A stretch of 56,427 nucleotides of DNA from Armatimonadota bacterium (lineage in GTDB: Bacteria > Armatimonadota > UBA5829 > DTLH01): the NCBI GenBank assembly GCA_016190935.1, contig JACPPP010000133.1, positions 1 to 56,427 of the forward strand. Direction: 5' to 3'. Within the stretch, counting starts at the first letter, position 1; each line of letters opens with the position of its first letter. The position numbers were made by a program, and so were the translations under genes. This document shows positions 1-56,427 of the stretch, one piece after another. Below the pieces are notes generated by a model. That model was not told the DNA's origin and made no database searches. It saw nothing but the letters and a program-made list of their open reading frames with translations.

Positions 1-4
1 AAGG

Positions 5-90
5 CATCCTGAGCCTGTCGAAGGGTGCCGACTACGAAGCGCCGCACCTTTCGTGCTTCGACACGCTCATCCTTCGACAAGCTCAGGATG
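5..90. repeat. Structured palindromic repeat element: 20-nt arms (5-24 and 71-90), 46-nt spacer with nested short stems
   Basis: catcctgagcctgtcgaagg (5-24) matches the reverse complement of ccttcgacaagctcaggatg (71-90) at 19/20 positions. Translation gives SLSKG / FDKLRM-like strings, which from memory resemble peptide strings produced when such non-coding repeats are translated. May be truncated by the window edge. Confidence 0.6.
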
Positions 91-150
91 GCTCAAGATG
101 CGGCGTATATTGCTCACGCCGGTTAAAAACGATGCTCCTGCGATGAGCTA

Positions 151-1282
151 GTGCTTACTTGCGTTATTAACAGATAGTATGGTACACTGAGGGCAAGGAG
201 GGATGCTGCCATGCCCAGACGTGCACCCGTTATCAGTTGTACATCCGAAGATATGGCGACTCTGACACAGTGGTCGCGTAGTCGAACAATGGAAGCACGC
301 ATTGTGGACCGCGCGGAAATCATTATGCGTTGTTTGAAAGGCGAACCGGTAAAGGACATCGCCGAAGCGCTTGCCACTCGCGCAAACACTGTGATTAAGT
401 GGCGAGACAGATTTACCAGGGAAGGTATCGGCGGTCTTTTCGACCGTCCGCGTACGGGTAAGCCTCGCCAATATGGCGACGAGTTTCGCAATGAACTTCT
501 TGCAACTCTGGAGCTTCCGCCGCCACCAGGCCAAGCGCAATGGGATGGCCCGTCGCTGGCCCGCCAGTTGAACGCATCCAAGGATGCTGTGTGGCGGGTA
601 CTGCGTAAAGAGCGCATATGTCTGTCTCGGCAGCGGAGTTGGTGCGTATCTACCGACCCGGAGTTTGCGGCGAAGGCCGCCGACATTATAGGGTTGTATC
701 TGAATCCGCCGCTGAACGCACTGGTCATCTCGGTTGATGAGAAGCCCAGCATCCAAGCGCTGGAGCGACGAACAGGATATGTGCAGACAACGAGCGGCAA
801 GATCGTGCGTGGCTACAAGAGCACTTACAAGCGCCACGGAACACTGAACCTCTTCGCGGCATTGGAGGTCGCCACTGGCATCGTTCACACGCAGACAACT
901 GCCAAGAAACGAAGAGTAGAGTTCCTTGAATTCATGGAAGATGTGCTCTCTGATTTGCCGTCCGCAGAAGAGATTCACGTTATTGTGGACAACTACTGTA
1001 TTCATAAGAAATGTGATGCCTGGCTTGCTGAGCATCCCCAGGTAACCTTTCACTATACGCCGACCTCCGCCAGTTGGCTCGATATGGTTGAGATTTGGTT
1101 TGGTATCCTATCACGAAAAGCATTACGTGGAGCCAGTTTCCGCTCCACAGAGGAACTACGCACCGCCATCGAGGCGTTCATAGCCGCGTATGAGCAAACC
1201 GCCAAACCATTTGTTTGGCGCAAACGCGAAGTCGCAGGATCGCAACTTCGAAATACTATTAGAAACTTCTGCAATTAAGCAC
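151..1282 (+). mobile_element. IS630-family insertion sequence (1132 bp) with TA target duplication inside CTAG
   Basis: Terminal inverted repeats: GTGCTTACTTGCG (151-163) versus the reverse complement of 1270-1282 (GTGCTTAATTGCA), 11/13 matches. TA lies at 149-150 and 1283-1284, and both junctions read CTAG. One intact transposase ORF is inside. Confidence 0.8.
211..1278 (+). CDS. IS630-family (Tc1/mariner-like DDE) transposase, 355 aa, apparently intact
   Basis: N-terminal HTH region (IVDRAEIIMRCLKGEPVKDIAEAL..NTVIKWRDRF..EGIGGL.DRPRTGKP). DDE region (VISVDEKPSIQALE ... IHVIVDNYCIHKK ... TPTSASWLDMVEIWFGIL). AAGGAGGG RBS upstream of the ATG. Confidence 0.9.
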   Translation: MPRRAPVISCTSEDMATLTQWSRSRTMEARIVDRAEIIMRCLKGEPVKDIAEALATRANTVIKWRDRFTREGIGGLFDRPRTGKPRQYGDEFRNELLATLELPPPPGQAQWDGPSLARQLNASKDAVWRVLRKERICLSRQRSWCVSTDPEFAAKAADIIGLYLNPPLNALVISVDEKPSIQALERRTGYVQTTSGKIVRGYKSTYKRHGTLNLFAALEVATGIVHTQTTAKKRRVEFLEFMEDVLSDLPSAEEIHVIVDNYCIHKKCDAWLAEHPQVTFHYTPTSASWLDMVEIWFGILSRKALRGASFRSTEELRTAIEAFIAAYEQTAKPFVWRKREVAGSQLRNTIRNFCN

Positions 1283-1286
1283 TAGC

Positions 1287-1646
1287 TGGATACTCGACCA
1301 GATCAAGAAGCTGGGTTACACCGGCGGCTATACGATAGTCAAGGACCTGGTCCGGGGGCTAAAGCATGAGAAAAGCCGGATCGCATATCTTCGTTTTGAG
1401 ACTGAGCCGGGGAGACAGGCACAGGTGGACTTCGGGGATTTCAAAGTAGTGGAGGCGGATAGCAGCGAGAGAACCCTTGCTCACTTGGGTGGTGTTCCGG
1501 CTGAGATCCTCTACGACCGGATGAAGAATGTGTTCATCAAGAAGCTTGCGGGCAGGGGTCAGTTCACACAGGGGCTTATGACGCTTGCCGACCACTATGG
1601 CTTCGAGAGGGAGGTAGCTCCGGCTTACTCGCCGTGGGTGAAAGAC
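1287..1646 (+). pseudogene. IS21-family IstA transposase remnant; N-terminus, central DDE segment and C-terminus are missing
   Basis: WILDQIKKLGYTGGYTIVKDLV...LRFETEPGRQAQVDFGDF, then directly LGGVPAEILYDRMKNVFIK...LADHYGFEREVAPAYSPWVK. This parallels IS21 IstA (..MGYTGG...FETQPG..QHDWGE.. / FGGCVKTVLVDN...LADHYNF..RACRP) with about 90 aa deleted between the two blocks. The frame is closed by a stop just upstream. Confidence 0.75.
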
Positions 1647-1657
1647 TATGCTTCATA

Positions 1658-2505
1658 CTACACCTCATTGGTTGTATTCGGCGTAACTTTGCTTCTTCTG
1701 TGCTTCCATTTCTCGGGTCGGCTGTCCGGATTGTATTCGTACAGGCACTCCTTCTTGTCATTATAGTAATACGCCGTAAGCATACCCCAGTCCCTCCATA
1801 TCCTCACGGTGCGGGTCGAGACTCCAAGCGCATCGGCCATCTCAGTGACCGTCAGCAGACCATTCTCACGAAGCCGGTCGTAGCGAGGTTTGAGATTGTA
1901 GCTGCGGCGGATCTTCTGGACAAGGGACGCTGAGAAGGAAAGCCCCATCGGCGACGGTATTCCACGCCTTATCAGTATTTCAGCAATCTGCCCTTCGGTA
2001 TAGTGGTCGAGAAGACAGTCGATTTCCTTGACCACATCGGGCTTTGCCCTGCGCAGATCAGGTGCGCGAAGCGGCAGCGGAAGTGTGAGCGTTCTCGTCG
2101 CTCCCCCTTTAACCGAACATGCGCCGTTATCTGCCGGCCACGCACAAGTGTGACATCCTCGATGAGGAGCCGGACCATCCGCTTGCGCTCACGCTGAGGA
2201 GTCTTCGGATTGTTCCACAGCCTCGGAAAATCGGTCGCAAGCGCAATGATCTGCTTTTTCTTTTCATCGTCGAGTATAGCGCGATCCGCCTCACGGGCTC
2301 GCTCGTACTCTTCCTGAGAGTTGTCCAGAGCCTTGAGTTTCCCGTTCCACTCGGCTTCCAGAACATCGGCCACCAGCCGGTTGTCAGGGTCCACCTGCAT
2401 GTATCTTCGACGGGCAAGTTCCGCTTCATAACGAGCCCGCTCAACCTGCTTCATTCGAAGACTGTCGGCATCATCGATCCTCGACTGCAACTCCTGCTGC
2501 ACCGG
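1658..2505 (-). pseudogene. Large serine recombinase, C-terminal coiled-coil/HTH part only, frameshifted
   Basis: RYEAELARRRYMQVDPDNRLVADVLEAEWNGKLKAL...FPRLWNNPKTPQRERKRMVRLLIEDVTL continues in another frame as VKGGATRTLTLPLPL...VVKEIDCLLDHYTEGQIAEIL...GLLTVTEMADALGVSTRTVRIWRDWG. The frame change coincides with a C5/G5 run at 2103-2107. No resolvase catalytic domain is present upstream. Confidence 0.65.
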
Positions 2506-2622
2506 CATAGCAGGGATTATGCAGGATATCGAGCGTCCTGCTGTGGGTGAGTTCGCCCCAGAAAAGGTCGCCCCTGAGAGGTCCCTTCCTCTGCCGCCTT
2601 GGAAAAAGCATACTGCCTTCCC

Positions 2623-3718
2623 ATGGGTGATTATAGCACTTTGAATGATTTTAGAAACGAACTGTATCGTTGTTTTGGCAATGGTAAGGATGCTCTGATG
2701 AACACCTGCGATGCCCTGCTTTGTGGCACGGGCATTCACTCGTTCCCAGAGCTATCCTTATCTGTGTTCTTTGGCAGTCGCTGACCCAGTCTCTATGAAG
2801 CGTTCGATGACGCTCTCGATTGACCGACCTGCGCTACAGCGACTCTTCGTCCGCGGGATGCCGCCCGTCTCTCCCTGTGAGCGACGGATACTCGCCGGGG
2901 ATGTGACCTCGATCCTGCGCCCGGAGTCACTGACGGCTCGGGATCGAACCTATGTGCATGTCTCCAACGCTCCCAAAGGCGCAAAACCCGTCTTGCCCGG
3001 ATGGCAGTTCGCCACCATAGCGGCTTTGCCGGACACTCCCGGCTCTTCGACGACCATTCTCTCGAACACCCGAGTGAGCAGCGAAGAAAAACCCACAGAG
3101 GTCGTCGCTCAGCTCTTAGCCAGACTCGCGCCTGAGTTGCCCGAAGACACAATAGTCACGTTGGATGGCGAGCCTTTCTCACTAAACAAGCCTGAGACGC
3201 ATGCTGGCACAACCTGCATTTCTGAAAATGCCGTGAGGCCACTCTCTCCCTCTTCCGAGTCACGCGGCTTTCCGGCCCTGATACCAAACGAAATCCAAGA
3301 GTCATCTGGCTCATCTGGCAAGGGCCGCTCATGCCTGCGCTTGAACGTGTTCCCGGTTACTATCGCCTGCGATACTGTATAGAACACAGATGTCGGTTCG
3401 ACAAACAGGAACTGCACTCTCGCGGATGCCAGGCTCTCGACACCAGAGAAGTTCCAGGCTTGGACCGATATTGTCAGTGCTGCACATAACCAGATCACCA
3501 TAGCGCGCGCATATCAACAAGACATCCGTCGTCCCTGGGCTAAAAGTACAATGGAAGCCACTCCAAGCCAAGTGCGCGCCGGTCTGCCACGAATTATTGC
3601 CACGTTGGGTACACCGGCAAGACCTGCACAACCCAGAGGAAAATCCCCAGGCAGGCCATTTGGAGCCGTCATAAACAAACGACCGCGCTTCAAAACAGTC
3701 TTTAAGCAGGCTGCTTGA
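2623..3718 (+). pseudogene. IS701-like DDE transposase remnant (in-frame stop, frameshifts, internal deletion)
   Basis: N-terminus DALMNTCDALLC...SFPELSLSVFFGSR(stop)PSLYEAF.., then a shifted frame IDRPALQRLF...RILAGDVTSILRPESLTARDRTYVHV....KPVLPGWQFATIAAL. The C-terminal signature PWAKSTMEATPSQVRAGLPRIIATLGTPARPAQPRGKSPGRPFG is in yet another frame. The middle of the catalytic region is too short. Confidence 0.6.
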
Positions 3719-3782
3719 ATTATTTCTTTAGTCTAAACGCCAATCATTGGGGAGCATGATGATAATACCAGAACCTACTGCT

Positions 3783-4763
3783 TCACTCATGGGAGTCATC
3801 CGGCCATACGAGCGCCGATGCCGGACGTTTGCCCTGGAGACAATCCCTCGCAGCTTCAGCAGCCTTGGTCTGTAGCAGTTCCATTGCCCTTTCGGATACC
3901 CAAGCCGAATGACTGGTTAGAATTATATTTGGAAGATCCCGAAGAGGACTCTCACTAGGCAGCGGTTCCGACTCAAAAGTATCAAGCCCCGCCCCGGCGA
4001 GTTTCCCAGACTTGAGCGCGTCCATCAGGTCTACCTCATTCACGACCTGACCACGGGCGGTGTTGACCAGAATTGCGCCGTTCTTCATTTTCGAGATGGC
4101 CTCGCTGTTGATGAGATGCCTGGTCTCGGGTACTAACGGGCAGTGCAGGGATACTACGTCCGACTCGCTAAGTAAAGTCTCGAAATCGACCCGTGTTACT
4201 TTGGCCTCCTCAAACAGCGAATCGGGCGCAAGTGGGTCAAAGGCTATCATCCGAAACCCAAGAGGCCGTACTTTTCGGGCCAACGCTCGAGCCAGCTTGC
4301 CGAAGCTCACCAAGCCAAGCGTCATATCTGAGAGCGCTGGCATCGGGCGGAACTGGTTGATGTCCCATTTACCCTGAATGATGTTGCTATGGTCGTGCGG
4401 TATACGCCGCGCAAGAGAGAGTATCATCGCCAGGGCGTGATTGGATACTTCCTCGACGCAGTAGTCGGGAACATTCGCCGCAGTGACTCCAAGATCCCTG
4501 CAAGCATCCAGGTCAAAGTTATTGACCCCAATTCCAAACCTGACAAGACACTTCACACGCGGCAATGACTCCAGCACGTATCTCGTGATCGGCGCATACA
4601 ATACCAGCAGCGCATCCGCGTCCATGCAATTGCGGACCACGTCGTCCTCGGTCTTACAGTAGGGATCAATCTCCCGAACGGCGATTCCCGCCGGTTCCAG
4701 CACCCGCTTCTCCGGCTCTATCGAGGGAAAACAGTAGTGATCGGTTATTATGACTTTGCTCAT
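3783..4763 (-). CDS. D-isomer-specific 2-hydroxyacid dehydrogenase family (CtBP/PGDH-like), 326 aa
   Basis: Two-domain pattern with an NAD Rossmann segment (LGLVSFGKLARALARKVRPLGFRMIAFDP). Catalytic region (LVNTARGQVV...LDTFESEP...ILTSHSAW). Paralogue of 10407-11363. Confidence 0.8.
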   Translation of the reverse strand: MSKVIITDHYCFPSIEPEKRVLEPAGIAVREIDPYCKTEDDVVRNCMDADALLVLYAPITRYVLESLPRVKCLVRFGIGVNNFDLDACRDLGVTAANVPDYCVEEVSNHALAMILSLARRIPHDHSNIIQGKWDINQFRPMPALSDMTLGLVSFGKLARALARKVRPLGFRMIAFDPLAPDSLFEEAKVTRVDFETLLSESDVVSLHCPLVPETRHLINSEAISKMKNGAILVNTARGQVVNEVDLMDALKSGKLAGAGLDTFESEPLPSESPLRDLPNIILTSHSAWVSERAMELLQTKAAEAARDCLQGKRPASALVWPDDSHE

Positions 4764-4845
4764 AGTCTAACCAACATTATTACGAGCAGATCAAGGCCGG
4801 AATAGCGCCCGGCCACTACATATTTTCATGGGGTAACGTTTCCGA

Positions 4846-5865
4846 CTAAGCAGTGACGCCCTCTTTGGCGCAGCGGGCAAGATCAAGAGTGACGTCCAGA
4901 ATCCAGTCCTCCTGTCCGGCCATGGCCTTTCTGCGCCCCAGTTCCACGAGTATCTCGACCGGATCCACTCCATACTTCTCCCCAAGGCGCTTCGCGTGAA
5001 GAAGGAATGTGGAGTAGACACCAGCATAGCCAATCGCTATTGCATCACGATCTGGAATGGGTTGAAAAGTCATGAAAGGCGCGACCACGAACTCAGCGGC
5101 GGCCATCAGCCGGAAGACATCAAGACCCGGATTGGATCCCATCTTGTCCAGCACGGCAACAATAGCCTCGGTGGCCGCGTTGCCGGCCCCAGCGCCCAGA
5201 CCGCGCAGCGTTCCGTCAACCCAGTCAGCCCCGGCTTCGAGGGCGGCCACGGTGTTTCCAACCGCGAGACCGAGGTTGTTGTGAGCATGAAACCCGACGG
5301 GAATTTGGAGGGCGTCTTTGAATGCGTGCACACGATCCACCACATCCCCAGGAAGCATCGCGCCTGCCGAATCGACGATGTAGACACAGTCCGCCCCGTA
5401 GGACTCCATCAGCCCGGCCTGCTCCACCAGAACCTCAGGTGAACGCATGTGCGCCATCATCAAGAATCCAACCGCTTCCAGTCCCATCTCCTTGGCAATG
5501 CCAAAGTGCTGTTCGGATATATCCGCTTCAGTGCACTGGGTGGCGATCCTGACCATTTGGGCGCCTCGATCGATGGCTTCCGTGAGTTCCTTGCGAGTGC
5601 CGATGCCGGGAATCTGAAGAACGGCAATCCTGGCGTTTTTAGTAACCGATCTTGCAGCCTCGATCATCTCCATCTCGTGAGTCAATGAGAAGCCGTACTG
5701 GATGGATGATCCCGCCAGGCCGTCACCATGGGTAACCTCGATGACATGCACCCCGGCTTCATCCAGGGCTTTGGTCACTTCGCGAACCTGGTCGAGCGTG
5801 AATTGATGCCGCATCGCATGGGAACCATCCCTCAGCGTGGTGTCGATTATTCTAGGGGATTTCAT
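4846..5865 (-). CDS. dmpG: 4-hydroxy-2-oxovalerate (4-hydroxy-2-oxoacid) aldolase, DmpG/MhpE/BphI family
   Basis: [18 protein letters not shown]...[14 protein letters not shown]...[41 protein letters not shown]. 4-nt overlap with the upstream dmpF-like gene. Confidence 0.88.
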
Positions 5866-6785
5866 ACCGTCACCTCCTGAGAACGCTCCGCTATCAGTTC
5901 TCCGACCCTGTATGCCGAAGCAGTCATGATATCCAAATTGCCCGCGTAAGTAGGGAGATAGTCACCTGCCCCCTCGACCTCCAGCAGCATCGCGATAATG
6001 GTCTTCATTCCCCAGGGAGTATCCCTGCGGTCGAATACGGGAGGGTTCTTGAGCCTGTAGCCGGGCACATACCGTTGAACGTCAGTGACCATCCGCTCGA
6101 CGGAGTCAGTGATGGCCTGCTCGTCTAACTCGTCCTGATCCGGCACGACATAGACCGTATTGCGCATGAGTATAGGTGGGTCCGCGGGATTCAGGACGAT
6201 TATCGCCTTTCCAAGACGTGCGCCGCCCAGGGTTTCGAGGCCTCGCGAGGTTGTAAATGTGAATTCGTCGATGTTCTGCCTTGTGCCAGGGCCGGCAGAT
6301 AGACTCGCTACAGTGCTGACCATCTCAGCGTAAGCGACCGGCGTCACTCTGTTTACCGCGTAGACCAGAGGAATCGTCGCCTGACCACCACAAGTGATCA
6401 TGTTGATATTAGGCTTGTCCAGGTGTTCCTCAAGGTTCACAGGAGGAACGACATAAGGCCCGACTGCGGCAGGGGTAAGATCGATTGCCATCTTGCCTGC
6501 CTCACGCAGCAATTCCGCGACCTTGATATGTGCCCCGGCGCTGGTCGCGTCAAAAACAATCCTTATGTCGGGGTCATCCAGTATCGCATTCACCCCATCA
6601 TGACTTGCATTCACTCCAAGAGACCTTGCACGAGCCAGACCCTCCGACCTCGGATCTATCCCCGCAAGCAGCGCCATTTCCATCCATCCCTGTTGCTTCA
6701 GGAGCTTATGCATCAGATCGCTCCCAATGTTGCCTGAACCGAGTATGGCTGCCTTCACCCTGCTGTTCCCAACACTTGCACTCAT
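5862..6785 (-). CDS. dmpF: Acetaldehyde dehydrogenase (acylating), DmpF/MhpF/BphJ family
   Basis: [20 protein letters not shown]...[14 protein letters not shown] pattern. About 307 aa, paired and overlapping with the aldolase. AGGAG RBS. Confidence 0.88.
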
Positions 6786-6800
6786 TATGCACTCTCCTGC

Positions 6801-8009
6801 TTATCGATTAATTGCGGAACTGAGCTTAAGCTGCACAGTTCCTTGCGAAAGAAAGTTATAGCACTCCCGCACTACTACGAGTTCTTCGTTCGTAGGCACT
6901 ACCCAGACCTCAACCTTTGATTCCTCCGATGATATCCTGTACTCCGTAGCGGCACAGCTTTCGTTCTTCGAGTAGTCCAGCAGGATGCCGAGTCCGTCCA
7001 AACCTTCCAGTATACGCCTTCGAATGTAAGAGCTTCCTTCTCCCGTACCACCGGCGAATGTAATGACATCGACACCACCAAGCGTGAACACGAACCCGCC
7101 GAGACACTTGCGTATGGCATACACATACATGTCGATTGCGAGCCTTGCCCTCTGGAGGCCTTCCCCGGCCGCTTTCTCCAGATCCCGCACATCGAATCCT
7201 ATGCCCGATATGGCGGAAAGCCCTCCCTCGAATGTCAAGCGATTTACTACCTCTTCCATGGAGCCTTCGCCTTGCGACACGAGGAACGGGACCAGAAAAG
7301 CGTCCATATCCGACGAGCGCTCCGACTGCGGAAGTCCACTCTGGGTGGAGAAACCAAATGACGAGTCTACCGCCACTCCGCCGCTTATCGCGGCAATTGA
7401 CGAACTTCCTCCGAGGTGGCAGGTGATTGCCTTGATCTCTTCGACTTTCCTTCCCATGAGTTCCGCAACTCGGCAGTTCACATAATAGTGACTCGCGCTG
7501 TGCCATCCCTGTCTGCGTATCGCGTACTTCTGAGTCCAGTCCCAGGGAATGGGGTAGATAGTCGCGTGATCCGGCATCTTGTCGAAGAAGAAGTTTTCGA
7601 ACAGGCCAACCATAGGAACATCCGGTAAGATGCAGCGGAAATCCTTAACTGCTTCGATATACATCGGATTATGCAGCGGCGCCATAATGTTCGAGTACTC
7701 GTCCATAGCCAAGAGCACTGTATCATCCATATATTGGCAGCCGCTGATGACCCTGGCATACACGGGCTTGAACGCCACAGCATCGATTTCAGGCAAATCA
7801 AGCCTATCTACTATCAATCGGACAGCGGAAAGCCTGTCGAGAATGGGTATTTCCACCCTTTGAAGTTCACCTGAGTCAGTCCACTCGAGACGTGCTGCTT
7901 CCGATCTCACCCGTTCGATTCTGGCTTTACAGAGCACCGTCTCCGCAGGCATATCGAAGAGCTGACACTTCAGCGAGGAACTCCCAACATTAACAACAAG
8001 GATTTTCAT
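6801..8009 (-). CDS. ackA: Acetate/propionate kinase family
   Basis: MKILVVNVGSSSLKCQLF N-terminal ASKHA motif, about 400 aa. ATGA overlap with the upstream phosphotransacylase. Confidence 0.8.
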   Translation of the reverse strand: MKILVVNVGSSSLKCQLFDMPAETVLCKARIERVRSEAARLEWTDSGELQRVEIPILDRLSAVRLIVDRLDLPEIDAVAFKPVYARVISGCQYMDDTVLLAMDEYSNIMAPLHNPMYIEAVKDFRCILPDVPMVGLFENFFFDKMPDHATIYPIPWDWTQKYAIRRQGWHSASHYYVNCRVAELMGRKVEEIKAITCHLGGSSSIAAISGGVAVDSSFGFSTQSGLPQSERSSDMDAFLVPFLVSQGEGSMEEVVNRLTFEGGLSAISGIGFDVRDLEKAAGEGLQRARLAIDMYVYAIRKCLGGFVFTLGGVDVITFAGGTGEGSSYIRRRILEGLDGLGILLDYSKNESCAATEYRISSEESKVEVWVVPTNEELVVVRECYNFLSQGTVQLKLSSAINR

Positions 8010-9046
8010 GCTGCTGTTCCCTCACGACACGACTCGACGGGTAACTGCGCCCCGGTAAAGAGTATGCTTGCCGCTATCTCATCAATGCTTGCTCCGCGTG
8101 AGTGATCGCTGACACAGCCATTCAGACCGAGCAGCGGTTCGCCGACCAGCATTCCATCACCCATAAGCAGCATTGCCTTGCAGGCGATATTGCCTGACTG
8201 AAGATCCGGGAAAACGAGAACGTTGGCTCTTCCCGCCACTTCCGATGCGCGTTTGATCTTTTTTGCCGCCACAGCCGGAGAAACGGCTGTATCAAATTGA
8301 AACTCACCGTCTATGCAGATATCGGGTCTGCGCTCCTTCACAATATCGAGCGCCCTTACCACTTTGTCCACCATTTCGTTCCGTGCGCTGCCAAGCGTCG
8401 AAAACGACAGCATTGCTACGCGCGGCTTCTCTGGAAGGACCAAACCGGCCTTGTCCGCAGAAAGTATCGCAATATCCGCGAGTTCCTCCGCGGTAGGGTA
8501 AGGAATGATAGCCGGGTCAGCGGCGGCTAACACCAGGTCATCTCCAAGCGGAATATGTGAGAATGTCATCACGACCATGGCGCTCACCTTGCCGATACCG
8601 GGCTGCAGCCCGAGTATCTTGATGGCCGGGCGAGCCACATCCCCGGTCGAATAGTGGACTCCCGAGCATACACCGTGGACTAACCCTCGCCTGTGCAGCA
8701 TGCATGCAAAATAGATTGGTTCATGGATTAACTGCCTTACCTGATCAATTGAGAGGTTGTCTTTGTCGCGAATCGAAGCGTACTCATCACACATTTCCTC
8801 GAAATATCGGAATTCGTCTGGATCGATGATCTCAAGGCCATTTATATTGAGTCCATGTTGGCCTGCCAGGGAGTAGATTTCCGAACGCGAGCCGGTCAAG
8901 ACTACATCCAGCCAACCGTCCTGATGTACCCGGCAGGCGGCTGCAAGCACTCGCTCATCGAACTGCGCATCAGGTACAGCTACCCGAGGATGAGCAGCCC
9001 CAGCTTTGTCGATCAGGTATTCGATGTAAGGATGCACAGCCGACAT
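8006..9046 (-). CDS. pta: Phosphate acetyl/butyryl-transferase (stand-alone PTA_PTB domain), 346 aa
   Basis: Typical PTA_PTB length and C-terminal pattern (NVLVFPDLQSGNIACKAM). Start moved to the ATG at 9046, which has a GAGGA RBS 8 nt upstream. Acyl specificity cannot be read from the sequence. Confidence 0.7.
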   Translation of the reverse strand: MSAVHPYIEYLIDKAGAAHPRVAVPDAQFDERVLAAACRVHQDGWLDVVLTGSRSEIYSLAGQHGLNINGLEIIDPDEFRYFEEMCDEYASIRDKDNLSIDQVRQLIHEPIYFACMLHRRGLVHGVCSGVHYSTGDVARPAIKILGLQPGIGKVSAMVVMTFSHIPLGDDLVLAAADPAIIPYPTAEELADIAILSADKAGLVLPEKPRVAMLSFSTLGSARNEMVDKVVRALDIVKERRPDICIDGEFQFDTAVSPAVAAKKIKRASEVAGRANVLVFPDLQSGNIACKAMLLMGDGMLVGEPLLGLNGCVSDHSRGASIDEIAASILFTGAQLPVESCREGTAA

Positions 9047-9051
9047 CACTA

Positions 9052-10368
9052 CTATCCTCTTACAGCCGTCTCTTCCTCTTCGCAGGCTTTGCATGCAGCA
9101 ACGGCAGCCCGATCGGTGAAAGACTTGTTGAAGACAGGTTTCTCTTCATAAGGACCCAATACGTCTTCAACAATCCGAGCAAATTCAGTCTCTGTGAGCA
9201 GTTCCCTCTTTCCCAGGGCAAGCTCCTTGACTCTGGCAAGGATGTCCATGCTCTGATCATCCGTCGCGGTCCGGCTCATTCTCTCAAGCCAGAGGTTGGT
9301 GGTGTAGGTACCGCTCTTCTTTCCTAGCACAAAGTCCATTGGTGGCTGGCCCACGAGCGCAGGGTTATAGGAATACATAATCCCGAAGTCTCCGGCTTTC
9401 GCAGCGTTCACAGCGAACATCACACCAGCGCCGGACTCCATTTTGAAAACACGCTCGCCGAGGAATGGACGGTTCACGGGAATGGCGTGGCCGTTAGCGA
9501 TATCGCAGACGAATTCTGCTGTTTCCACCATCTTTTCAGTTCGTATCCCCACGTCCTTGTTGTAGAGGCACTTGAGCGACATAACGACATCCTCGATGGG
9601 TGTGTTGCCGGCGCCCTCACCGATTCCGCAGACAGTCACGTGCGCCACGTCGGCTCCCGCCGCCAGAGCCGCAATTGTGTTTGGAACGCCAAGTCCGAAG
9701 TTCATGTGGAAGTGCGCCTCCACGGGCTGCTTGAACCTTGCCTTGATCCGCCTCATCATAGCTCTCGCAGCCTCTGGTGTGGCACACCCGAACGTGTCGG
9801 CGATTACGAACGAGTCCATGTGGCCGTTGGTGGCGACCTCATCGACCATATCCAGCAGCGCATCGATTTCGGCCCTGGTGCCGTCGATGGTAAAGAACGC
9901 GGTATATAGGCCCAATTCCTTGGCAGCGATGGTGGCGTCAATGGCGGCTTTCTTTGCCCAGTCGAAGGTCTTGCCATAGGCTTTCTCCACGAACTCCTGG
10001 TTTGCGGCTATCTCCATCACGATGCCGTCGCAGCCGGCTTGTGCCGCCATCTGTACATCGCTCACCATACATCGAGCGAATGAGAATATCCTGGGGCCCA
10101 GGTTCATATCCACTATCGACTTCACCGCATACTCATCTTCCGCGGATACAGCGGGCATACCGGCCTCGATACGGTGAACTCCCAGCGCAGCCAGCTTCTT
10201 CGCTATCTCGATCTTGTCCTGCGCGGTAAAGACCACTCCGGTCTCCTGTTCGCCGTCGCGCAGCGTAACATCGTGAATCAGGATATTCTCCGCAAACTCA
10301 AAGTCACCGGTGACTTCTGGGTAGTAGTTCCATGGGCTGACGTACCATCTGGCATTCCTATGTAGCAT
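9052..10368 (-). CDS. HMGL-like / DRE-TIM metallolyase (pyruvate carboxyltransferase domain; IPMS/citramalate-synthase-like), 438 aa
   Basis: IHDVTLRDGEQ motif followed by a TIM-barrel pattern (HFHMNFGLGVPNTIAALAAGADVAHVTVCGIGEGAGN). Strong AAGGAG RBS. Exact reaction unknown. Confidence 0.7.
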   Translation of the reverse strand: MLHRNARWYVSPWNYYPEVTGDFEFAENILIHDVTLRDGEQETGVVFTAQDKIEIAKKLAALGVHRIEAGMPAVSAEDEYAVKSIVDMNLGPRIFSFARCMVSDVQMAAQAGCDGIVMEIAANQEFVEKAYGKTFDWAKKAAIDATIAAKELGLYTAFFTIDGTRAEIDALLDMVDEVATNGHMDSFVIADTFGCATPEAARAMMRRIKARFKQPVEAHFHMNFGLGVPNTIAALAAGADVAHVTVCGIGEGAGNTPIEDVVMSLKCLYNKDVGIRTEKMVETAEFVCDIANGHAIPVNRPFLGERVFKMESGAGVMFAVNAAKAGDFGIMYSYNPALVGQPPMDFVLGKKSGTYTTNLWLERMSRTATDDQSMDILARVKELALGKRELLTETEFARIVEDVLGPYEEKPVFNKSFTDRAAVAACKACEEEETAVRG

Positions 10369-10406
10369 AAAGCTCTCCTTTCCTTTCCGTAATTGATACC
10401 AAGCAT

Positions 10407-11363
10407 CTATGTCAGAGCGGACCGCGGACGTTTACCCTGGAGGAAATCTCTCGCTGCTTCGGCAACTTTGATTTGCAGCGTCTCGACTGCCTTCTCGGAC
10501 ACGGCCGCGCAGTGGCTCGTCAGAATGATGTTCGATAGTCTGCGCAGAGGGCTGTCCATCGGTAGTGGCTCGACTTTGAACACGTCAAGTCCCGCACCCG
10601 CAAGTTTGCCTGACTCTAACGCGTTGAACAGATCAGCTTCATTGATAATCGGCCCCCGAGAGGTATTCACGACGAGCGCTCCTGGCTTCATCTTACCAAT
10701 TGTCTCACGGTTGATCAGATGGTTGGTCTCCGGCAATAGTGGACAGTGAAGAGAGACTACATCCGAACTGCTCAGCAGTTCTTCGAGGCCAACTTGCTCG
10801 ACGCCGAGTTCAGTAAATACCGACGCAGGAACCAGAGGGTCATACGCGATTACCTTGAACAACAGCGCCTGAGCCTTTCTTGCAAGCAACCTGGCAATGT
10901 TTCCTAAACCCACCAGCCCCAGCGTCATGTCTGATAGTGCCGGAATTGGCCTAAACTGGTTGATGTCCCAACCGCCCCGAAGGATGCTGTTGTGATCGTG
11001 TGGTATCCGTCTTGCCAGGGAGAGGATCATCGCAAGCGCGTGGTTTGAGACTTCTTCGATGCAGAAATCAGGCACGTTGCAAGCCGTGACTCCAAGCTCC
11101 TTGCACGCTTCAAGATCAAGGTTATTCACTCCAATACCATAACGAACAAGACACTTGACCCGTGGCAAAGCATCGAGGACTCTTCTGGTGATGGGCGCCC
11201 ACTGCACTAGAAGAACATCCGCATCGCCGCAGTTCCTAATGACATCGTCCTCGGTCTTACAGTCGGGCTTTGCCTCGCGCAACTCGAAGCCAGCGTCCTT
11301 GAGAATCTTTCGCTCCTTGTCCACGGAAGGCAGATTATAATCGGTAACGACAACATTTCCCAT
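10407..11363 (-). CDS. D-isomer-specific 2-hydroxyacid dehydrogenase family, paralogue of 3783-4763
   Basis: Collinear with 3783-4763 (e.g. VKCLVRYGIGVNNLDLEACKELGVTACNVPDFCIEEVSNHALAMILSLARRIPHDH). Start set at the ATG at 11363 (MGNVVVTDY), not the 40-codon upstream extension in the ORF track. Confidence 0.8.
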   Translation of the reverse strand: MGNVVVTDYNLPSVDKERKILKDAGFELREAKPDCKTEDDVIRNCGDADVLLVQWAPITRRVLDALPRVKCLVRYGIGVNNLDLEACKELGVTACNVPDFCIEEVSNHALAMILSLARRIPHDHNSILRGGWDINQFRPIPALSDMTLGLVGLGNIARLLARKAQALLFKVIAYDPLVPASVFTELGVEQVGLEELLSSSDVVSLHCPLLPETNHLINRETIGKMKPGALVVNTSRGPIINEADLFNALESGKLAGAGLDVFKVEPLPMDSPLRRLSNIILTSHCAAVSEKAVETLQIKVAEAARDFLQGKRPRSALT

Positions 11364-11413
11364 AACAACACCTCGACGAAGATTAGCTAATTTGCAGTAA
11401 TTGCATAGCCTCT

Positions 11414-12469
11414 TCAAACCTCCGACGACAGCAGGATGTGTGCAACTTCCATCACCGCCTCGCGGGGCCCACGGTAAGCCCAAACCTGCGACTCATCGTT
11501 ATACCTCAGCCGCCCGGTTTCCGCTCCTACCGCCGGAGCATGATACTCCAGTTCGCTGAAACTCCACTGGTCAACATTGACATTGCACGCCTGAATGCAA
11601 TATCCGAGATCGTCCGCTTCATCCCAGGGAGCATCGACATAATCACCCGATGGATTGATGTAGAAATTGCGAATCACCAGTGCCCATTCGCCATTTGGGC
11701 ACTCATAGAAATATCCAACCCTGCCGGGAGTATCCGCCGCGCGAAGTCCTATTTTTTGCCCGCCGGCTGCCCGCATTCTATACCTCACGAGGTGATCCCC
11801 AGCGGAAATGTCTTCTGCTTCAACCACGCCGAAGTAGATCTTCGGATCCGTTCTTGAAAATGTGGGAACAAGCAAATCTCCGCCGTTGGGCATCTGAAGC
11901 AGATTCCAGATGCTCACTGAGACGCTTGAGTCACTTGCATTCACGATTTCCAACGCTGTGCGTAGCGAGTATCCGGCATATTGGATACCTGTTGTTCGTA
12001 CTATGGCATGTTCGTATCTGAGTGGATCTGGGGCAGAATAAATCGTTTTGGTCATAGCAAGCTCTATGGAAAATCCGCTCCGCGAAGCTCGTAGAGTTAA
12101 TCGGTTGAGCATTTCTAAAGCTTCGCCCTTTTTCTCGACCTGGTAATCACCAGGGTCAAGCTGCCGTGGCTGCCAGTATTCCTTAACTACAGGAGGAAAG
12201 TTTGGGAAGAAGAAATCAAGTTCCGGCGAAAGCCACGTGCGGTCTCCACCCGAGTTGTGCCAATCCTTGCTTTGGTAGAATGCCCGCGCGGTTTCGACGG
12301 ATCCCAGGGCCGGGTTGGTCCAGAGGAAGTTGGTCTCATCTTTCGGCGCGAATAGCCCGAGAACTCTGCCGCCGTATGGCAGTACGAGAATCTCACTTCC
12401 GTCGGGAGCCTGCAGCACATGCGTAGACTTGCCAACCGCCTTCAAAACCCTAATTAAGTGATTGTTCAC
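11414..12469 (-). CDS. Conserved-looking protein of unknown function, 351 aa; no motif I can assign (possibly a mutarotase-like beta-sandwich)
   Basis: Long ORF embedded in the operon. GTG start at 12469 preceded by AAAGGAGGAG. No signal peptide or TM segment. The string DWHNSGGDRTWLSPE only vaguely recalls aldose-epimerase-like DUFs. Confidence 0.55.
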   Translation of the reverse strand: MNNHLIRVLKAVGKSTHVLQAPDGSEILVLPYGGRVLGLFAPKDETNFLWTNPALGSVETARAFYQSKDWHNSGGDRTWLSPELDFFFPNFPPVVKEYWQPRQLDPGDYQVEKKGEALEMLNRLTLRASRSGFSIELAMTKTIYSAPDPLRYEHAIVRTTGIQYAGYSLRTALEIVNASDSSVSVSIWNLLQMPNGGDLLVPTFSRTDPKIYFGVVEAEDISAGDHLVRYRMRAAGGQKIGLRAADTPGRVGYFYECPNGEWALVIRNFYINPSGDYVDAPWDEADDLGYCIQACNVNVDQWSFSELEYHAPAVGAETGRLRYNDESQVWAYRGPREAVMEVAHILLSSEV

Positions 12470-12509
12470 TCTCTTCTCCTCCTTTTCAAGCTGAAGCGAA
12501 GTTGAAAAT

Positions 12510-13547
12510 CTAGCTCTTAGCCAGCGTGTCTCCGAAAGCCATAACAGCAGCAGCGGTGACAAGGGTGGCAATCGCAAGGTACATCTGCCATCTTGGTGTT
12601 CCGGCCACGCCGCGCCACTCGCCACTCGCAAACCCGACCGCCTGTCCGCCGATTATTTGCGCTGCCTGCTGCATCCCAAATCCAATCGAAGCCCCCAGCG
12701 CGCCCAGCAAAAGCATCCCCCTGCCCATAAGGACAATCGCCAATGTGAATTGAACCCCGATAACCGCCGCCAGCGCGATCTCGTTTTTGCACTCCCAAAG
12801 CACATTCCACGATCTTCGCTTGCTCATCAGATAAGCGGGATATGCAATGTTGATAATGCTGCCTCCAACCAGTCCTGCCGCCCATACGGCGAAGTTCGCG
12901 GGTATCTCCCCGGCACCGTTGATCTTCATTGCCTCAACTATCGGTCCCTGACCGTATACGAACGAGAAGCTGATGCCGGCAGATAGGATTCCGCCGATGG
13001 CGCTCATTATTAGTCCCAGCAGAAACCCTCCAGACTTCTTCTGCACAGACTTGAACACGCGGTCCCGTCCGAATCCAGCCAAGGCGACAAGCACTACTCC
13101 AAGCAGCATAATGCCTACGCCAATTAGCACGATGTGGCCAGCGGGAGATCCAAGACCGGCAGCATCATTGAACAGGCCAGATCCCTTTACCACCATAGGC
13201 AGAGTAACACCGATTGAGACACCCACCGCGGTTAGAATGGCCGTAGTAAGTCCAATTCCGATGCGAGCAATGCACAAACCTCCGAGCACACTCGCCACTC
13301 CCCATCCTATTGCAAACAGGTTCGACTTCAGCAGGTCCATTAACGGAACACTGTGATATGCTGCGATGGCATTCGGGCAGAAGAGCAGCGTGGTCGTCCA
13401 GGGGACTATTATCAGCCCAACAAACATAGCTACGAAGAACCAATGCTCGAACTGAAACCTGCGCATGACTTTCACAGGCCAGTAGACGCTTCCCATGGCC
13501 AGTCCCGCGAATGTCACAACCAAAGCACCCAATAATGTAGGCGTCAT
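12510..13547 (-). CDS. RhaT-type (L-rhamnose/H+ symporter family) sugar permease, about 10 TM, 345 aa
   Basis: Length, hydrophobicity pattern and several local matches to E. coli RhaT as I remember it (central charged loop, GISFSF versus GMSFAM, C-terminal GEW versus KEW). Substrate not inferable. Confidence 0.55.
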   Translation of the reverse strand: MTPTLLGALVVTFAGLAMGSVYWPVKVMRRFQFEHWFFVAMFVGLIIVPWTTTLLFCPNAIAAYHSVPLMDLLKSNLFAIGWGVASVLGGLCIARIGIGLTTAILTAVGVSIGVTLPMVVKGSGLFNDAAGLGSPAGHIVLIGVGIMLLGVVLVALAGFGRDRVFKSVQKKSGGFLLGLIMSAIGGILSAGISFSFVYGQGPIVEAMKINGAGEIPANFAVWAAGLVGGSIINIAYPAYLMSKRRSWNVLWECKNEIALAAVIGVQFTLAIVLMGRGMLLLGALGASIGFGMQQAAQIIGGQAVGFASGEWRGVAGTPRWQMYLAIATLVTAAAVMAFGDTLAKS

Positions 13548-13571
13548 ATCATCAGAATCCTTTCACTGCTT

Positions 13572-14054
13572 TCAAGCTCTGCGTCCCGGACGCTGTACAA
13601 TCTCGACAATTGCTCCGCCTGTACCACGAATGTCGAGGTGTGCACAACCGCCCTGCTCCGTCCGGGCCATGAACAGCACATCAATACCAACCTGTTTGCA
13701 GTGTGCCAGCCTTGAGTCAAGATCTTTTACATCGAACGCTATATGGTGAAGCCCCTCCCCCTTTTCCTCGAGGAAATCGAAGTAATACTGTGGTCCAGTA
13801 ACAGGCTCGATGAACTCTAACTCTACAGGCCCGAGCGAGCAAAACGCCAGTTTCCATTCCGGCACTGGTATTGGCTCTCCACCGCAATACATCTCCGTGA
13901 AACGAATGCTCGGTCGAACGAATGGCCCAAGGCCGAACACAGTTTCGTAGTATTCGATCACGCGCTCGACGCCGTGGACCACCATTGCGATTTGGCTCAC
14001 ATCCGGCAATTCCAGAGCCGATTTGAGATCGTCATTAATACTCAAAGCATTCAT
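13572..14054 (-). CDS. VOC-family (glyoxalase/bleomycin-resistance/dioxygenase fold; epimerase-like) protein
   Basis: VSQIAMVVHGVERVIEYYETVFGLGPF ... GEGLHHIAFDVKDLD pattern. ATG at 14054 has GGAGG 10 nt upstream. An alternative GTG at 14063 overlaps the ADH stop. Confidence 0.7.
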   Translation of the reverse strand: MNALSINDDLKSALELPDVSQIAMVVHGVERVIEYYETVFGLGPFVRPSIRFTEMYCGGEPIPVPEWKLAFCSLGPVELEFIEPVTGPQYYFDFLEEKGEGLHHIAFDVKDLDSRLAHCKQVGIDVLFMARTEQGGCAHLDIRGTGGAIVEIVQRPGRRA

Positions 14055-14059
14055 AGGTG

Positions 14060-15100
14060 TCACGCCTCCATTTCGATCATAATCTTGATCTTGGTATCAT
14101 TGTTAGTCTTCATTTCCTTCAGAGCCTCGGCGGCCTGTTCCAACGTGCACCGGTGCGTAATAATCGAAGACATGTCAAGCATCCCACTTTCCATAAGTCT
14201 GAGGACAGGCTTGAACATCCCCAGGCTGCCAGGCACCGGTTTGATCGTCACATCTCCAAACACAAGACTGTCGATGTTGAACTCTGCAAGCGGCTTATCA
14301 TAGAATGCCACCACCGACATCACTCCTCCGGGACGAGTGAGACCTATCGATTCTTTGAACAATTCTGTTGAACCCGATGCCTCAATTACACGATCGACAC
14401 CATGCGCCCCTACCAAAGCTCTTACGGTCTCGCCCAGTGGCTCTCTTGTCACATTGATGGCATTGTCGATGCCCATCGTCAATGACAGATCAAGCTTATA
14501 GTCTTTGCGACCGGTAATGATCACTTTGCTCGCTCCGTGAAGCTTGGCGAGTTTCGCTGCCGCAATCCCGATTGGCCCCGTACCTTGGACCAGCACCGTG
14601 TCACCGATTTGCATATCGGTGAGCATCAACGACAACAGTCCTGTGGCAACAGGTTCCACAAGCGCGCCGTTGTCGAAGCTGACACCGTCGGGAAGGCGAA
14701 ACATGTGCCGAGCGGGCATCAGGATATATTCAGCCCAGCCGCCGTCCCAGGTAAGCACTGTTCCTACGGCGCGCAACTCCTTGCAGTGGTTATACTGACC
14801 CATAAGGCACTCATAGCACATGCCGCACGAAACCGCCGTGTCACCGACTACTCTGTCACCCGGCTGTAAACCCTTCACGTCCGACCCCACTGATTCGACT
14901 ATCCCAGACCACTCGTGCCCTGGTGTCATCGGAAACCTGACCATACCGATAAATGACGCTTCTCCGCTGTAGATTGAGTAGTCAGTGCCGCATATTCCGG
15001 CACGCGCGACACGGCAGACAACATCCCCCGGTCTGGGTTCAGGAGTCGGAACATCCATCAGCCTAACATCTTTTGGAGCGTAGAATCTCACTGCACGCAT
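14060..15100 (-). CDS. Zn-dependent medium-chain alcohol/polyol dehydrogenase (sorbitol/threonine-DH-like)
   Basis: GICGTDYSIYSGE, GHEWSG, the structural-Zn Cys cluster (CGMCYECLMGQYNHC) and the GTGPIG Rossmann motif. Perfect AAGGAGG RBS. Confidence 0.85.
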   Translation of the reverse strand: MRAVRFYAPKDVRLMDVPTPEPRPGDVVCRVARAGICGTDYSIYSGEASFIGMVRFPMTPGHEWSGIVESVGSDVKGLQPGDRVVGDTAVSCGMCYECLMGQYNHCKELRAVGTVLTWDGGWAEYILMPARHMFRLPDGVSFDNGALVEPVATGLLSLMLTDMQIGDTVLVQGTGPIGIAAAKLAKLHGASKVIITGRKDYKLDLSLTMGIDNAINVTREPLGETVRALVGAHGVDRVIEASGSTELFKESIGLTRPGGVMSVVAFYDKPLAEFNIDSLVFGDVTIKPVPGSLGMFKPVLRLMESGMLDMSSIITHRCTLEQAAEALKEMKTNNDTKIKIMIEMEA

Positions 15101-16376
15101 TTTCCCCTCCTTTTATCTCGCTTGCCTCTCCGCACCAGTTCCGAACGAACTCAAAGAGCACGTGGGCCGCCAATCCTATATCGTTAACTCTAACTTGCTC
15201 ATTCTTTGAATGAGCGAGCGCCAACTCGCCACAGCCGAAGACCACTACGGGCATCCCCAGATGGCTGGCATAGAACCATGAGTCCGTACCGCAAGTCAGG
15301 ACAGCAGACTCTGGTGTCACCCCTGCCCGCTCGCAGGCAGACAACATAGACACGACGAGCGGATGGTCCACCGGCGTAACAGCGGAATCGTGTGCGAGTG
15401 TAAATTCGATATCCACGTGCCTCATAATGTCGTCGCCACAGCCGGCTTGCAGCGACTCAATCATTTCCCTTTTAATGTCCTCCTTCGTCTTGTTTGGCAG
15501 GAACCCGATGACACCTTCAAGCACCGCTCTATCGGGCACCATCGCCGGCCAATCCCCCGCCGATAGCCGACCTAGGGTAAGCGGCATCGGGTTCTCGAAG
15601 CCATCATACGGCGGTGTTCCACGAGACACAGCCAGAAGCTCTGTGTGATAACTTCTCAACACCTCCATGACTCTCACCGCCATATCTAACGCACTCTGGG
15701 TTTTGGCTGCAGATCCACTGTGCGCGGCCGTACCGTGGCAAGTAATCCGGAACCACAGTGTGCCTCGGCACGCTGTCACAACCTTGAGGTTTGTCGGCTC
15801 CATAACAATCGCGCCATCCGCGGGAGACGATGCGCGTACCATACTGAGCGAGCCATTTCCACCATTCTCCTCCTCCACAACTAGGTGAACAATGAGATCT
15901 CCATCCAGCTTTGTGCTCGTTGCCTTGATCGCAGAAAGTAGAACATATATTACAGCCACCTGGCCTTTATCATCGCACGCTCCCCTGCCGTAGACAATCC
16001 CGTCTACCGACTGGGGATCGTACGAGTTCTCTTGTCCTTTGCTTAGCGGAACCGTATCAAGATGAGCATTTAGGATTAGCGACTTGCCCGGTCCGCAGCC
16101 TCGGAGCCTTAAACGAAGATTATGTCTTCCTTTGTATCTAATATTGGGAATCGGGCTTGCATAGTCCTTTTCATCGCGAATCGAGTCGTCAAGTGGAACC
16201 AGTTCCACATCATCGGCCAGATTCGCGAATGCTCTAGCGCAATAGTCAACCACACGGTCTTCGGAGCCCGAGATTGACGATAAAGAGATCAGGTCGCACA
16301 AGAACGTTTCCGCATCCGGCAACAAACCGTCTATTATTGACTTGGCCAAATCATCAGCCGTCTTCAACACTACCAT
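15063..16376 (-). CDS. M20-family metallopeptidase / N-acyl-amino-compound deacylase (ArgE/DapE-like)
   Basis: NAHLDTVP, GRGACDDKG and VVEEENGGNGS metal-ligand motifs. 38-nt overlap with the ADH gene. Confidence 0.8.
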   Translation of the reverse strand: MVVLKTADDLAKSIIDGLLPDAETFLCDLISLSSISGSEDRVVDYCARAFANLADDVELVPLDDSIRDEKDYASPIPNIRYKGRHNLRLRLRGCGPGKSLILNAHLDTVPLSKGQENSYDPQSVDGIVYGRGACDDKGQVAVIYVLLSAIKATSTKLDGDLIVHLVVEEENGGNGSLSMVRASSPADGAIVMEPTNLKVVTACRGTLWFRITCHGTAAHSGSAAKTQSALDMAVRVMEVLRSYHTELLAVSRGTPPYDGFENPMPLTLGRLSAGDWPAMVPDRAVLEGVIGFLPNKTKEDIKREMIESLQAGCGDDIMRHVDIEFTLAHDSAVTPVDHPLVVSMLSACERAGVTPESAVLTCGTDSWFYASHLGMPVVVFGCGELALAHSKNEQVRVNDIGLAAHVLFEFVRNWCGEASEIKGGENACSEILRSKRC

Positions 16377-16377
16377 C

Positions 16378-17706
16378 CTACAGCGACAACAGCACGCCTT
16401 CCATTATGTCGAGACTCTCTTCGGCTTCCTCTTCATTGATAACAAGCGGCGGTCCCACACGGATTACATTGCCGAATATGCCGACTCTACCAACCAGCAA
16501 CCCGTTATTGGCACACCTGACGATTATCTCCTTGGCAAGTTCCGGCGTGGGCTCCTTTGTATTCTTGTCGGCAACGATCTCGAGTCCCATCACCAGTCCC
16601 TTTCCCCTCACATCGCCGACGCACCTTGATTGCTCGGCTATCCAAGTAAGGCATTCCTTCATCATGTTACCTATCTTGCGGGCATTGTCGGGTAATCTCT
16701 CAGACTTCATGACCTCCAACACCGCAATGACGGCGGCACTCGATAGCGGGTTTCCCCCTGCGGTGCTACTCATCTCTCCTGGTCCTAATGCACCGACTAC
16801 GCTGCTTTTCATTAGGACAGCGGAAGTGGGAACTCCGCTTCCAATGCCCTTGCCGAGACAAACAATGTCAGGCGTCACATTCTCCCATTCCATCGCCCAC
16901 ATCTTGCCGGTCCTTCCATATGATGACTGGACCTCGTCTAATGAGAACATTATGCCGTGTGCTCTGGCCCACCTCTCCAACTCGGTCAGCCATCCGTCTG
17001 GTGGAAATATAAATCCGGCAGTCCCAAGATACGGTTCAGCAAGCACACCGGCAAGACTGCCACACGAGTTTGCACGGACCACTTCGTCAAGGAACTCAAG
17101 ACACATTAATCCGCATTTCTCGGGAGTGGACTTGAACGCACATCTGTAACAATAAGGATATGGAGCATGGATCGCCCCCGCTATTGGTGGACCATATCCC
17201 TTTTTCGGCATAGACATCCCACCCACTCCCGCTGCCCCAGGAGTGCGGCCGTGAAAGGCCCCGTGGAATCCGACTATTTCAAAACACCCTGTATAGCGCT
17301 TCATCAGGCGAATTGCCTGCTCGGTCGCCTCGCTGCCCGTTGATAGAAAGAAGCACCTGTCCAGGTGCTCGGGAGTCGTTTGAACCAAAGCTTCGGCGGC
17401 TGCAACGCGGTACTCGTTTGCATATTCGTAGCAGTTCAATATCTTCCCGGCCGCTTCACGCACAGCTTCCACCAATCGAGGATGGCAGTGGCCGACATTC
17501 GCAACAAGCACACCGCTAGTCCAATCGATGAACACGTTGCCGTCAACATCATGCACAATCACTCCCTGGGCACTCTGCCAGGCCACCGGAGCCTGAAAAC
17601 CAAAAGTCTGAGCTTCCGCCTCAGACCAACGTTCTAGCAGTGCTTTCGAATTGGGGCCTGGCAAGGGTGTATTGACTGAAGTGATCCGATCCCTAGATTG
17701 AAGCAT
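16378..17706 (-). CDS. Class-III (omega-) aminotransferase, PLP-dependent
   Basis: GABA/ornithine-AT-like pattern (FIDWTSGVLVANVGHCHPR, FLSTGSEATEQAIR, LDEVQSSYGRTGKMWAMEW). Start chosen at the ATG at 17706 (AAAGGAG 11 nt upstream) rather than the GTG at 17757. Confidence 0.8.
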   Translation of the reverse strand: MLQSRDRITSVNTPLPGPNSKALLERWSEAEAQTFGFQAPVAWQSAQGVIVHDVDGNVFIDWTSGVLVANVGHCHPRLVEAVREAAGKILNCYEYANEYRVAAAEALVQTTPEHLDRCFFLSTGSEATEQAIRLMKRYTGCFEIVGFHGAFHGRTPGAAGVGGMSMPKKGYGPPIAGAIHAPYPYCYRCAFKSTPEKCGLMCLEFLDEVVRANSCGSLAGVLAEPYLGTAGFIFPPDGWLTELERWARAHGIMFSLDEVQSSYGRTGKMWAMEWENVTPDIVCLGKGIGSGVPTSAVLMKSSVVGALGPGEMSSTAGGNPLSSAAVIAVLEVMKSERLPDNARKIGNMMKECLTWIAEQSRCVGDVRGKGLVMGLEIVADKNTKEPTPELAKEIIVRCANNGLLVGRVGIFGNVIRVGPPLVINEEEAEESLDIMEGVLLSL

Positions 17707-18904
17707 CGATACTGCTGCTCCTTTCTGCATTATAGATATGAACCTCTGCGCCTCCACGTTCCGCGGACAGGTATGCCGAGTAGATCGTTGCCGTTACGTC
17801 CACAGCTATGTCCAGGTCCGATTGTGGCTTGCTCCGCTTGTATATACACTCAAGGAAATCTTGCATTTCCGGCTGGTAGCCGATAGTCCAGTATTCATCC
17901 GGCGCCACATTTGACCAGCCTTCCTGAGTGCTGGTCATCTCGAGGAGGTATATGTCCTTGAATCCATCGTCGCCTGGATTGTAGGTATCAAGCAAATTTG
18001 TCGGATTAATACGGCATCTGCTTCGATGGTTATTGGCGAAAACTTCTATGTAATCGTAAGTCCCACCGAGCACAGTTGCTCCCGTCACCACATCGCCGAC
18101 CGTACCATCATCGAACGTCACATGCATCCATCCGTAGTCTTCGACATCGAAGTAATCGCAGCGCAAGAAGCCTTTGTCTCGGTATTCTGGGATCCCGGTC
18201 AACTGGTGAGTTCGCGCCGACACTGTGAGTGGGCATATAGGCCCTGTTCCATTCGCCTGCCCCTCCGCCCTTTTCAGATACAGAAGAACGCCCAAAGGAT
18301 GCGAGCCGGTACTGATCAGCGATCCACCACAAGCGTATTTCCAGAAGCTGGAATACGCGGCAAGATTGCCCTTGTGTGACTCCTCTCCGATCATACGCAG
18401 AATCTGCGCGCCACTCCTGTCTATGAGATCACGCTCTCTCTGAACCGGCGGCGCGTATATGCAGTTTTCGGCGTAGCAGAACACCGACTTGGAGGCTGTA
18501 ACTGCCCGTCGTATTTCCTCAAGGCCTTGCAGCACCTCATCGAGCATCGGCTGTTTCGGAGCGACATTGCCTCTAAACGATTCGGCATCGTCCATAGTCG
18601 GCGCGTAGCCCATCAGTGGTTTCTCGCAGATGATGTCCTTTCCTGCTCCAGCCGCTTGCAGAATGACTTCCTTGTGCGCGTATGGAGGAGTACAGACGTC
18701 GACCACATCCACATGCTCCAACATCTCCTCAATAGTCCTAAACGCCGAAACGCCTCTTTGCTCCGCGAAGGCTCTACTTCTTTCGGGGACGACATCAAGA
18801 ACGCCGACGACTTCAGATCTCACGCCGTAAACGCGTGCTACGCACTCGTGATGATACCCGGCGATGTATCCGGCCCCGGCAACTCCTATCCTGATGGTCT
18901 TCAC
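17693..18904 (-). CDS. Gfo/Idh/MocA-family NAD(P) oxidoreductase, first gene of the operon
   Basis: IRIGVAGAGYIAGYHH N-terminal Rossmann motif and the EKP motif (ICEKPL). Start set at the GTG at 18904 (GGAG 9 nt upstream). The ORF-track start at 18931 would lie inside the operator. Confidence 0.8.
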   Translation of the reverse strand: MKTIRIGVAGAGYIAGYHHECVARVYGVRSEVVGVLDVVPERSRAFAEQRGVSAFRTIEEMLEHVDVVDVCTPPYAHKEVILQAAGAGKDIICEKPLMGYAPTMDDAESFRGNVAPKQPMLDEVLQGLEEIRRAVTASKSVFCYAENCIYAPPVQRERDLIDRSGAQILRMIGEESHKGNLAAYSSFWKYACGGSLISTGSHPLGVLLYLKRAEGQANGTGPICPLTVSARTHQLTGIPEYRDKGFLRCDYFDVEDYGWMHVTFDDGTVGDVVTGATVLGGTYDYIEVFANNHRSRCRINPTNLLDTYNPGDDGFKDIYLLEMTSTQEGWSNVAPDEYWTIGYQPEMQDFLECIYKRSKPQSDLDIAVDVTATIYSAYLSAERGGAEVHIYNAERSSSIDASI

Positions 18905-18926
18905 TTGACTTTTCTCCAAGATTTGT

Positions 18927-18945
18927 GGCACAATCGATTGAGCAT
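18927..18945 (-). promoter_or_regulatory. Candidate LacI-family operator O1 (ATGCTCAATCGATTGTGCC on the minus strand; core palindrome CAATCGATTG)
   Basis: 19/19 identical to 23425-23443. It lies 7 nt downstream of the -10 hexamer of the operon promoter, and a LacI-family gene is divergent. Confidence 0.65.
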
Positions 18946-18952
18946 TACAAGC

Positions 18953-18981
18953 ACTCTATCACAAGCCAGAGTGCTTGTCAA
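18953..18981 (-). promoter_or_regulatory. sigma70-type promoter of the 14-gene operon: TTGACA-17 nt-TAGAGT with TGn extended -10
   Basis: Minus strand reads ggtaTTGACAagcactctggcttgtgaTAGAGTgcttgta. The -35 is perfect and the spacer is exactly 17 nt. Confidence 0.6.
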
Positions 18982-19026
18982 TACCTTTCTGCGAGATTTT
19001 GAGTGTTTTAGTTGTGCGGTGGGTAG

Positions 19027-19056
19027 CAGACACTTATCGGCGGTTTGATGTATAAT
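19027..19056 (+). promoter_or_regulatory. Possible promoter of the LacI-family gene (CAGACA-18 nt-TATAAT)
   Basis: Perfect TATAAT at 19051-19056, about 87 nt upstream of the ATG. The -35 is weak. Confidence 0.3.
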
Positions 19057-19142
19057 ACTTGTGCAAGCGCAAAATTGATGATAATACCAGTATATGTTTA
19101 ACTGTGGCGCTATCCATTCCATTCTCAAATCAAAGGCCGAAC

Positions 19143-20162
19143 ATGGGAATTGTCACTCTTGATGATATTGCTGGCGCCCTGGGTATCTCACGGGCCCAAG
19201 CCTGCCGCGCACTGAGCGGCAAGGGCCGAGTCAGCCCAGAGACTAGAGCCAGAGCCGTGAAACTGGCCTCAAAGATGGGTTACCGTCCAAATCATAATGC
19301 AAGGAGTCTGATTCTCGGCAAGACTAACCTTGTAGGTGTCATAGGCGGTCCGGTAATCATATCTGCGTTCGAGTTGGTCGTCGATCCTATCGAACAGGCT
19401 CTTGGCGAGGCTGGCTATTCTATGCTCTTCTGTCGATCTACAGGAGAACCGGACAGTGAGCACATCTATATCGAGCAAATTATACCATTGCGTGTAGACG
19501 GCCTCATAGTCCATCCCGGTCCCTACTCGATGGACTGCACCCCCTATGAGCAGGCAATCGCAAACGGAATTAAGCTGGTAATATTCGGCGCGTACATCAA
19601 AGGTCTTGATGTACCGCAGATGGCTGTTGATGAGTATCGTCCCTCGAAACTGGCTACGGAGCACCTGCTTGCTTTGGGGCACCGACGAATCGTATATATG
19701 GCACTCCCTGAGACATCCCCAGCCGGAATTGACCGCATGCGGGGATTCCGTGACGCTATGAGCGCGGCAGGGGTCCCCTTGACGGAATCCTCCGCAGCGG
19801 AAACGGGCTTCGGCAGTAAGGCGGGAGCCGAGATGATGACTCGATTGCTCAAAAGCAAGAGCCGGCCGACAGCAGTCATAGCACGTCACGACACAGTTGC
19901 TCTCGGCGCGATGGAAGCGGTCCTCGCCGCTGGGCTATCAGTCCCCAAGGACATATCCATAGTAGGCCACGGAGACATCATACGCACTACTGCTCTCAAG
20001 GCGCCACTGACCTCCATCCGATACCCATGGACCGAAATGGCCGAGTTTGCGGTGAACACACTTCTAGACATGTTTGGCGACCGCCCGGTGGATATGGGCC
20101 TGAAGGTCTGGGACTGCGAACTCATCGTGAGGCAATCCACGGCCCCACCAAGACCCCATTAA
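19143..20162 (+). CDS. LacI/GalR-family transcriptional repressor, 339 aa
   Basis: N-terminal HTH VTLDDIAGALGISRAQACRALSGKGRVSPETRARAVKLASKMGYRPNHNARSL plus a periplasmic-binding-protein-like core. Start set at the ATG at 19143. Confidence 0.88.
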   Translation: MGIVTLDDIAGALGISRAQACRALSGKGRVSPETRARAVKLASKMGYRPNHNARSLILGKTNLVGVIGGPVIISAFELVVDPIEQALGEAGYSMLFCRSTGEPDSEHIYIEQIIPLRVDGLIVHPGPYSMDCTPYEQAIANGIKLVIFGAYIKGLDVPQMAVDEYRPSKLATEHLLALGHRRIVYMALPETSPAGIDRMRGFRDAMSAAGVPLTESSAAETGFGSKAGAEMMTRLLKSKSRPTAVIARHDTVALGAMEAVLAAGLSVPKDISIVGHGDIIRTTALKAPLTSIRYPWTEMAEFAVNTLLDMFGDRPVDMGLKVWDCELIVRQSTAPPRPH

Positions 20163-20256
20163 CACATTTCCAAGCCAGTGCACAAATGCGCACGCATAAA
20201 CCCTATGGCTGGACTCGCAGAGAGGGGCACAACGTCCAGCACTTATTCAGGTTCGC

Positions 20257-21021
20257 TCAATATATCGTTGCTCCCCCGTCTACAACCAATGTGTGACCAT
20301 TGATGAACCCACTTGCGTCGGAAGCCAGGAACAACGCGGCGGCGGCGATTTCCTCTGGAGTGCCAACCCTGCCCATCGGTATCGACTCCAGTATTTGCCT
20401 GCTGTAGTCAGGATTGGACATGATCTTCGCCAGAGCGGGAGTGTTGACCTGTCCAGGCGCAATCACATTCACACGAATTCCGTACTTTGCCCATTCCACC
20501 GCTAGTGTCTTAGTGAAGCCGATAATTCCGGCCTTCGCCGCGGCATGGTGAGCCGTGCCTCTGGGCAGACCGATAAGCGCCGCGATAGACGCAATGCTTA
20601 TGATGCATCCTGACCGCTGCTCCATCATTATCTTTCCGATCTCTCGCGAACACAGAAAGCTGCCGCGTAAACTGACGGCTACGCACCTGTCCCACTGCTC
20701 ATCCGTCATCTTCTCAACGTGGACAAGCTCAGCCGAAGCTGCGTTGTTGAGCAGGATATCCACCCGCCCGAAAGTTTCTTTCGCTTTCCCGCACATTTCC
20801 GCCACCATACGGGTGTCGGTTACGTCGCACTGCATATACAAAGCCCTCTGTCCGATAGACTCAATCCGTGAGATCAACTCAGGGCACTTTTCGTCGATAA
20901 TGTCAAGCGCCAGGATGTCGGCGCCATGTTGCGCCATCATCAGGCCGGTGCTGGCTCCTATGGGACTCAACCCACCGGTGATCACAGCCACTTTTCCATT
21001 AAGACCTAAAATATCGTTCAT
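20257..21021 (-). CDS. Short-chain dehydrogenase/reductase (FabG-like SDR)
   Basis: VAVITGGLSPIG cofactor motif, NNAA, and the catalytic S...AAHHAAAKAG region (the usual YxxxK Tyr position reads A-H-H, which is atypical). ATGA overlap with the lipoyl-domain gene. Confidence 0.8.
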   Translation of the reverse strand: MNDILGLNGKVAVITGGLSPIGASTGLMMAQHGADILALDIIDEKCPELISRIESIGQRALYMQCDVTDTRMVAEMCGKAKETFGRVDILLNNAASAELVHVEKMTDEQWDRCVAVSLRGSFLCSREIGKIMMEQRSGCIISIASIAALIGLPRGTAHHAAAKAGIIGFTKTLAVEWAKYGIRVNVIAPGQVNTPALAKIMSNPDYSRQILESIPMGRVGTPEEIAAAALFLASDASGFINGHTLVVDGGATIY

Positions 21022-21275
21022 TCCGACCCATCCTTTTCTATCCGACCGAGCACTGCGCCTATCGCGGCCTCTTGATCAACTTGAACCAAAACATCAGCAA
21101 GGATACCCGAAGCGGGAGACTCAACCTCTAAATTCGCTTTATCGGAGAGAATCTCCACGACAGGCTCTCCGCGGCTCACTGTATCGCCCACACACTTGAG
21201 CCACTTAGTAACGGTTACATCTTCAACAGTAAGTCCCTGCTGAGGAACAACAATCTCCACATACTCGCTTGGCAT
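21018..21275 (-). CDS. Stand-alone lipoyl (biotinyl/lipoyl-attachment) domain protein, 85 aa
   Basis: VTKWLKCVGDTVSRGEPVVEILSDKANLEVESPASGIL contains the lipoyl-lysine context (x-D-K-A). There is no linker, subunit-binding domain or acyltransferase catalytic domain. GGGAG RBS. Confidence 0.8.
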   Translation of the reverse strand: MPSEYVEIVVPQQGLTVEDVTVTKWLKCVGDTVSRGEPVVEILSDKANLEVESPASGILADVLVQVDQEAAIGAVLGRIEKDGSE

Positions 21276-21353
21276 ATTCGTCTACTCCCAAATATAATGA
21301 TCTAATAAATCCGAAATTCGCTGTCAAGCATCTGCTACTCGAGAGAATGCTTC

Positions 21354-22358
21354 CTAAACCAACGCTCGTACATCGGCGGACCGTTGCGCTTCCATCAATC
21401 TACGAACCGAGGTCAATATTCTTTCCTCGCTTGGTATCATAGCTGCCTCAAGCCCCGGAGCATAAGGATTCGGTGTGTCAAGAGATGCCACCCTGATGAT
21501 GGGAGCCCGCAGATAGTCGAACGCGTGCTGGCACACCAGCGCAGCGATCTCCGCTCCAGCTCCGCAGGTCAGATGGGCTTCTTCAACAATCGTCAAGCGG
21601 CCTGTTTTGGCAACAGATCTCAAAATCGTATCTATGTCCAGCGGATATAGGGTTCTTGGATCGATAAGCTCGACGTCGACATCCATCTCCGGACCCTCCG
21701 CTACGTTGAGCGCCTTTCCAACCATACTGCTTATCGCGACTAAAGTGACATCACTGCCCTCGCGGACCACTTTGGCTTCGCCAATGGGAGTGATGTACTC
21801 GCTATCCGGCACTTCATCCTTCTTGGGATACAGGAATTTGTGTTCAAAGAAGATGACGGGATTCGGATCGCGGATAGACGCCTTAATCAGCCCTTTGGCG
21901 TCGGCTGGATTGCTCGGGGCCACAACCTTGAACCCCGGACAGTGCATGAATAGGGAATACGGGCAAGCTGAATGGTGCGCGCCTGAGGTTCTTCCCCCCA
22001 TCTGTGCCCTGACTACCATCGGCACCTGTACGCCGCCGTTAGAAACGTGATGCAGTTTTCCCGCCTGATGACAAAGAGTCCCCATTGCCTCATAAAGCAT
22101 GTCGGCGAACATGAGATCGACAATCGGCTTCAGCCCGGATGCCGCGGCTCCAATTGCCATACCGGTGAAGCCGTTCTCGCATATGGGAACGTCAATGACT
22201 CTGCTCGAACCGAACTCCTGCCATAGGTTCTTAGTGTGTGCGTAGCTTCCTCCCCGCTCTCCGATCCCCTCGCCCAGTGTAATCACCGTAGGATCCAAAC
22301 GCATCTCTTCCGCGATGCCGTCACGGATGGCATTCATATAGGATATCCTGGTAGACAT
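21354..22358 (-). CDS. 2-oxoacid/acetoin dehydrogenase E1 component, beta subunit
   Basis: Transketolase-like Pyr and C-terminal domains (VIDVPICENGFTGMAIGAAASGLKPIV). Its start abuts the E1-alpha stop. Confidence 0.85.
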   Translation of the reverse strand: MSTRISYMNAIRDGIAEEMRLDPTVITLGEGIGERGGSYAHTKNLWQEFGSSRVIDVPICENGFTGMAIGAAASGLKPIVDLMFADMLYEAMGTLCHQAGKLHHVSNGGVQVPMVVRAQMGGRTSGAHHSACPYSLFMHCPGFKVVAPSNPADAKGLIKASIRDPNPVIFFEHKFLYPKKDEVPDSEYITPIGEAKVVREGSDVTLVAISSMVGKALNVAEGPEMDVDVELIDPRTLYPLDIDTILRSVAKTGRLTIVEEAHLTCGAGAEIAALVCQHAFDYLRAPIIRVASLDTPNPYAPGLEAAMIPSEERILTSVRRLMEAQRSADVRALV

Positions 22359-23354
22359 TTAACTAGCCTCCGCAAAGATGTGATCTCCGACAGTCTCAGT
22401 ATCCGGATGTGGGCTCTGCCTGGAGAACTCCACAGCTCGGTCGATTTCCTCACCAATCTTCGCCTCGATTCCATTTAGCGTGTCTTCGTCGATCTCAAAC
22501 TCACTAATAAGCTTCAGCCTATACGTGGATATCGGGCAGCGTTTCTTCCACTTCTCGATCTCTTCGAGCGTTCTATACGTGCCGGCGATCTGGTCGCCTT
22601 CATAGTGTCCACAGGTGCGATATGTCTTCGCCTCAATGAGAGTCGGACCTTCGCCCGCTCTAGCCCTATAGATCGCATTACCCGCAACTTCGTACACTGC
22701 CAGGACGTCGTTGCCATCCACGACTACGCCGGGCATTCGAAAAGCATCGGACCTGCTGGCAATATCCGGATTGCTGGCTACATCCACGAGTCGTGTCGCG
22801 GTGGCATACAGATTGTTCTCACACACAAAAACGACCGGCAACTTATACACAGCCGCCAGGTTCAACGACTCGTAGCACAAACCGTGATTGCTTGCGCCAT
22901 CGCCATAGAATGCTACCGAGACATTCGGCTTGCCTAACGTTTTCATGCTGAGTGCGGAACCGACGGCCAACGGTATGCCGCCTCCCACAACACCATTCGT
23001 TCCAAGAAGACCGTGCTGCATAGCATAGACGTGCATGCTTCCGCCCCGTCCGCCACTGTAGCCATCACTTCGACCGTATAGCTCAGCCATTGTGCGTTCC
23101 GTACTGCAGCCCTTCGCCAAAGCGTGCCCGTGGCCACGATGCGTGCTTGTGATAATGTCCTCATCCGTCAGGTGCGCACAAACACCGGCTGCGACCGCCT
23201 CCTCGCCCAAATACAGATGAACAAATCCTGGCAACTCTCCAGCACGGTAGACAAGCGCAACACGCTCCTCAAATCTCCTGACGCGAACCATCATCTCGTA
23301 AAGCGCAAGTAGTTGTGTAGTCGTCATTTGCTGTTTAGATGGAATTTCTTGCAT
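22359..23354 (-). CDS. 2-oxoacid/acetoin dehydrogenase E1 component, alpha subunit (ThDP-binding)
   Basis: ThDP motif region (AFYGDGASNHGLCYESLNLAAVYKLPVVFVCENN). Start set at the ATG at 23354; the ORF track uses the TTG one codon upstream. Confidence 0.85.
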   Translation of the reverse strand: MQEIPSKQQMTTTQLLALYEMMVRVRRFEERVALVYRAGELPGFVHLYLGEEAVAAGVCAHLTDEDIITSTHRGHGHALAKGCSTERTMAELYGRSDGYSGGRGGSMHVYAMQHGLLGTNGVVGGGIPLAVGSALSMKTLGKPNVSVAFYGDGASNHGLCYESLNLAAVYKLPVVFVCENNLYATATRLVDVASNPDIASRSDAFRMPGVVVDGNDVLAVYEVAGNAIYRARAGEGPTLIEAKTYRTCGHYEGDQIAGTYRTLEEIEKWKKRCPISTYRLKLISEFEIDEDTLNGIEAKIGEEIDRAVEFSRQSPHPDTETVGDHIFAEAS

Positions 23355-23424
23355 CAACTATGATCCCTTTCTGATATGCAAACTGAGTCTCTACGCACAG
23401 GTGTTCCGCCCTCAACGTCGCAGA

Positions 23425-23443
23425 GGCACAATCGATTGAGCAT
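23425..23443 (-). promoter_or_regulatory. Candidate LacI-family operator O2, identical to O1
   Basis: ggcacaatcgattgagcat is identical over 19 nt to 18927-18945. It lies 8 nt downstream of the -10 hexamer of the E1 operon promoter. Confidence 0.65.
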
Positions 23444-23451
23444 CCTTCTGC

Positions 23452-23480
23452 AATTTACCACATATACGGATGCCTGTCAA
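23452..23480 (-). promoter_or_regulatory. sigma70-type promoter of the E1/lipoyl/SDR operon: TTGACA-17 nt-TAAATT with TGn extended -10
   Basis: Minus strand reads gggTTGACAggcatccgtatatgtggTAAATTgcagaagg. Confidence 0.6.
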
Positions 23481-23496
23481 CCCTTTCTCTTTTCAA
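23480..23496. repeat. 17-bp direct repeat (target-site duplication, left copy): accctttctcttttcaa
   Basis: Identical 17-mer at 25376-25392. The two copies bracket the IS exactly. Confidence 0.8.
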
Positions 23497-23679
23497 TGTG
23501 GTAGCATAGCGATTATGTCCCCTATTAATAGCAGAGCGAAAGTGTACCCACTGGGTCGCACCTGTTCACTTTGAGTGAACGTCCCCGGGCCGCCGATTTT
23601 TTGTTGATTCGGCGGGCGGCTGGGGCTAAATAGAGGGGGCATATTGTGCAGCAGCCAATTGCAAAGCGATAATGTCCCC

Positions 23680-24900
23680 ATGCAAATGGAGGGCATCAAG
23701 ATAGCACACAAGGACATTGAGAGGTTGCACATACTGAAGATGGTGCTGGAGTGTAAGATGACGCTGGTGGAGGCGGCGGTCGTTCTACAGGTTAGCTACC
23801 GGCACGCCGAGCGGCTGAAGAAGGCCGCAGCAGAGGGAATCAAAGGTATAGTGCATGGCAACCGGGGAAGAGTGCCGACCAACAAGACACAGGAGGCGCT
23901 ACGGGCCAGAGTGGTTGCACTGGCGGAAGGTAAATATAGCAACTTCAACGACACACTTTGCGCAGATGCTTATCGAGCGGGAGGGGATAAAGCTGTCGCG
24001 GGAGACGGTGCGCAGGATACGCAGGCAAGAGGGGATCAAGCCCAAGCGGAAGCGGAGGGTAAGAAAGCATCATGCGAGGCGGCCGAGGAAGCCGGCTGAG
24101 GGTATGATGATGCTCTTTCGATGGCAGTCCTCACCGCTGGTTTGGCCATGAACGTGCCCCCTGTTGCTTAATGGCAGCGATTGACGACGCGACAGGTCGT
24201 GCGCTTGCTCTGCGGTTTGTGGATGCTGAGTCTAGCTGCGCGTATCTTGATCTGCTTACGGGAGTGGTAAGAGGCTATGGGATTCCAGCAAGCGTGTATC
24301 AGAACAGGCACTCGGCGCTAAAGAGGAACGACAGCTACTGGAGTATTGAAGAACAACTTGCGGGCCGCCAGGACTCAACGCAGGTAGGGACGGCGCTTGA
24401 GGCGCTTGGGATCCAGGCGATATTCGCCCTTAGCCCACAAGCAAAGGGAAGGGTGGAGAAGCTCTTTGAGACGCTTCAAGACCGGCTGGTGCCGATGCTT
24501 GAACTTAAGGGGATAAAGGATATTATCTCTTGGTTATGAAGCAACAGTGGCAAACGACAATGCAGTGAGGCTGGGAGGGATAGTGATAGACATACCAGCG
24601 GGTCCGGGAGGACGCAGTTATGCGGGGGTTAGAGCAGATGTGCGGCAGATGCTGGATGGTAGTTGGAGGGTCTACTACCAGGACAGGCTAATTGCGACTG
24701 CTCCCAGGACACCGGTTGCCGAACCGATCCGCACCAGGAGAAGAAGAAAGGGACTAAGGGCAGCCTCAGAGGATCAGTGGGTGTATATGGCCTCTGCAGA
24801 GCCGACGCAGTGCCGGGCAGACTCCGCTGCTGCCACAGCGGGAACCACAGTGCGTCGAGCCGGTCCAGGCCGGTCAATTGGAGCCACACGAATAGCATGA
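23680..24900 (+). pseudogene. ISNCY-family (rve/integrase-core) transposase, at least 3 frameshifts plus an internal deletion
   Basis: Homology runs through three frames. Frame 1: HTH part ..LKMVLECKMTLVEAAVVLQVSYRHAERLKK..GIVHGNRGRVPTNK... Frame 2: ..IEREGIKLSRETVRRIRRQEGIKPKRKRR... Frame 0: DGSPHRWFGHERAPCCLMAAIDDATGRALALRFVDAESS...SPQAKGRVEKLFETLQDRLV. A C-terminal piece follows (NDNAVRLGGIVIDIP...DGSWRVYYQDRLI). Confidence 0.7.
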
Positions 24901-25026
24901 AAGGAGACACCTGTGCCGACACCACGAAAGTATGAAAGCAATGCCCACAGGCAAAAGGCTTATCGAGAAAGACGTGCCGCGCAAGTGCAAGCACAACTGG
25001 CATCTTAAGGAATCCCACCTCGGCCG

Positions 25027-25233
25027 GTGATCCCGTCTATACCGGGACATCGCAGATGGAAAGCTATGATAAACCAGGCACGCTTTCTTCTGCAGAATGT
25101 CGTGGACGAGATGCGAGCCTATCAAGAGGAAAGGTCTGATGAGTGGCAGGACTCTGAACAGTCAGTTGAGTTTACTGCAACTATGGAATCCATAGAGAAC
25201 GCAACCGATGCTTTGGCAGATATCCCATACTGA
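25027..25233 (+). CDS. Small hypothetical ORF inside the right end of the IS (passenger or remnant)
   Basis: 68 codons followed by a perfect 12-bp-stem hairpin (25278-25305). The same frame is open upstream (..PRKYESNAHRQKAYRERRAAQVQAQLAS) but is interrupted by a TAA, so it may itself be a pseudogene. Confidence 0.3.
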   Translation: MIPSIPGHRRWKAMINQARFLLQNVVDEMRAYQEERSDEWQDSEQSVEFTATMESIENATDALADIPY

Positions 25234-25375
25234 CTGGTCAATCGAGAGCCGCCCCGGATGGTTGTCCGGAATTAGCTGCCTGAAGCGTATCGTTACGCTT
25301 CAGGCCCAGGAATAACAATCCACAAGGGGACATTTTCCCTTCGCAGTTAAGGGGACATATTGCCTTTGCTTAAAC

Positions 25376-25392
25376 ACCCTTTCTCTTTTCAA
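25376..25392. repeat. 17-bp direct repeat (target-site duplication, right copy)
   Basis: Identical to 23480-23496. Confidence 0.8.
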
Positions 25393-25642
25393 ACGCTTTT
25401 TTCTAACAGTGAGGTGCTGACTCTGCAGTCCAAAAGGCGGCGATTTGCGCATACTACTGGAGGAGTGCCTTCGATAATCATACAGGCTTCATGCAGGCCA
25501 CATCTTTTGGAGCGGACTAACACAAGAGCAATGTAAGCCACGCAATCATGTTGTTAAGGAAGCAAGCTAGCCGACCCAGGGCGAACACTGCTACCTGGCA
25601 TGACTTGCCTGACTGAAACTGACATGCGTGACAATCGGACGG

Positions 25643-28366
25643 TCAGTCAATCACTGCTCGGATAACCGCAACTGCTTCCTCAATCGCAGAGTCACTCCCA
25701 ACAATGTAGACTGGCGCCAGCGACAGTCTCGAAGGTCCGGCAGGAATCGGATTGCCCATAACGTCCAGGAATCTGACGCCTCTTCCTTCGATCCGACGCC
25801 GAGCAGCCGTTGACAGATCGACGGGCCTTTCCGACCACACAATGCCTACGCGCTTCCCACCTCGCTTGAAGATGTAGATCAACAGGCCGCTGATTGCCAT
25901 TTTCTTGTCAAAGCTTGTCCCCGGCGGCAGCATCCATGCGAGAATGTTCATTGCCACATATCCCTTCCGAGGCAGACCGTCGTAACCGAACATCATGTCA
26001 GGGAAGATGTCTCGGTTGACTCTATGGACTGAAAAGAGAGGGTGCTGCATCACGCATACAGCGCCGTTGCCGAGTGCGGCAGTGTTCAGACGGACCAGTG
26101 CTTCCGCGGCCAGTTGTTCAGCATTCTTATGATCAGCAAAGGACAACCAGCCAAGCTCGCAAGATGGACCAGGGCTGTCATCGCCGTAGACGCCGTACTC
26201 GTTCAGCCAGATCGGCTTGCGGCCGCCGCACCTATCCATCAGAGTGTTCAGTGCGTCGTAAGCTGCGTAGTCCGGCACATCACCAGTGTAGACATGCTGA
26301 TTGGTGGCATCTATGTAATGGAGTCCACCCATCTCAAATAGCTTACGATAGCGTGCGAACTGGGATTCCATGAGGTCCATCGCCGGCCCGCCAATCACGG
26401 TACAATCCGGCTTTGCCCGCTTGGCAGCCCGATAACCCGCCTGAAGCAGCTCAAAATACTGCTCCACACTCAGTGTTGCCTGTCCGTCAACTCCGAACTT
26501 GTAGAACGGCTCGTTGAGGATCTCCCAGTGTTTGACCCTGTTCCCGAAATGCCGGACAACCCGATAGACGTAGTTCTCAAAGTCCGTGATGTTCTTTGGC
26601 TCATACATCCGATAGATAGGCTCGCCCTGGCCATACCTGGCTGCGGCCTCCGGCGGCGCGGTGCTTGACCAGCGAGATGAAGGCTGTGACAGACACGCCT
26701 GCACGCGCATACCATGGCTCATCGCACGGTCGATGACCTTGTCCGCAACGCTAAAGTCGAAGCATCCTTTCTCCGGCTCAATCACATCCCACATCGTCGA
26801 CCAATCCCGCACCCACGAGATACCGGCATCCTTTGCGAGCTTCATCCTCAGGTCAGTGGGAAACGCGTGGTTGATGCCAAAGAAAGACGACTTCCCGCCG
26901 TATGTCCTTTTATACGGGAAGATAACCCCCATTGGGATAACATGTGTCTCTGCCTGATCACCCGATCCGACCGTTATCTTGGCACTATAGAACCCGGTTG
27001 CCTTGAGCCCAGTCGGAACCGTAACGTTCACGGTTCTTCCGGCCGACACCGTCTGCCTCAGGCGCTTTTGCACCACGGACCTGCCGCCGAAGTCCTGGAT
27101 AGATAGAAAAAGCGGTACATCGGCATTGTCGCGACCGGCATTTCGAAGCCTGACTCTCAGATCGACCTTCTCACCCCGATAGAAGAGGTTTGCAATCCGA
27201 TCGGTACTCAGTCCGGCTTCCACCAGCCGCCGCTGGCGATACTTGGTCGCCGATTTCCCCGGTTCCAGCTGGAGTGCATCAACCCAGAGTGTCGCGCGGT
27301 TCACTCCGGACGCCTTCAGGTCCGGCCCAACCGTCACGAAGGAAAGTTCATCCGGTAACTCAGCCGTAAACGAATACCTTCGCCATTCGCGGGTAACACG
27401 GACCTGCTTTCTGATCGCAATGTACTGCTTCACGGGTTCAAATGTGCCTTCATCAGGCACCCACGCGCTGCGTTCCAGCGCCAGGTTCACAGTGAGCCCA
27501 TCCACGTCGCTCTTGAGATATGTGGAAAACGTATACGGCTCGTCCTTATACAGTTTGAGCCAGCCGATGCTGGCAAGCTTCAAATTGGTCAACCTTACAA
27601 TACGAGGTTCAGGCCAATCAAACCATGCTGTTTGGTATGTCTCGGGAGCCAACCGGAGTTTGAAACTGCATCGTCCGTCCACTGCTGTCGATCGATCGAT
27701 AGTGCCTATCAGGCTATCAGAGCCGTCTGTTCCCCAGCCTGCGATCCCAAGCTCGAAGCTGCTGTTCGGAATCGCGTTCACGACGCCATTGGTCGGAATG
27801 GTATCCGTCACTTCTTGCACACTCACCAGCACGATCTCTACATCGTCGATCCAGACCGTGCCACCACCATCAAGGGCAAACTCGAATCGGGTATTATTGG
27901 TAGTCGACTCGCCCTTGAAGTAGTAGCTTTGCTTAGTCCAGCCTCTTCGCGCAACACAGTAGTGGTCCAGCGCGGTAGCCACCGCCGGCCGCCAGTTGTC
28001 CAAGCGGAGGATGTTCACCATGACATATTCGCCGCCCTTGCCCTTGATCCAGAAGGTCACACGATAATTCCGGCCCTTCTCGATCGGCACAACCTTATCC
28101 TGTGCCAGTACTACCCATCCCTTGTACGATTCCTTTACGGCGACCTTTATCGACCGTCCTCCGCAGCGGCCGAGGTCGCTTGAAAGCGAAACGTCGCTGC
28201 CTCCGGAGCCTACCACCCAACCTACCGGCTTTCCCGAAGCTATCACCTCAAATCCACCGTTCGACAATAGATTCTGGGCGCTCGCTAGCCGGGCGCCAAG
28301 CGCCTCGATTCCAGGACACAAGAACACTATACAGACAATGACGACCAATATCGCAACCGCTTTCAC
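25643..28366 (-). CDS. Secreted glycoside hydrolase, clan GH-A (beta/alpha)8 barrel, with two N-terminal CBM4/9/22-like modules, 907 aa
   Basis: Signal peptide. NLLSNGGFE and IPNSSFELGIAGW carbohydrate-binding-module starts. Catalytic barrel with WDVIEPEKGCFDF, acid/base HWEILNEP and a putative nucleophile in PIWLNEYG. GTG start. GH family not assignable by eye. Confidence 0.7.
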   Translation of the reverse strand: MKAVAILVVIVCIVFLCPGIEALGARLASAQNLLSNGGFEVIASGKPVGWVVGSGGSDVSLSSDLGRCGGRSIKVAVKESYKGWVVLAQDKVVPIEKGRNYRVTFWIKGKGGEYVMVNILRLDNWRPAVATALDHYCVARRGWTKQSYYFKGESTTNNTRFEFALDGGGTVWIDDVEIVLVSVQEVTDTIPTNGVVNAIPNSSFELGIAGWGTDGSDSLIGTIDRSTAVDGRCSFKLRLAPETYQTAWFDWPEPRIVRLTNLKLASIGWLKLYKDEPYTFSTYLKSDVDGLTVNLALERSAWVPDEGTFEPVKQYIAIRKQVRVTREWRRYSFTAELPDELSFVTVGPDLKASGVNRATLWVDALQLEPGKSATKYRQRRLVEAGLSTDRIANLFYRGEKVDLRVRLRNAGRDNADVPLFLSIQDFGGRSVVQKRLRQTVSAGRTVNVTVPTGLKATGFYSAKITVGSGDQAETHVIPMGVIFPYKRTYGGKSSFFGINHAFPTDLRMKLAKDAGISWVRDWSTMWDVIEPEKGCFDFSVADKVIDRAMSHGMRVQACLSQPSSRWSSTAPPEAAARYGQGEPIYRMYEPKNITDFENYVYRVVRHFGNRVKHWEILNEPFYKFGVDGQATLSVEQYFELLQAGYRAAKRAKPDCTVIGGPAMDLMESQFARYRKLFEMGGLHYIDATNQHVYTGDVPDYAAYDALNTLMDRCGGRKPIWLNEYGVYGDDSPGPSCELGWLSFADHKNAEQLAAEALVRLNTAALGNGAVCVMQHPLFSVHRVNRDIFPDMMFGYDGLPRKGYVAMNILAWMLPPGTSFDKKMAISGLLIYIFKRGGKRVGIVWSERPVDLSTAARRRIEGRGVRFLDVMGNPIPAGPSRLSLAPVYIVGSDSAIEEAVAVIRAVID

Positions 28367-28390
28367 GTGATTAATCCTGCCCTCCCTTCC

Positions 28391-30457
28391 CTACTTGTTC
28401 TTCTTGTATGTGAAGACTACAGCACTGGGCCCGACCGGCATATTGACCAAGAGACCGTTTTCCGCCAGTTCCTTACCCGAGACCTGTTTAGAGCTTGGAG
28501 CGTCAAGTTCGGTGATGACGTAGTTTGCCGCGGTATCAAGATCCCTCAGCTTGTACCGGGCCGTCTCGTATGAGCTCTCCGCACGGCGGAATACCTGCAC
28601 TACGCCCTCTCCTTCCTCGGGACGATTGAACTGCCAGGCCATCCAAACATCCTTTTCCGTGCTATAGCTCGTGAGCGGATAGTAGTCGCCCAGATAATTG
28701 GGAGCGAGATTCCGCCACTGCCTCATCCAACGCCTGAGCAAATCGAAATCAATATCGGTACGACGCATATCCCAAGCCCAAAGCACAAACGGCGCAACAT
28801 CACTGCGCAAGGTATATGTGTTACATGTACTGCCGGAAGCATGTCCTACTCCAGTCCCATAGTACGGCATCCACAACGATATGCCGTACGTGAGACACTG
28901 CATAGATACCGGGTCATAGGCCCAATCACTTCTCCATAGAGGCACCGAACGACGAAGGGTCTCCAGATCGTTTCGCCTGCCACCCGATGCACAGGAATCT
29001 ATCATAAGATTCGGATGTCTTCTGAGAAGCTCGTCCCAGAACGCAAGGTACCCACAAACATGCCTGTTCTCGGTGATCCCCTGACGATCCGGCGCATCAT
29101 TCGCTCGCCACATCGGAAGCGGATCTATATTGAAATCTTGCCTGTAGGCGTCGATACGCTCCTCCCGAAGCATGGTGTCTATATGATCAGTCACCCACTT
29201 CCGTGTTTCCGGGTTGCCCAGGTCAACAAGTTGCCAGCTCGTGGAAGGACCAAGTAGCCAATCTGGGTGGTTATCGTGTATCCAGTTTGGGAATGTGGCC
29301 CGCTCAGGCTCAAACCATACAATGGACCTCTTTATTCCCTTTGAACGAGCATAGTCGGTAACATCCCGTATCCCGCCTGGAAACCGTGTCCTATCTACCT
29401 TCCAAGTCCCAGTGTTCATCCAAGTCCCACTGTTTACATACCAGCCTGCATCTATCCACCAGTAGTCCAAAGTAAGGCCCTGCTTGGCGTACTGGTCAAT
29501 CCACCACTTTTCACCAGCCTCGGTAATTAACAGATCATTGAAGTAGTAGCCGTCAAACCCTCCAGTCATAGGCTCAAGCGGCTTTCCACCAGGCCTGGGA
29601 ACGTTGTATGCCAGCATCCATCGCCGCCAGATGTTCTGAGACCGGTAGCGGTCGCCCTGCCAGAACTGCACCACCATAAGAGGTGTCCTCGCTTCTTCTC
29701 CGGGAAGCAGCTTGAAGTGGGTCAGTTCCTGGCCCGCAGTAATGCCCAGGCCGGTCTTTTCATCTCTGGTGAATTTGGCGGACCATTGTCCCGGCCATCC
29801 GACGACTATGATTATCCCTTGGTTCCCCGATCGCAGGTTGAAATACGATAGGTCGCTGTTCGTGGGACGGCCACCCTCTGCAGCTATAGTTTTGTTCGTC
29901 TGTGGAATCAGTTTTGTCTCAAACGGCTCATAATCTCTCTGACTGCACGGGGTCCCTCTGTTGTGATATAGAACGAACTCGTTGTCTTGAGTTGAGGTAT
30001 CCTGCCGCAGCCGAATATCAAGCGCCTGTATGTTCTCAAGAATGGGTGTATCAGCCGAGCCGGCGTTCTTGAAATAAACGGTCCACTCAACGGTTGGATA
30101 GTCACTGTATTCGACGGCCACGCATCGCACGACGAGCCCGGTCTTCGGATCAGTATATGTACACGTATATTGGGCACGGTTCTTGTCCAGCTTTCTTGTG
30201 GACCGTTCGACCTTCCAGGTTTTCAACAAGTCCGTGGACGATTGGCCGCCATAGACGAAGGAGAACGGAGGCTCCACGGAGTCTACTATGGCAAGCCCCG
30301 CATTCTGCTGCGCGCCCCCAAGACTCCCCTGGAGCTTCGCAGCGGCCCAGTTCCGTGACAGAGACAGCTCATCAGCAGTCGGGGCCAGACCGAGCGCGGG
30401 CACGGCCAGGCACAGGGCGATACCCGCCACCACTGGCAAACGCGCCATCCTATGCAT
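28391..30457 (-). CDS. Secreted GH36-like (clan GH-D, alpha-galactosidase-type) glycoside hydrolase
   Basis: Signal peptide. YWWIDAGWY, VWFEPERA, the YRQDFNIDP nucleophile-type motif and the DSCASGGRRND acid/base-type motif. About 60 percent identical by eye to the C-terminal 650 aa of the neighbouring giant protein. Start moved to the third Met (30457), 7 nt after AGGAGG. Confidence 0.7.
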   Translation of the reverse strand: MHRMARLPVVAGIALCLAVPALGLAPTADELSLSRNWAAAKLQGSLGGAQQNAGLAIVDSVEPPFSFVYGGQSSTDLLKTWKVERSTRKLDKNRAQYTCTYTDPKTGLVVRCVAVEYSDYPTVEWTVYFKNAGSADTPILENIQALDIRLRQDTSTQDNEFVLYHNRGTPCSQRDYEPFETKLIPQTNKTIAAEGGRPTNSDLSYFNLRSGNQGIIIVVGWPGQWSAKFTRDEKTGLGITAGQELTHFKLLPGEEARTPLMVVQFWQGDRYRSQNIWRRWMLAYNVPRPGGKPLEPMTGGFDGYYFNDLLITEAGEKWWIDQYAKQGLTLDYWWIDAGWYVNSGTWMNTGTWKVDRTRFPGGIRDVTDYARSKGIKRSIVWFEPERATFPNWIHDNHPDWLLGPSTSWQLVDLGNPETRKWVTDHIDTMLREERIDAYRQDFNIDPLPMWRANDAPDRQGITENRHVCGYLAFWDELLRRHPNLMIDSCASGGRRNDLETLRRSVPLWRSDWAYDPVSMQCLTYGISLWMPYYGTGVGHASGSTCNTYTLRSDVAPFVLWAWDMRRTDIDFDLLRRWMRQWRNLAPNYLGDYYPLTSYSTEKDVWMAWQFNRPEEGEGVVQVFRRAESSYETARYKLRDLDTAANYVITELDAPSSKQVSGKELAENGLLVNMPVGPSAVVFTYKKNK

Positions 30458-30474
30458 TGTCATTCCTCCTGATG

Positions 30475-33400
30475 CTAGTCCAGCTTCTTGTAAGTGACCA
30501 CGGCGGCGCCGGGCTGAGAGGTGATCGTAATCGCCACCCCCTGGTCCGTCAGAACACTCCCGGTTACTGTCCCCAGCAGACCAGAGTCTATATCGCTTAC
30601 CGTATACTGCGCGGCAGGGTCCAGCCCGCGCAGTTTGAAAACAACCGTCAACTGAGTATTATCCGGTCTGCGGAATGCCTGCACCATGCCTTCACCTACC
30701 TCCGGACGGTCAAACTGCCAGGCCATCCAAACATTGCTGGCGGTGCTGTAGGAGGTCAGAGGGTAGTAGTCGCCCAAGCAGTTCGGGGCCAGCTCACGCC
30801 ACGTCGCCATCCAGCTTCGCATAAGGTCATAATCTAGATCCGGGCGGCGCATATCCCATGCCCACAGGACGGACGGGGCGGTTTCGCTGCGGAACGTATA
30901 GGGATCGCACGTGCTGACGTAGGGGTGTCCCACACCAGTCCCATAATACGGCATCCACATAGATATTCCGTAGGTCTGGCACTGCATGGCGGGCGGGCTA
31001 TAGGCATAGTCACTCCTCCAGAGAGGCACTGCTCGACGCAGGGTCTCGAGATCGTTACGTCTACCACCACTTGCACAACTGTCAATTAGCATATCCGGGT
31101 GCCGCCGAAGCAGCTCATCCCAAAATGCCAGGTATCCGGTCACGTGCTTGATCTCCGTGATCCCCTGCCGGTCCGCGGCGTCATTCCCTTGCCAAAGAGG
31201 AAGCGGGTCCCAGTTGAAGTCCTGTCGGTACCAGTCGATCCCCTCCTGGTTAAACGTGGTGTCGATAAGGTTCACGGCCCACTGCCACGCCGCCGGGTTC
31301 CCCAGATACACGAGCTGCCACAGCCCAACAGTGCCCAGCAGCCAGTCCGGATGGTTATCGTTCAGCCAGCTCGGATACGTGGCCCGCTCCGGCTCAAACC
31401 AGACCATGGTCTTCATCCCGTGTGACCTGGCGTGGTCCGTAACACCCCGCAGGCCGTCAGGGAATCTCTCCGTGTCCACCTCCCACGTGCCGGTGTTCAT
31501 CCACGATCCATGATTGACATACCACCCCGCATCCATCCACCAGCAGTCCGGGTGCAGGTCCTCTTCCACATACCGATCTATAAAAAGGTTTTCCTGCGCC
31601 TCGTTCATCAGTATCAACTCATTGCCGTTGAGATAGCAGTCCGTGCCAAATATCAACGGCGCCAGCGGCTGGCCGCCCGGTCTGGGAACGTTGTGGGCGA
31701 TCATCCACCTCCTCCAGATGTTCTGAGACCTGATCCAGTCCCCATTCCAGAACTGCAGAACCATGAGCGGTGTGCGCACCTCTTCGCCCGGATATAATCT
31801 GAAATGCGTCGTTTCCTGTCCGACAACAACGCTGAGCCCTGAACCCGCATCGCGCGTGAACTGAGCGGCCCACTGCCCCGGCCAGCCGACCACGATTATC
31901 ACTCCTGAACTTGGTGAGGTCTCTAAGTTGAAGTAGGACAAATCACTGTTAGTCGGCCTTCCTCCCTCTGCTGTGATCCGTTTTGTCGCGTTCGACCCGA
32001 GAATGGTCTCGAGCGGTTGGTAATCATTCGCAGTGCATGGACTGCCTATATTATGATGAAGCAGGAACTCATCGTTCGGGCTGCGGCCTATGCTCATATT
32101 GAGCGCCTGGATGTTCTCCAGAATAGGCGTATTCGCCGAGCCGTTGTTCTTGAAATAGATGGTCCACTCAACAGTCGGAAAATCGTTGTATTCGACGGCC
32201 ACACACCTCACCTGCATCTGAGTGATCGGGTCGTCGTAGGTAATGGTGCGTTCGGTGCGATAGTCGTCAATCGTCCTCGTGCTGAAACTCTGTTGCCAAC
32301 CGCCAAGCAGCCCGTCCGATGATTGACCCCCATAGATAAATGAGAATGGACGTCGAGTCGAATCTGCTCCAAGGTTATCCAAGATCCAGCGATGGCGTCT
32401 GGACATTTCATCGAGTGTTGCATGTATAGGCATGACATCGCCGTCACCCCTGGGTCTGACTGCCCTTACGGCGATCGTCTCGTCTTTCACAAACCCAGCC
32501 AGCCCAGTTACGGCAACATACTGATCCTGACCAGGTACTATGGTGGCAGGAATGACCAGCCCATCGAGCACCACCCGGACGCCTCTCTTTCCACTCCCGT
32601 CCTGAAGGCTGCTTCCATCATCGACATAGATATAGCTTCCATCACCGGACGCATAGGTAATCCATCCGCAGAGCCTAACCAACAGACCTGATACGTCAAG
32701 CCCCTCGGTAGCTGTGATCGCCTTGCCCGACACACCTAATGGACGGACCTCATCTCCCGCAGACCAGGTTGTTGTGCTGGTGACTCTAACCGCCCGTTCT
32801 CCGCTGGGATCGGTGGTCATCACACCGTCGAACGTGATCCTGTCTCCCAACGTGACCGATCTAACGCCGTTGTCTGGGATGACTTTGATACCCGCAGCAC
32901 GGTCCGGCTCTTCTATGTAGTAGCTATGATCGTTAAATGTTATTGAAGCAGCAGTTACGACCTTCGGCGAAGTAATGCTGATCTCCGTACCCCTGGCATG
33001 CGCTCTGAGGCTCCCTATCCTGTCCGTGGTAAACTTCGGCGCTAATTCGAACGCTCCTATATCTGGAGCCGATCCGTAATACGGGAAGCCGACGTCTGTT
33101 CCTGCGTTGACGGCCGGGGAACTCGCCTGCAGGTGATAGTCATGGGCCATTGAGTTGACGAATCTCGGTTCCATTTCAAACTCGCCAGTTCCCCAGTACG
33201 TGTTGGGGCCCCAGTTTGTCGAATTGTTGTAGTACAGATTGTGCGAATTGACGCAGCCGGTGCTGCTTCCGTGATCTATCCCGCGGTCCCACATGCCCTC
33301 GATGATATTGTTCCGGATAACCTGAGCTCCAGCGACGCCCAAGTTCGACCACGCATAGACTCCCGACCAGGAGCCGACCATAGTGTTATTGTAGATCCTC

Positions 33401-35103
33401 GTGTTCTGGCTCGAACCCGTGGTCATAACGCAGCCCGACGTTTTGGACGAGCCTTGGACGCCGACGTTGTAGATCACATTGTGGTGTATGAGGTCGTTCG
33501 AGCTGTTCGAGACGTACACGCCGCCGCACCAACCGTACCAATCGGACGCGCTGGGGTCCCCAGGCGTAAGATCGTGCACAACGCAGCGTGAGACAGTATT
33601 ATTCTGAGTGTTGTCGCCGAGGCATACTCCCCACTGGCATCCGATAACTTCGAACCCGTCGATGACCACTCCGCTCACCGTTACGAGAAACCCATACGAC
33701 TTCCTGTCCGGCTTTGGAATGCTGGTCTGATCGATCACGACCTTGCCCACGGCTTTATAGGTAATTGGAGAGGCGGCGTTGCCGGAGCAGTTCGCCAGTT
33801 GAACCCCCAAAGCATCGCTCTGAGGATAGGTTCCTGCCGCGACCACAACCGTATCGCCCGGCAAGAGGAGTCGCCGCGCATCACCATTGCTTATGGTCCT
33901 CCAAGCCACTGCGGACGTTGTCCCGTCCGATGAGTCGTCTCCGGTTGGAGATACGTAATAGGTCACACCCGGATACGGTGTCAATTCGAGATCCTGGATA
34001 GTCTGGCCTCCGGCAGTAATCGTCACAACAGCCTGTGCGGGGGTTGTATTGGGATAGCTCGCCTGAATCATCGGAGTGCCGACAGGCAGAACCAGTGAAT
34101 AACCCCCTTCGGTCCCGGTAGTGGTCGAGTTGGAACCCTCGAGCGTACGCACGGTAGCCCCAACCAGTATTGGACGGCCCGGCACATTCGCCGTGACCCT
34201 GCCTTTGACCGTTCCGATGAATGTTAGATCGAAATGTTGAGTTATAGTACCCCCGACAGGCACATTTACCGTGGCCTGTTGAGGCAGGATGTTGGAATAG
34301 ATGATCTCAACAGTATACGTCCCCGCGCGAACAGTAAGAGTGTAGCTGCCATCCGTCCCGCTCAAGGCCCAGAGAGCGGTTCCAACCACCTGAACTTTCG
34401 CACCGACTACTGCCGGATGCCCGGGCAGGTTAGCTGTAACTGTCCCTGTGATTGTGCCTGTGGACGAGCCTGGGACCAACTCGACGGTAGCCGATAGACC
34501 TGTCAAATCGCCACTAAATGTATTATCAGCTCCGTACCCGCCTGCGAAGTCAACCGTGTCATTAGCCGCGGCAAGCACATCCAGAATAAACGATGAGGAC
34601 TGGCCGGCATCCATGTTTCTCGTCCAGAGCACCAGTCCGTTCTGAAGCACCGTCCCGTCGACTTTGCCGAAGTTGAGTGCCTTGAAGCTCCCACGGATCG
34701 CACAGAGACCTTCTGCGGGGGCGGTCCACCTCACTACGCTCCTCTCATTATTCATTCCCGGATGCATAGCCATGCTCTGCGCCGGAATAGTTCCCCATTC
34801 GCTGACAGCATTTGTAGAGGCAGGGTTGTTGTAGACAGCGGGTGTCGCGTATGATGCCCACCAATACTGCACGTTTTGCCAGCCCGCTGGAAGCTGAGCG
34901 CCGATTCCGTGGCCTGCATAGTGTACCAGTTGATAACCTGCCGCCAAGTTCGGGGCATAGCCATAGCTCCATACGCCATTGGGATTGCCGGCCACCGAAA
35001 AATCCGTGGATGCATTCCAAGTCTGCCCGGCCACAGGCCCAACGGCCACAATCAGGCAGACAGCGACGACCGCTACATATAGGCGCTTACGTATAATCCA
35101 CAT
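30475..35103 (-). CDS. Giant secreted modular protein (1542 aa): signal peptide, NPNG-WSYG N-module, 2x carboxypeptidase-regulatory-like, right-handed beta-helix, YYIEEPDR module, GH36-like catalytic region
   Basis: Start at the ATG at 35103 (AAGGAG RBS) immediately before the hydrophobic signal. Approximate modules: N-module 34471-35025; CarboxypepD_reg-like pair 33979-34464; beta-helix 33043-33972 (TYYVSPTGDDSSDG ... DYHLQASSPAVNAG ... APDIGAFE); YYIEEPDR module 32431-33027; GH36-like 30478-32418 (WWMDAGWY, WFEPERA, YRQDFNWDP, DSCASGGRRND). Confidence 0.8.
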   Translation of the reverse strand: MWIIRKRLYVAVVAVCLIVAVGPVAGQTWNASTDFSVAGNPNGVWSYGYAPNLAAGYQLVHYAGHGIGAQLPAGWQNVQYWWASYATPAVYNNPASTNAVSEWGTIPAQSMAMHPGMNNERSVVRWTAPAEGLCAIRGSFKALNFGKVDGTVLQNGLVLWTRNMDAGQSSSFILDVLAAANDTVDFAGGYGADNTFSGDLTGLSATVELVPGSSTGTITGTVTANLPGHPAVVGAKVQVVGTALWALSGTDGSYTLTVRAGTYTVEIIYSNILPQQATVNVPVGGTITQHFDLTFIGTVKGRVTANVPGRPILVGATVRTLEGSNSTTTGTEGGYSLVLPVGTPMIQASYPNTTPAQAVVTITAGGQTIQDLELTPYPGVTYYVSPTGDDSSDGTTSAVAWRTISNGDARRLLLPGDTVVVAAGTYPQSDALGVQLANCSGNAASPITYKAVGKVVIDQTSIPKPDRKSYGFLVTVSGVVIDGFEVIGCQWGVCLGDNTQNNTVSRCVVHDLTPGDPSASDWYGWCGGVYVSNSSNDLIHHNVIYNVGVQGSSKTSGCVMTTGSSQNTRIYNNTMVGSWSGVYAWSNLGVAGAQVIRNNIIEGMWDRGIDHGSSTGCVNSHNLYYNNSTNWGPNTYWGTGEFEMEPRFVNSMAHDYHLQASSPAVNAGTDVGFPYYGSAPDIGAFELAPKFTTDRIGSLRAHARGTEISITSPKVVTAASITFNDHSYYIEEPDRAAGIKVIPDNGVRSVTLGDRITFDGVMTTDPSGERAVRVTSTTTWSAGDEVRPLGVSGKAITATEGLDVSGLLVRLCGWITYASGDGSYIYVDDGSSLQDGSGKRGVRVVLDGLVIPATIVPGQDQYVAVTGLAGFVKDETIAVRAVRPRGDGDVMPIHATLDEMSRRHRWILDNLGADSTRRPFSFIYGGQSSDGLLGGWQQSFSTRTIDDYRTERTITYDDPITQMQVRCVAVEYNDFPTVEWTIYFKNNGSANTPILENIQALNMSIGRSPNDEFLLHHNIGSPCTANDYQPLETILGSNATKRITAEGGRPTNSDLSYFNLETSPSSGVIIVVGWPGQWAAQFTRDAGSGLSVVVGQETTHFRLYPGEEVRTPLMVLQFWNGDWIRSQNIWRRWMIAHNVPRPGGQPLAPLIFGTDCYLNGNELILMNEAQENLFIDRYVEEDLHPDCWWMDAGWYVNHGSWMNTGTWEVDTERFPDGLRGVTDHARSHGMKTMVWFEPERATYPSWLNDNHPDWLLGTVGLWQLVYLGNPAAWQWAVNLIDTTFNQEGIDWYRQDFNWDPLPLWQGNDAADRQGITEIKHVTGYLAFWDELLRRHPDMLIDSCASGGRRNDLETLRRAVPLWRSDYAYSPPAMQCQTYGISMWMPYYGTGVGHPYVSTCDPYTFRSETAPSVLWAWDMRRPDLDYDLMRSWMATWRELAPNCLGDYYPLTSYSTASNVWMAWQFDRPEVGEGMVQAFRRPDNTQLTVVFKLRGLDPAAQYTVSDIDSGLLGTVTGSVLTDQGVAITITSQPGAAVVTYKKLD

Positions 35104-35156
35104 TCTGCTACTCCTTCTGGTCCTACTCTCGTGCTGACCCGGCTCGTCGCTACTCG

Positions 35157-38100
35157 TCACTCAATCTCTATGCCCTGAACAATCGCATCGTTGTTTCCGG
35201 TAGCGGTAATCCGTATCTTGATGTTCCCATCCTTGTCGGGCGTGATGTTCTGCGCTCGAATGTCTGCGGCCATTCCGACCTGCCCGGCCGCCTTCGCCGG
35301 GTCCCAAGACTCTCGGATTCTTCTGCCGTTGATCTCGATATTCATCGGCCTCTGACCAGGCTCCTTCAGCCACAGCTCAGCAAATTTCAGATGCACTGCA
35401 TATAGGCCAGCGGGAACATGTATAGTATAGCTTAACGACTTACCGCTGCGAGCAGTTTGATACAAAGCCTGATCATATAGTGTCGGAGATGCCTGGCTTA
35501 CAGCAGAATCAGAACAGAGCACCTCCCTATCCTCAAAACCTGTATCCGCGCTCCATGGGACGCTATTCCAGTCAACAAATTGGCTATCGGAGCCTGCATC
35601 AATCCGCATAGCAGGCCTTACCTCCGGCAGCACCTCTATCGCCTGAACCATCGCCCTGTCGGTCTTCTGGCTCGGCTCAATGCCTCCAGTGAACCTTAGC
35701 ATAATCCCTCCATCCGCATCTGGAACAAGGTATCTGAAGACGCGCTCATAAGCTTTCTTGCTGCCGCGCGCCGCTTGGCAGATGTCAAAATTGGTCAGGG
35801 CCCGCTTGCCGTTAATGCTCAGATTGAATGGTCTCTCGAAAGACCACTGAAACTTCGTCTCAGCAAACTTCAACCGCAGAGTATATAGGCCCGGCTTCAC
35901 GGGGATCGAGTAGCTGAAATCTTTGCCTTCTCTTCCATATTGATACAGTGCCTGATCCTCCAGAGTCGGCAGCGCGCCCGTGACCCCCACCTTAGAAGCC
36001 ACGGGCTTTCCACCACTAAAGAACCGATCGGCCGACCAAACGTTGCCGGCCCTGTCCGTATAAGGCTTCTTAGCCCCACACAGAATCCGCACGACGCTCG
36101 CCTCGCCGGCAGTCTCATTCTGTAGATACACGATCCGAGGCATCCAAGCAATGATGTCATGCTTCGGAGTTGTCCCCTTGTCGAGCACAAACCGGACTAC
36201 ATCCCCTTTGGCAACATCGACGGTCAAATCGTGCATGCAGCCCTTCAGATCTTCGACGGGTATTTGTGCCCAGCCGCCCAGTGGCCAGATCTGTTTTTCG
36301 CCATGGAGGATCCGCACGCGCAGAGGACCTCCCTTATCACGTCGATAGTACTCCTTCATGACGCGACTGATTATGCGCACCTTCCCGGCCTTGGGGGCAA
36401 CCCACGAGCGGACACACTGCGCATCCGTGGATGCCTGCTGCCAGCCTCGGCCGACTCTTGCCCCGTTCGCGCTCTCCCAGCACCCTTCCGACCCCTGGGG
36501 CTGATTGGCAATTCCACCGTAGTCACCGTAAGGAGTCTTCGCGGGTGTCGCCCAGACCATCGGAGTGAACGTCTTGTCGTCAGTCGTCGTATCTGCATAC
36601 CAGCCGTCGTATCCACGCTCCGGAAAGTTGCCCCCGAACACCGCGAAGACCAACGGCTCATCAAGTATCGGCTCCGATAACGTCCAGGGGCTTATATTAC
36701 CGTCCCCATCCACCGTCCGAACCGCATATTGAGCCTCAGGATCCCATCCTTCGGAATGATCGAAGAAGTACAAGCCCTTGCTTGCTTTTCCCAGTATCTT
36801 GGAGTCCCTGCGGACCTCATAGTAGCTGATCCAGTTATCATCGCTGCCCGGAGACCAGTATATCCCCACGCCTCCGTGCCCGACGTTCGTTTCACGCCGA
36901 GTAACTACGCGCCCAGGCGCATCAGGAGCAATCTTGTCGCGTCCACCGAGCGGGCGGTTCGAAAGATTCAGATAGACCAACTCGCGCGGGGCCTGTTTCT
37001 TGAAAGTAATCCCATTCGTCATCAAGTTAGCGCCTGTCCGAACCGTAGTCTCCTTAGTCGAATCGAATCCTACAATGTACTTGTGCTCAGGCAGCAGCCC
37101 GCGAGGGTAGATCGTCACTTCGGACTCTGCCCTATGAGTAGGGATGATCATCGACTTAGTGCGGTCGTGATTCAAGCGTTGGAAGTAATAGAACTCTTTG
37201 TCACCTTTGACAACCGGGTGCGACACATAGCTCCACCTGCCTGCGACTCCTTCTCGCAGCATGTAGCGATACAGATCGACGTCCTGCCGGACCAACTCGC
37301 GGTCGGAGTGAGTAACCCAGTAATCCCAGCACGGAACGACGGTCAAGTTCTGACGCGCAGTGTCGGGCCTGTACTTGCCATTGGCATAATACACCTCTAT
37401 CATCTCCATCCACTTGTCCGGCGGATCCAGATAGGAGAAGTAGAAGTTCGTCTGGTCTCCACGACCTGAGTCCGATAGATAGTTGAGGTCGGCATATCGC
37501 TGGATTTCGAATGTATGCGCGTATCTACTCCCTCCATTGCACGTATGGAACGATGACCGGGGATTCTGAGTGAGGAAGTGCTCAATCTGGCTGCGGAATC
37601 GCTTGTCAGCGTCAAAGTTGAACCCACCTATAGCATCTGTCCGCCACTGGAAGTCACCCCAGGACCCGACCTTGGTATCCATGATCCCTTGACTCGGCCA
37701 CCCGCAGAACCACAGTATCCAGGTGGCATCCATCTTCGTCAGGTACCGCAGGACCTGCGAGAAATCCGGCCCCTCACGGCTTGGAGCCCATGTCGGACCT
37801 TCAGACCATCCCGCGTCATCCCACAGCGCGTCAAACCCGCAAGTTCGCAGAATGTCTGTCCAATCCATGTCCACCTTTGCCATCCGGCTGGCAAACATGT
37901 CCTGCAGGTTGGTGGCCTCGGCGACCCACGGATGAGCAAGCTGGGTGCGACCATAAAAATAATCATTGGTATAGTCCCATAGATACTCGTACTGCCAGTC
38001 GTAGAGCCTTCGGCCCATGTCGTCGAGGTCGTCACGAAACACTCCAAAAGTAAGAAGAGGCAACTGAAGACGCGCGCCTGGGGTGAGTTTATAGCCAATA

Positions 38101-39425
38101 AGCTCAGGCAGACTTGCCGTCACTATCACCGGGCCGGAACCCTGATGGTCTGTGGAGAAGACCCAGTCACCAAGATACTCAGCCGCCATGAACCATCCAT
38201 CGCCATCGGGTCCATTTCCTTGGATCGCCATCCATGGGTAGTAGTAGTCGGTCTCGTAGCCAAATGCGGCATGGTGATACGAATCCGAGACTGTGTCGGA
38301 TTGCAGCAATCCCTGGTTCGGACGGCTGTTGGCGCCGTACATCCAATAGTGGGTAAATGAGGAACTCTTGTCTTCCGGCATTGCGATAGAGAAGTGATCT
38401 GCTGACTCAATGGCAACCTCACTGGAGCCCGCATTCTCAATCTCTACCCACTGACGCAACACTGAGGTGCCAGGATAGGCAACGATGTGCAGGTCCACCC
38501 TCAGCGCCTGACGCCTGAGCGCTAGATCGAGTTGCACTGCAGGTCTACCTCCCGCCGCGATTTCGCGGGCTCCCCCTGACTCCAAGCTCCATCCCTTACC
38601 ACTCTGGACGGGCTGCCCTGTAGCCAACGGATTCGGCCTGAATACGAGAATCTCAAGGCAGGTCTCGCCTCCACCGACGTTCTCCGCCTGCCCTCTAATG
38701 GTAACCACACCATCTTTAGTTGCCTGCCACACACGCGCGGAGTCTGCTCTTATCGATGGGTGCAGTTTCGTCGAACCGACCAGCGGCACATCCGTGGGTG
38801 CGGTATACCAGGTTCTCCCGATCATAACCCGGACTTTGTCTCCGCCCGGCTGCTGCTCAATCGAATCCAGTGGCTCAAGATACCGCGTTCCTCGCTTATG
38901 AATGCAATAATGCCAAACAGGCCCCTGTGCAAGCGTAGTCTCATCCGATGAGGCATAGCTTTCTCCGTCCCCGTAATCAACCGTGGTGATCCATTTTGTC
39001 TCAGCTCCTTTGTGCTGACCACCAACAGCCCCAACGCAGAACGCAATCTTGTCCCCGCGCTTCACCGCTATCTGGACCTTGTCGCTGACCGGGTCGGCGC
39101 TGCCGTTGCTTTTCAGAGACTTTGTCCATACCGACTCGATGGTGTATCCTCCCCGACTTTCCAGCAGGAAAGGGTCCGCCTGTCCTGTCAAGTATTCCCT
39201 TGCCGGGGAGCACAGTTTGTTCTGGTAGCCGGCCAGACGCAACTGTCCGTCCTTACTCTCGAAGGCAAGCTGGACGGCGCCGGTGCCAATGGTCCACCTC
39301 AGACCATCAGCGCTGCCGCGTGCGTAGGCATCGCCTACCTGCACACTGGACGATGCTACGACCGCCGCCATTGAGCCGCAAAACGACAGAGCGGCGCAGA
39401 TCAAGATCCTCAAGCGCCAGTTCAT
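35157..39425 (-). CDS. Giant secreted modular protein (1422 aa): divergent GH36-like core, FN3, two divergent copies of the N-module fold, tandem C-terminal malectin/CBM57-like domains
   Basis: Signal peptide with GAGGAGG RBS. GH36-like region about 36951-38540 (LWDDAGW, FQWRTDAIG, HTCNGGSRYAH). FN3 about 36681-36929. Malectin-like repeats about 35622-36098 and 35160-35612 (..LYQYGREGKDFSYSIPVKPGLYTLRLKFAE.. / ..LYQTARSGKSLSYTIHVPAGLYAVHLKFAE..). Confidence 0.75.
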   Translation of the reverse strand: MNWRLRILICAALSFCGSMAAVVASSSVQVGDAYARGSADGLRWTIGTGAVQLAFESKDGQLRLAGYQNKLCSPAREYLTGQADPFLLESRGGYTIESVWTKSLKSNGSADPVSDKVQIAVKRGDKIAFCVGAVGGQHKGAETKWITTVDYGDGESYASSDETTLAQGPVWHYCIHKRGTRYLEPLDSIEQQPGGDKVRVMIGRTWYTAPTDVPLVGSTKLHPSIRADSARVWQATKDGVVTIRGQAENVGGGETCLEILVFRPNPLATGQPVQSGKGWSLESGGAREIAAGGRPAVQLDLALRRQALRVDLHIVAYPGTSVLRQWVEIENAGSSEVAIESADHFSIAMPEDKSSSFTHYWMYGANSRPNQGLLQSDTVSDSYHHAAFGYETDYYYPWMAIQGNGPDGDGWFMAAEYLGDWVFSTDHQGSGPVIVTASLPELIGYKLTPGARLQLPLLTFGVFRDDLDDMGRRLYDWQYEYLWDYTNDYFYGRTQLAHPWVAEATNLQDMFASRMAKVDMDWTDILRTCGFDALWDDAGWSEGPTWAPSREGPDFSQVLRYLTKMDATWILWFCGWPSQGIMDTKVGSWGDFQWRTDAIGGFNFDADKRFRSQIEHFLTQNPRSSFHTCNGGSRYAHTFEIQRYADLNYLSDSGRGDQTNFYFSYLDPPDKWMEMIEVYYANGKYRPDTARQNLTVVPCWDYWVTHSDRELVRQDVDLYRYMLREGVAGRWSYVSHPVVKGDKEFYYFQRLNHDRTKSMIIPTHRAESEVTIYPRGLLPEHKYIVGFDSTKETTVRTGANLMTNGITFKKQAPRELVYLNLSNRPLGGRDKIAPDAPGRVVTRRETNVGHGGVGIYWSPGSDDNWISYYEVRRDSKILGKASKGLYFFDHSEGWDPEAQYAVRTVDGDGNISPWTLSEPILDEPLVFAVFGGNFPERGYDGWYADTTTDDKTFTPMVWATPAKTPYGDYGGIANQPQGSEGCWESANGARVGRGWQQASTDAQCVRSWVAPKAGKVRIISRVMKEYYRRDKGGPLRVRILHGEKQIWPLGGWAQIPVEDLKGCMHDLTVDVAKGDVVRFVLDKGTTPKHDIIAWMPRIVYLQNETAGEASVVRILCGAKKPYTDRAGNVWSADRFFSGGKPVASKVGVTGALPTLEDQALYQYGREGKDFSYSIPVKPGLYTLRLKFAETKFQWSFERPFNLSINGKRALTNFDICQAARGSKKAYERVFRYLVPDADGGIMLRFTGGIEPSQKTDRAMVQAIEVLPEVRPAMRIDAGSDSQFVDWNSVPWSADTGFEDREVLCSDSAVSQASPTLYDQALYQTARSGKSLSYTIHVPAGLYAVHLKFAELWLKEPGQRPMNIEINGRRIRESWDPAKAAGQVGMAADIRAQNITPDKDGNIKIRITATGNNDAIVQGIEIE

Positions 39426-39548
39426 TTATGGAAACCTCCTCAAGCTCAGTTTATGATTGCAGAAAAATGGTTCAAGCAGTCAATTTGTACGCCTAATTGC
39501 AGCAGAGAATTTGAATACCGAGGTGATAACAGCATTAACGAAATGAAT

Positions 39549-39577
39549 GGCCGGGTGGACTCAATACCCACCCGGCC
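39549..39577 (-). terminator. Hairpin downstream of the PEP-CTERM gene (10-bp perfect GC-rich stem, 9-nt loop)
   Basis: ggccgggtgg-actcaatac-ccacccggcc. On the minus strand it is followed by attcatttcgtt, which is only moderately T-rich. Confidence 0.45.
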
Positions 39578-39642
39578 AGAGCCAGATTATCCACGGCATG
39601 TCGCAGCCGTATTCTTAATAGCACCTTGCATCCGTAGATTGA

Positions 39643-40398
39643 TTACCTTGACTTGCGGCGCAGCAGAGCCAGACCAGCGCTGCCCAGTAGTCCGCCGAGC
39701 ATCATCATGGAGCCAGGCTCGGGAACGACATCAATACTAGCCTGCAGGGCAGCAAGGCCCATGCTGAAGTCCCGATCGGGACCCAAGCCGACTGTAAAGT
39801 CGATCTTGTCACCCTGTGCCAGGGTCAGAAGCAGCGAGAATGGCGCCTCTTCGATCAACTGGCTGGGATCACTGGGATCATACCAGATCAGACCGTCGAA
39901 GATACTGGTCCTGTTGAGAAGGATGTGTACGTCATTCGTCGACGTCATCCATACCTGCTGGAGGAACTTGCCGCTGATCAGATAGTCACCTGCCGCGGGA
40001 GCTGTCCACCGTATCAGGGGGAACTCGGGCGCGTAAACGCCCGGGTGCATGGCGACCTCGTTTGCCCGCATGCTAAACCACCCGCTATCCCACTGAGCGT
40101 TCGTCTTGTTATGCAAGATGGACGGCGACGCAAAAGCATACCACCATCCTTCTATCGCCCCGGTAGCCCCTCCGGGTCCGCCAGGATAGAGAGCGAGGTC
40201 GGGAACATACTCACCGTCGTAGTTGAACCTGTAGGCAGGATTCGTTATGTCGTCAGTCCAACCATAACTCCAAGCGCCGCTCGGATTGGTGGACCCAAAA
40301 TCGCCCGAAACGTCCCAGCCCGCGATGGCAGGAAGAGCAACGATTCCGAGGCCGACAGTTAGTGTCAGTACAAAAAATGTTCTTACTGTTCGATACAT
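39643..40398 (-). CDS. PEP-CTERM-anchored protein consisting only of the NPNG-WSYG N-module, 251 aa
   Basis: Signal peptide, N-module at aa 27-224 (39727-40320), then VPEPGSMMMLGGLLGSAGLALLRRKSR (PEP motif, TM helix, basic tail). AAAGGAG RBS. Confidence 0.85.
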   Translation of the reverse strand: MYRTVRTFFVLTLTVGLGIVALPAIAGWDVSGDFGSTNPSGAWSYGWTDDITNPAYRFNYDGEYVPDLALYPGGPGGATGAIEGWWYAFASPSILHNKTNAQWDSGWFSMRANEVAMHPGVYAPEFPLIRWTAPAAGDYLISGKFLQQVWMTSTNDVHILLNRTSIFDGLIWYDPSDPSQLIEEAPFSLLLTLAQGDKIDFTVGLGPDRDFSMGLAALQASIDVVPEPGSMMMLGGLLGSAGLALLRRKSR

Positions 40399-40606
40399 CT
40401 TACTTTCTCCTTTCGTTTTTACAGATTGTGTGTGTTGTCGGATGCTTGATGCTATAATCGGCTCTACGTTTACAGCGTTTACGCTTAGATTCCCAGTCGG
40501 TGCCTGCTTGGGCGTCCCGCACCCTGATTAAACACTTGCAGGCCGGATGAGAAAGGGGTTAGGCCCGGGCTCGGGCCCAACATCGTTTCGTCGTTGCTAA
40601 TCAGCA

Positions 40607-43600
40607 CTATGGGTTCACTATGACGTCAGTGTCCCCTCTGGGCCGAATAGCTGAAATAATAGTCGTCCCTTCCTTAGCCAGTCCAGCCAATCCTGTGATG
40701 GCAACGTAAGGCTCGCCGTTGAGATCCTTTGTGATTGGACTTGTAAGGCCGCTTAGCATGACTCTCACGCCAACCGCTACCCCGCTGCCATCGTTGACTG
40801 CACTGCCATCATCTACATATATGTAGTTGGCGCCTTTGAAGGTGACCCTGCCCCAGATCGTCACTAAAAGACCTGAGGTACTTGTCCCCGTGCCGGAGAC
40901 AGTCCTGTTATTGATGCCCAGCGGTCCAAGCGGTATCCCAGGGGTCGGGCTTACTGATGTGGCATCAATATACTTCTCGCCGTTGGCATCATTAGCCACA
41001 ATGCCGGTCAGCGTCATGCTGTCTCCAAGTGAGACGGCCGTGACGCCACTGCGTGGAACTACCTTGATCCCGCAGGACCTATCCGGCTCTTCAATGTAGT
41101 AGCTACCGTCACTAAAAGTCCCGGAGGCAGCCGTAGACACCTTGGCATCCGTAAGCCTTACGGACGTGCCGGGATCCAGCCGCTTGATGTCGAGGATTCG
41201 AGTGTATGCGGCCCCTGGCAGATCCAGCGTGAAGTTCTGTGTCTTCGTCGTTCCCGCGACAACCGCTACCGTCGCCTGTGCCGTCTCATACCCGGTCTTG
41301 CTGGCCATCAGTGTCTGGGATCCGGGAGCCAGCGCCAGTGTGTAAGAGCCATTCTGGTCGGTCAGCGCCCAGACAGAGTTGTCCAACAACCCAACTTTCG
41401 CTCCCGAAAGGGACGGATTGCCGAGTTCACTCGAATTGACTATACCCGTCACCAGACCGATAGGTGTTGTTGAGGCACTCTCAAATGCTCCACGATCCGG
41501 AGCAGGCGGTGTAAACGGCAGGCCAACATCGACGCCTGAGTTGATGGCGAGCGATCCAGCCTGCAGGTGATAGTCGCGCCCAGATGCGTTTACGAACAAC
41601 GGGTCAGCGTTGAACTCAGCAACACCCGGGCTGGCCCCAGAACCATAGTCCACAACGTTGTTGTAGAAAAGGTTATGGGAATGTGCCAGTGCTCGGTTAT
41701 AGCTAAGCGCCTGAACCTTGGATTCCGTGATGATGTTGTTCACCACGCTGCTGTTAGGTGAAGTGTCCATAAGCGCGCCTGTCGATGTGCTGACGAACGT
41801 GTTGTTGTAGATCTTCAGGTTACTACAATTCCCCGTTGTGTAGAAGCCACGGTCATCAACAGCCGCCGCCTTGCCATAGACCACATTATTGCAATACGTG
41901 TTGTCACTATTATTGTAGGCATCGCAGAATCCTGTGGAATAGCCGTATGTGGCCTGGTTCGAGTCATGGACAAGGCAGTTCTTTACTTTGACGTGGTTGG
42001 CGCCATCACTCACGAACACACCGTGGAAACACCCGATGACCTCAAACCCATCGATCACGATGTACGTTGCCGCCGTCGTAGCGACGTGGATTCCCATCGT
42101 GACGCCAGCGGCGTTGTTTCCGTTTATGAGCACCCTGCCCGACGCAGTTTCGGCTTTGTAGGTTATCGGAGCCAGCATGTTCCCGCCACACATTCTTATG
42201 TCCGCGGCGGTCTTGCCGCCGACCGCTGTCCACAGAGAATACGTGCCGGGTTGAACCAGGATGGTATCGTTCGCCTTAAGTTGTTTTAATCTGTCGCCGT
42301 TATCGATCGAGGCCCACGCGGTCTGCAAACTCAAACCATCGGCATCATCATCGCCAGTGGGTTTGACATAATAAGTCACTCCCGGGAGGGCACTCAATAC
42401 GAAGTCATGCACCACGGTTTCTTCCGTTTGGACCGTTATGGTCGCCAACGCCGGAGCAGCGTCGGGGTAGCTGACGTCCACGGTATAGGTGCCGGGTGGC
42501 AGCACCAGCCAATACGTTCCGTCCGCCGCGGTTGTCGACCAAACACCTGATGAACTAGATACCACGGCTCCGGGAATCGGTGTGTGCTCCTCTGTATTCG
42601 CCGTGACCGTACCCCTGATTCCGGACGCAGGTGTCGTAGAACTCGATTCAAACGCCCCCCGATCAGGCGCCGGACCTGTGAATGGAAGTCCTACGTCGAG
42701 TCCGGTGTTGATAGCAGGTGAACCGGAAGCCAGATGGTAATCGCGACCCGCTGCATCTACAAACATCGGATCGATATTGAATTCACCAGTGCCAAGAGAT
42801 GTCCCAATGACGTCATCGGGATTGTTGTAAAAGAGGTTGTAGGAGTGGCTGAAGCCAACGTCTCCATACACGGAGTTGATCCCCGAGAACTTCGAGTCGG
42901 TGATAATGTTGTTTGCCACATTCGTCCCACCTAGCGAATTCCCGATGAAGACTCCTTGCGACAGTCCTACGAAGGTGTTGTTGTAGATCTTCGCATTTGA
43001 GTTGGCATCTGTATAGACGCCAACATCACTCGCCAGGCCAGAGTCACTCACAACCACGTTATGGAAATAAGTGGTATTGTCGGCTCCCCAAACATCCTGG
43101 AAGCCAGCGCAGCCTTCCGACGGATACAATGTAATGCTCGTTAGGTCGTGAACATAGCAATTTTGGACTAATACGTCAGCCGATGTGCCCTGAACCATGA
43201 CTCCTATCGAGCATCCTGAAAACTCGAAACCGTCAACGACCACGTCGTGAGCGCCCTGTACGGCCATCCCGTATTTGCGATCGTCAAGATTCTGGTCATC
43301 GTATATCAGCACTCGATCCCCGGGTACCTTATTGTCTGCAATATAGGTAAGCGGATGGTAAGGTCTACCGCTCGCTCGCAGAAGACCCGCGCTCCTCTGC
43401 CACGCGCCTTCATCACCGTACACTGGATACATGCCTGGCTGCACCAAAACAGTATCACCAGGACCGAGCACCGCGGGCCAGAGTAGCTGGGGAGGGTCTT
43501 GATTGTCGTACTTGGAATAGACACCCCTGTCGATAGTCTTCCATGCCTCCACGATGCTTGTTCCCGACAGGGAATCATCCCCATCAGCCTTGACATAATA

Positions 43601-44779
43601 GGTCGTCCCCGGAGGCGTGGTCAGCGAGAAATTCTTGGTAACTCCAGCCTGGGAGACGATTGTCACAGGCTCTGTGATTGTGACGTACCGATAGCCGCTG
43701 GCTTCGAGTGAATAGTCGCCAACGTCCAATATCATTAGGTATTGGCCGTCGGCATTCGTGACCGTTGACTGCGTGTCACCGGCAACCGGTACACTCAACG
43801 TCGCTCCAACAACCGGAGCGTTTCCGGGATCGTTTGCCGTAACCAAGCCGCTTACAATGCCTTTGCCCGGAATCAGGCTCAGCGAGAAGTCCTTGGCCGA
43901 CTTAGTGCCGGACAGAACCGATACGACAGATGTCGCAGTCTGGTAGTTCTCGCAACTGACTTCTACTGTCCGCTGGCCGCCGGGCAGGGCAAGGGAGTAT
44001 GTGCCGTCGGGCGCCGTCACGGTTGTACTGAAGACATTGTTGACGTCCCTGACGGTTGCCCAAGCCACGGGAGGGCTGCCGGCCACATTGGCCGTGACTT
44101 GTCCCTTGATTATGCCGTAGCCAGTGAGCAGCTCTATGTCCGCCACAACGCACGTTGTATCCCCACTGAATGTGTTGTCTATTCCCCATCCAAGGGCAAA
44201 GTCGACGATGTCACCTCCGGCAACGACATCGTTGATTTCGAACGGTGTGGTATCCGGAGGGGCGGCGAATTCGCGCCAAAGCTGCGTTCCATTCAGAAGA
44301 ATAGTCAGGTCGGTCTTGCCGAAATTGGACGGCGTGAACGATCCACGAACGGAGACAACACCGTCCGACGGACAACCCCAGCGGGCTATGCACCTTTCAC
44401 CTGTCATACCGGGGTGCATAGCTACAGTATAGGCAGGTATATTTCCCCAGTTGCCCGGGCTTAAGGCGTCGGAGTCCGTCGGATTGCAGAAAATCATGGG
44501 TTGGGTCAAAGCAGCCGGTGCCCACCACTGCACCATAGACCACCCGAGTGGAAAACTCGGGCCAGCCGTTCCGCTGACTACATCCAAATTTAATGTATAT
44601 CCGGGTCCCGCTTCAAAATCGGACTTGGACGCCCATCCGTAGCTCCAGTTGCCGTTGGGGTTGCTCGCTATCGACCAGTCGCCCGCCAGACTCCAGGTCG
44701 CGCCAAATCCAGGCGCCACAGCAAGGACGATCCCCACTAGAACCATAACCCAGAAAACGGACCTTGTTAATCGAGACAT
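40607..44779 (-). CDS. Giant secreted modular protein (1390 aa): N-module, then CarboxypepD_reg-like and right-handed beta-helix units twice, then CarboxypepD_reg-like and a C-terminal YYIEEPDR module
   Basis: Start at the ATG at 44779 (AGGAG RBS) before the signal peptide. Approximate modules: N-module 44126-44701; reg-like pair 43619-44119; beta-helix 1 42647-43612; reg-like 42389-42625; beta-helix 2 41477-42385; reg-like 41219-41461; YYIEEPDR module 40610-41212. Both helices end with GRDYHL..GS.AIN.G.DVGLPF..PAPDRGAFES. Confidence 0.8.
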   Translation of the reverse strand: MSRLTRSVFWVMVLVGIVLAVAPGFGATWSLAGDWSIASNPNGNWSYGWASKSDFEAGPGYTLNLDVVSGTAGPSFPLGWSMVQWWAPAALTQPMIFCNPTDSDALSPGNWGNIPAYTVAMHPGMTGERCIARWGCPSDGVVSVRGSFTPSNFGKTDLTILLNGTQLWREFAAPPDTTPFEINDVVAGGDIVDFALGWGIDNTFSGDTTCVVADIELLTGYGIIKGQVTANVAGSPPVAWATVRDVNNVFSTTVTAPDGTYSLALPGGQRTVEVSCENYQTATSVVSVLSGTKSAKDFSLSLIPGKGIVSGLVTANDPGNAPVVGATLSVPVAGDTQSTVTNADGQYLMILDVGDYSLEASGYRYVTITEPVTIVSQAGVTKNFSLTTPPGTTYYVKADGDDSLSGTSIVEAWKTIDRGVYSKYDNQDPPQLLWPAVLGPGDTVLVQPGMYPVYGDEGAWQRSAGLLRASGRPYHPLTYIADNKVPGDRVLIYDDQNLDDRKYGMAVQGAHDVVVDGFEFSGCSIGVMVQGTSADVLVQNCYVHDLTSITLYPSEGCAGFQDVWGADNTTYFHNVVVSDSGLASDVGVYTDANSNAKIYNNTFVGLSQGVFIGNSLGGTNVANNIITDSKFSGINSVYGDVGFSHSYNLFYNNPDDVIGTSLGTGEFNIDPMFVDAAGRDYHLASGSPAINTGLDVGLPFTGPAPDRGAFESSSTTPASGIRGTVTANTEEHTPIPGAVVSSSSGVWSTTAADGTYWLVLPPGTYTVDVSYPDAAPALATITVQTEETVVHDFVLSALPGVTYYVKPTGDDDADGLSLQTAWASIDNGDRLKQLKANDTILVQPGTYSLWTAVGGKTAADIRMCGGNMLAPITYKAETASGRVLINGNNAAGVTMGIHVATTAATYIVIDGFEVIGCFHGVFVSDGANHVKVKNCLVHDSNQATYGYSTGFCDAYNNSDNTYCNNVVYGKAAAVDDRGFYTTGNCSNLKIYNNTFVSTSTGALMDTSPNSSVVNNIITESKVQALSYNRALAHSHNLFYNNVVDYGSGASPGVAEFNADPLFVNASGRDYHLQAGSLAINSGVDVGLPFTPPAPDRGAFESASTTPIGLVTGIVNSSELGNPSLSGAKVGLLDNSVWALTDQNGSYTLALAPGSQTLMASKTGYETAQATVAVVAGTTKTQNFTLDLPGAAYTRILDIKRLDPGTSVRLTDAKVSTAASGTFSDGSYYIEEPDRSCGIKVVPRSGVTAVSLGDSMTLTGIVANDANGEKYIDATSVSPTPGIPLGPLGINNRTVSGTGTSTSGLLVTIWGRVTFKGANYIYVDDGSAVNDGSGVAVGVRVMLSGLTSPITKDLNGEPYVAITGLAGLAKEGTTIISAIRPRGDTDVIVNP

Positions 44780-44996
44780 ACTTATGCTCCTTTCATCTCC
44801 TTTTTGCTGCACCACAGCAACACAACTCAAGTTTGTCCTGTGGTACCATCATAACTCTTTCACAGGAATCATAGGCCACGCTGGACCATTGCTCTTGGAA
44901 CCACCTCCCTCGAAGAACTGACTAGAATCTACAGCAAGTTATTCGAAAACATACTGGACAAAAGCATGAAGTTTTCACACCCCTATGGGGCAAGGT

Positions 44997-45689
44997 TCAC
45001 ATAGTGGGCTGTCCAGGGTAGGCCGTCCATGTTAGGTTCGTATAGTAATCGCGCTTGACCCACCGCGCATGACCGTCACAGTGACTGAAATTGCAGCCTC
45101 CAATGTGAACGTCCGTTGGTGTCTTGACCGACGGGACGAACCAGCCATCGACAACGGGAAGAACTATCTTCAAGGCCTTGTTGAGGCCACCGGCTCCCTC
45201 ATCAACTAGTAGAACCGTCTTTGATGGAGTCACTATCAGACTGTCCTGCATCGGAGGAATGTAATTCGAAACACAGTAATTTACTGTGTAGCTGAGAGGG
45301 AAATTTCTCGTCTTCACATGAATATCGGAGGGGCAAACGTAGACCTTTGTGCTCTTAACATATGGAAAGATGACTCCCTTCCGCACATTCACCGTGATAC
45401 CCGGTTTTGCATAGTTGCCGGAGAACCGCCCTTCCAGGCGGACCCAGTCCGGCCAGTTAGGATTTCCCATCGCTCCCAGAGCAGCGCCGGTAGGGTAGGT
45501 GCCGTTCCATTCATTGATATACATGCGGAACCCGGTAGTCAGTTGCTTCATGTTGTCCAGGCAAGACGTCTGGCGTGCTTTCTCCTGAGCTGTTACGAAC
45601 ACAGGAAACAGAATTGCAGCCAGTATCGCGATTATCGCGATGACTACCAGAAGCTCAATCAGCGTAAAACCAGAGGATTTTCTAACCAT
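44997..45689 (-). CDS. Prepilin-type N-terminal cleavage/methylation domain protein with C-terminal H-X9-DG motif (pseudopilin-like), 230 aa
   Basis: [26 protein letters not shown]-terminus. C-terminal [12 protein letters not shown] has exactly H-x9-DG. ATG at 45689 lies 11 nt after AAGGAG. Confidence 0.85.
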
Positions 45690-45760
45690 TGATTTTTCCA
45701 CTCCTTTTCCGTTTCCAAATTACGGATCGCCCTCAATATGGCACCCCGTCCGCAACTCTT

Positions 45761-45802
45761 CGTTCATTATTCACTACAGTTCTACGTTCGTTATTCACTA
45801 CA
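45761..45802. repeat. Two 18-bp direct repeats with 24-bp period (cgttcATtattcactaca / cgttcGTtattcactaca) in the pseudopilin leader
   Basis: 45761-45778 and 45785-45802 match at 17/18 positions. They lie 72-113 nt upstream of the start codon, inside the predicted 5-prime UTR. Confidence 0.55.
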
Positions 45803-45868
45803 ACTTTACGGTAGTCCGCTGTCACGCTATGTGAAGAAGGCAGATTTAACGATCTGCTCTCGCATTCT

Positions 45869-45886
45869 GTCCGAAATCTACCGAAC
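45869..45886. promoter_or_regulatory. Variant operator-like site GTCCG-N7-CCGAAC
   Basis: gtccgaaatctaccgaac has the same half-sites as 45923-45938 and 55205-55220, but the centre is 2 nt longer. Confidence 0.35.
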
Positions 45887-45922
45887 AGTCCATTGACCTC
45901 ATAGCTAATAGCATACGATAAT

Positions 45923-45938
45923 GTTCGGTATACCGGAC
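45923..45938 (-). promoter_or_regulatory. Palindromic operator candidate GTCCGGTATACCGAAC (minus strand), 14 nt downstream of the -10
   Basis: 15/16 identical to 55205-55220. The core CGGTATACCG is a perfect palindrome, flanked by a CATAT/TATGC-type outer symmetry. Confidence 0.6.
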
Positions 45939-45952
45939 GATATGCTGATTGT

Positions 45953-45981
45953 AATATACCTCACGATCACCACAATGTCAA
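45953..45981 (-). promoter_or_regulatory. sigma70-type promoter for the pseudopilin/giant-protein unit: TTGACA-17 nt-TATATT, A-rich upstream tract
   Basis: Minus strand reads aaaaagcacTTGACAttgtggtgatcgtgaggTATATTacaatc. It implies a leader of about 255 nt. Confidence 0.6.
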
Positions 45982-46272
45982 GTGCTTTTTCATTATTTTT
46001 GCGATTTTTTTCGCCTCACCCGGTGCTCTTCTGAAGCAGTTTGTCTTGCCTAATACCCCGGTAATGCGAAAATCATGCCACTGCCGCCAGAACTTCGTGC
46101 ATCCCGACTGTCAGGTGGTCAAAACTATGGATATGTTTGGCATACCGAACGCATTATTTACAAGATGGCACCGGATGCCGATCCAAACAACCACTTTACG
46201 CACGACACCACACCCAACCACACTAACAATTCCTGGCGTCAAAATTGAGCGCCGACACACTACATCAGCCGG

Positions 46273-47433
46273 CTATTCTGCAGCGACTTTAGCCCAACCC
46301 CCGCTCCTCATTGACACTATAGCGGCTTCCAATACGAGCATCTCGGTATGGCCTGCGGTGAAGTCAGGTAGTTGCACATCAGGCTCTTTTCCCTCTCGCC
46401 TCATATCGATAGCCCTGTAGAAGTCGATCAACAAGTTGAGAACCGCATCCATATAACCCATGGGATGCCCGGATGGCAGTCTAGCGTACCGCCTGGTACC
46501 TTCGACCTGAAGTATTGGGCTCTCGACGAAGATCTGATTGGCCTCATTCCTGTGACCTAGCCATAGTTCGGTCGATTTCCCATGCTCCCACGCCAAAGAG
46601 CCATCTGAGCCATAGATCTCAATGCTGATCTCAGCTTTCCTGCCCGCGGCCAATTGTGATGTAATGAAAGTGCCGGACGCCCCATCGTTGAACCGTAGAA
46701 GCAAGGCCCCATAATCATCTAAGGTGATCGGAACGTCTTCGTACTCGATATCTGTAGCTTGGGAGAAGGTCAGGGTCTCTGTGTTCTTGGGCCATTTCCT
46801 CACAGGCAGTATCGTCCGCAACTCTGCCATCACTTCAGTGATTTTCAAACCCGAGATGAATTGCGCAAGATCGCACCAATGGCTGCCCAAGTCACCTATG
46901 ATATTCGACGATCCGGCCATACGGGGATCAAGCCTCCAAGAATAATCAGTTTCATAAAGGAGCCAGTCCTGAAGGAAACTCCCCATTATGCTGTATACTC
47001 TGCCGATGTCGCCTCTTGCGACCCGCGCCGCCGCATGTTGGACAACCGGATAGTAGCGGTAGCAGAAATTCACGGCGGTAACAGCGCCATACTCCCTGGC
47101 TAGGCCGACAAGCTCTGCCGACTCTCTTGAGTTGAGGGCGAGCGGTTTCTCAGAGAAGACATCCTTGCCAGCACTTATCGCAAGCTTGCTCAATTCGAAG
47201 TGCAGGCTGCTCGGCGTGCAGTTGTGAATAACATCCACGTCCTTATCTTCGATCGCCTCCCTCGCATCGCTGTATACTTTTGGGATTTCATATCGGGATG
47301 CTGCATAGGATGCCAACTTGACATTCTTGTCCGATATCCCCAATATTTGCACACTCGGCACGCGCATCAGTTGGTCGATGTGCACCATACCCATATAGCC
47401 TGTTCCGATGACTGCAACATTGCATTTACTCAT
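46273..47433 (-). CDS. Gfo/Idh/MocA-family oxidoreductase, 386 aa
   Basis: NVAVIGTGYMGMVHIDQL Rossmann start and the EKP motif (FSEKPL). The GGAGG RBS lies in the last codons of the upstream small ORF. Confidence 0.8.
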   Translation of the reverse strand: MSKCNVAVIGTGYMGMVHIDQLMRVPSVQILGISDKNVKLASYAASRYEIPKVYSDAREAIEDKDVDVIHNCTPSSLHFELSKLAISAGKDVFSEKPLALNSRESAELVGLAREYGAVTAVNFCYRYYPVVQHAAARVARGDIGRVYSIMGSFLQDWLLYETDYSWRLDPRMAGSSNIIGDLGSHWCDLAQFISGLKITEVMAELRTILPVRKWPKNTETLTFSQATDIEYEDVPITLDDYGALLLRFNDGASGTFITSQLAAGRKAEISIEIYGSDGSLAWEHGKSTELWLGHRNEANQIFVESPILQVEGTRRYARLPSGHPMGYMDAVLNLLIDFYRAIDMRREGKEPDVQLPDFTAGHTEMLVLEAAIVSMRSGGWAKVAAE

Positions 47434-47438
47434 CGTTC

Positions 47439-47926
47439 CTAACCTCCGAGCAGACTGGTCATCACATAAAGGTCCAGATCCTCGTAATCTCGTTCCCCAA
47501 TCGCATCGCTCATCTTTGAATCATCGATGCTCCTCGATATCTCCAACAGTCGCAGGAAGACCGCCCGGCTGTTGCTGAGATGCTTGGTTGCGACCGGTGC
47601 CTTCTGAGTACGCATCGCTTTTACGTCCAAGCCGACCCACTCACCGTTCTTTCCGTAGTCGTAACGATCTAGTAGAGCGATTCCAAAATAACATGCTGCC
47701 GAGGTTGCCTGTCATGCTGAACTCGATTCAGCATCTTCTTCGCACACAGTCGGATCCTGAATCAAGTTCAGGATGACATGGTAATTAGGAATCGCTCTAC
47801 TAGTTCACCACTGTAGATGATATTGAGAGTAGTCCGAACCTCTTGCCCCGGGCGCTCGATAAGCCGACGAGCGTCATTTGGTAGATCGATCAGACCTGCA
47901 ATGCTATCGAAGTCTATTACTGGCAT
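47439..47926 (-). pseudogene. 118-codon ORF split by a MITE; its C-terminal part resembles the C-terminus of xylose-isomerase-family proteins
   Basis: The 5-prime piece (47768-47926, 52 codons) has a GGAGG RBS. The 3-prime piece is in another frame. Removing 47672-47802 restores one ORF reading ...IIYSGELDRYDYGKNGEWVGLDVKAMRTQ...LDLYVMTSLLGG. Confidence 0.55.
47672..47800. mobile_element. 129-bp MITE-like palindromic element with TA duplication in a CTAG site
   Basis: Perfect 13-bp termini GTAGAGCGATTCC / GGAATCGCTCTAC (16 bp if the flanking CTAG is counted, 47669-47684 and 47788-47803). TA lies at 47670-47671 and 47801-47802. Each arm carries its own hairpin (gtcatgctgaactcgattcagcatc and ggatcctgaatcaagttcaggatgac). 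Confidence 0.7.
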
Positions 47927-47970
47927 TGTTGTTCTACCTCCTCACTGAGATATTCAGATACTGCCTTTCA

Positions 47971-50900
47971 CTACCACCAGTGTTCATTCTCGTATTCTAC
48001 GGTATCCTGACAGTCAAATAGAGTCACAGACCTCGGCAGCTTGGACGCAGCCCCCGCCAGGACAAGCGTGGCTGGGGCGCCTTCCTTGAGCATGCCGGAC
48101 GGCACTGTCAGGCTCATGACTCCAGACGCGTTGCGCCACCCTCCCGCTCTAGGCTCGAATCCAAGTTCAACCTGACCATCAGCCGACGTCCACTTCGTAC
48201 GTGTATGGGCGCAATCGAAATCGATCACAGGCTTATCGTTTAGGTAAATGGTAAACTTGCCGGTAGAGTCATCAGGACAGTTCAGGGTTGCTGTCCACAC
48301 CAGCCTTGCACGACCAGCCTGTCCGATCGTCACCGGCGCGGACTCCCATTCGATTCTCGAATCTGCATCGGCAGGTTGGATGCGCCAGCAGCGCCGTGAT
48401 GTATCACGGTAGTTCTGCGACATTGTATCGGGACTCGTGCACGAAATGACACGGGCGAATCCGTTTATACGAGGGACCGTGCTCGCCCGCAGGTAGTCCG
48501 CGGGAATGGCCCCGGCTGGCGCGAAGTTGGGACCTAGCGCGTATCTAATGAGTTGGTCAAGGATGTATATCGCCGGATCGCTGGAATTTACTGCATCCGC
48601 AAAGTTAAACCCGCTCACCAGAAGCCGCCCGCGTCCTACGGTTACTTCAAAGAGATAAGCTTTGTTCCTCAGCGTACCATGCACGTCCAGACACCTGACG
48701 GTTGGGTCAACCTTGACCGGAAGGCCGTCAAGCACTACGGCCAGGGATTTCTCGATCAAACAGTGGAACTGAAGGCTACACCACCCATCGTTAGGCACCG
48801 CCGCGACCGCCGGATGATCGGCCCGAATTACGGTTCCCGTGTTGTTGTCCCATGCCGCGTCGCCAACCCACCAACAAGGCTTGAACTTCGATGGCAGGGT
48901 AGGGAATACTTGTTTCGGGGAAATGAGCAATACTCTCCCGCCGTTCTCAAGGTAATCAACCGTGACTTCTTCCAAGCGAGAGGCGACGATGAGATCATAG
49001 TTGGATAGATCCGAAGCGGAGGCCAGCTTCGTTGCAGTTGGATACAGTCCATCGACCGGCTGGCAGCCGACTATCGCCAGTTGCTGCGCCCTTGGGCTCA
49101 GCCGCCCTTCAGGAAACACCCAAAAGTCCCAATCGTTCTCGGACTTGCCGTTCTGATCGGTTATCTGAGCCGCGAAAGTCAGCTTCGCAGCCTTGTCAAC
49201 ACTTGGCATCTTGAGCGAGAGCGAGACCAGTTCTTGTAGACCATCGGACCTGATTTTGATATGGTCCTTCGATCCCGACTCCAACACTCCCTCGCCTGCC
49301 CGAAGCTCCCAATGGAGGGACGCGTTATCAGAAGGATCATCCTCATACCTTGACACTAAAACAGTGAGATTTACGGTTTCACCACACCGATAGTTGCGGC
49401 GTGCGCAGTCCATAAGCAAGACTGTGGGAGAGTTGAACTTGCGAAACTCCGCGGCGGTGCTTCCTTTCGGTCGATAGAACATGTCCAGCACGCCGTTTGA
49501 TCCATTCCAATAATCCTGGAGGAGCCACTGGTTGTAGCCCATTATGCCTTGAGAGCGGCGCGCCGCCTCAATGTTACACTTCAGCGCCAGAGTCTGCAGC
49601 TTCATGGAGTTCGCCACCCATTGGGGATAGACATCCGTTAAGCCCCCTTTGGCTACCAGGTCGCGGGCTTTGTATAGCCACCACGGGCGAATTCCATCAC
49701 CAAATAGCTGAATCTGCGATAGATCGGGAAGCGTTCCGAAGTTGCTCATCTCATGGACAATGACCGGCTTATCAGGTTTCGGGTCCGGCAAGTCATATTT
49801 ATCGTCATTGAACCCGAACATGTCCCACTCGGGGAACTGCCCGGTCAGATAATCTAAGGTATCCCTGGTTTTCTTGTTCAGGGTGTTGGCCCAAACACCA
49901 TCAGAGTCGATGACCAATCGCGTCGGGTCGGTCTCCTTTGCAATCTTGTACATCAGTGGCGCGATATCGAAGCCATCCCATTCCTCATTGGACATAGACC
50001 AAGACACTATCGAAGGATGGTTCCGCCTGGCCCTTATGATGCTCCCCCACTGCTCAATGTAGAGCTGCTTGCCGGCAGGCGTCGCGGCTTCGTAGAAAGG
50101 TCGATAGGCAATCGGGAATTCGGGCTGTAACATGATACCGAGTTCATCGGCTACGTCGAAATACTCATCCAGAGGGAACCAACTATGGTGCCGAACGAAG
50201 TTGAAGCCATACTCCTTGGCGATCTTGAATCGACGATAGTACTCCTTCTTGTCCACCGGTGGAGCGATTGTGTTGGGATAAATGCAATCGTCACCATAAC
50301 CTCTGAGAAAGATCGGCTTGCCATTGAGCAGGAACTGGTTCCCTTGCACCTTGAGTTCTCGCAGCCCGAACCGGTCGGAGACCGAGTCCAACTCTCGTCC
50401 GCCGCTGCCAACAAGTCTAACCTTTACGGTATAGAGATTCGGCTCTTTCGGTGTCCACAGCTTCGAATTGGCGATCTTGACAGGAATTGCGAGCGTCGTC
50501 GAGCCTCCCGTAAAGTCGGCTTCACTCCCACCGGCAGGCTTGCCTTTCCATTCGGATACTTCGGTGATGGCTCTGAGTCCTTTCCCAACGACTCCCGGTG
50601 CAGAGCTTTCGATCTCCACCCTAACTTCCGCCATTCCCTTATCGATATGCGGAACGACGAAAACGTTCTTGATCCACGTCCGATCTGTCACCTCCATCTG
50701 CACACTTCTATATAACCCGCCCCATGTGATGAAGACCTCATCTATGACGTCAAAACAACCCTTCAACGGGTCCAAGTCGTTGTTCTGGCGAGCGTCAACC
50801 CTCACAACGATATCGGTTGTGCGCTTCTGTAGATACTCCGAAACGTTGAATCTGAACGGTGTCAAGTACCCAACGTGGCTTCCGACCTTCTTCCCATTAA

Positions 50901-51249
50901 CCCAGACATCGGCATATCGGTGGACCCCGCCAAAGCTGAGCCAAACGATCTTGCCTTTCCAGTTCGCGGGAATGGTTACCTTACGCCGGTACCACGCAGG
51001 ACCGGGAAAGTCGTGGGATATCTTCTCAGCGCTCTTGCCTATGCCCTGGGCATTCCATGCCCCCGGCACATTAATGCTCCTGTCATAAGCGACACCGGGA
51101 TTGTACCATCCTTCCGATACCCCGACGTCCTTCGGGTCCATCCGAAAATCCCATTTTCCCGAAAGGCTCAACGTGTCCCTACCCACGGCACAAACGGATG
51201 ATGCCAGGACACTTGATACGATTGCGACGACCAGAACTGAGGATTTCAT
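47971..51249 (-). CDS. Secreted GH2-family glycoside hydrolase with a long C-terminal extension, 1092 aa
   Basis: Signal peptide. GH2 sugar-binding start (LSLSGKWDFRMDP...GWYNP...INVPGAWNAQG...GPAWYRRKVTIP...LSFGGVHRYADVWVNGKKVG). TIM barrel (GFNFVRHHSWFP, NHPSIVSWSMSNEEW). Confidence 0.8.
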   Translation of the reverse strand: MKSSVLVVAIVSSVLASSVCAVGRDTLSLSGKWDFRMDPKDVGVSEGWYNPGVAYDRSINVPGAWNAQGIGKSAEKISHDFPGPAWYRRKVTIPANWKGKIVWLSFGGVHRYADVWVNGKKVGSHVGYLTPFRFNVSEYLQKRTTDIVVRVDARQNNDLDPLKGCFDVIDEVFITWGGLYRSVQMEVTDRTWIKNVFVVPHIDKGMAEVRVEIESSAPGVVGKGLRAITEVSEWKGKPAGGSEADFTGGSTTLAIPVKIANSKLWTPKEPNLYTVKVRLVGSGGRELDSVSDRFGLRELKVQGNQFLLNGKPIFLRGYGDDCIYPNTIAPPVDKKEYYRRFKIAKEYGFNFVRHHSWFPLDEYFDVADELGIMLQPEFPIAYRPFYEAATPAGKQLYIEQWGSIIRARRNHPSIVSWSMSNEEWDGFDIAPLMYKIAKETDPTRLVIDSDGVWANTLNKKTRDTLDYLTGQFPEWDMFGFNDDKYDLPDPKPDKPVIVHEMSNFGTLPDLSQIQLFGDGIRPWWLYKARDLVAKGGLTDVYPQWVANSMKLQTLALKCNIEAARRSQGIMGYNQWLLQDYWNGSNGVLDMFYRPKGSTAAEFRKFNSPTVLLMDCARRNYRCGETVNLTVLVSRYEDDPSDNASLHWELRAGEGVLESGSKDHIKIRSDGLQELVSLSLKMPSVDKAAKLTFAAQITDQNGKSENDWDFWVFPEGRLSPRAQQLAIVGCQPVDGLYPTATKLASASDLSNYDLIVASRLEEVTVDYLENGGRVLLISPKQVFPTLPSKFKPCWWVGDAAWDNNTGTVIRADHPAVAAVPNDGWCSLQFHCLIEKSLAVVLDGLPVKVDPTVRCLDVHGTLRNKAYLFEVTVGRGRLLVSGFNFADAVNSSDPAIYILDQLIRYALGPNFAPAGAIPADYLRASTVPRINGFARVISCTSPDTMSQNYRDTSRRCWRIQPADADSRIEWESAPVTIGQAGRARLVWTATLNCPDDSTGKFTIYLNDKPVIDFDCAHTRTKWTSADGQVELGFEPRAGGWRNASGVMSLTVPSGMLKEGAPATLVLAGAASKLPRSVTLFDCQDTVEYENEHWW

Positions 51250-51281
51250 GCCCTACACACGCTCCTTTCCTCACATAGGTC

Positions 51282-52895
51282 CTACCAGAATCGATAATAG
51301 ATCAGTATCCAGATCACGGCGAAGAGACCGTACCACAGCACCAGACTCTTATACCACGGACGGGTCACACCCTCGTCGTAACTCGCGAGCATAGCCGGAG
51401 TCCATTGGAACGGCTTCCACCGGGAGGGATCTGGTAGATGGGTGGCAAGCGACACGATGACAACACCGCAAATGATGATGGCCTGTGCTATGGCTGCGTT
51501 GTACAGCCAATGCAGGTCGATTCCCATTCTAGGTAAGCCGATGGCGACTGCCCCTTGAATGACAAGGCCGCCGACCAGACCAAACATTGCACCCTGGTAG
51601 TTCGTGCGCCTCCACAGTACTCCTAATAAGATCACCGAAATGAAAGGCGTGGCTAAATATGTCACACCAGTCTGGAAGTAATTAAAGATGCCCCCGAAGT
51701 GCGCCACCGACGGGGCGATTAGCGCTGCAATGGCCAATGCCAATCCAGATGCCATCCGCCCAACTATGATGAGTTGGCGCTCAGTGGCGTCCTTGTTAAA
51801 AAACTTGTTGTAGACATTCAGGCTGAAAATGGTCGCTGTCGAATTGGCCTGAGCGCTCGTGGCGCCCATAACTGCAGCCAGAAACCCAGCCAGAATCACG
51901 CCTCTGAGACCCCATTGGGGGGCAAGGCTCTTAAGAGCGAAGGGAAATGTGAGATCCTGGTTGACAGATGGCAAACCAACGCCCTCTGGAGGCTGCATGT
52001 GCATCACATTTATCCAGTGATAAACGATGAGCCCCAAAAGGCAGGTGACAAGCGGGCGGAACAAATTGATGTAGGATGCGAATACGATCCCCATCATGCC
52101 ATCCCATACAGACCTGGCTCCTAGCACGCGCTGGATCATCACCTGATTGGTGGACTGGTAGAAGAGAAAGACTCCCACGGAGCCGAGAATCATGCCCAGG
52201 AAGGGAGTGTTAGGGTCACTCGGTGGGTGGTACAGATGAAAGCGTGATGGATTTGCCTGCTCCATCGCCGCCCATCCGCCCGGTATCTTTGCCAGCGCTA
52301 CGAAGAACAGAATCACTCCCCCGCCGACAAGCATCAGGCACTGCAGGGCGTCTGTAAACATTACCGACCTCAACCCACCCTTGACTGTGTACATTGCCAT
52401 GAGTATCACGATACCCCACAGCACCAGGTAGAAGTTCCATCCGGTAAGTTCCGAAAACGCCAGGCTCCCACCGTAGAGGACTGGGACCATAAAGACAACT
52501 ATATACGCAAACAGCATGATCCAACTATACACGTCGCCGCACAGTGGTCCGAAGCGCTTGGACAGAAACTCTGGCACGGTCGCGATCCGATTCCTGAGAT
52601 ACATTGGGATAAACACGACCAAGAGTATAGTGTAAACTGGAAGAGTCCATAGTTCCCAGTTGGCAATGCCCATTCCATTCTTGTATGTCGCGCCTACCGT
52701 ACCGACTATCTGTTCGCTTGAAACGCTGGTGGAAACGAAGGCAGCACCGATAATGTACCAGGGCAGCTTGCCTGAAGCGAGAAAGTAGCCTCTGGCCGTC
52801 TTGTCCTGGTTGCGTGCAGCCCAGAGTCCAACCAGAACGACCAACGCAAGTGATCCGAGAATGATGCCTACATCGAGGCTGTTCAGAGTGCCCAT
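51282..52895 (-). CDS. Sodium:solute symporter (SSS/SGLT) family transporter, 537 aa
   Basis: 13-14 predicted TM segments. N-terminal pattern GYFLASGKLPWYIIGAAFVSTSVSSEQIVG is typical of SSS sugar transporters. Confidence 0.8.
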   Translation of the reverse strand: MGTLNSLDVGIILGSLALVVLVGLWAARNQDKTARGYFLASGKLPWYIIGAAFVSTSVSSEQIVGTVGATYKNGMGIANWELWTLPVYTILLVVFIPMYLRNRIATVPEFLSKRFGPLCGDVYSWIMLFAYIVVFMVPVLYGGSLAFSELTGWNFYLVLWGIVILMAMYTVKGGLRSVMFTDALQCLMLVGGGVILFFVALAKIPGGWAAMEQANPSRFHLYHPPSDPNTPFLGMILGSVGVFLFYQSTNQVMIQRVLGARSVWDGMMGIVFASYINLFRPLVTCLLGLIVYHWINVMHMQPPEGVGLPSVNQDLTFPFALKSLAPQWGLRGVILAGFLAAVMGATSAQANSTATIFSLNVYNKFFNKDATERQLIIVGRMASGLALAIAALIAPSVAHFGGIFNYFQTGVTYLATPFISVILLGVLWRRTNYQGAMFGLVGGLVIQGAVAIGLPRMGIDLHWLYNAAIAQAIIICGVVIVSLATHLPDPSRWKPFQWTPAMLASYDEGVTRPWYKSLVLWYGLFAVIWILIYYRFW

Positions 52896-52991
52896 TTCGT
52901 CCTTCCTCTCATGATCGAAGTTTGGCCCATTGTGTAAAGCAAAAGCAGTACCGGGAGAAACACAACCTCCCTTGCTGCCCAGGTCCGCAGC

Positions 52992-53843
52992 CTATCTTGA
53001 TGACACGAGCAGAGTGTTTCTTACTTCTTCAATGACCTCTCTTGCCGCCTCTTCAATAAGGTCCTTGCCCCACATCGGATCCGTGTGCAAGCGCGGATCC
53101 TGCTTGTCACGCACGGTATGATCCTCGGTCGGTACACAGTCAAAGGTCTCGCCATCCACAATGGCAAAATCAATGTTCTTCAGCTTGCCAGTTTTCGGTA
53201 GCTTCGATATGTCCACACACCCGGGCCACATTGCCTCAAGCATGGAGCATTCTTCCGATCCCGCATGGGCAATGGATCCAGCTACAAGAGAGCGTGGAAA
53301 GCCGGGGTAAACCCACATCACCCTCTTGCCGATCTTGCTGCTTGCATTGTACTCCTTGCAAAGGCGTGTAAGAACCCCGCTTTGGTTATAGGCACCATGC
53401 CCGTTGACGATAAGCACACGTGGAAATTGCATCCTATCGAACAGGATGTTCAGCGTGTCCCGCACGACTATTGAGAAGACTTCTTCCCGATAGTAGCCGC
53501 TCTTAATGGAGTTCTTGGGGTGATCCATACCCTCGATGAACTCATCGCGACTGAAACCTATCGATTCGAGCATATCCTGGTCCCGTTCCCGCTCTGTACC
53601 AATGAAAAGCGGCGGATAATATGGACAGCGGAGTTCCTGTGTCAGTCTGCGTGCGAATGCGTGTGCGAGCAGGTTATCGCACCCCATCGCCATGTGTGGC
53701 CCATGCCACTCTATCGGAGCAATTGGCAGGACGATGAGCCCAACTCTCTGTCTCGCATCCACAACTTCCTCAGGGAACAGAAAAGCCAGGTTCCAGTCGC
53801 CTTGATCAATCGGTCGAGCCACACGAGCGCTATTCTCTTTCAT
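52992..53843 (-). CDS. Creatininase-family (creatinine amidohydrolase / formamide hydrolase-like) metal amidohydrolase
   Basis: LPIAPIEWHGPHMAMGCD and the later GHG/HAG metal-ligand contexts. ATGA overlap with the upstream aminotransferase gene. Confidence 0.7.
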   Translation of the reverse strand: MKENSARVARPIDQGDWNLAFLFPEEVVDARQRVGLIVLPIAPIEWHGPHMAMGCDNLLAHAFARRLTQELRCPYYPPLFIGTERERDQDMLESIGFSRDEFIEGMDHPKNSIKSGYYREEVFSIVVRDTLNILFDRMQFPRVLIVNGHGAYNQSGVLTRLCKEYNASSKIGKRVMWVYPGFPRSLVAGSIAHAGSEECSMLEAMWPGCVDISKLPKTGKLKNIDFAIVDGETFDCVPTEDHTVRDKQDPRLHTDPMWGKDLIEEAAREVIEEVRNTLLVSSR

Positions 53844-55060
53844 ACTGTAGCAAAGCTCCTTTGTGTGTCAGTGCACTCTTGGCACACTGCCCTGAATTCT
53901 TCTCCGGTTTGATCGATCTCATCGTCCGTTGAATTGATGTTGATGCCGAAAGCTGCACCAATGCCTGCATCCACAACCCCCACACTCAAGTTGATCGCTC
54001 GACTCAGAATATCGTCTGTCCGAGGGTAAGCTCCCTTGCGGCATGGACACCCCTGCGCTGCCATAAAGTTCATCACATGTTCCATGTTACTATACACGTG
54101 CCAACCACTGCGATCAATGGTAGTAGTTCCCAACTTCTCCGCGACTGATTTTGCCACTGAATAATTGTCGAAGATCACAGTCAGAAGCGTCGCGCATTCA
54201 CCATCAGGATCGTGTATTGTGCGGTACGCCATACCACGAATATCTCCAATAGCATCGCGGAACCGCTTCTTTTTGGCTCGCAGGGTACCCACGATCTTGT
54301 CAAGCTTGCGGAGTTGAGCCAGTGCGACAGCAGATGTCAGTTCAGTAATCCGGAAATTCAGTCCAAGCACCTGTCGGTTACCAACCTCCACACCAGCACG
54401 GTTGGGTCTGTGTCCTTGATCGTGGAATGCGAAAGCTCGCTCGTAGAGGTCGACATCATTGGTAATGAGCAACCCGCCATCTCCACAACTGATTGTCTTA
54501 AAACAGTTGAGAGAGAAACAACCCATTGCGCCTCTCGTTCCGATCTTGTCGCCGTGATATGATGCGCCATTAGCTTGACAACTATCTTCGATAACCTGCA
54601 AGCCGTGTCGCTTTGCTATCTCCATAATAGCGTCCATATCGCACTGGTTGCCGAGCATATGTACGGGCAAGATGGCTTTCGTGTTGGCCGTGATGCGATG
54701 CTCGATGTCATCGGGGTCCAACGTCAGGCTTTCATCGATTTCTGCCAATACGGGCATAGCACCCACATGTATCATGGATGTGTAGCCGGCGATGAACGTG
54801 TACGCTGGCACAATGACCTCGTCACCAGGCCCGATGCCCATAGCCTGCAGCGCCAATACCAGCGAGGCAGTCCCTGAAGAGACTGCAATGCAATAGTCGA
54901 CGCCGGAGTACCTCGCATATTCCTGTTCGAGGGTATAAGCTTTTGCCTTAAATCCTCGGTGGCCTTCCTTACCATATCTGAAGAGATATCCCGAAGAAAG
55001 GACGTCTAAGACCTCCTGTCTTTCTTCTTCTCCCATCCAATACACACCTGGTCCAGACAT
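53840..55060 (-). CDS. DegT/DnrJ/EryC1/StrS-family PLP-dependent sugar aminotransferase (or dehydratase), 406 aa
   Basis: Family-typical layout (EEERQEVLDVLSSGYLFRYG ... AVSSGTASLVLAL ... VIVPAYTFIA ... VIEDSCQA ... FSLNCFKTISCGDGG). Strong AAGGAGG RBS. First gene after the promoter. Confidence 0.75.
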   Translation of the reverse strand: MSGPGVYWMGEEERQEVLDVLSSGYLFRYGKEGHRGFKAKAYTLEQEYARYSGVDYCIAVSSGTASLVLALQAMGIGPGDEVIVPAYTFIAGYTSMIHVGAMPVLAEIDESLTLDPDDIEHRITANTKAILPVHMLGNQCDMDAIMEIAKRHGLQVIEDSCQANGASYHGDKIGTRGAMGCFSLNCFKTISCGDGGLLITNDVDLYERAFAFHDQGHRPNRAGVEVGNRQVLGLNFRITELTSAVALAQLRKLDKIVGTLRAKKKRFRDAIGDIRGMAYRTIHDPDGECATLLTVIFDNYSVAKSVAEKLGTTTIDRSGWHVYSNMEHVMNFMAAQGCPCRKGAYPRTDDILSRAINLSVGVVDAGIGAAFGININSTDDEIDQTGEEFRAVCQECTDTQRSFATV

Positions 55061-55204
55061 GACAATTTCCTCCTTATCTCAACATCTCAACGGTTGACCG
55101 AGCCACCTGCTCACCTTATGCCTGTCGATCCCAGCCTTGCAGTCTGCTACAGCATACCTGAAGATCTTGGGCATTCGGTCTTGCTTATGGCGTCAGACAT
55201 ATCT

Positions 55205-55220
55205 GTTCGGTATAACGGAC
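55205..55220 (-). promoter_or_regulatory. Palindromic operator candidate GTCCGTTATACCGAAC (minus strand), 8 nt downstream of the -10
   Basis: 15/16 identical to 45923-45938. It is embedded in a roughly 30-bp symmetry, CATATgtGTCCG..CCGAACagATATG. Confidence 0.6.
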
Positions 55221-55228
55221 ACATATGA

Positions 55229-55257
55229 AAGATACCCCATAGCGCGAAAATTGTCAA
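55229..55257 (-). promoter_or_regulatory. sigma70-type promoter of the DegT-to-Gfo operon: TTGACA-17 nt-TATCTT, A-rich upstream tract
   Basis: Minus strand reads ccaaaaaatgcTTGACAattttcgcgctatggggTATCTTtcatatgt. Confidence 0.6.
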
Positions 55258-55552
55258 GCATTTTTTGGAATAAAACAGTTGCCAATTTGGAGCCGGCCTG
55301 GATGTGGCGGAGTGTTCATCGGTTCAATCCAGCAATGTGGGGGGACAAATGCAGATAGAGCGGCAAAGCATGGCCGCCGATGCGGGCAAAATGGAAGTTG
55401 GCAGGCCTTTGGAAACAACGATAACTCCGCGGGCCAAAACGTGAAATCGTCCGACATATAGAACATTCTCACCAATGTGTGGACCTTATGGGCATAAAGA
55501 ATGTTGGCCGGATCGAGAAGTTGGTTCAACGCACAGAGCACGAACGCTTTAA

Positions 55553-56125
55553 CTAATATCTTGGTGGGACGTAGACGGTGATCAGCCGCACAGGTTTGTC
55601 TTTTATAGGATAACCGCGGATAGGACGTCCTGCTGGCACATAAAAGGCGTCATTTGTATGCAGCAGTACCCGTTCATCGTTCCCGACCTCAATGTAAAGG
55701 TCGCCATCCAGTATATAACCAGCTATGTCTGAGGTCAGCGTTTCAAACTCATGTCCCTCGCCCGGCATATTCAGCTCATCCAGAATCTCCATATGCACAT
55801 CGGGCCGCCGCGGTAATACGAACGTATAGCGCTGGTAGGGATCGACTACGTTACGCATCTTGGCTTTACGAAACACGTAACTCGCAGAATCATCGGAATC
55901 ACCGTCTGTGAAGAAAGATCCGAGGTCAGTGCTCAGCGCTATCAAGATCTTGCGTAAGGTGGCAATCGTCGGAGAGATACTCCCGGCCTCAAGTTCCGAG
56001 ACATAACTGACAGTGACTCCGGCTTTTTTAGCCAACTGGCGCATAGAATAGCGGTGTCCTAAACGCAACTGCTTCAAGCGATCGCCTATTCCGTTACTCC
56101 TATTAGTTTGTTCTATGTTACTCAT
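55553..56125 (-). CDS. XRE-family HTH regulator with C-terminal cupin domain, 190 aa
   Basis: IGDRLKQLRLGHRYSMRQLAKKAGVTVSYVSELEAGSISPTIATLRKILIAL (HTH_3), followed by a cupin-like beta region. Confidence 0.8.
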   Translation of the reverse strand: MSNIEQTNRSNGIGDRLKQLRLGHRYSMRQLAKKAGVTVSYVSELEAGSISPTIATLRKILIALSTDLGSFFTDGDSDDSASYVFRKAKMRNVVDPYQRYTFVLPRRPDVHMEILDELNMPGEGHEFETLTSDIAGYILDGDLYIEVGNDERVLLHTNDAFYVPAGRPIRGYPIKDKPVRLITVYVPPRY

Positions 56126-56175
56126 TAGGTAAGCGCCCTTGGTATAGCTGGTGATGAGAAGAGTTGAGTCGCAAG

Positions 56176-56208
56176 CAAGGTATATGCTATTTCACCACAT
56201 ATACCTTG
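56176..56208. promoter_or_regulatory. 11-bp perfect inverted repeat CAAGGTATATG-N11-CATATACCTTG overlapping the XRE promoter
   Basis: 56176-56186 and 56198-56208 are exact reverse complements. The repeat spans the -10 hexamer and part of the spacer. Confidence 0.5.
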
Positions 56209-56217
56209 ATTTGTCAA
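56189..56217 (-). promoter_or_regulatory. sigma70-type promoter of the XRE-cupin gene: TTGACA-17 nt-TGAAAT with TGn extended -10
   Basis: Minus strand reads gacTTGACAaatcaaggtatatgtggTGAAATagcatat. Confidence 0.5.
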
Positions 56218-56306
56218 GTCACGGTAAGAGTCCGGCAGTAGCATCGTTTTAGCTGAAGGGAAGGGAGAAGGGGTCGTTCCATGAAATATCCATGAAAGAT
56301 CACTAT

Positions 56307-56427
56307 TTAGACAAAGGTACATTTGGGACGAATGTCTAAGTAGTCAGTGTGGGTGTAGATGTCCAAGCTGGAGAGTGGATGCTGCTCTCGGAGGACCGAG
56401 ATGCCGTTTTGTCCGCACTGGAGCGTG
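56307..56427 (-). CDS. Partial CDS at the window edge: possible tyrosine recombinase/integrase C-terminus
   Basis: Translation ..TLQCGQNGISVLREQHPLSSLDIYTHTDYLDIRPKCTFV(stop) loosely follows the integrase end pattern (..G.dl..lqe.LGHssi.tT.IYTH..), including a candidate catalytic Tyr. Only 39 codons are visible. Confidence 0.35.
   Translation of the reverse strand, partial: TLQCGQNGISVLREQHPLSSLDIYTHTDYLDIRPKCTFV

Follow-up and report, generated by a model that had tools for sequence, protein, structure and literature searches.

In the textbook account of lipoate biochemistry, E1, E2 and E3 come together on a core of E2. The described systems closest to the locus considered here are the acetoin (aco) systems, such as the Acinetobacter plasmid operon and acoABCSL of P. 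carbinolicus (PMC3543383), which share with it the order E1 alpha, E1 beta, lipoyl-bearing protein, SDR, contain a likewise heterotetramer-type ThDP E1 about 48–50% identical to the one found here, and, in anaerobes, likewise pass their product to Pta and acetate kinase (Ack). As the canonical aco order is E1a-E1b-E2-E3-SDR, our operon is collinear with it minus the E2 core and E3; it also lacks a peripheral-subunit-binding domain, its E1 falls outside the aco clade, its SDR has His for Tyr, and its LacI-type operator belongs to a sugar or amino-sugar regulon. Among solved structures, the best matches to the E1 are the heterotetrameric pyruvate dehydrogenase (PDH) E1 enzymes of human (PDHA1/PDHB, 1NI4) and G. 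stearothermophilus (E1p, 1W85), at 220 and 246 bits. The ThDP motif and the equivalents of the alpha-His and of beta-His128 are conserved, whereas the alpha subunit scores below the PDH equivalog cut-off and there is no cognate E2 with an E1-binding domain.

The window, by which we mean the whole 56-kb stretch of DNA analysed, is a complete contig (C67). On its minus strand, genes for the ThDP-binding subunit E1 alpha (22359–23354; ATG start; E1_dh, PF00676, 1.6e-81), E1 beta (21354–22358; Transket_pyr, PF02779, 7.4e-37, and Transketolase_C, PF02780, 8.2e-35), a free-standing 85-aa lipoyl carrier protein (LCP; 21018–21275; Biotin_lipoyl, PF00364, 1.7e-16, residues 7–79), and an NAD(P)-binding SDR of a rare subfamily (20257–21021; adh_short_C2, 7.8e-65) form a single intact operon, in which the LCP stop overlaps the SDR start as ATGA. 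The open reading frames and Pfam domains agree with the four-gene operon, lipoyl-only protein and overlap included, that a first-pass annotation had described. An in-frame TTG is present at 23357, just ahead of the E1 alpha ATG.

That annotation had also claimed that the 56 kb contain no E2 catalytic domain and no E3, and profile and tblastn searches bear this out. Genome-wide profile searches gave no match to 2-oxoacid_dh (PF00198) or Pyr_redox_dim (PF02852) on C67, and no dedicated E2 or E3 was found close by; since the window is a complete contig, this absence covers at least 20 kb on one flank and 33 kb on the other, up to the contig ends. The alternative, set down in advance for checking, that the 85-aa ORF is a truncated E2 left no trace, as a tblastn search of the window with five E2 proteins (E ≤ 10) matched the lipoyl domain only and found nothing in 20257–21020. 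A weak E2-like tblastn match at 901–1167 was rejected as an IS630-type transposase. What the operon encodes is a pyruvate/acetoin-dehydrogenase-type E1, a free lipoyl carrier, and an unusual dehydrogenase, minus E2 and E3.

The E1 subunits have the domains, ThDP motif, and lipoate-acylation histidines of an alpha2beta2-type 2-oxoacid/acetoin dehydrogenase E1. E1 alpha matches human PDH E1 alpha at 5.6e-64 and carries the GDG...NN motif (YGDGASN...CENN in the translation); it scores 351.1 bits against the PDH E1 alpha equivalog model TIGR03182, below the cut-off of 393.85, and E1 beta scores 336 bits against NF006667, above the cut-off of 321. In an alignment to 2OZL_A, the His of TCGHYEGD in E1 alpha falls on human alpha-His263, which we take to be the counterpart of G. 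stearothermophilus alpha-His271, and in an alignment to 1W85_B the His in GAHHSAC of E1 beta is the equivalent of G. stearothermophilus beta-His128. Both G. stearothermophilus residues have been assigned to reductive acylation of lipoate (PMC2663715). The use of beta-His128 to discriminate acetoin from 2-oxoacid enzymes was dropped because the residue is conserved throughout.

The LCP has the lipoyl-lysine in a DKA/EKA turn that typifies the roughly 75-residue lipoyl domains of E2 type (PF00364), and its Lys46, in SDKA, is invariant across 16 aligned lipoyl domains; lipoylation is predicted accordingly from the motif. The protein terminates 6 residues past the lipoyl domain, with neither an E2 catalytic domain nor a peripheral-subunit-binding domain, and its nearest relatives are proteins of 79–90 aa with 43–63% identity. 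Judged by its sequence, the LCP is a conserved short gene and not debris, and would appear to be an E2 cut down to its lipoyl domain alone. Searching 1.84 billion representatives with a profile made from the LCP alignment returned mostly multi-lipoyl E2s, whose dominance makes that search uninformative on free carriers.

The arrangement E1a-E1b-lipoyl(<100 aa)-SDR, which the first-pass annotation had proposed to look for in other genomes, is present in identical order, with an SDR of the same HH type, in a Eubacteriales MAG, where Zn-ADH, M20, and a TRAP transporter come next. The E1b of this MAG is 62% identical to ours, and the MAG pairs with the window in both trees (E1b 100/99 in a careful tree; E1a SH-aLRT 99 in a quick tree). 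A second form, E1b-E1a-LCP-SDR, occurs in relatives from the same order beside RhaT/DUF6786 or HMGL-Pta-Ack-FAH, and modules of the 14-gene operon described below adjoin it in relatives; its LCPs are 55–86% identical to one another. The short intact LCP gene with its invariant lipoyl-lysine extends over several phyla, and the E1ab-LCP-SDR layout is conserved. Three candidates were set aside: the apparent free lipoyl ORF of G035 belongs to a frameshifted E2, that of G030 is directly followed by an E2 catalytic domain, and at G021:C48, which has the best E1b among the relatives (52%), a GntR gene replaces the LCP and the SDR has Tyr. An E2 is present in every well-assembled module-bearing genome among those checked. 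No publication describing E2-less E1-LCP modules turned up in our literature search.

The operon is preceded by a predicted promoter-like site (23452–23480, minus strand; TTGACA, 17 nt, TAAATT, with TG before the −10; 10/12 matches in a consensus scan). Between it and E1 alpha lies a 19-bp LacI-type palindrome, GGCACAATCGATTGAGCAT (23425–23443), repeated exactly at 18927–18945, at the head of a 14-gene catabolic operon (3783–18931, minus strand). A LacI-family repressor (19059–20162, plus strand; LacI HTH and Peripla_BP_3) sits between the two operator-bearing promoters and is the probable regulator of both operons. In the 3.84-Mb assembly, the 14-mer operator core occurs at these two sites only, a further copy at C6:21184 having been set aside as lying within a coding region and being no more than chance expectation; no copy was found at the housekeeping E2/E3 genes. 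Pfam and NCBIfam assign the 14-gene operon a Gfo/Idh/MocA protein, a class-III aminotransferase, an M20 deacylase, Zn-ADH, VOC, a RhaT-like permease, DUF6786, two D-2-hydroxyacid dehydrogenases, an HMGL-like protein, Pta, acetate kinase, DmpF, and DmpG.

Elsewhere in the genome, which is 92% complete so that gene counts are lower bounds, a profile search located the sole 2-oxoacid_dh catalytic domain on contig C276. It belongs to a single E2 that spans the contig ends C190/C276, comprises lipoyl, two E3-binding, and catalytic domains, and is unlinked to any E1. Pyr_redox_dim matches on C214 and C305 mark Lpd-like genes, LipB is encoded, and AceE was not found in the genome. At least five further E1ab pairs, without a lipoyl domain nearby, neighbor sugar kinases, class II aldolases, a split transketolase, and a RuBisCO-like protein, giving at least six E1ab pairs to one E2.

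These observations are best explained, with a probability that we put at about 0.5, by an E1 that loads the free carrier and a housekeeping E2 and E3 that finish the reaction in trans. The repressor-controlled operon would combine a heterotetramer-type ThDP E1, an SDR of the NAD type, and an LCP that is the last remainder of the E2. A 2-oxo acid (most simply pyruvate) or else an alpha-hydroxyketone would be generated by this SDR together with dehydrogenases from the co-regulated operon, and the E1 would cleave it while reductively acylating lipoyl-LCP. Free lipoyl domains are good E1 substrates. The single E2 would then use its catalytic core to pass the acyl group on to CoA, Lpd would re-oxidize dihydrolipoyl-LCP, and Pta and acetate kinase, both encoded in the co-regulated operon, would draw ATP from the acyl-CoA.

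In favor of completion in trans we count the intact operon, its collinearity with canonical aco operons, the common operator, the E1 residues, the invariant lipoyl-lysine, and the conserved module, together with the one E2, the Lpd-like genes, LipB, the lack of AceE, and a canonical Pta. To these we add the split E2 of Shinella and Rhodococcus, on whose plasmids the LCP and a catalytic-only E2 (225 or 238 aa) are separate genes beside E1ab; such clusters of cultured bacteria indicate that the lipoyl and E2 catalytic domains can be separate gene products. Of the three options raised by the first-pass annotation, the shuttling of the lipoyl protein to a housekeeping E2/E3 fits these data best, although the operator is absent at the E2/E3 genes and no other tie between them and the operon was seen. 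Also against it, an LCP without a peripheral-subunit-binding domain implies transfer by diffusion, which is kinetically poor, and the E1 alpha score falls short of the PDH equivalog cut-off while the subunit lies outside the genuine acetoin clade. A further point that completion in trans leaves unused is the combination of tight LCP-SDR junctions with loss of the SDR Tyr in both module types, a hint of a carrier-tied role for the SDR.

This hint leads to a possible but unlikely alternative, a self-contained route in which acyl-dihydrolipoyl-LCP is handled by the SDR, with the LCP acting like an ACP, or is phosphorolyzed directly by Pta. The SDR motif reads GLPRGTAHHAAAKAG. Alignment to canonical SDRs places His159 at the catalytic Tyr position and Ser117 at that of the tetrad Asn, giving Ser117-Ser145-His159-Lys163 instead of the classical Asn-Ser-Tyr-Lys; the absence of the canonical Tyr noted in the first-pass annotation is therefore real, and it is conserved, with Ser117, Ser145, His158, His159, and Lys163 all invariant in a 15-member subfamily alignment. 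In the second module type the SDR has Phe at this position, and the LCP and SDR genes abut or overlap in both types (ATGA in the window, a 4-nt overlap in L041, gaps of 1–11 nt in L042, L038, and L035). Also consistent with a self-contained route are the presence of Pta and Ack in one gene string with E1b-E1a-LCP-SDR in L041, and the position of E2 and E3 outside the regulon.

Several findings speak against such a route. The dinucleotide-binding motif of the SDR, TGGLSPIG, follows the classical TGxxxGxG pattern, and its predicted model (pLDDT 90.7) adopts a classical SDR fold, with query-normalized TM scores of 0.88–0.92 to FabG of L. monocytogenes and of 0.88–0.93 across the FabG and glucose dehydrogenase structures. 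We know of no SDR that oxidizes a dithiol. Scanning the genome and metagenome contigs with the SDR alignment returned mostly the generic EWAKYG pattern, with that of L042 as the sole true subfamily member, and an ESM Atlas search returned generic SDR clusters only. Among related "GRG" SDRs, Tyr and His replace each other freely, and in two Chloroflexi MAGs His-type SDRs lie 8 kb from an E1ab with a full-length E2 (477 and 484 aa), which eliminates the idea that the Tyr-less SDR occurs only alongside a cut-down E2. The His would thus seem to stand in functionally for Tyr and not to signal new chemistry; for enzymology, the conserved Tyr-to-His subfamily is a minor but testable curiosity by itself. 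Direct formation of acyl-phosphate from acyl-lipoyl by Pta, as the first-pass annotation had suggested, is unsupported, since this Pta (212 bits to a solved Pta) conserves in alignment with 1QZT the equivalents of Ser309, Arg310, Arg87, and Arg133 (M. thermophila numbering) and is by its sequence canonical. Ser309 and Arg310 are catalytic, and Arg87 and Arg133 CoA-binding; a Pta without CoA binding was rejected on these retained arginines. The E2 in all the well-assembled module-bearing genomes checked likewise argues against a self-contained route. Very unlikely is its boldest form, in which the free LCP carries acyl groups and electrons with no need of E2 or E3, and the translationally coupled, Tyr-less SDR acts on the lipoyl intermediate or docks the carrier in the E2 core's stead; if true, lipoate would here play the part that ACP has in ACP-dependent pathways, and the route would feed substrate-level phosphorylation.

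A lipoate-independent E1 is quite unlikely; such an enzyme would act on a ketone derived from sugar, as a ThDP lyase, as a carboligase, or in the manner of a transketolase, and the LCP would be a dispensable leftover or no more than a regulatory acceptor. E1ab homologues in sugar C-branching are lipoate-independent, and the further E1ab pairs of this genome, which lie beside sugar-metabolism genes, are consistent with such a role. Across several phyla, however, the LCP gene is short and intact and its lipoyl-lysine does not vary, and the mutual identity of the type-2 LCPs, the retention of both lipoyl-acylation histidines in the E1, and the presence of LipB likewise count against this reading.

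In the trees, the aco clade (Acinetobacter, Bacillus, E. faecium), whose E1s come from operons that also encode E2, E3 and acetoin reductase/butanediol dehydrogenase, excludes the window E1a and E1b with good support (98 and 100/99, respectively), the deeper nodes lacking resolution; neither an E1 within this clade nor an E2 (AcoC) and E3 (AcoL) in the system, which define AcoABCL, was found. Genuine acetoin/2,3-butanediol catabolism (AcoAB plus butanediol dehydrogenase) with AcoC and AcoL simply lost is accordingly very unlikely, despite a gene order that runs parallel to the aco operons of Acinetobacter and Enterococcus, an E1 alpha 47.6–50.5% identical to those of Acinetobacter/Bacillus aco-type operons, an AcoC model as the top NCBIfam match of the LCP, and an SDR score of 197 bits to BudC. 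That score is below the BudC cut-off of 270 and the SDR has no Tyr, the regulator is LacI-type and not AcoR, and the companion genes are of sugar or amino-sugar type.

Two other systems, in which the parts are distributed differently, are precedents. In corynebacterial OdhA/AceF, lipoyl domains serve catalytic partners encoded elsewhere, although the part missing there is the lipoyl domain, the reverse of our case. QncN/QncL of tetrahydroisoquinoline biosynthesis perform C2 loading, and the donor from which an E1-type enzyme loads lipoate need not be a 2-oxoacid, ketoses being one example; unlike the LCP, QncL retains an acyltransferase domain and passes its unit to an ACP. In our operon, and apparently in many bacteria, an E1 within a sugar-catabolic regulon is accompanied by the swinging-arm domain only. 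If service in trans holds, one E2/E3 core would be a hub for several pathway-specific E1s, and the annotation and modeling of such genomes would change; if it does not, a new use of lipoate awaits discovery. Comparable clusters exist in cultured bacteria: Shinella (pcSHIWSC3), Rhodococcus erythropolis (pRLCBG43), and Thermus thermophilus (megaplasmids) encode a free 80–82 aa lipoyl protein right behind Aco-like E1ab genes. We found no characterization of these clusters in the literature, and those of Shinella and Rhodococcus carry generic annotation only. All three clusters are catabolic, those of Shinella and Thermus being of sugar type, and none of the three has a His-type SDR in the operon. 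Shinella and Rhodococcus differ from the window in their separate catalytic-only E2 gene, and Shinella also in having lipA, whereas the E1ab-LCP-TRAP cluster of Thermus thermophilus, like ours, has no adjacent E2 catalytic gene; as this organism is culturable and genetically tractable, the question can be tested there directly.

The E1 operon lies on the minus strand and encodes E1 alpha (22359–23354; Pfam E1_dh, 1.6e-81), whose ATG start has an in-frame TTG three bases upstream; E1 beta (21354–22358; Transket_pyr and Transketolase_C by Pfam/NCBIfam), which abuts the E1 alpha stop; an 85-aa lipoyl protein (21018–21275), matched by the same libraries as Biotin_lipoyl only, over residues 7–79 of 85; and a 254-aa SDR (20257–21021; adh_short_C2, Pfam/NCBIfam). 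A 78-nt gap containing the ribosome-binding site GGGAG separates E1 beta from the lipoyl ORF, and the SDR ATG shares bases with the preceding TGA as ATGA, the overlap described in the first-pass annotation. A consensus scan predicts a promoter-like TTGACA-17-TAAATT 5′ of the operon; downstream of it and 5′ of E1 alpha sits a 19-bp palindromic site, GGCACAATCGATTGAGCAT. The identical 19-mer is found at the head of the neighboring 14-gene operon (minus strand, 3783–18931), adjoining a divergently transcribed LacI-family gene. Because the 19-mer is common to both operons and its 14-bp core has no further copy in the 3.84-Mb assembly, the two very probably form one regulon. The larger of these operons, with 14 genes, specifies Gfo/Idh/MocA, a class-III aminotransferase, an M20 deacylase, Zn-ADH, a VOC protein, a RhaT-like permease, DUF6786, two D-2-hydroxyacid dehydrogenases, an HMGL-like protein, Pta, acetate kinase (Ack), DmpF, and DmpG.

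Conservation marks the free-standing lipoyl carrier protein (LCP) as the product of a genuine, independent gene. Its lipoyl Lys46 (SDKA) is invariant in 16/16 aligned lipoyl domains, and its nearest database relatives are of similar size (79–90 aa, 43–63% identity). The suggestion that it might be the remnant of a truncated E2 (acyltransferase) did not hold: when five E2 proteins were compared with the window by tblastn (E ≤ 10), the lipoyl domain alone matched and 20257–21020 stayed empty, which means that the 85-aa ORF does not represent the beginning of an E2 gene interrupted by a frameshift. An identical gene order occurs in a Eubacteriales MAG (L042), with E1 alpha (57% identity), E1 beta (62%), an 80-aa lipoyl protein (43%), and an SDR (50%), followed by Zn-ADH, an M20 deacylase, and a TRAP transporter; the best matches of this M20 and Zn-ADH in the window's own genome are members of the 14-gene operon. 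A second module type, ordered E1 beta, E1 alpha, a 94–96 aa LCP, and an SDR, is present in same-order relatives (L035/G034, L038/G026, and L041/G024). Its lipoyl proteins are 55–86% identical among themselves and share an acidic C-terminal tail (...D.D..LAEY/F-K/E) that is absent from the window's protein. The module sits between RhaT-DUF6786 and an aldehyde dehydrogenase in L038 and follows HMGL-Pta-Ack-FAH on the same strand in L041; the RhaT/DUF6786 and HMGL-Pta-Ack neighbors are, in the window, parts of the co-regulated 14-gene operon.

The window groups with the Eubacteriales MAG in both subunit trees (E1 beta, 100/99; E1 alpha, SH-aLRT 99 in a quick tree), and in the 40 genomes compared from its own family, order, and class the best E1 beta reaches only 52% identity to the window's, so the E1 module looks horizontally acquired. 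Transposase genes flank the entire 20-kb regulon on both sides, which, together with the placement of the module's closest relative, suggests that the two operons make up a mobile catabolic island. One flank holds an IS630-like DDE_3 gene and a DDE_5 fragment (211–1278 and 2711–3382), and the other an HTH/transposase remnant (23480–25392) just upstream of the E1 promoter.

Genome-wide profile searches bear out the first-pass observation that the 56 kb carry neither an E2 core nor an E3 (dihydrolipoamide dehydrogenase, Lpd): no 2-oxoacid_dh catalytic domain or Pyr_redox_dim was found on this contig, which the window spans entirely, and all matches lie on others. Within the assembly (92% complete), the sole 2-oxoacid_dh catalytic domain is on contig C276, and Pyr_redox_dim matches are on C214 (a fragment; 225 bits to lipoamide_DH over 160 residues) and C305 (345 bits to the lipoamide_DH model). 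The single E2 combines a lipoyl domain with two E3-binding domains and a catalytic domain; its gene is broken across contig ends C190:1-230 and C276:1-1239. The break probably falls in a repeated lipoyl or linker region, the two ends share an overlap of 39 identical residues, and no E1 or E3 lies beside the gene. LipB scores above the model cut-off, and an AceE-type E1 was not found in the genome.

At least five additional E1 alpha/beta pairs are present (L009–L013), with no lipoyl domain or E2 near any of them. Their neighbors are a split transketolase, a cupin, a NAGLU-like enzyme, and an aldo-keto reductase fused to a 4Fe-4S domain on C5; a RuBisCO-like protein and a SIS protein on C95; an isocitrate/isopropylmalate-DH-like gene on C132; a PfkB kinase before and a class II aldolase after the pair on C237; and a class II aldolase followed by HAD on C331. 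No alpha/beta-type E1 lies directly 5′ of E2 in eleven relatives, and having one E2 core serve a number of dispersed E1 pairs appears to be usual in the lineage. A second free lipoyl-type ORF of the genome (79 aa, SIDKA; C91, L008:2509-2748, minus strand) lies at a contig end and adjoins a serine-acetyltransferase-like hexapeptide acetyltransferase and CysS.

The most economical reading of these genes, to which we assign a probability of about 0.5, is a pathway completed in trans. E1 would cleave a product of the regulon, either pyruvate or another 2-oxo acid supplied by the two 2-hydroxyacid dehydrogenases and aldolases, or an alpha-hydroxyketone produced by the SDR. E1 would then acylate the free lipoyl carrier cognate to it, the shared E2 core and Lpd would finish the cycle, and the acyl-CoA would be converted by Pta and Ack to yield ATP. 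The earlier proposal that Pta turns acyl-lipoyl directly into acyl-phosphate gains no support, as the enzyme gives no sign of lost CoA use: its score against a solved Pta is 212 bits, and it keeps the equivalents of Methanosarcina thermophila Ser309, Arg310, Arg87, and Arg133, the last two of which we take to be CoA-binding residues. Because DmpF, an acylating aldehyde dehydrogenase, is encoded in the same operon, Pta would have an ordinary source of acyl-CoA.

The SDR is unusual, with approximately 17 proteins ≥50% identical to it among 5.8 billion. GLPRGT(A/S)HH..AK is fixed in a 15-member subfamily alignment, placing His at the catalytic Tyr position throughout, in line with the initial report of a missing Tyr, and Ser where the tetrad has Asn. 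The SDR retains a complete dinucleotide-binding motif, and strand β2 ends in Asp, which by established SDR rules denotes NAD preference and suggests the same here. The predicted model is a classical SDR fold (pLDDT 90.7; query-normalized TM 0.88–0.93 to FabG and glucose dehydrogenase structures). In MAGs of Anaerolineae, Chloroflexia, and Actinomycetota, more distant SDRs with the extra "RG" residues (37–41% identical to the window's SDR) occur near E1 alpha/beta-E2 clusters. Since these carry either Tyr or His, the His forms lying near full-length E2 genes, His most likely replaces Tyr functionally; the same forms rule out a strict link between loss of Tyr and loss of E2. A carrier pathway complete in itself and relying on the odd SDR seems unlikely to us, even though the second-type SDRs have Phe for Tyr and the LCP gene overlaps or abuts the SDR gene in both module types; the SDR may nonetheless have a role related to the carrier.

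Eight plasmid records of Thermus thermophilus, a cultured and genetically tractable host for E2-less E1-LCP modules, match E1 alpha/beta-LCP. In the two megaplasmid records read closely (L207 and L210), E1 alpha and E1 beta are followed by an 82-aa protein annotated as "hypothetical" or "lipoyl domain-containing" and a TRAP transporter, with no E2 adjoining. Beyond the transporter are MFS and then DeoR, BtpA/SgcQ, FGGY kinase, and SDR genes; a second small lipoyl ORF (86-aa frame, 111189–111395) is also present on the Thermus plasmid. Plasmids of Shinella (L208) and Rhodococcus erythropolis (pRLCBG43, L209) each encode E1 alpha/beta and an 80-aa lipoyl protein, with the E2 catalytic domain on a gene of its own (225 aa, 10920–11597, and 238 aa, 7279–7995, respectively), and these split genes show that lipoyl arm and E2 core can be separate polypeptides. 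Shinella has a lipA within the cluster as well, along with genes for a GlpD-like dehydrogenase, a class II aldolase, and sugar kinases. Literature searches turned up no work on modules that pair E1 alpha/beta with a free lipoyl protein. In Leisingera (L211, fused alpha-beta E1) and Streptomyces (L212) plasmids, pdhA-annotated genes stand in strings of acsA, E1, E2, and acyl-carrier-protein, which suggests systems that load a carrier protein, not CoA; the C132 pair groups with these in both trees.

The window E1 keeps the ThDP motif, an alpha-His aligned to human His263, which we take to be the equivalent of the alpha-His implicated in reductive acetylation, and the beta-subunit His equivalent to Geobacillus stearothermophilus beta-His128. 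Both histidines have been implicated in reductive acetylation (PMC2663715). Because all three features are kept, E1 looks competent for lipoate chemistry. E1 chemistry that bypasses lipoate is, in our estimate, quite improbable. The beta-His fails to discriminate acyloins from 2-oxo acids as substrates because genuine aco enzymes keep it too. E1 alpha falls under the NCBIfam PDH equivalog cut-off (351 vs 394 bits), and the deeper nodes of the E1 trees form a star. Membership of the acetoin family is unsupported. A plain degenerate acetoin system is very unlikely despite the collinearity of the window operon with that of Acinetobacter, as the well-supported aco clade leaves out both window subunits and the regulator is LacI-type. 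The acetoin operon of Enterococcus faecium runs lpdA, E1 alpha, E1 beta, E2, and butanediol dehydrogenase; that of Acinetobacter runs E1 alpha, E1 beta, E2, E3, and acetoin reductase, and compared with it the window operon retains only the first domain of E2 and lacks E3.

Follow-up and report, generated by a model that had tools for sequence, protein, structure and literature searches.

The 56,427-nt stretch of DNA analyzed here (the window) encodes three neighboring secreted proteins that share a module of about 190 residues, and sequence searches place this module in a very large family of domains found outside the cell in bacteria, for which the libraries searched contain no model. Structure prediction indicates that it is an autonomous all-beta jelly-roll domain, and we tentatively regard a lectin- or CBM-like binding head, with a sugar polymer as its ligand, as its most likely working mode. 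All genes are oriented on the minus strand, as are all features given below. The first module copy (34471-35025) comprises residues 27-211 of a 1542-aa secreted enzyme (gene 30475-35103, ATG at 35103), the second (44126-44701) residues 27-218 of a 1390-aa secreted enzyme (gene 40607-44779, ATG at 44779), and the third (39727-40320) residues 27-224 of a 251-aa protein (gene 39643-40398), of which it is the sole globular part. These boundaries, each following a typical signal peptide, are exactly those proposed in the original prediction, and its claim of a collinear module common to the three proteins was borne out by BLASTP of the excised modules, in which the 1542-aa and 1390-aa copies were 43% identical (E 1e-51) and the 251-aa and 1542-aa copies 31% identical (E 7e-24), with 46 invariant columns in the three-way alignment. 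When the ORFs of the window were searched with an HMM of the family, the 1542-aa (E 4e-61), 251-aa (E 5e-60) and 1390-aa (E 2e-50) proteins were all recovered, and the only further ORF above noise was that of a 1422-aa protein. Because of these BLASTP and family-HMM E-values chance resemblance is rejected, and homology of the three modules, far above chance, is confirmed at the sequence level. Nearly all of the predicted motif landmarks were also found as described, except that the 251-aa copy reads NPSG instead of NPNG and the 1542-aa copy ND.VDF instead of GD.VDF; in the 1542-aa module, GW is followed by five residues and then WWA.

Two more divergent copies, each described as the C-terminal half of the pattern, had been proposed inside the 1422-aa GH36-like/malectin protein. 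The one placed at 36120-36653 (residues 925-1102) is present but is a full module rather than a half, and can be drawn at 36129-36668 (about residues 920-1099); it gave an i-E of 1.4e-4 with the family HMM, a 75%-identical orthologue of the 1422-aa protein gave the same weak module match, and hhalign of a 73-sequence profile of this copy against the module family returned a probability of 96.2% (E 2.2e-9) over 167 columns. This copy sits between a GH36C-like region and two malectin domains, so that in a conserved enzyme family it directly adjoins carbohydrate-binding domains. On the second of the proposed stretches, 38640-39143 (residues 95-262), the HMM returned two weak, non-collinear fragments (i-E 0.51 and 5.6). 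Comparison with the module family by hhalign gave 61% (E 8e-5) for residues ~160-300 and 34% for residues 25-160, and a possible very divergent copy can be drawn at 38526-38948 (residues ~160-300), overlapping the proposed stretch; on sequence criteria, this N-terminal copy is not established.

The expectation that the module has no assignable named family also held, with Pfam-A empty at E<=10, NCBIfam empty on the module, and PDB sequences reaching at best E 0.17. The Pfam searches used E<=0.1 for full proteins, E<=10 for the excised modules together with six further members and the consensus of the family, and E<=1 for 100 members; NCBIfam 20.0 was run on the window proteins and 100 members, and PDB sequences were searched with 3- and 100-sequence profiles. 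Across these Pfam, NCBIfam and PDB sequence searches, the only matches to an existing family were those of the PEP-CTERM tail and marginal ones to C1q, the family profile finding cerebellin-1 (E 0.17-0.24), EMILIN-1 (E 2.1) and nothing else among PDB sequences. None of the sequences searched at E<=10 (the three modules of the window, the consensus, the six further members) matched a CBM model; among the 100 members, marginal CBM_56, CBM_6 and NPCBM matches occurred in one to three (E 0.007-0.08), with CBM_6 in one (E 0.011) and NPCBM (PF08305) in two (E 0.081). No enzyme family of Pfam matched the module, and neither cohesin nor dockerin appeared among the Pfam matches of the four window proteins. 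Dockerin_1 was marginal in two of the 100 members (E 0.012) and a GC-type dockerin tail was seen in one, all outside the module. Literature searches returned nothing on the module domain.

The family comprises at least 7,378 clusters (50% identity, E<=1e-10), found mainly in Verrucomicrobiota, Planctomycetota and Acidobacteriota and also in Armatimonadota; the hits to the family number 11,686 in all. Conservation beyond the locus, to which a search for related loci with the 3-sequence module alignment also attests, is thus borne out, with homologues running into the thousands across many phyla, and a lineage-specific duplication is therefore rejected. Two points raised in the original prediction were answered in the negative: the module is not systematically N-terminal, being found at any position, on its own, inside giant adhesin-like proteins, and in tandem with as many as nine or ten copies per protein; nor is it systematically associated with PEP-CTERM, a signal that occurred in only ~42 of 100 sampled members, the rest having different anchors or none. 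The anchors seen with the module were PEP-CTERM, PEPxxWA-CTERM, VPLPA-CTERM, MYXO-CTERM and a GC-type dockerin, and this variety, as read from the sequences, appears to be the behavior of a displayed functional head. Many members are secreted stand-alone proteins of ~210 aa, and in others the domain partners are of adhesin and lectin types (Laminin_G_3, Ig-like, cadherin-like, Calx-beta, CBM_6, C-type lectin and peptidases). In other genomes, the 118 neighbors of 42 genes for small members were heterogeneous, with no recurrent neighbor family and no enrichment of CAZymes, so a link to glycan degradation is not general. In the numbering of the 251-aa module, the near-invariant positions of the family are D7, F8, N12, P13, G15, W17, S18, Y19, G20, W59, N71, R104, T106, A107, P108, G111, G170, D171, D174, F175 and T190. 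Aromatic and polar residues make up most of them (among these W17, Y19, W59, N71, R104, D171, D174 and T190), and they are retained in every repeat of tandem proteins, a pattern that would fit a conserved, multivalently used binding site better than a passive spacer.

Focusing on the 251-aa protein, we found the predicted arrangement of signal peptide, module and canonical PEP-CTERM tail. The signal peptide (40321-40398), read by eye from the translation, is MYRTVRTFFVLTLTVGLGIVALPAIA, and the PEP-CTERM signal with the stop codon (39643-39726) reads VPEPGS-MMMLGGLLGSAGLALL-RRKSR, where the middle part is the transmembrane helix; the tail passes the cut-offs of both PF07589 (20.9 bits, cut-off 20.7) and TIGR02595 (19.8 bits, cut-off 16). 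Sorting by PEP-CTERM depends on an exosortase (PMC1569441). No exosortase was found among the ORFs of the window, and the 1542-aa and 1390-aa proteins carry no PEP-CTERM tail. A GGAG ribosome-binding site lies 5' of the 251-aa gene, and ~65 nt 3' of it a terminator-like hairpin (39548-39578; 13-bp stem with nine G-C pairs, a consensus match only) suggests the end of a transcription unit. PEP-CTERM genes are often monocistronic with long gaps upstream (PMC1569441), and the 251-aa gene, with its 208-bp upstream gap and downstream hairpin, resembles them in this respect.

The two giant enzymes share a layout of module, CarboxypepD_reg repeats and a pectate-lyase-like beta-helix, to which one adds GH36; their choice_anch_Q matches in NCBIfam fall in the beta-helix region. 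The 1390-aa protein as a whole and the N-terminal ~890 residues of the 1542-aa protein are paralogous, and it is through this paralogy, not through independent module shuffling, that both have the module. The locus in the window is glycan-catabolic and includes a CBM4_9 glycosidase, two GH36, a GH2, an SSF sugar symporter, a LacI regulator and sugar dehydrogenases. In the nearest related locus, the GH36/malectin genes are kept and all three module genes are absent.

AlphaFold2 modeled the module of the 251-aa protein as one all-beta jelly-roll beta-sandwich (pLDDT 89.2, pTM 0.88). Its top Foldseek neighbors were ligand-binding jelly rolls (CBM35, CBM6, CBM51 and C1q/TNF heads) of only distant resemblance, the best query-normalized TM being <=0.41 in PDB and <=0.48 in BFVD. 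Most of the top matches in both databases, and those with the lowest rmsd, were C1q/TNF heads; in PDB these had E-values of 5e-5 to 3e-4, an rmsd of 2.8-3.5 A over ~93 columns, and a TM of 0.33-0.37 normalized to the query and ~0.5 to the target. CBM6 and CBM35 matched at E 3e-5 to 2e-4, with a TM of 0.30-0.35 (query) and 0.40-0.47 (target) and an rmsd of 7-9 A. The top CBM-type structures were 2w1w, 4qb1 and 8j3x, and the best coverage was that of 2vmg (CBM51/NPCBM; TM 0.41/0.52, rmsd 4.9 A, 152 columns). Assignment of the module to CBM51/NPCBM was rejected, since the window modules have no PF08305 match and the TM of 2vmg is only at this level, as was assignment to CBM6/CBM35 by sequence, for which the family HMM (PF03422) gave no match on the window modules at E<=10.

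Of the earlier guess that the module is a surface-docking, cohesin-like or glycan-binding unit, the part that stands is a glycan- or ligand-binding beta-sandwich, which is reasonable from the predicted fold, whereas docking is not upheld. If the module is a binding head, the motifs DFS..NPNGxWSYG, W, N, HPG, RWTAP..G, GDxVDF and DST may form its candidate site for a glycan, possibly with Ca2+. The module has three roles in the window: it is the non-catalytic N-terminal part of two polysaccharide-degrading enzymes that are paralogues, and as a binding head it would target them to, or retain them at, the polysaccharide; it is the sole globular part of an exosortase-sorted surface protein, the 251-aa PEP-CTERM copy, which could then serve as a surface-tethered glycan-binding protein encoded within a glycan-utilization locus, comparable to those on the surface of Bacteroidota; and, in divergent form, it belongs to the non-catalytic tail of the GH36-like enzyme beside two malectin domains. 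In favor of a binding head count the single confident beta-sandwich model with its ligand-binding neighbors, the partners of adhesin and lectin types, the glycan-catabolic setting in the window and the malectin domains next to the divergent copy. Against a binding head, no sequence-level link to a CBM or lectin was found (Pfam empty at E<=10), and the structural likeness is weak.

The original prediction had also supposed that the PEP-CTERM copy docks the giant enzymes to the cell in a cohesin-like manner. This is unsupported: the module occurs at any position, a second module gene lies within 8 kb in only 4 of 80 genomic loci, and the trio is absent from the nearest related locus. A version of this idea with a concrete mechanism makes the module a C1q/TNF-like oligomerization or docking head, the three modules assembling, like the C1q A/B/C chains, into a heterotrimer or into mixed homotrimers, through which the PEP-CTERM copy tethers the giant enzymes. 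It draws on the dominance of C1q/TNF among the top structural matches at low rmsd, on gC1q domains being the sole PDB sequences found by the family profile (E 0.17-2.1), on the presence of exactly three module genes side by side in the window, and on collinear blocks, with RWTAP..G.Y resembling F.AP..G.Y, V.VL.NG resembling V.L.LNG, L.AGD.V resembling ..GD, and DSTG resembling STFSG. However, hhalign of the module family against a 121-sequence cerebellin/adiponectin C1q profile, for which the adiponectin sequence was checked against PDB, gave only 11.7% (E 0.0026, motifs collinear), although this is a weak test because the profile is shallow (Neff 2.1); comparison with cerebellin-1 alone likewise gave ~12%, and Pfam C1q (PF00386) was unmatched at E<=10. 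The model of a natural tri-module protein, P0130 (pTM 0.71, with fairly fixed inter-domain geometry), gave, with the single-chain trimers of TNF (APRIL/BAFF), C1q and adiponectin, matches that were only local (TM <=0.21, rmsd ~23 A), and its arrangement is therefore not that of a TNF-like trimer, as tested indirectly within one chain. Neither the frequencies of adjacent-module runs, in which two exceed three and three exceed four, nor the scarcity of loci with more than one module gene favors a trimer; in many members the module stands alone in a secreted protein or lies inside a giant one, and in the window the two enzymes are simply paralogues. We thus hold a C1q/TNF-like docking head to be distinctly unlikely, and its strongest form, a trimerizing bacterial offshoot of C1q/TNF in which the 251-aa anchor tethers two enzymes of >1,300 residues by a heterotrimer, to be very unlikely. 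If true, the latter would amount to a new exosortase-based enzyme display, a "cellulosome without cohesins", in PVC-type bacteria.

An alternative that we consider unlikely is that the module attaches proteins to the envelope or matrix, by binding a surface polymer of the producer itself (exopolysaccharide, S-layer or outer-membrane glycan), or forms a rigid stalk, in either case keeping appended domains at the cell surface or at a distance from it without recognizing a substrate. The occurrence of the module in tandem arrays and giant multi-domain surface proteins, the fairly fixed geometry of P0130, the heterogeneous neighborhoods of the small members, and the frequent presence of the module on exosortase substrates, a class linked to exopolysaccharide (PMC1569441, PMC9850573), are all consistent with such a role. 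Yet pure spacers, of which the same proteins contain Ig-like and CarboxypepD_reg domains, do not usually have such strongly conserved motifs of polar and aromatic residues, and the many secreted ~210-aa members have nothing to hold; binding of the producer's own glycan would moreover be a special case of the binding head and not a true alternative to it. It is extremely unlikely, in our estimation, that the module is instead a small jelly-roll enzyme, such as a polysaccharide lyase or hydrolase, with catalytic His, Arg, Asp and Tyr. Near-invariant H (HPG), R (RW), D (GD.VDF), N and Y, stand-alone secreted members and the polysaccharide-degrading enzymes that carry the module in the window would all accord with catalysis, but arrays of up to nine or ten copies are untypical of catalytic domains, the top structural matches include no GH16, GH11/12, PL7 or similar fold, and Pfam enzyme families were unmatched.

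In sum, the module represents a domain family that is new, though its kind is familiar: the discovery of a domain of unknown function, not of a new type of system, which leaves current understanding in place. Its bearers in abundant soil and freshwater phyla are now annotated as "hypothetical" or after their other domains, and thousands of CAZymes and surface proteins would be better annotated once the family is defined. Should the binding head be correct, CAZy would gain a candidate for a new CBM family, and a cargo type that ranks among the commonest of exosortases would acquire a recognizable head; should the C1q link be correct, that superfamily would reach deep into environmental bacteria.

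Among known systems, the small PEP-CTERM protein PepA, which raises cell-bound exopolysaccharide (PMC9850573), shares with the 251-aa protein a layout of signal peptide, globular part of ~200 residues and PEP-CTERM tail. The 251-aa protein was rejected as PepA itself, scoring 21 bits against a cut-off of 80 with NF033554 and matching only profile positions 188-260, the C-terminal tail; in contrast to pepA, its gene lies in a catabolic and not an exopolysaccharide locus, and the sigma-54 promoter motif is absent upstream of it, with counts of the motif across the window at chance level. C1q/TNF domains (PF00386; cerebellin-1, adiponectin, C1q A/B/C) are, like the module, beta jelly rolls of about ten strands, and are displayed as ligand-recognition heads, as the module may be, with collinear motif blocks over the C-terminal ~110 residues, although statistical support is too low for membership by any threshold (E 0.17, hhalign 12%, no Pfam match) and the module has an extra ~80 N-terminal residues (DFS..NPNGxWSYG) and no collagen or coiled-coil stalk. 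CBM35, CBM6 and CBM51 are likewise non-catalytic beta-sandwiches, often in tandem, on secreted glycoside hydrolases and lyases, but are shorter at ~130-150 residues compared with ~190. The cohesin-dockerin system of the cellulosome and the surface glycan-binding proteins of Bacteroidota are functional analogies only: the anchor in the window is PEP-CTERM and not a lipoprotein or SLH domain, and the window proteins have no cohesin or dockerin signature, while what is shared is a surface-anchored non-catalytic protein encoded among secreted glycan-degrading enzymes. Finally, although existing models of the "choice-of-anchor" domains of NCBIfam all fail to match the module, these domains have the same organization as the module family, with one globular domain combined with alternative C-terminal sorting signals.

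The three secreted proteins that carry the module, of 1542, 251 and 1390 aa, are encoded together with the 1422-aa protein by consecutive genes, all on the minus strand: the 1542-aa gene at 30475-35103 (length taken from the ATG, with the longest ORF starting at a GTG at 35160), the 1422-aa gene at 35157-39425, the 251-aa gene at 39643-40398, and the 1390-aa gene at 40607-44779 (from the ATG; the longest ORF starts with TTG at 44830). A typical signal peptide directly precedes the module in each of the three, and the originally predicted boundaries proved exact on translation, corresponding to residues 27-211 (1542-aa), 27-224 (251-aa) and 27-218 (1390-aa). Homology of the collinear copies is clear: BLASTP of the excised modules aligned the 1542-aa copy with the 1390-aa copy at 43% identity (E 1e-51) and with the 251-aa copy at 31% (E 7e-24), and 46 columns are invariant in the three-way alignment. 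The motifs noted for the module are present with small deviations, NPSG for NPNG in the 251-aa protein and ND.VDF for GD.VDF in the 1542-aa protein. Only the 251-aa protein, among the three, has the module with no other domain; as predicted, it consists of signal peptide, module and VPEPGS-TM-RRKSR, a tail scoring above the curated cut-offs of both PF07589 and TIGR02595.

The module represents a real domain family with a very wide distribution, for which the libraries searched (Pfam-A and NCBIfam 20.0) have no model. Pfam-A gave nothing over the module in the full proteins and nothing meaningful at E<=10 for the excised modules, the family consensus and six further members, and the sole family recurring at E<=1 in a 100-member sample of homologues was the PEP-CTERM tail. 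Similarly, an NCBIfam scan of the proteins and the 100 members matched PEP-CTERM tails alone, far under cut-offs. A three-sequence module profile found no match among PDB sequences, and none of the solved structures comes from this family. A word-indexed search returned 152 relatives, nearly all of 200-330 aa. Searching 1.84 billion cluster representatives exhaustively with a profile yielded 11,686 proteins at E<=1e-3, of which 7,378 reached E<=1e-10 and 3,213 reached E<=1e-30; we rely upon the stricter counts because the query profile contained signal peptides and tails. By genome scan, the family occurs in Verrucomicrobiota, Planctomycetota, Acidobacteriota (including the cultured Geothrix fermentans DSM 14018), Armatimonadota, Omnitrophota and Lentisphaerota, with scattered matches in metagenome-assembled genomes labelled Proteobacteria, Candidatus Dormiibacterota and Bifidobacteriaceae.

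Among the best 150 of the 11,686 exhaustive matches, proteins carry from one to nine or ten copies, in any position and often in directly adjacent runs. Across 80 genomic loci, the product of the module gene is either a small secreted protein, anchored or not, or an 800-5,500-aa protein with an internal module. Partner domains (Laminin_G_3, Ig-like, Big_7, cadherin-like, Calx-beta, RHS, CBM_6, C-type lectin, and S8 and M12B peptidases) are, as annotated, adhesin or lectin types. PEP-CTERM was found in 42 of the 100 sampled proteins, and the other endings were PEPxxWA-CTERM, VPLPA-CTERM, MYXO-CTERM, a GC-type dockerin, or none. An N-terminal location is thus not systematic, and the module is not tied to PEP-CTERM. 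Most of the near-invariant positions are aromatic or polar, and every repeat of tandem proteins retains them.

Two divergent copies of the C-terminal half had also been proposed within the 1422-aa protein. When an HMM built from the 100 members was run against all window ORFs, the three modules scored E 4e-61, 5e-60 and 2e-50, and the only further ORF matched was the 1422-aa protein, at residues 955-1086 (i-E 1.4e-4). Comparison by hhalign of a profile of 73 full-length 1422-aa homologues with the module family aligned residues ~920-1099 over 167 columns, N-terminal part included (probability 96.2%, E 2.2e-9); this copy is therefore real, and it is a complete module rather than half of one. 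It sits between a GH36C-like region and two malectin domains. For the second proposed copy, at residues 95-262, two weak HMM fragments in non-collinear order and an hhalign probability of 34-61% leave the assignment unproven. The 1422-aa family itself is well conserved, with over 100 homologues close to it in length (43-75% identity) in Phycisphaerae, Pirellulaceae, Armatimonadota, Hydrogenedentes and Kiritimatiellae, named "malectin domain-containing carbohydrate-binding protein" by some sources; its catalytic core matches the GH36 N- and C-terminal models, both below cut-offs.

AlphaFold2, given the 100-sequence alignment, predicted a single compact all-beta domain of 11 strands (pLDDT 89.2, pTM 0.88). 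Foldseek against the PDB returned distant matches only (E ~3e-5 to 3e-4, query-normalised TM 0.30-0.41), in two groups: carbohydrate-binding jelly rolls, including CBM35 (2w1w, 4qb1), CBM6 (8j3x) and CBM51 (2vmg, TM 0.41/0.52), and C1q/TNF heads (cerebellins, C1QL, TNF, APRIL), which were most numerous and had the lowest rmsd (2.8-3.5 A over ~93 columns). A BFVD search again returned many C1q-domain and collagen-like proteins, and the 100-sequence profile found gC1q only among PDB sequences (cerebellin-1 at E 0.17-0.24, EMILIN-1 at E 2.1). Classical C1q blocks resemble those of the module (F.AP..G.Y.F and RWTAP..G.Y.i; V.L.LNG and V.VL.NG; ..GD.V and L.AGD.V), as does C1q STFSG the family's C-terminal DSTG. 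However, hhalign gave probabilities of only 12.5% against cerebellin-1 alone and 11.7% against a 121-sequence cerebellin/adiponectin profile. Given these distant matches and low probabilities, we describe the module as a predicted jelly roll, closest in fold class to C1q/TNF-like or CBM-like domains, with membership of a named family not established.

By its annotated content, the window is a glycan-catabolic cluster. Besides the 1422-aa GH36-like/malectin enzyme and the 251-aa protein, it encodes a CBM4_9 protein whose other matches, GH10/GH42-like, are weak, a 690-aa GH36 (28391-30463), the 1542-aa enzyme (module, two CarboxypepD_reg, pectate-lyase-like beta-helix, GH36), the 1390-aa enzyme (module, CarboxypepD_reg, two beta-helix units), GH2, a sodium:solute symporter, a LacI regulator and sugar dehydrogenases. 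A 234-aa protein with an N-terminal methylation motif and DUF1559 is encoded directly upstream of the 1390-aa gene (44997-45701, minus); such proteins are abundant and typical in Planctomycetota-like genomes, a hint at the taxonomic origin of the window. At the left window end, transposase-like ORFs at 211-1278 (+) and 2711-3382 (+), with DDE_3 plus HTH domains and DDE_5, lie on the strand opposite to almost all other window genes. The two giant enzymes are paralogues over ~890 residues (the first ~890 of the 1542-aa protein; 38% identity, E 3e-112), so the module they have in common is part of whole-protein paralogy. The CarboxypepD_reg and beta-helix unit is internally duplicated in the 1390-aa protein, where residues 721-1387 also align to 299-891 of the 1542-aa protein. 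A second common domain of ~190 residues without a Pfam match (...SYYIEEPDR..GIKV...YIYVDDGS..DGSG..GVRV...TGLAG...RPRGD.DV) lies ahead of GH36 in the 1542-aa protein (~32390-32990, residues ~705-905) and at the C-terminal end of the 1390-aa protein (~40610-41195, residues ~1195-1390). The GH36 part of the 1542-aa protein (30475-32700) and the neighbouring 690-aa GH36 share 63% identity across 632 residues, which suggests that a recent tandem duplication was followed by fusion with the N-terminal half that holds the module and beta-helix.

Window 28391-53843 was compared with the closest related locus, on two JGI metagenome contigs. There the 1422-aa orthologue is 75% identical, and creatininase, SSF symporter, malectin enzyme and GH36 stay together; all three module genes and GH2 are absent. 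The module genes have the appearance of accessory genes inserted into a conserved catabolic cluster. A 208-bp gap and a GGAG ribosome-binding site precede the 251-aa gene and a strong hairpin follows it, an arrangement that fits the often monocistronic habit of PEP-CTERM genes (PMC1569441); no sigma-54 motif was found upstream of it, and no exosortase within the window. The gap also holds a G+C-rich palindrome, GGGCCCGAGCCCGGGCC (40535-40575, minus), just past the 1390-aa stop and lacking a T-run, which may have a structural or regulatory function or be due to chance.

The original prediction envisaged, among other possibilities, a docking or cohesin-like unit through which the PEP-CTERM copy organises the giant enzymes. 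This finds no support: a second module gene lay within 8 kb at only 4 of the 80 loci, no family recurred among 118 neighbours of 42 small module genes, and three-module adjacent runs showed no enrichment. A natural three-module protein was predicted to have fairly fixed geometry (pTM 0.71), and its similarity to the single-chain trimers of TNF, adiponectin and C1q is confined to individual domains (TM <=0.21, rmsd ~23 A). A C1q-like oligomerising or docking head is improbable, and a C1q-like heterotrimer tethering enzymes via an exosortase-anchored subunit quite improbable.

Our leading reading, held tentatively, is a lectin/CBM-like binding head, with ligand binding inferred from the fold class, the aromatic and polar signature conserved in tandem repeats, the lectin and adhesin partners, the variable anchors and the locus content. 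PepA, another small PEP-CTERM protein, raises cell-bound exopolysaccharide (PMC9850573). Among the rivals, a role in self-surface attachment or as a spacer is unlikely, and a small enzyme very unlikely. As a binding head, the module would target or retain the giant enzymes on polysaccharide, its divergent copy accompanies malectin domains in the GH36-like enzyme, and the 251-aa protein would be a surface-tethered binding protein within a glycan-utilisation locus.

The family has value for annotation, and it is a candidate for a new CBM family. Its behaviour is that of the "choice-of-anchor" domains of exosortase-type systems. Although the libraries searched have no model for it, both its fold class and the kind of role it plays are familiar, and on the evidence so far it does not amount to a new type of system.
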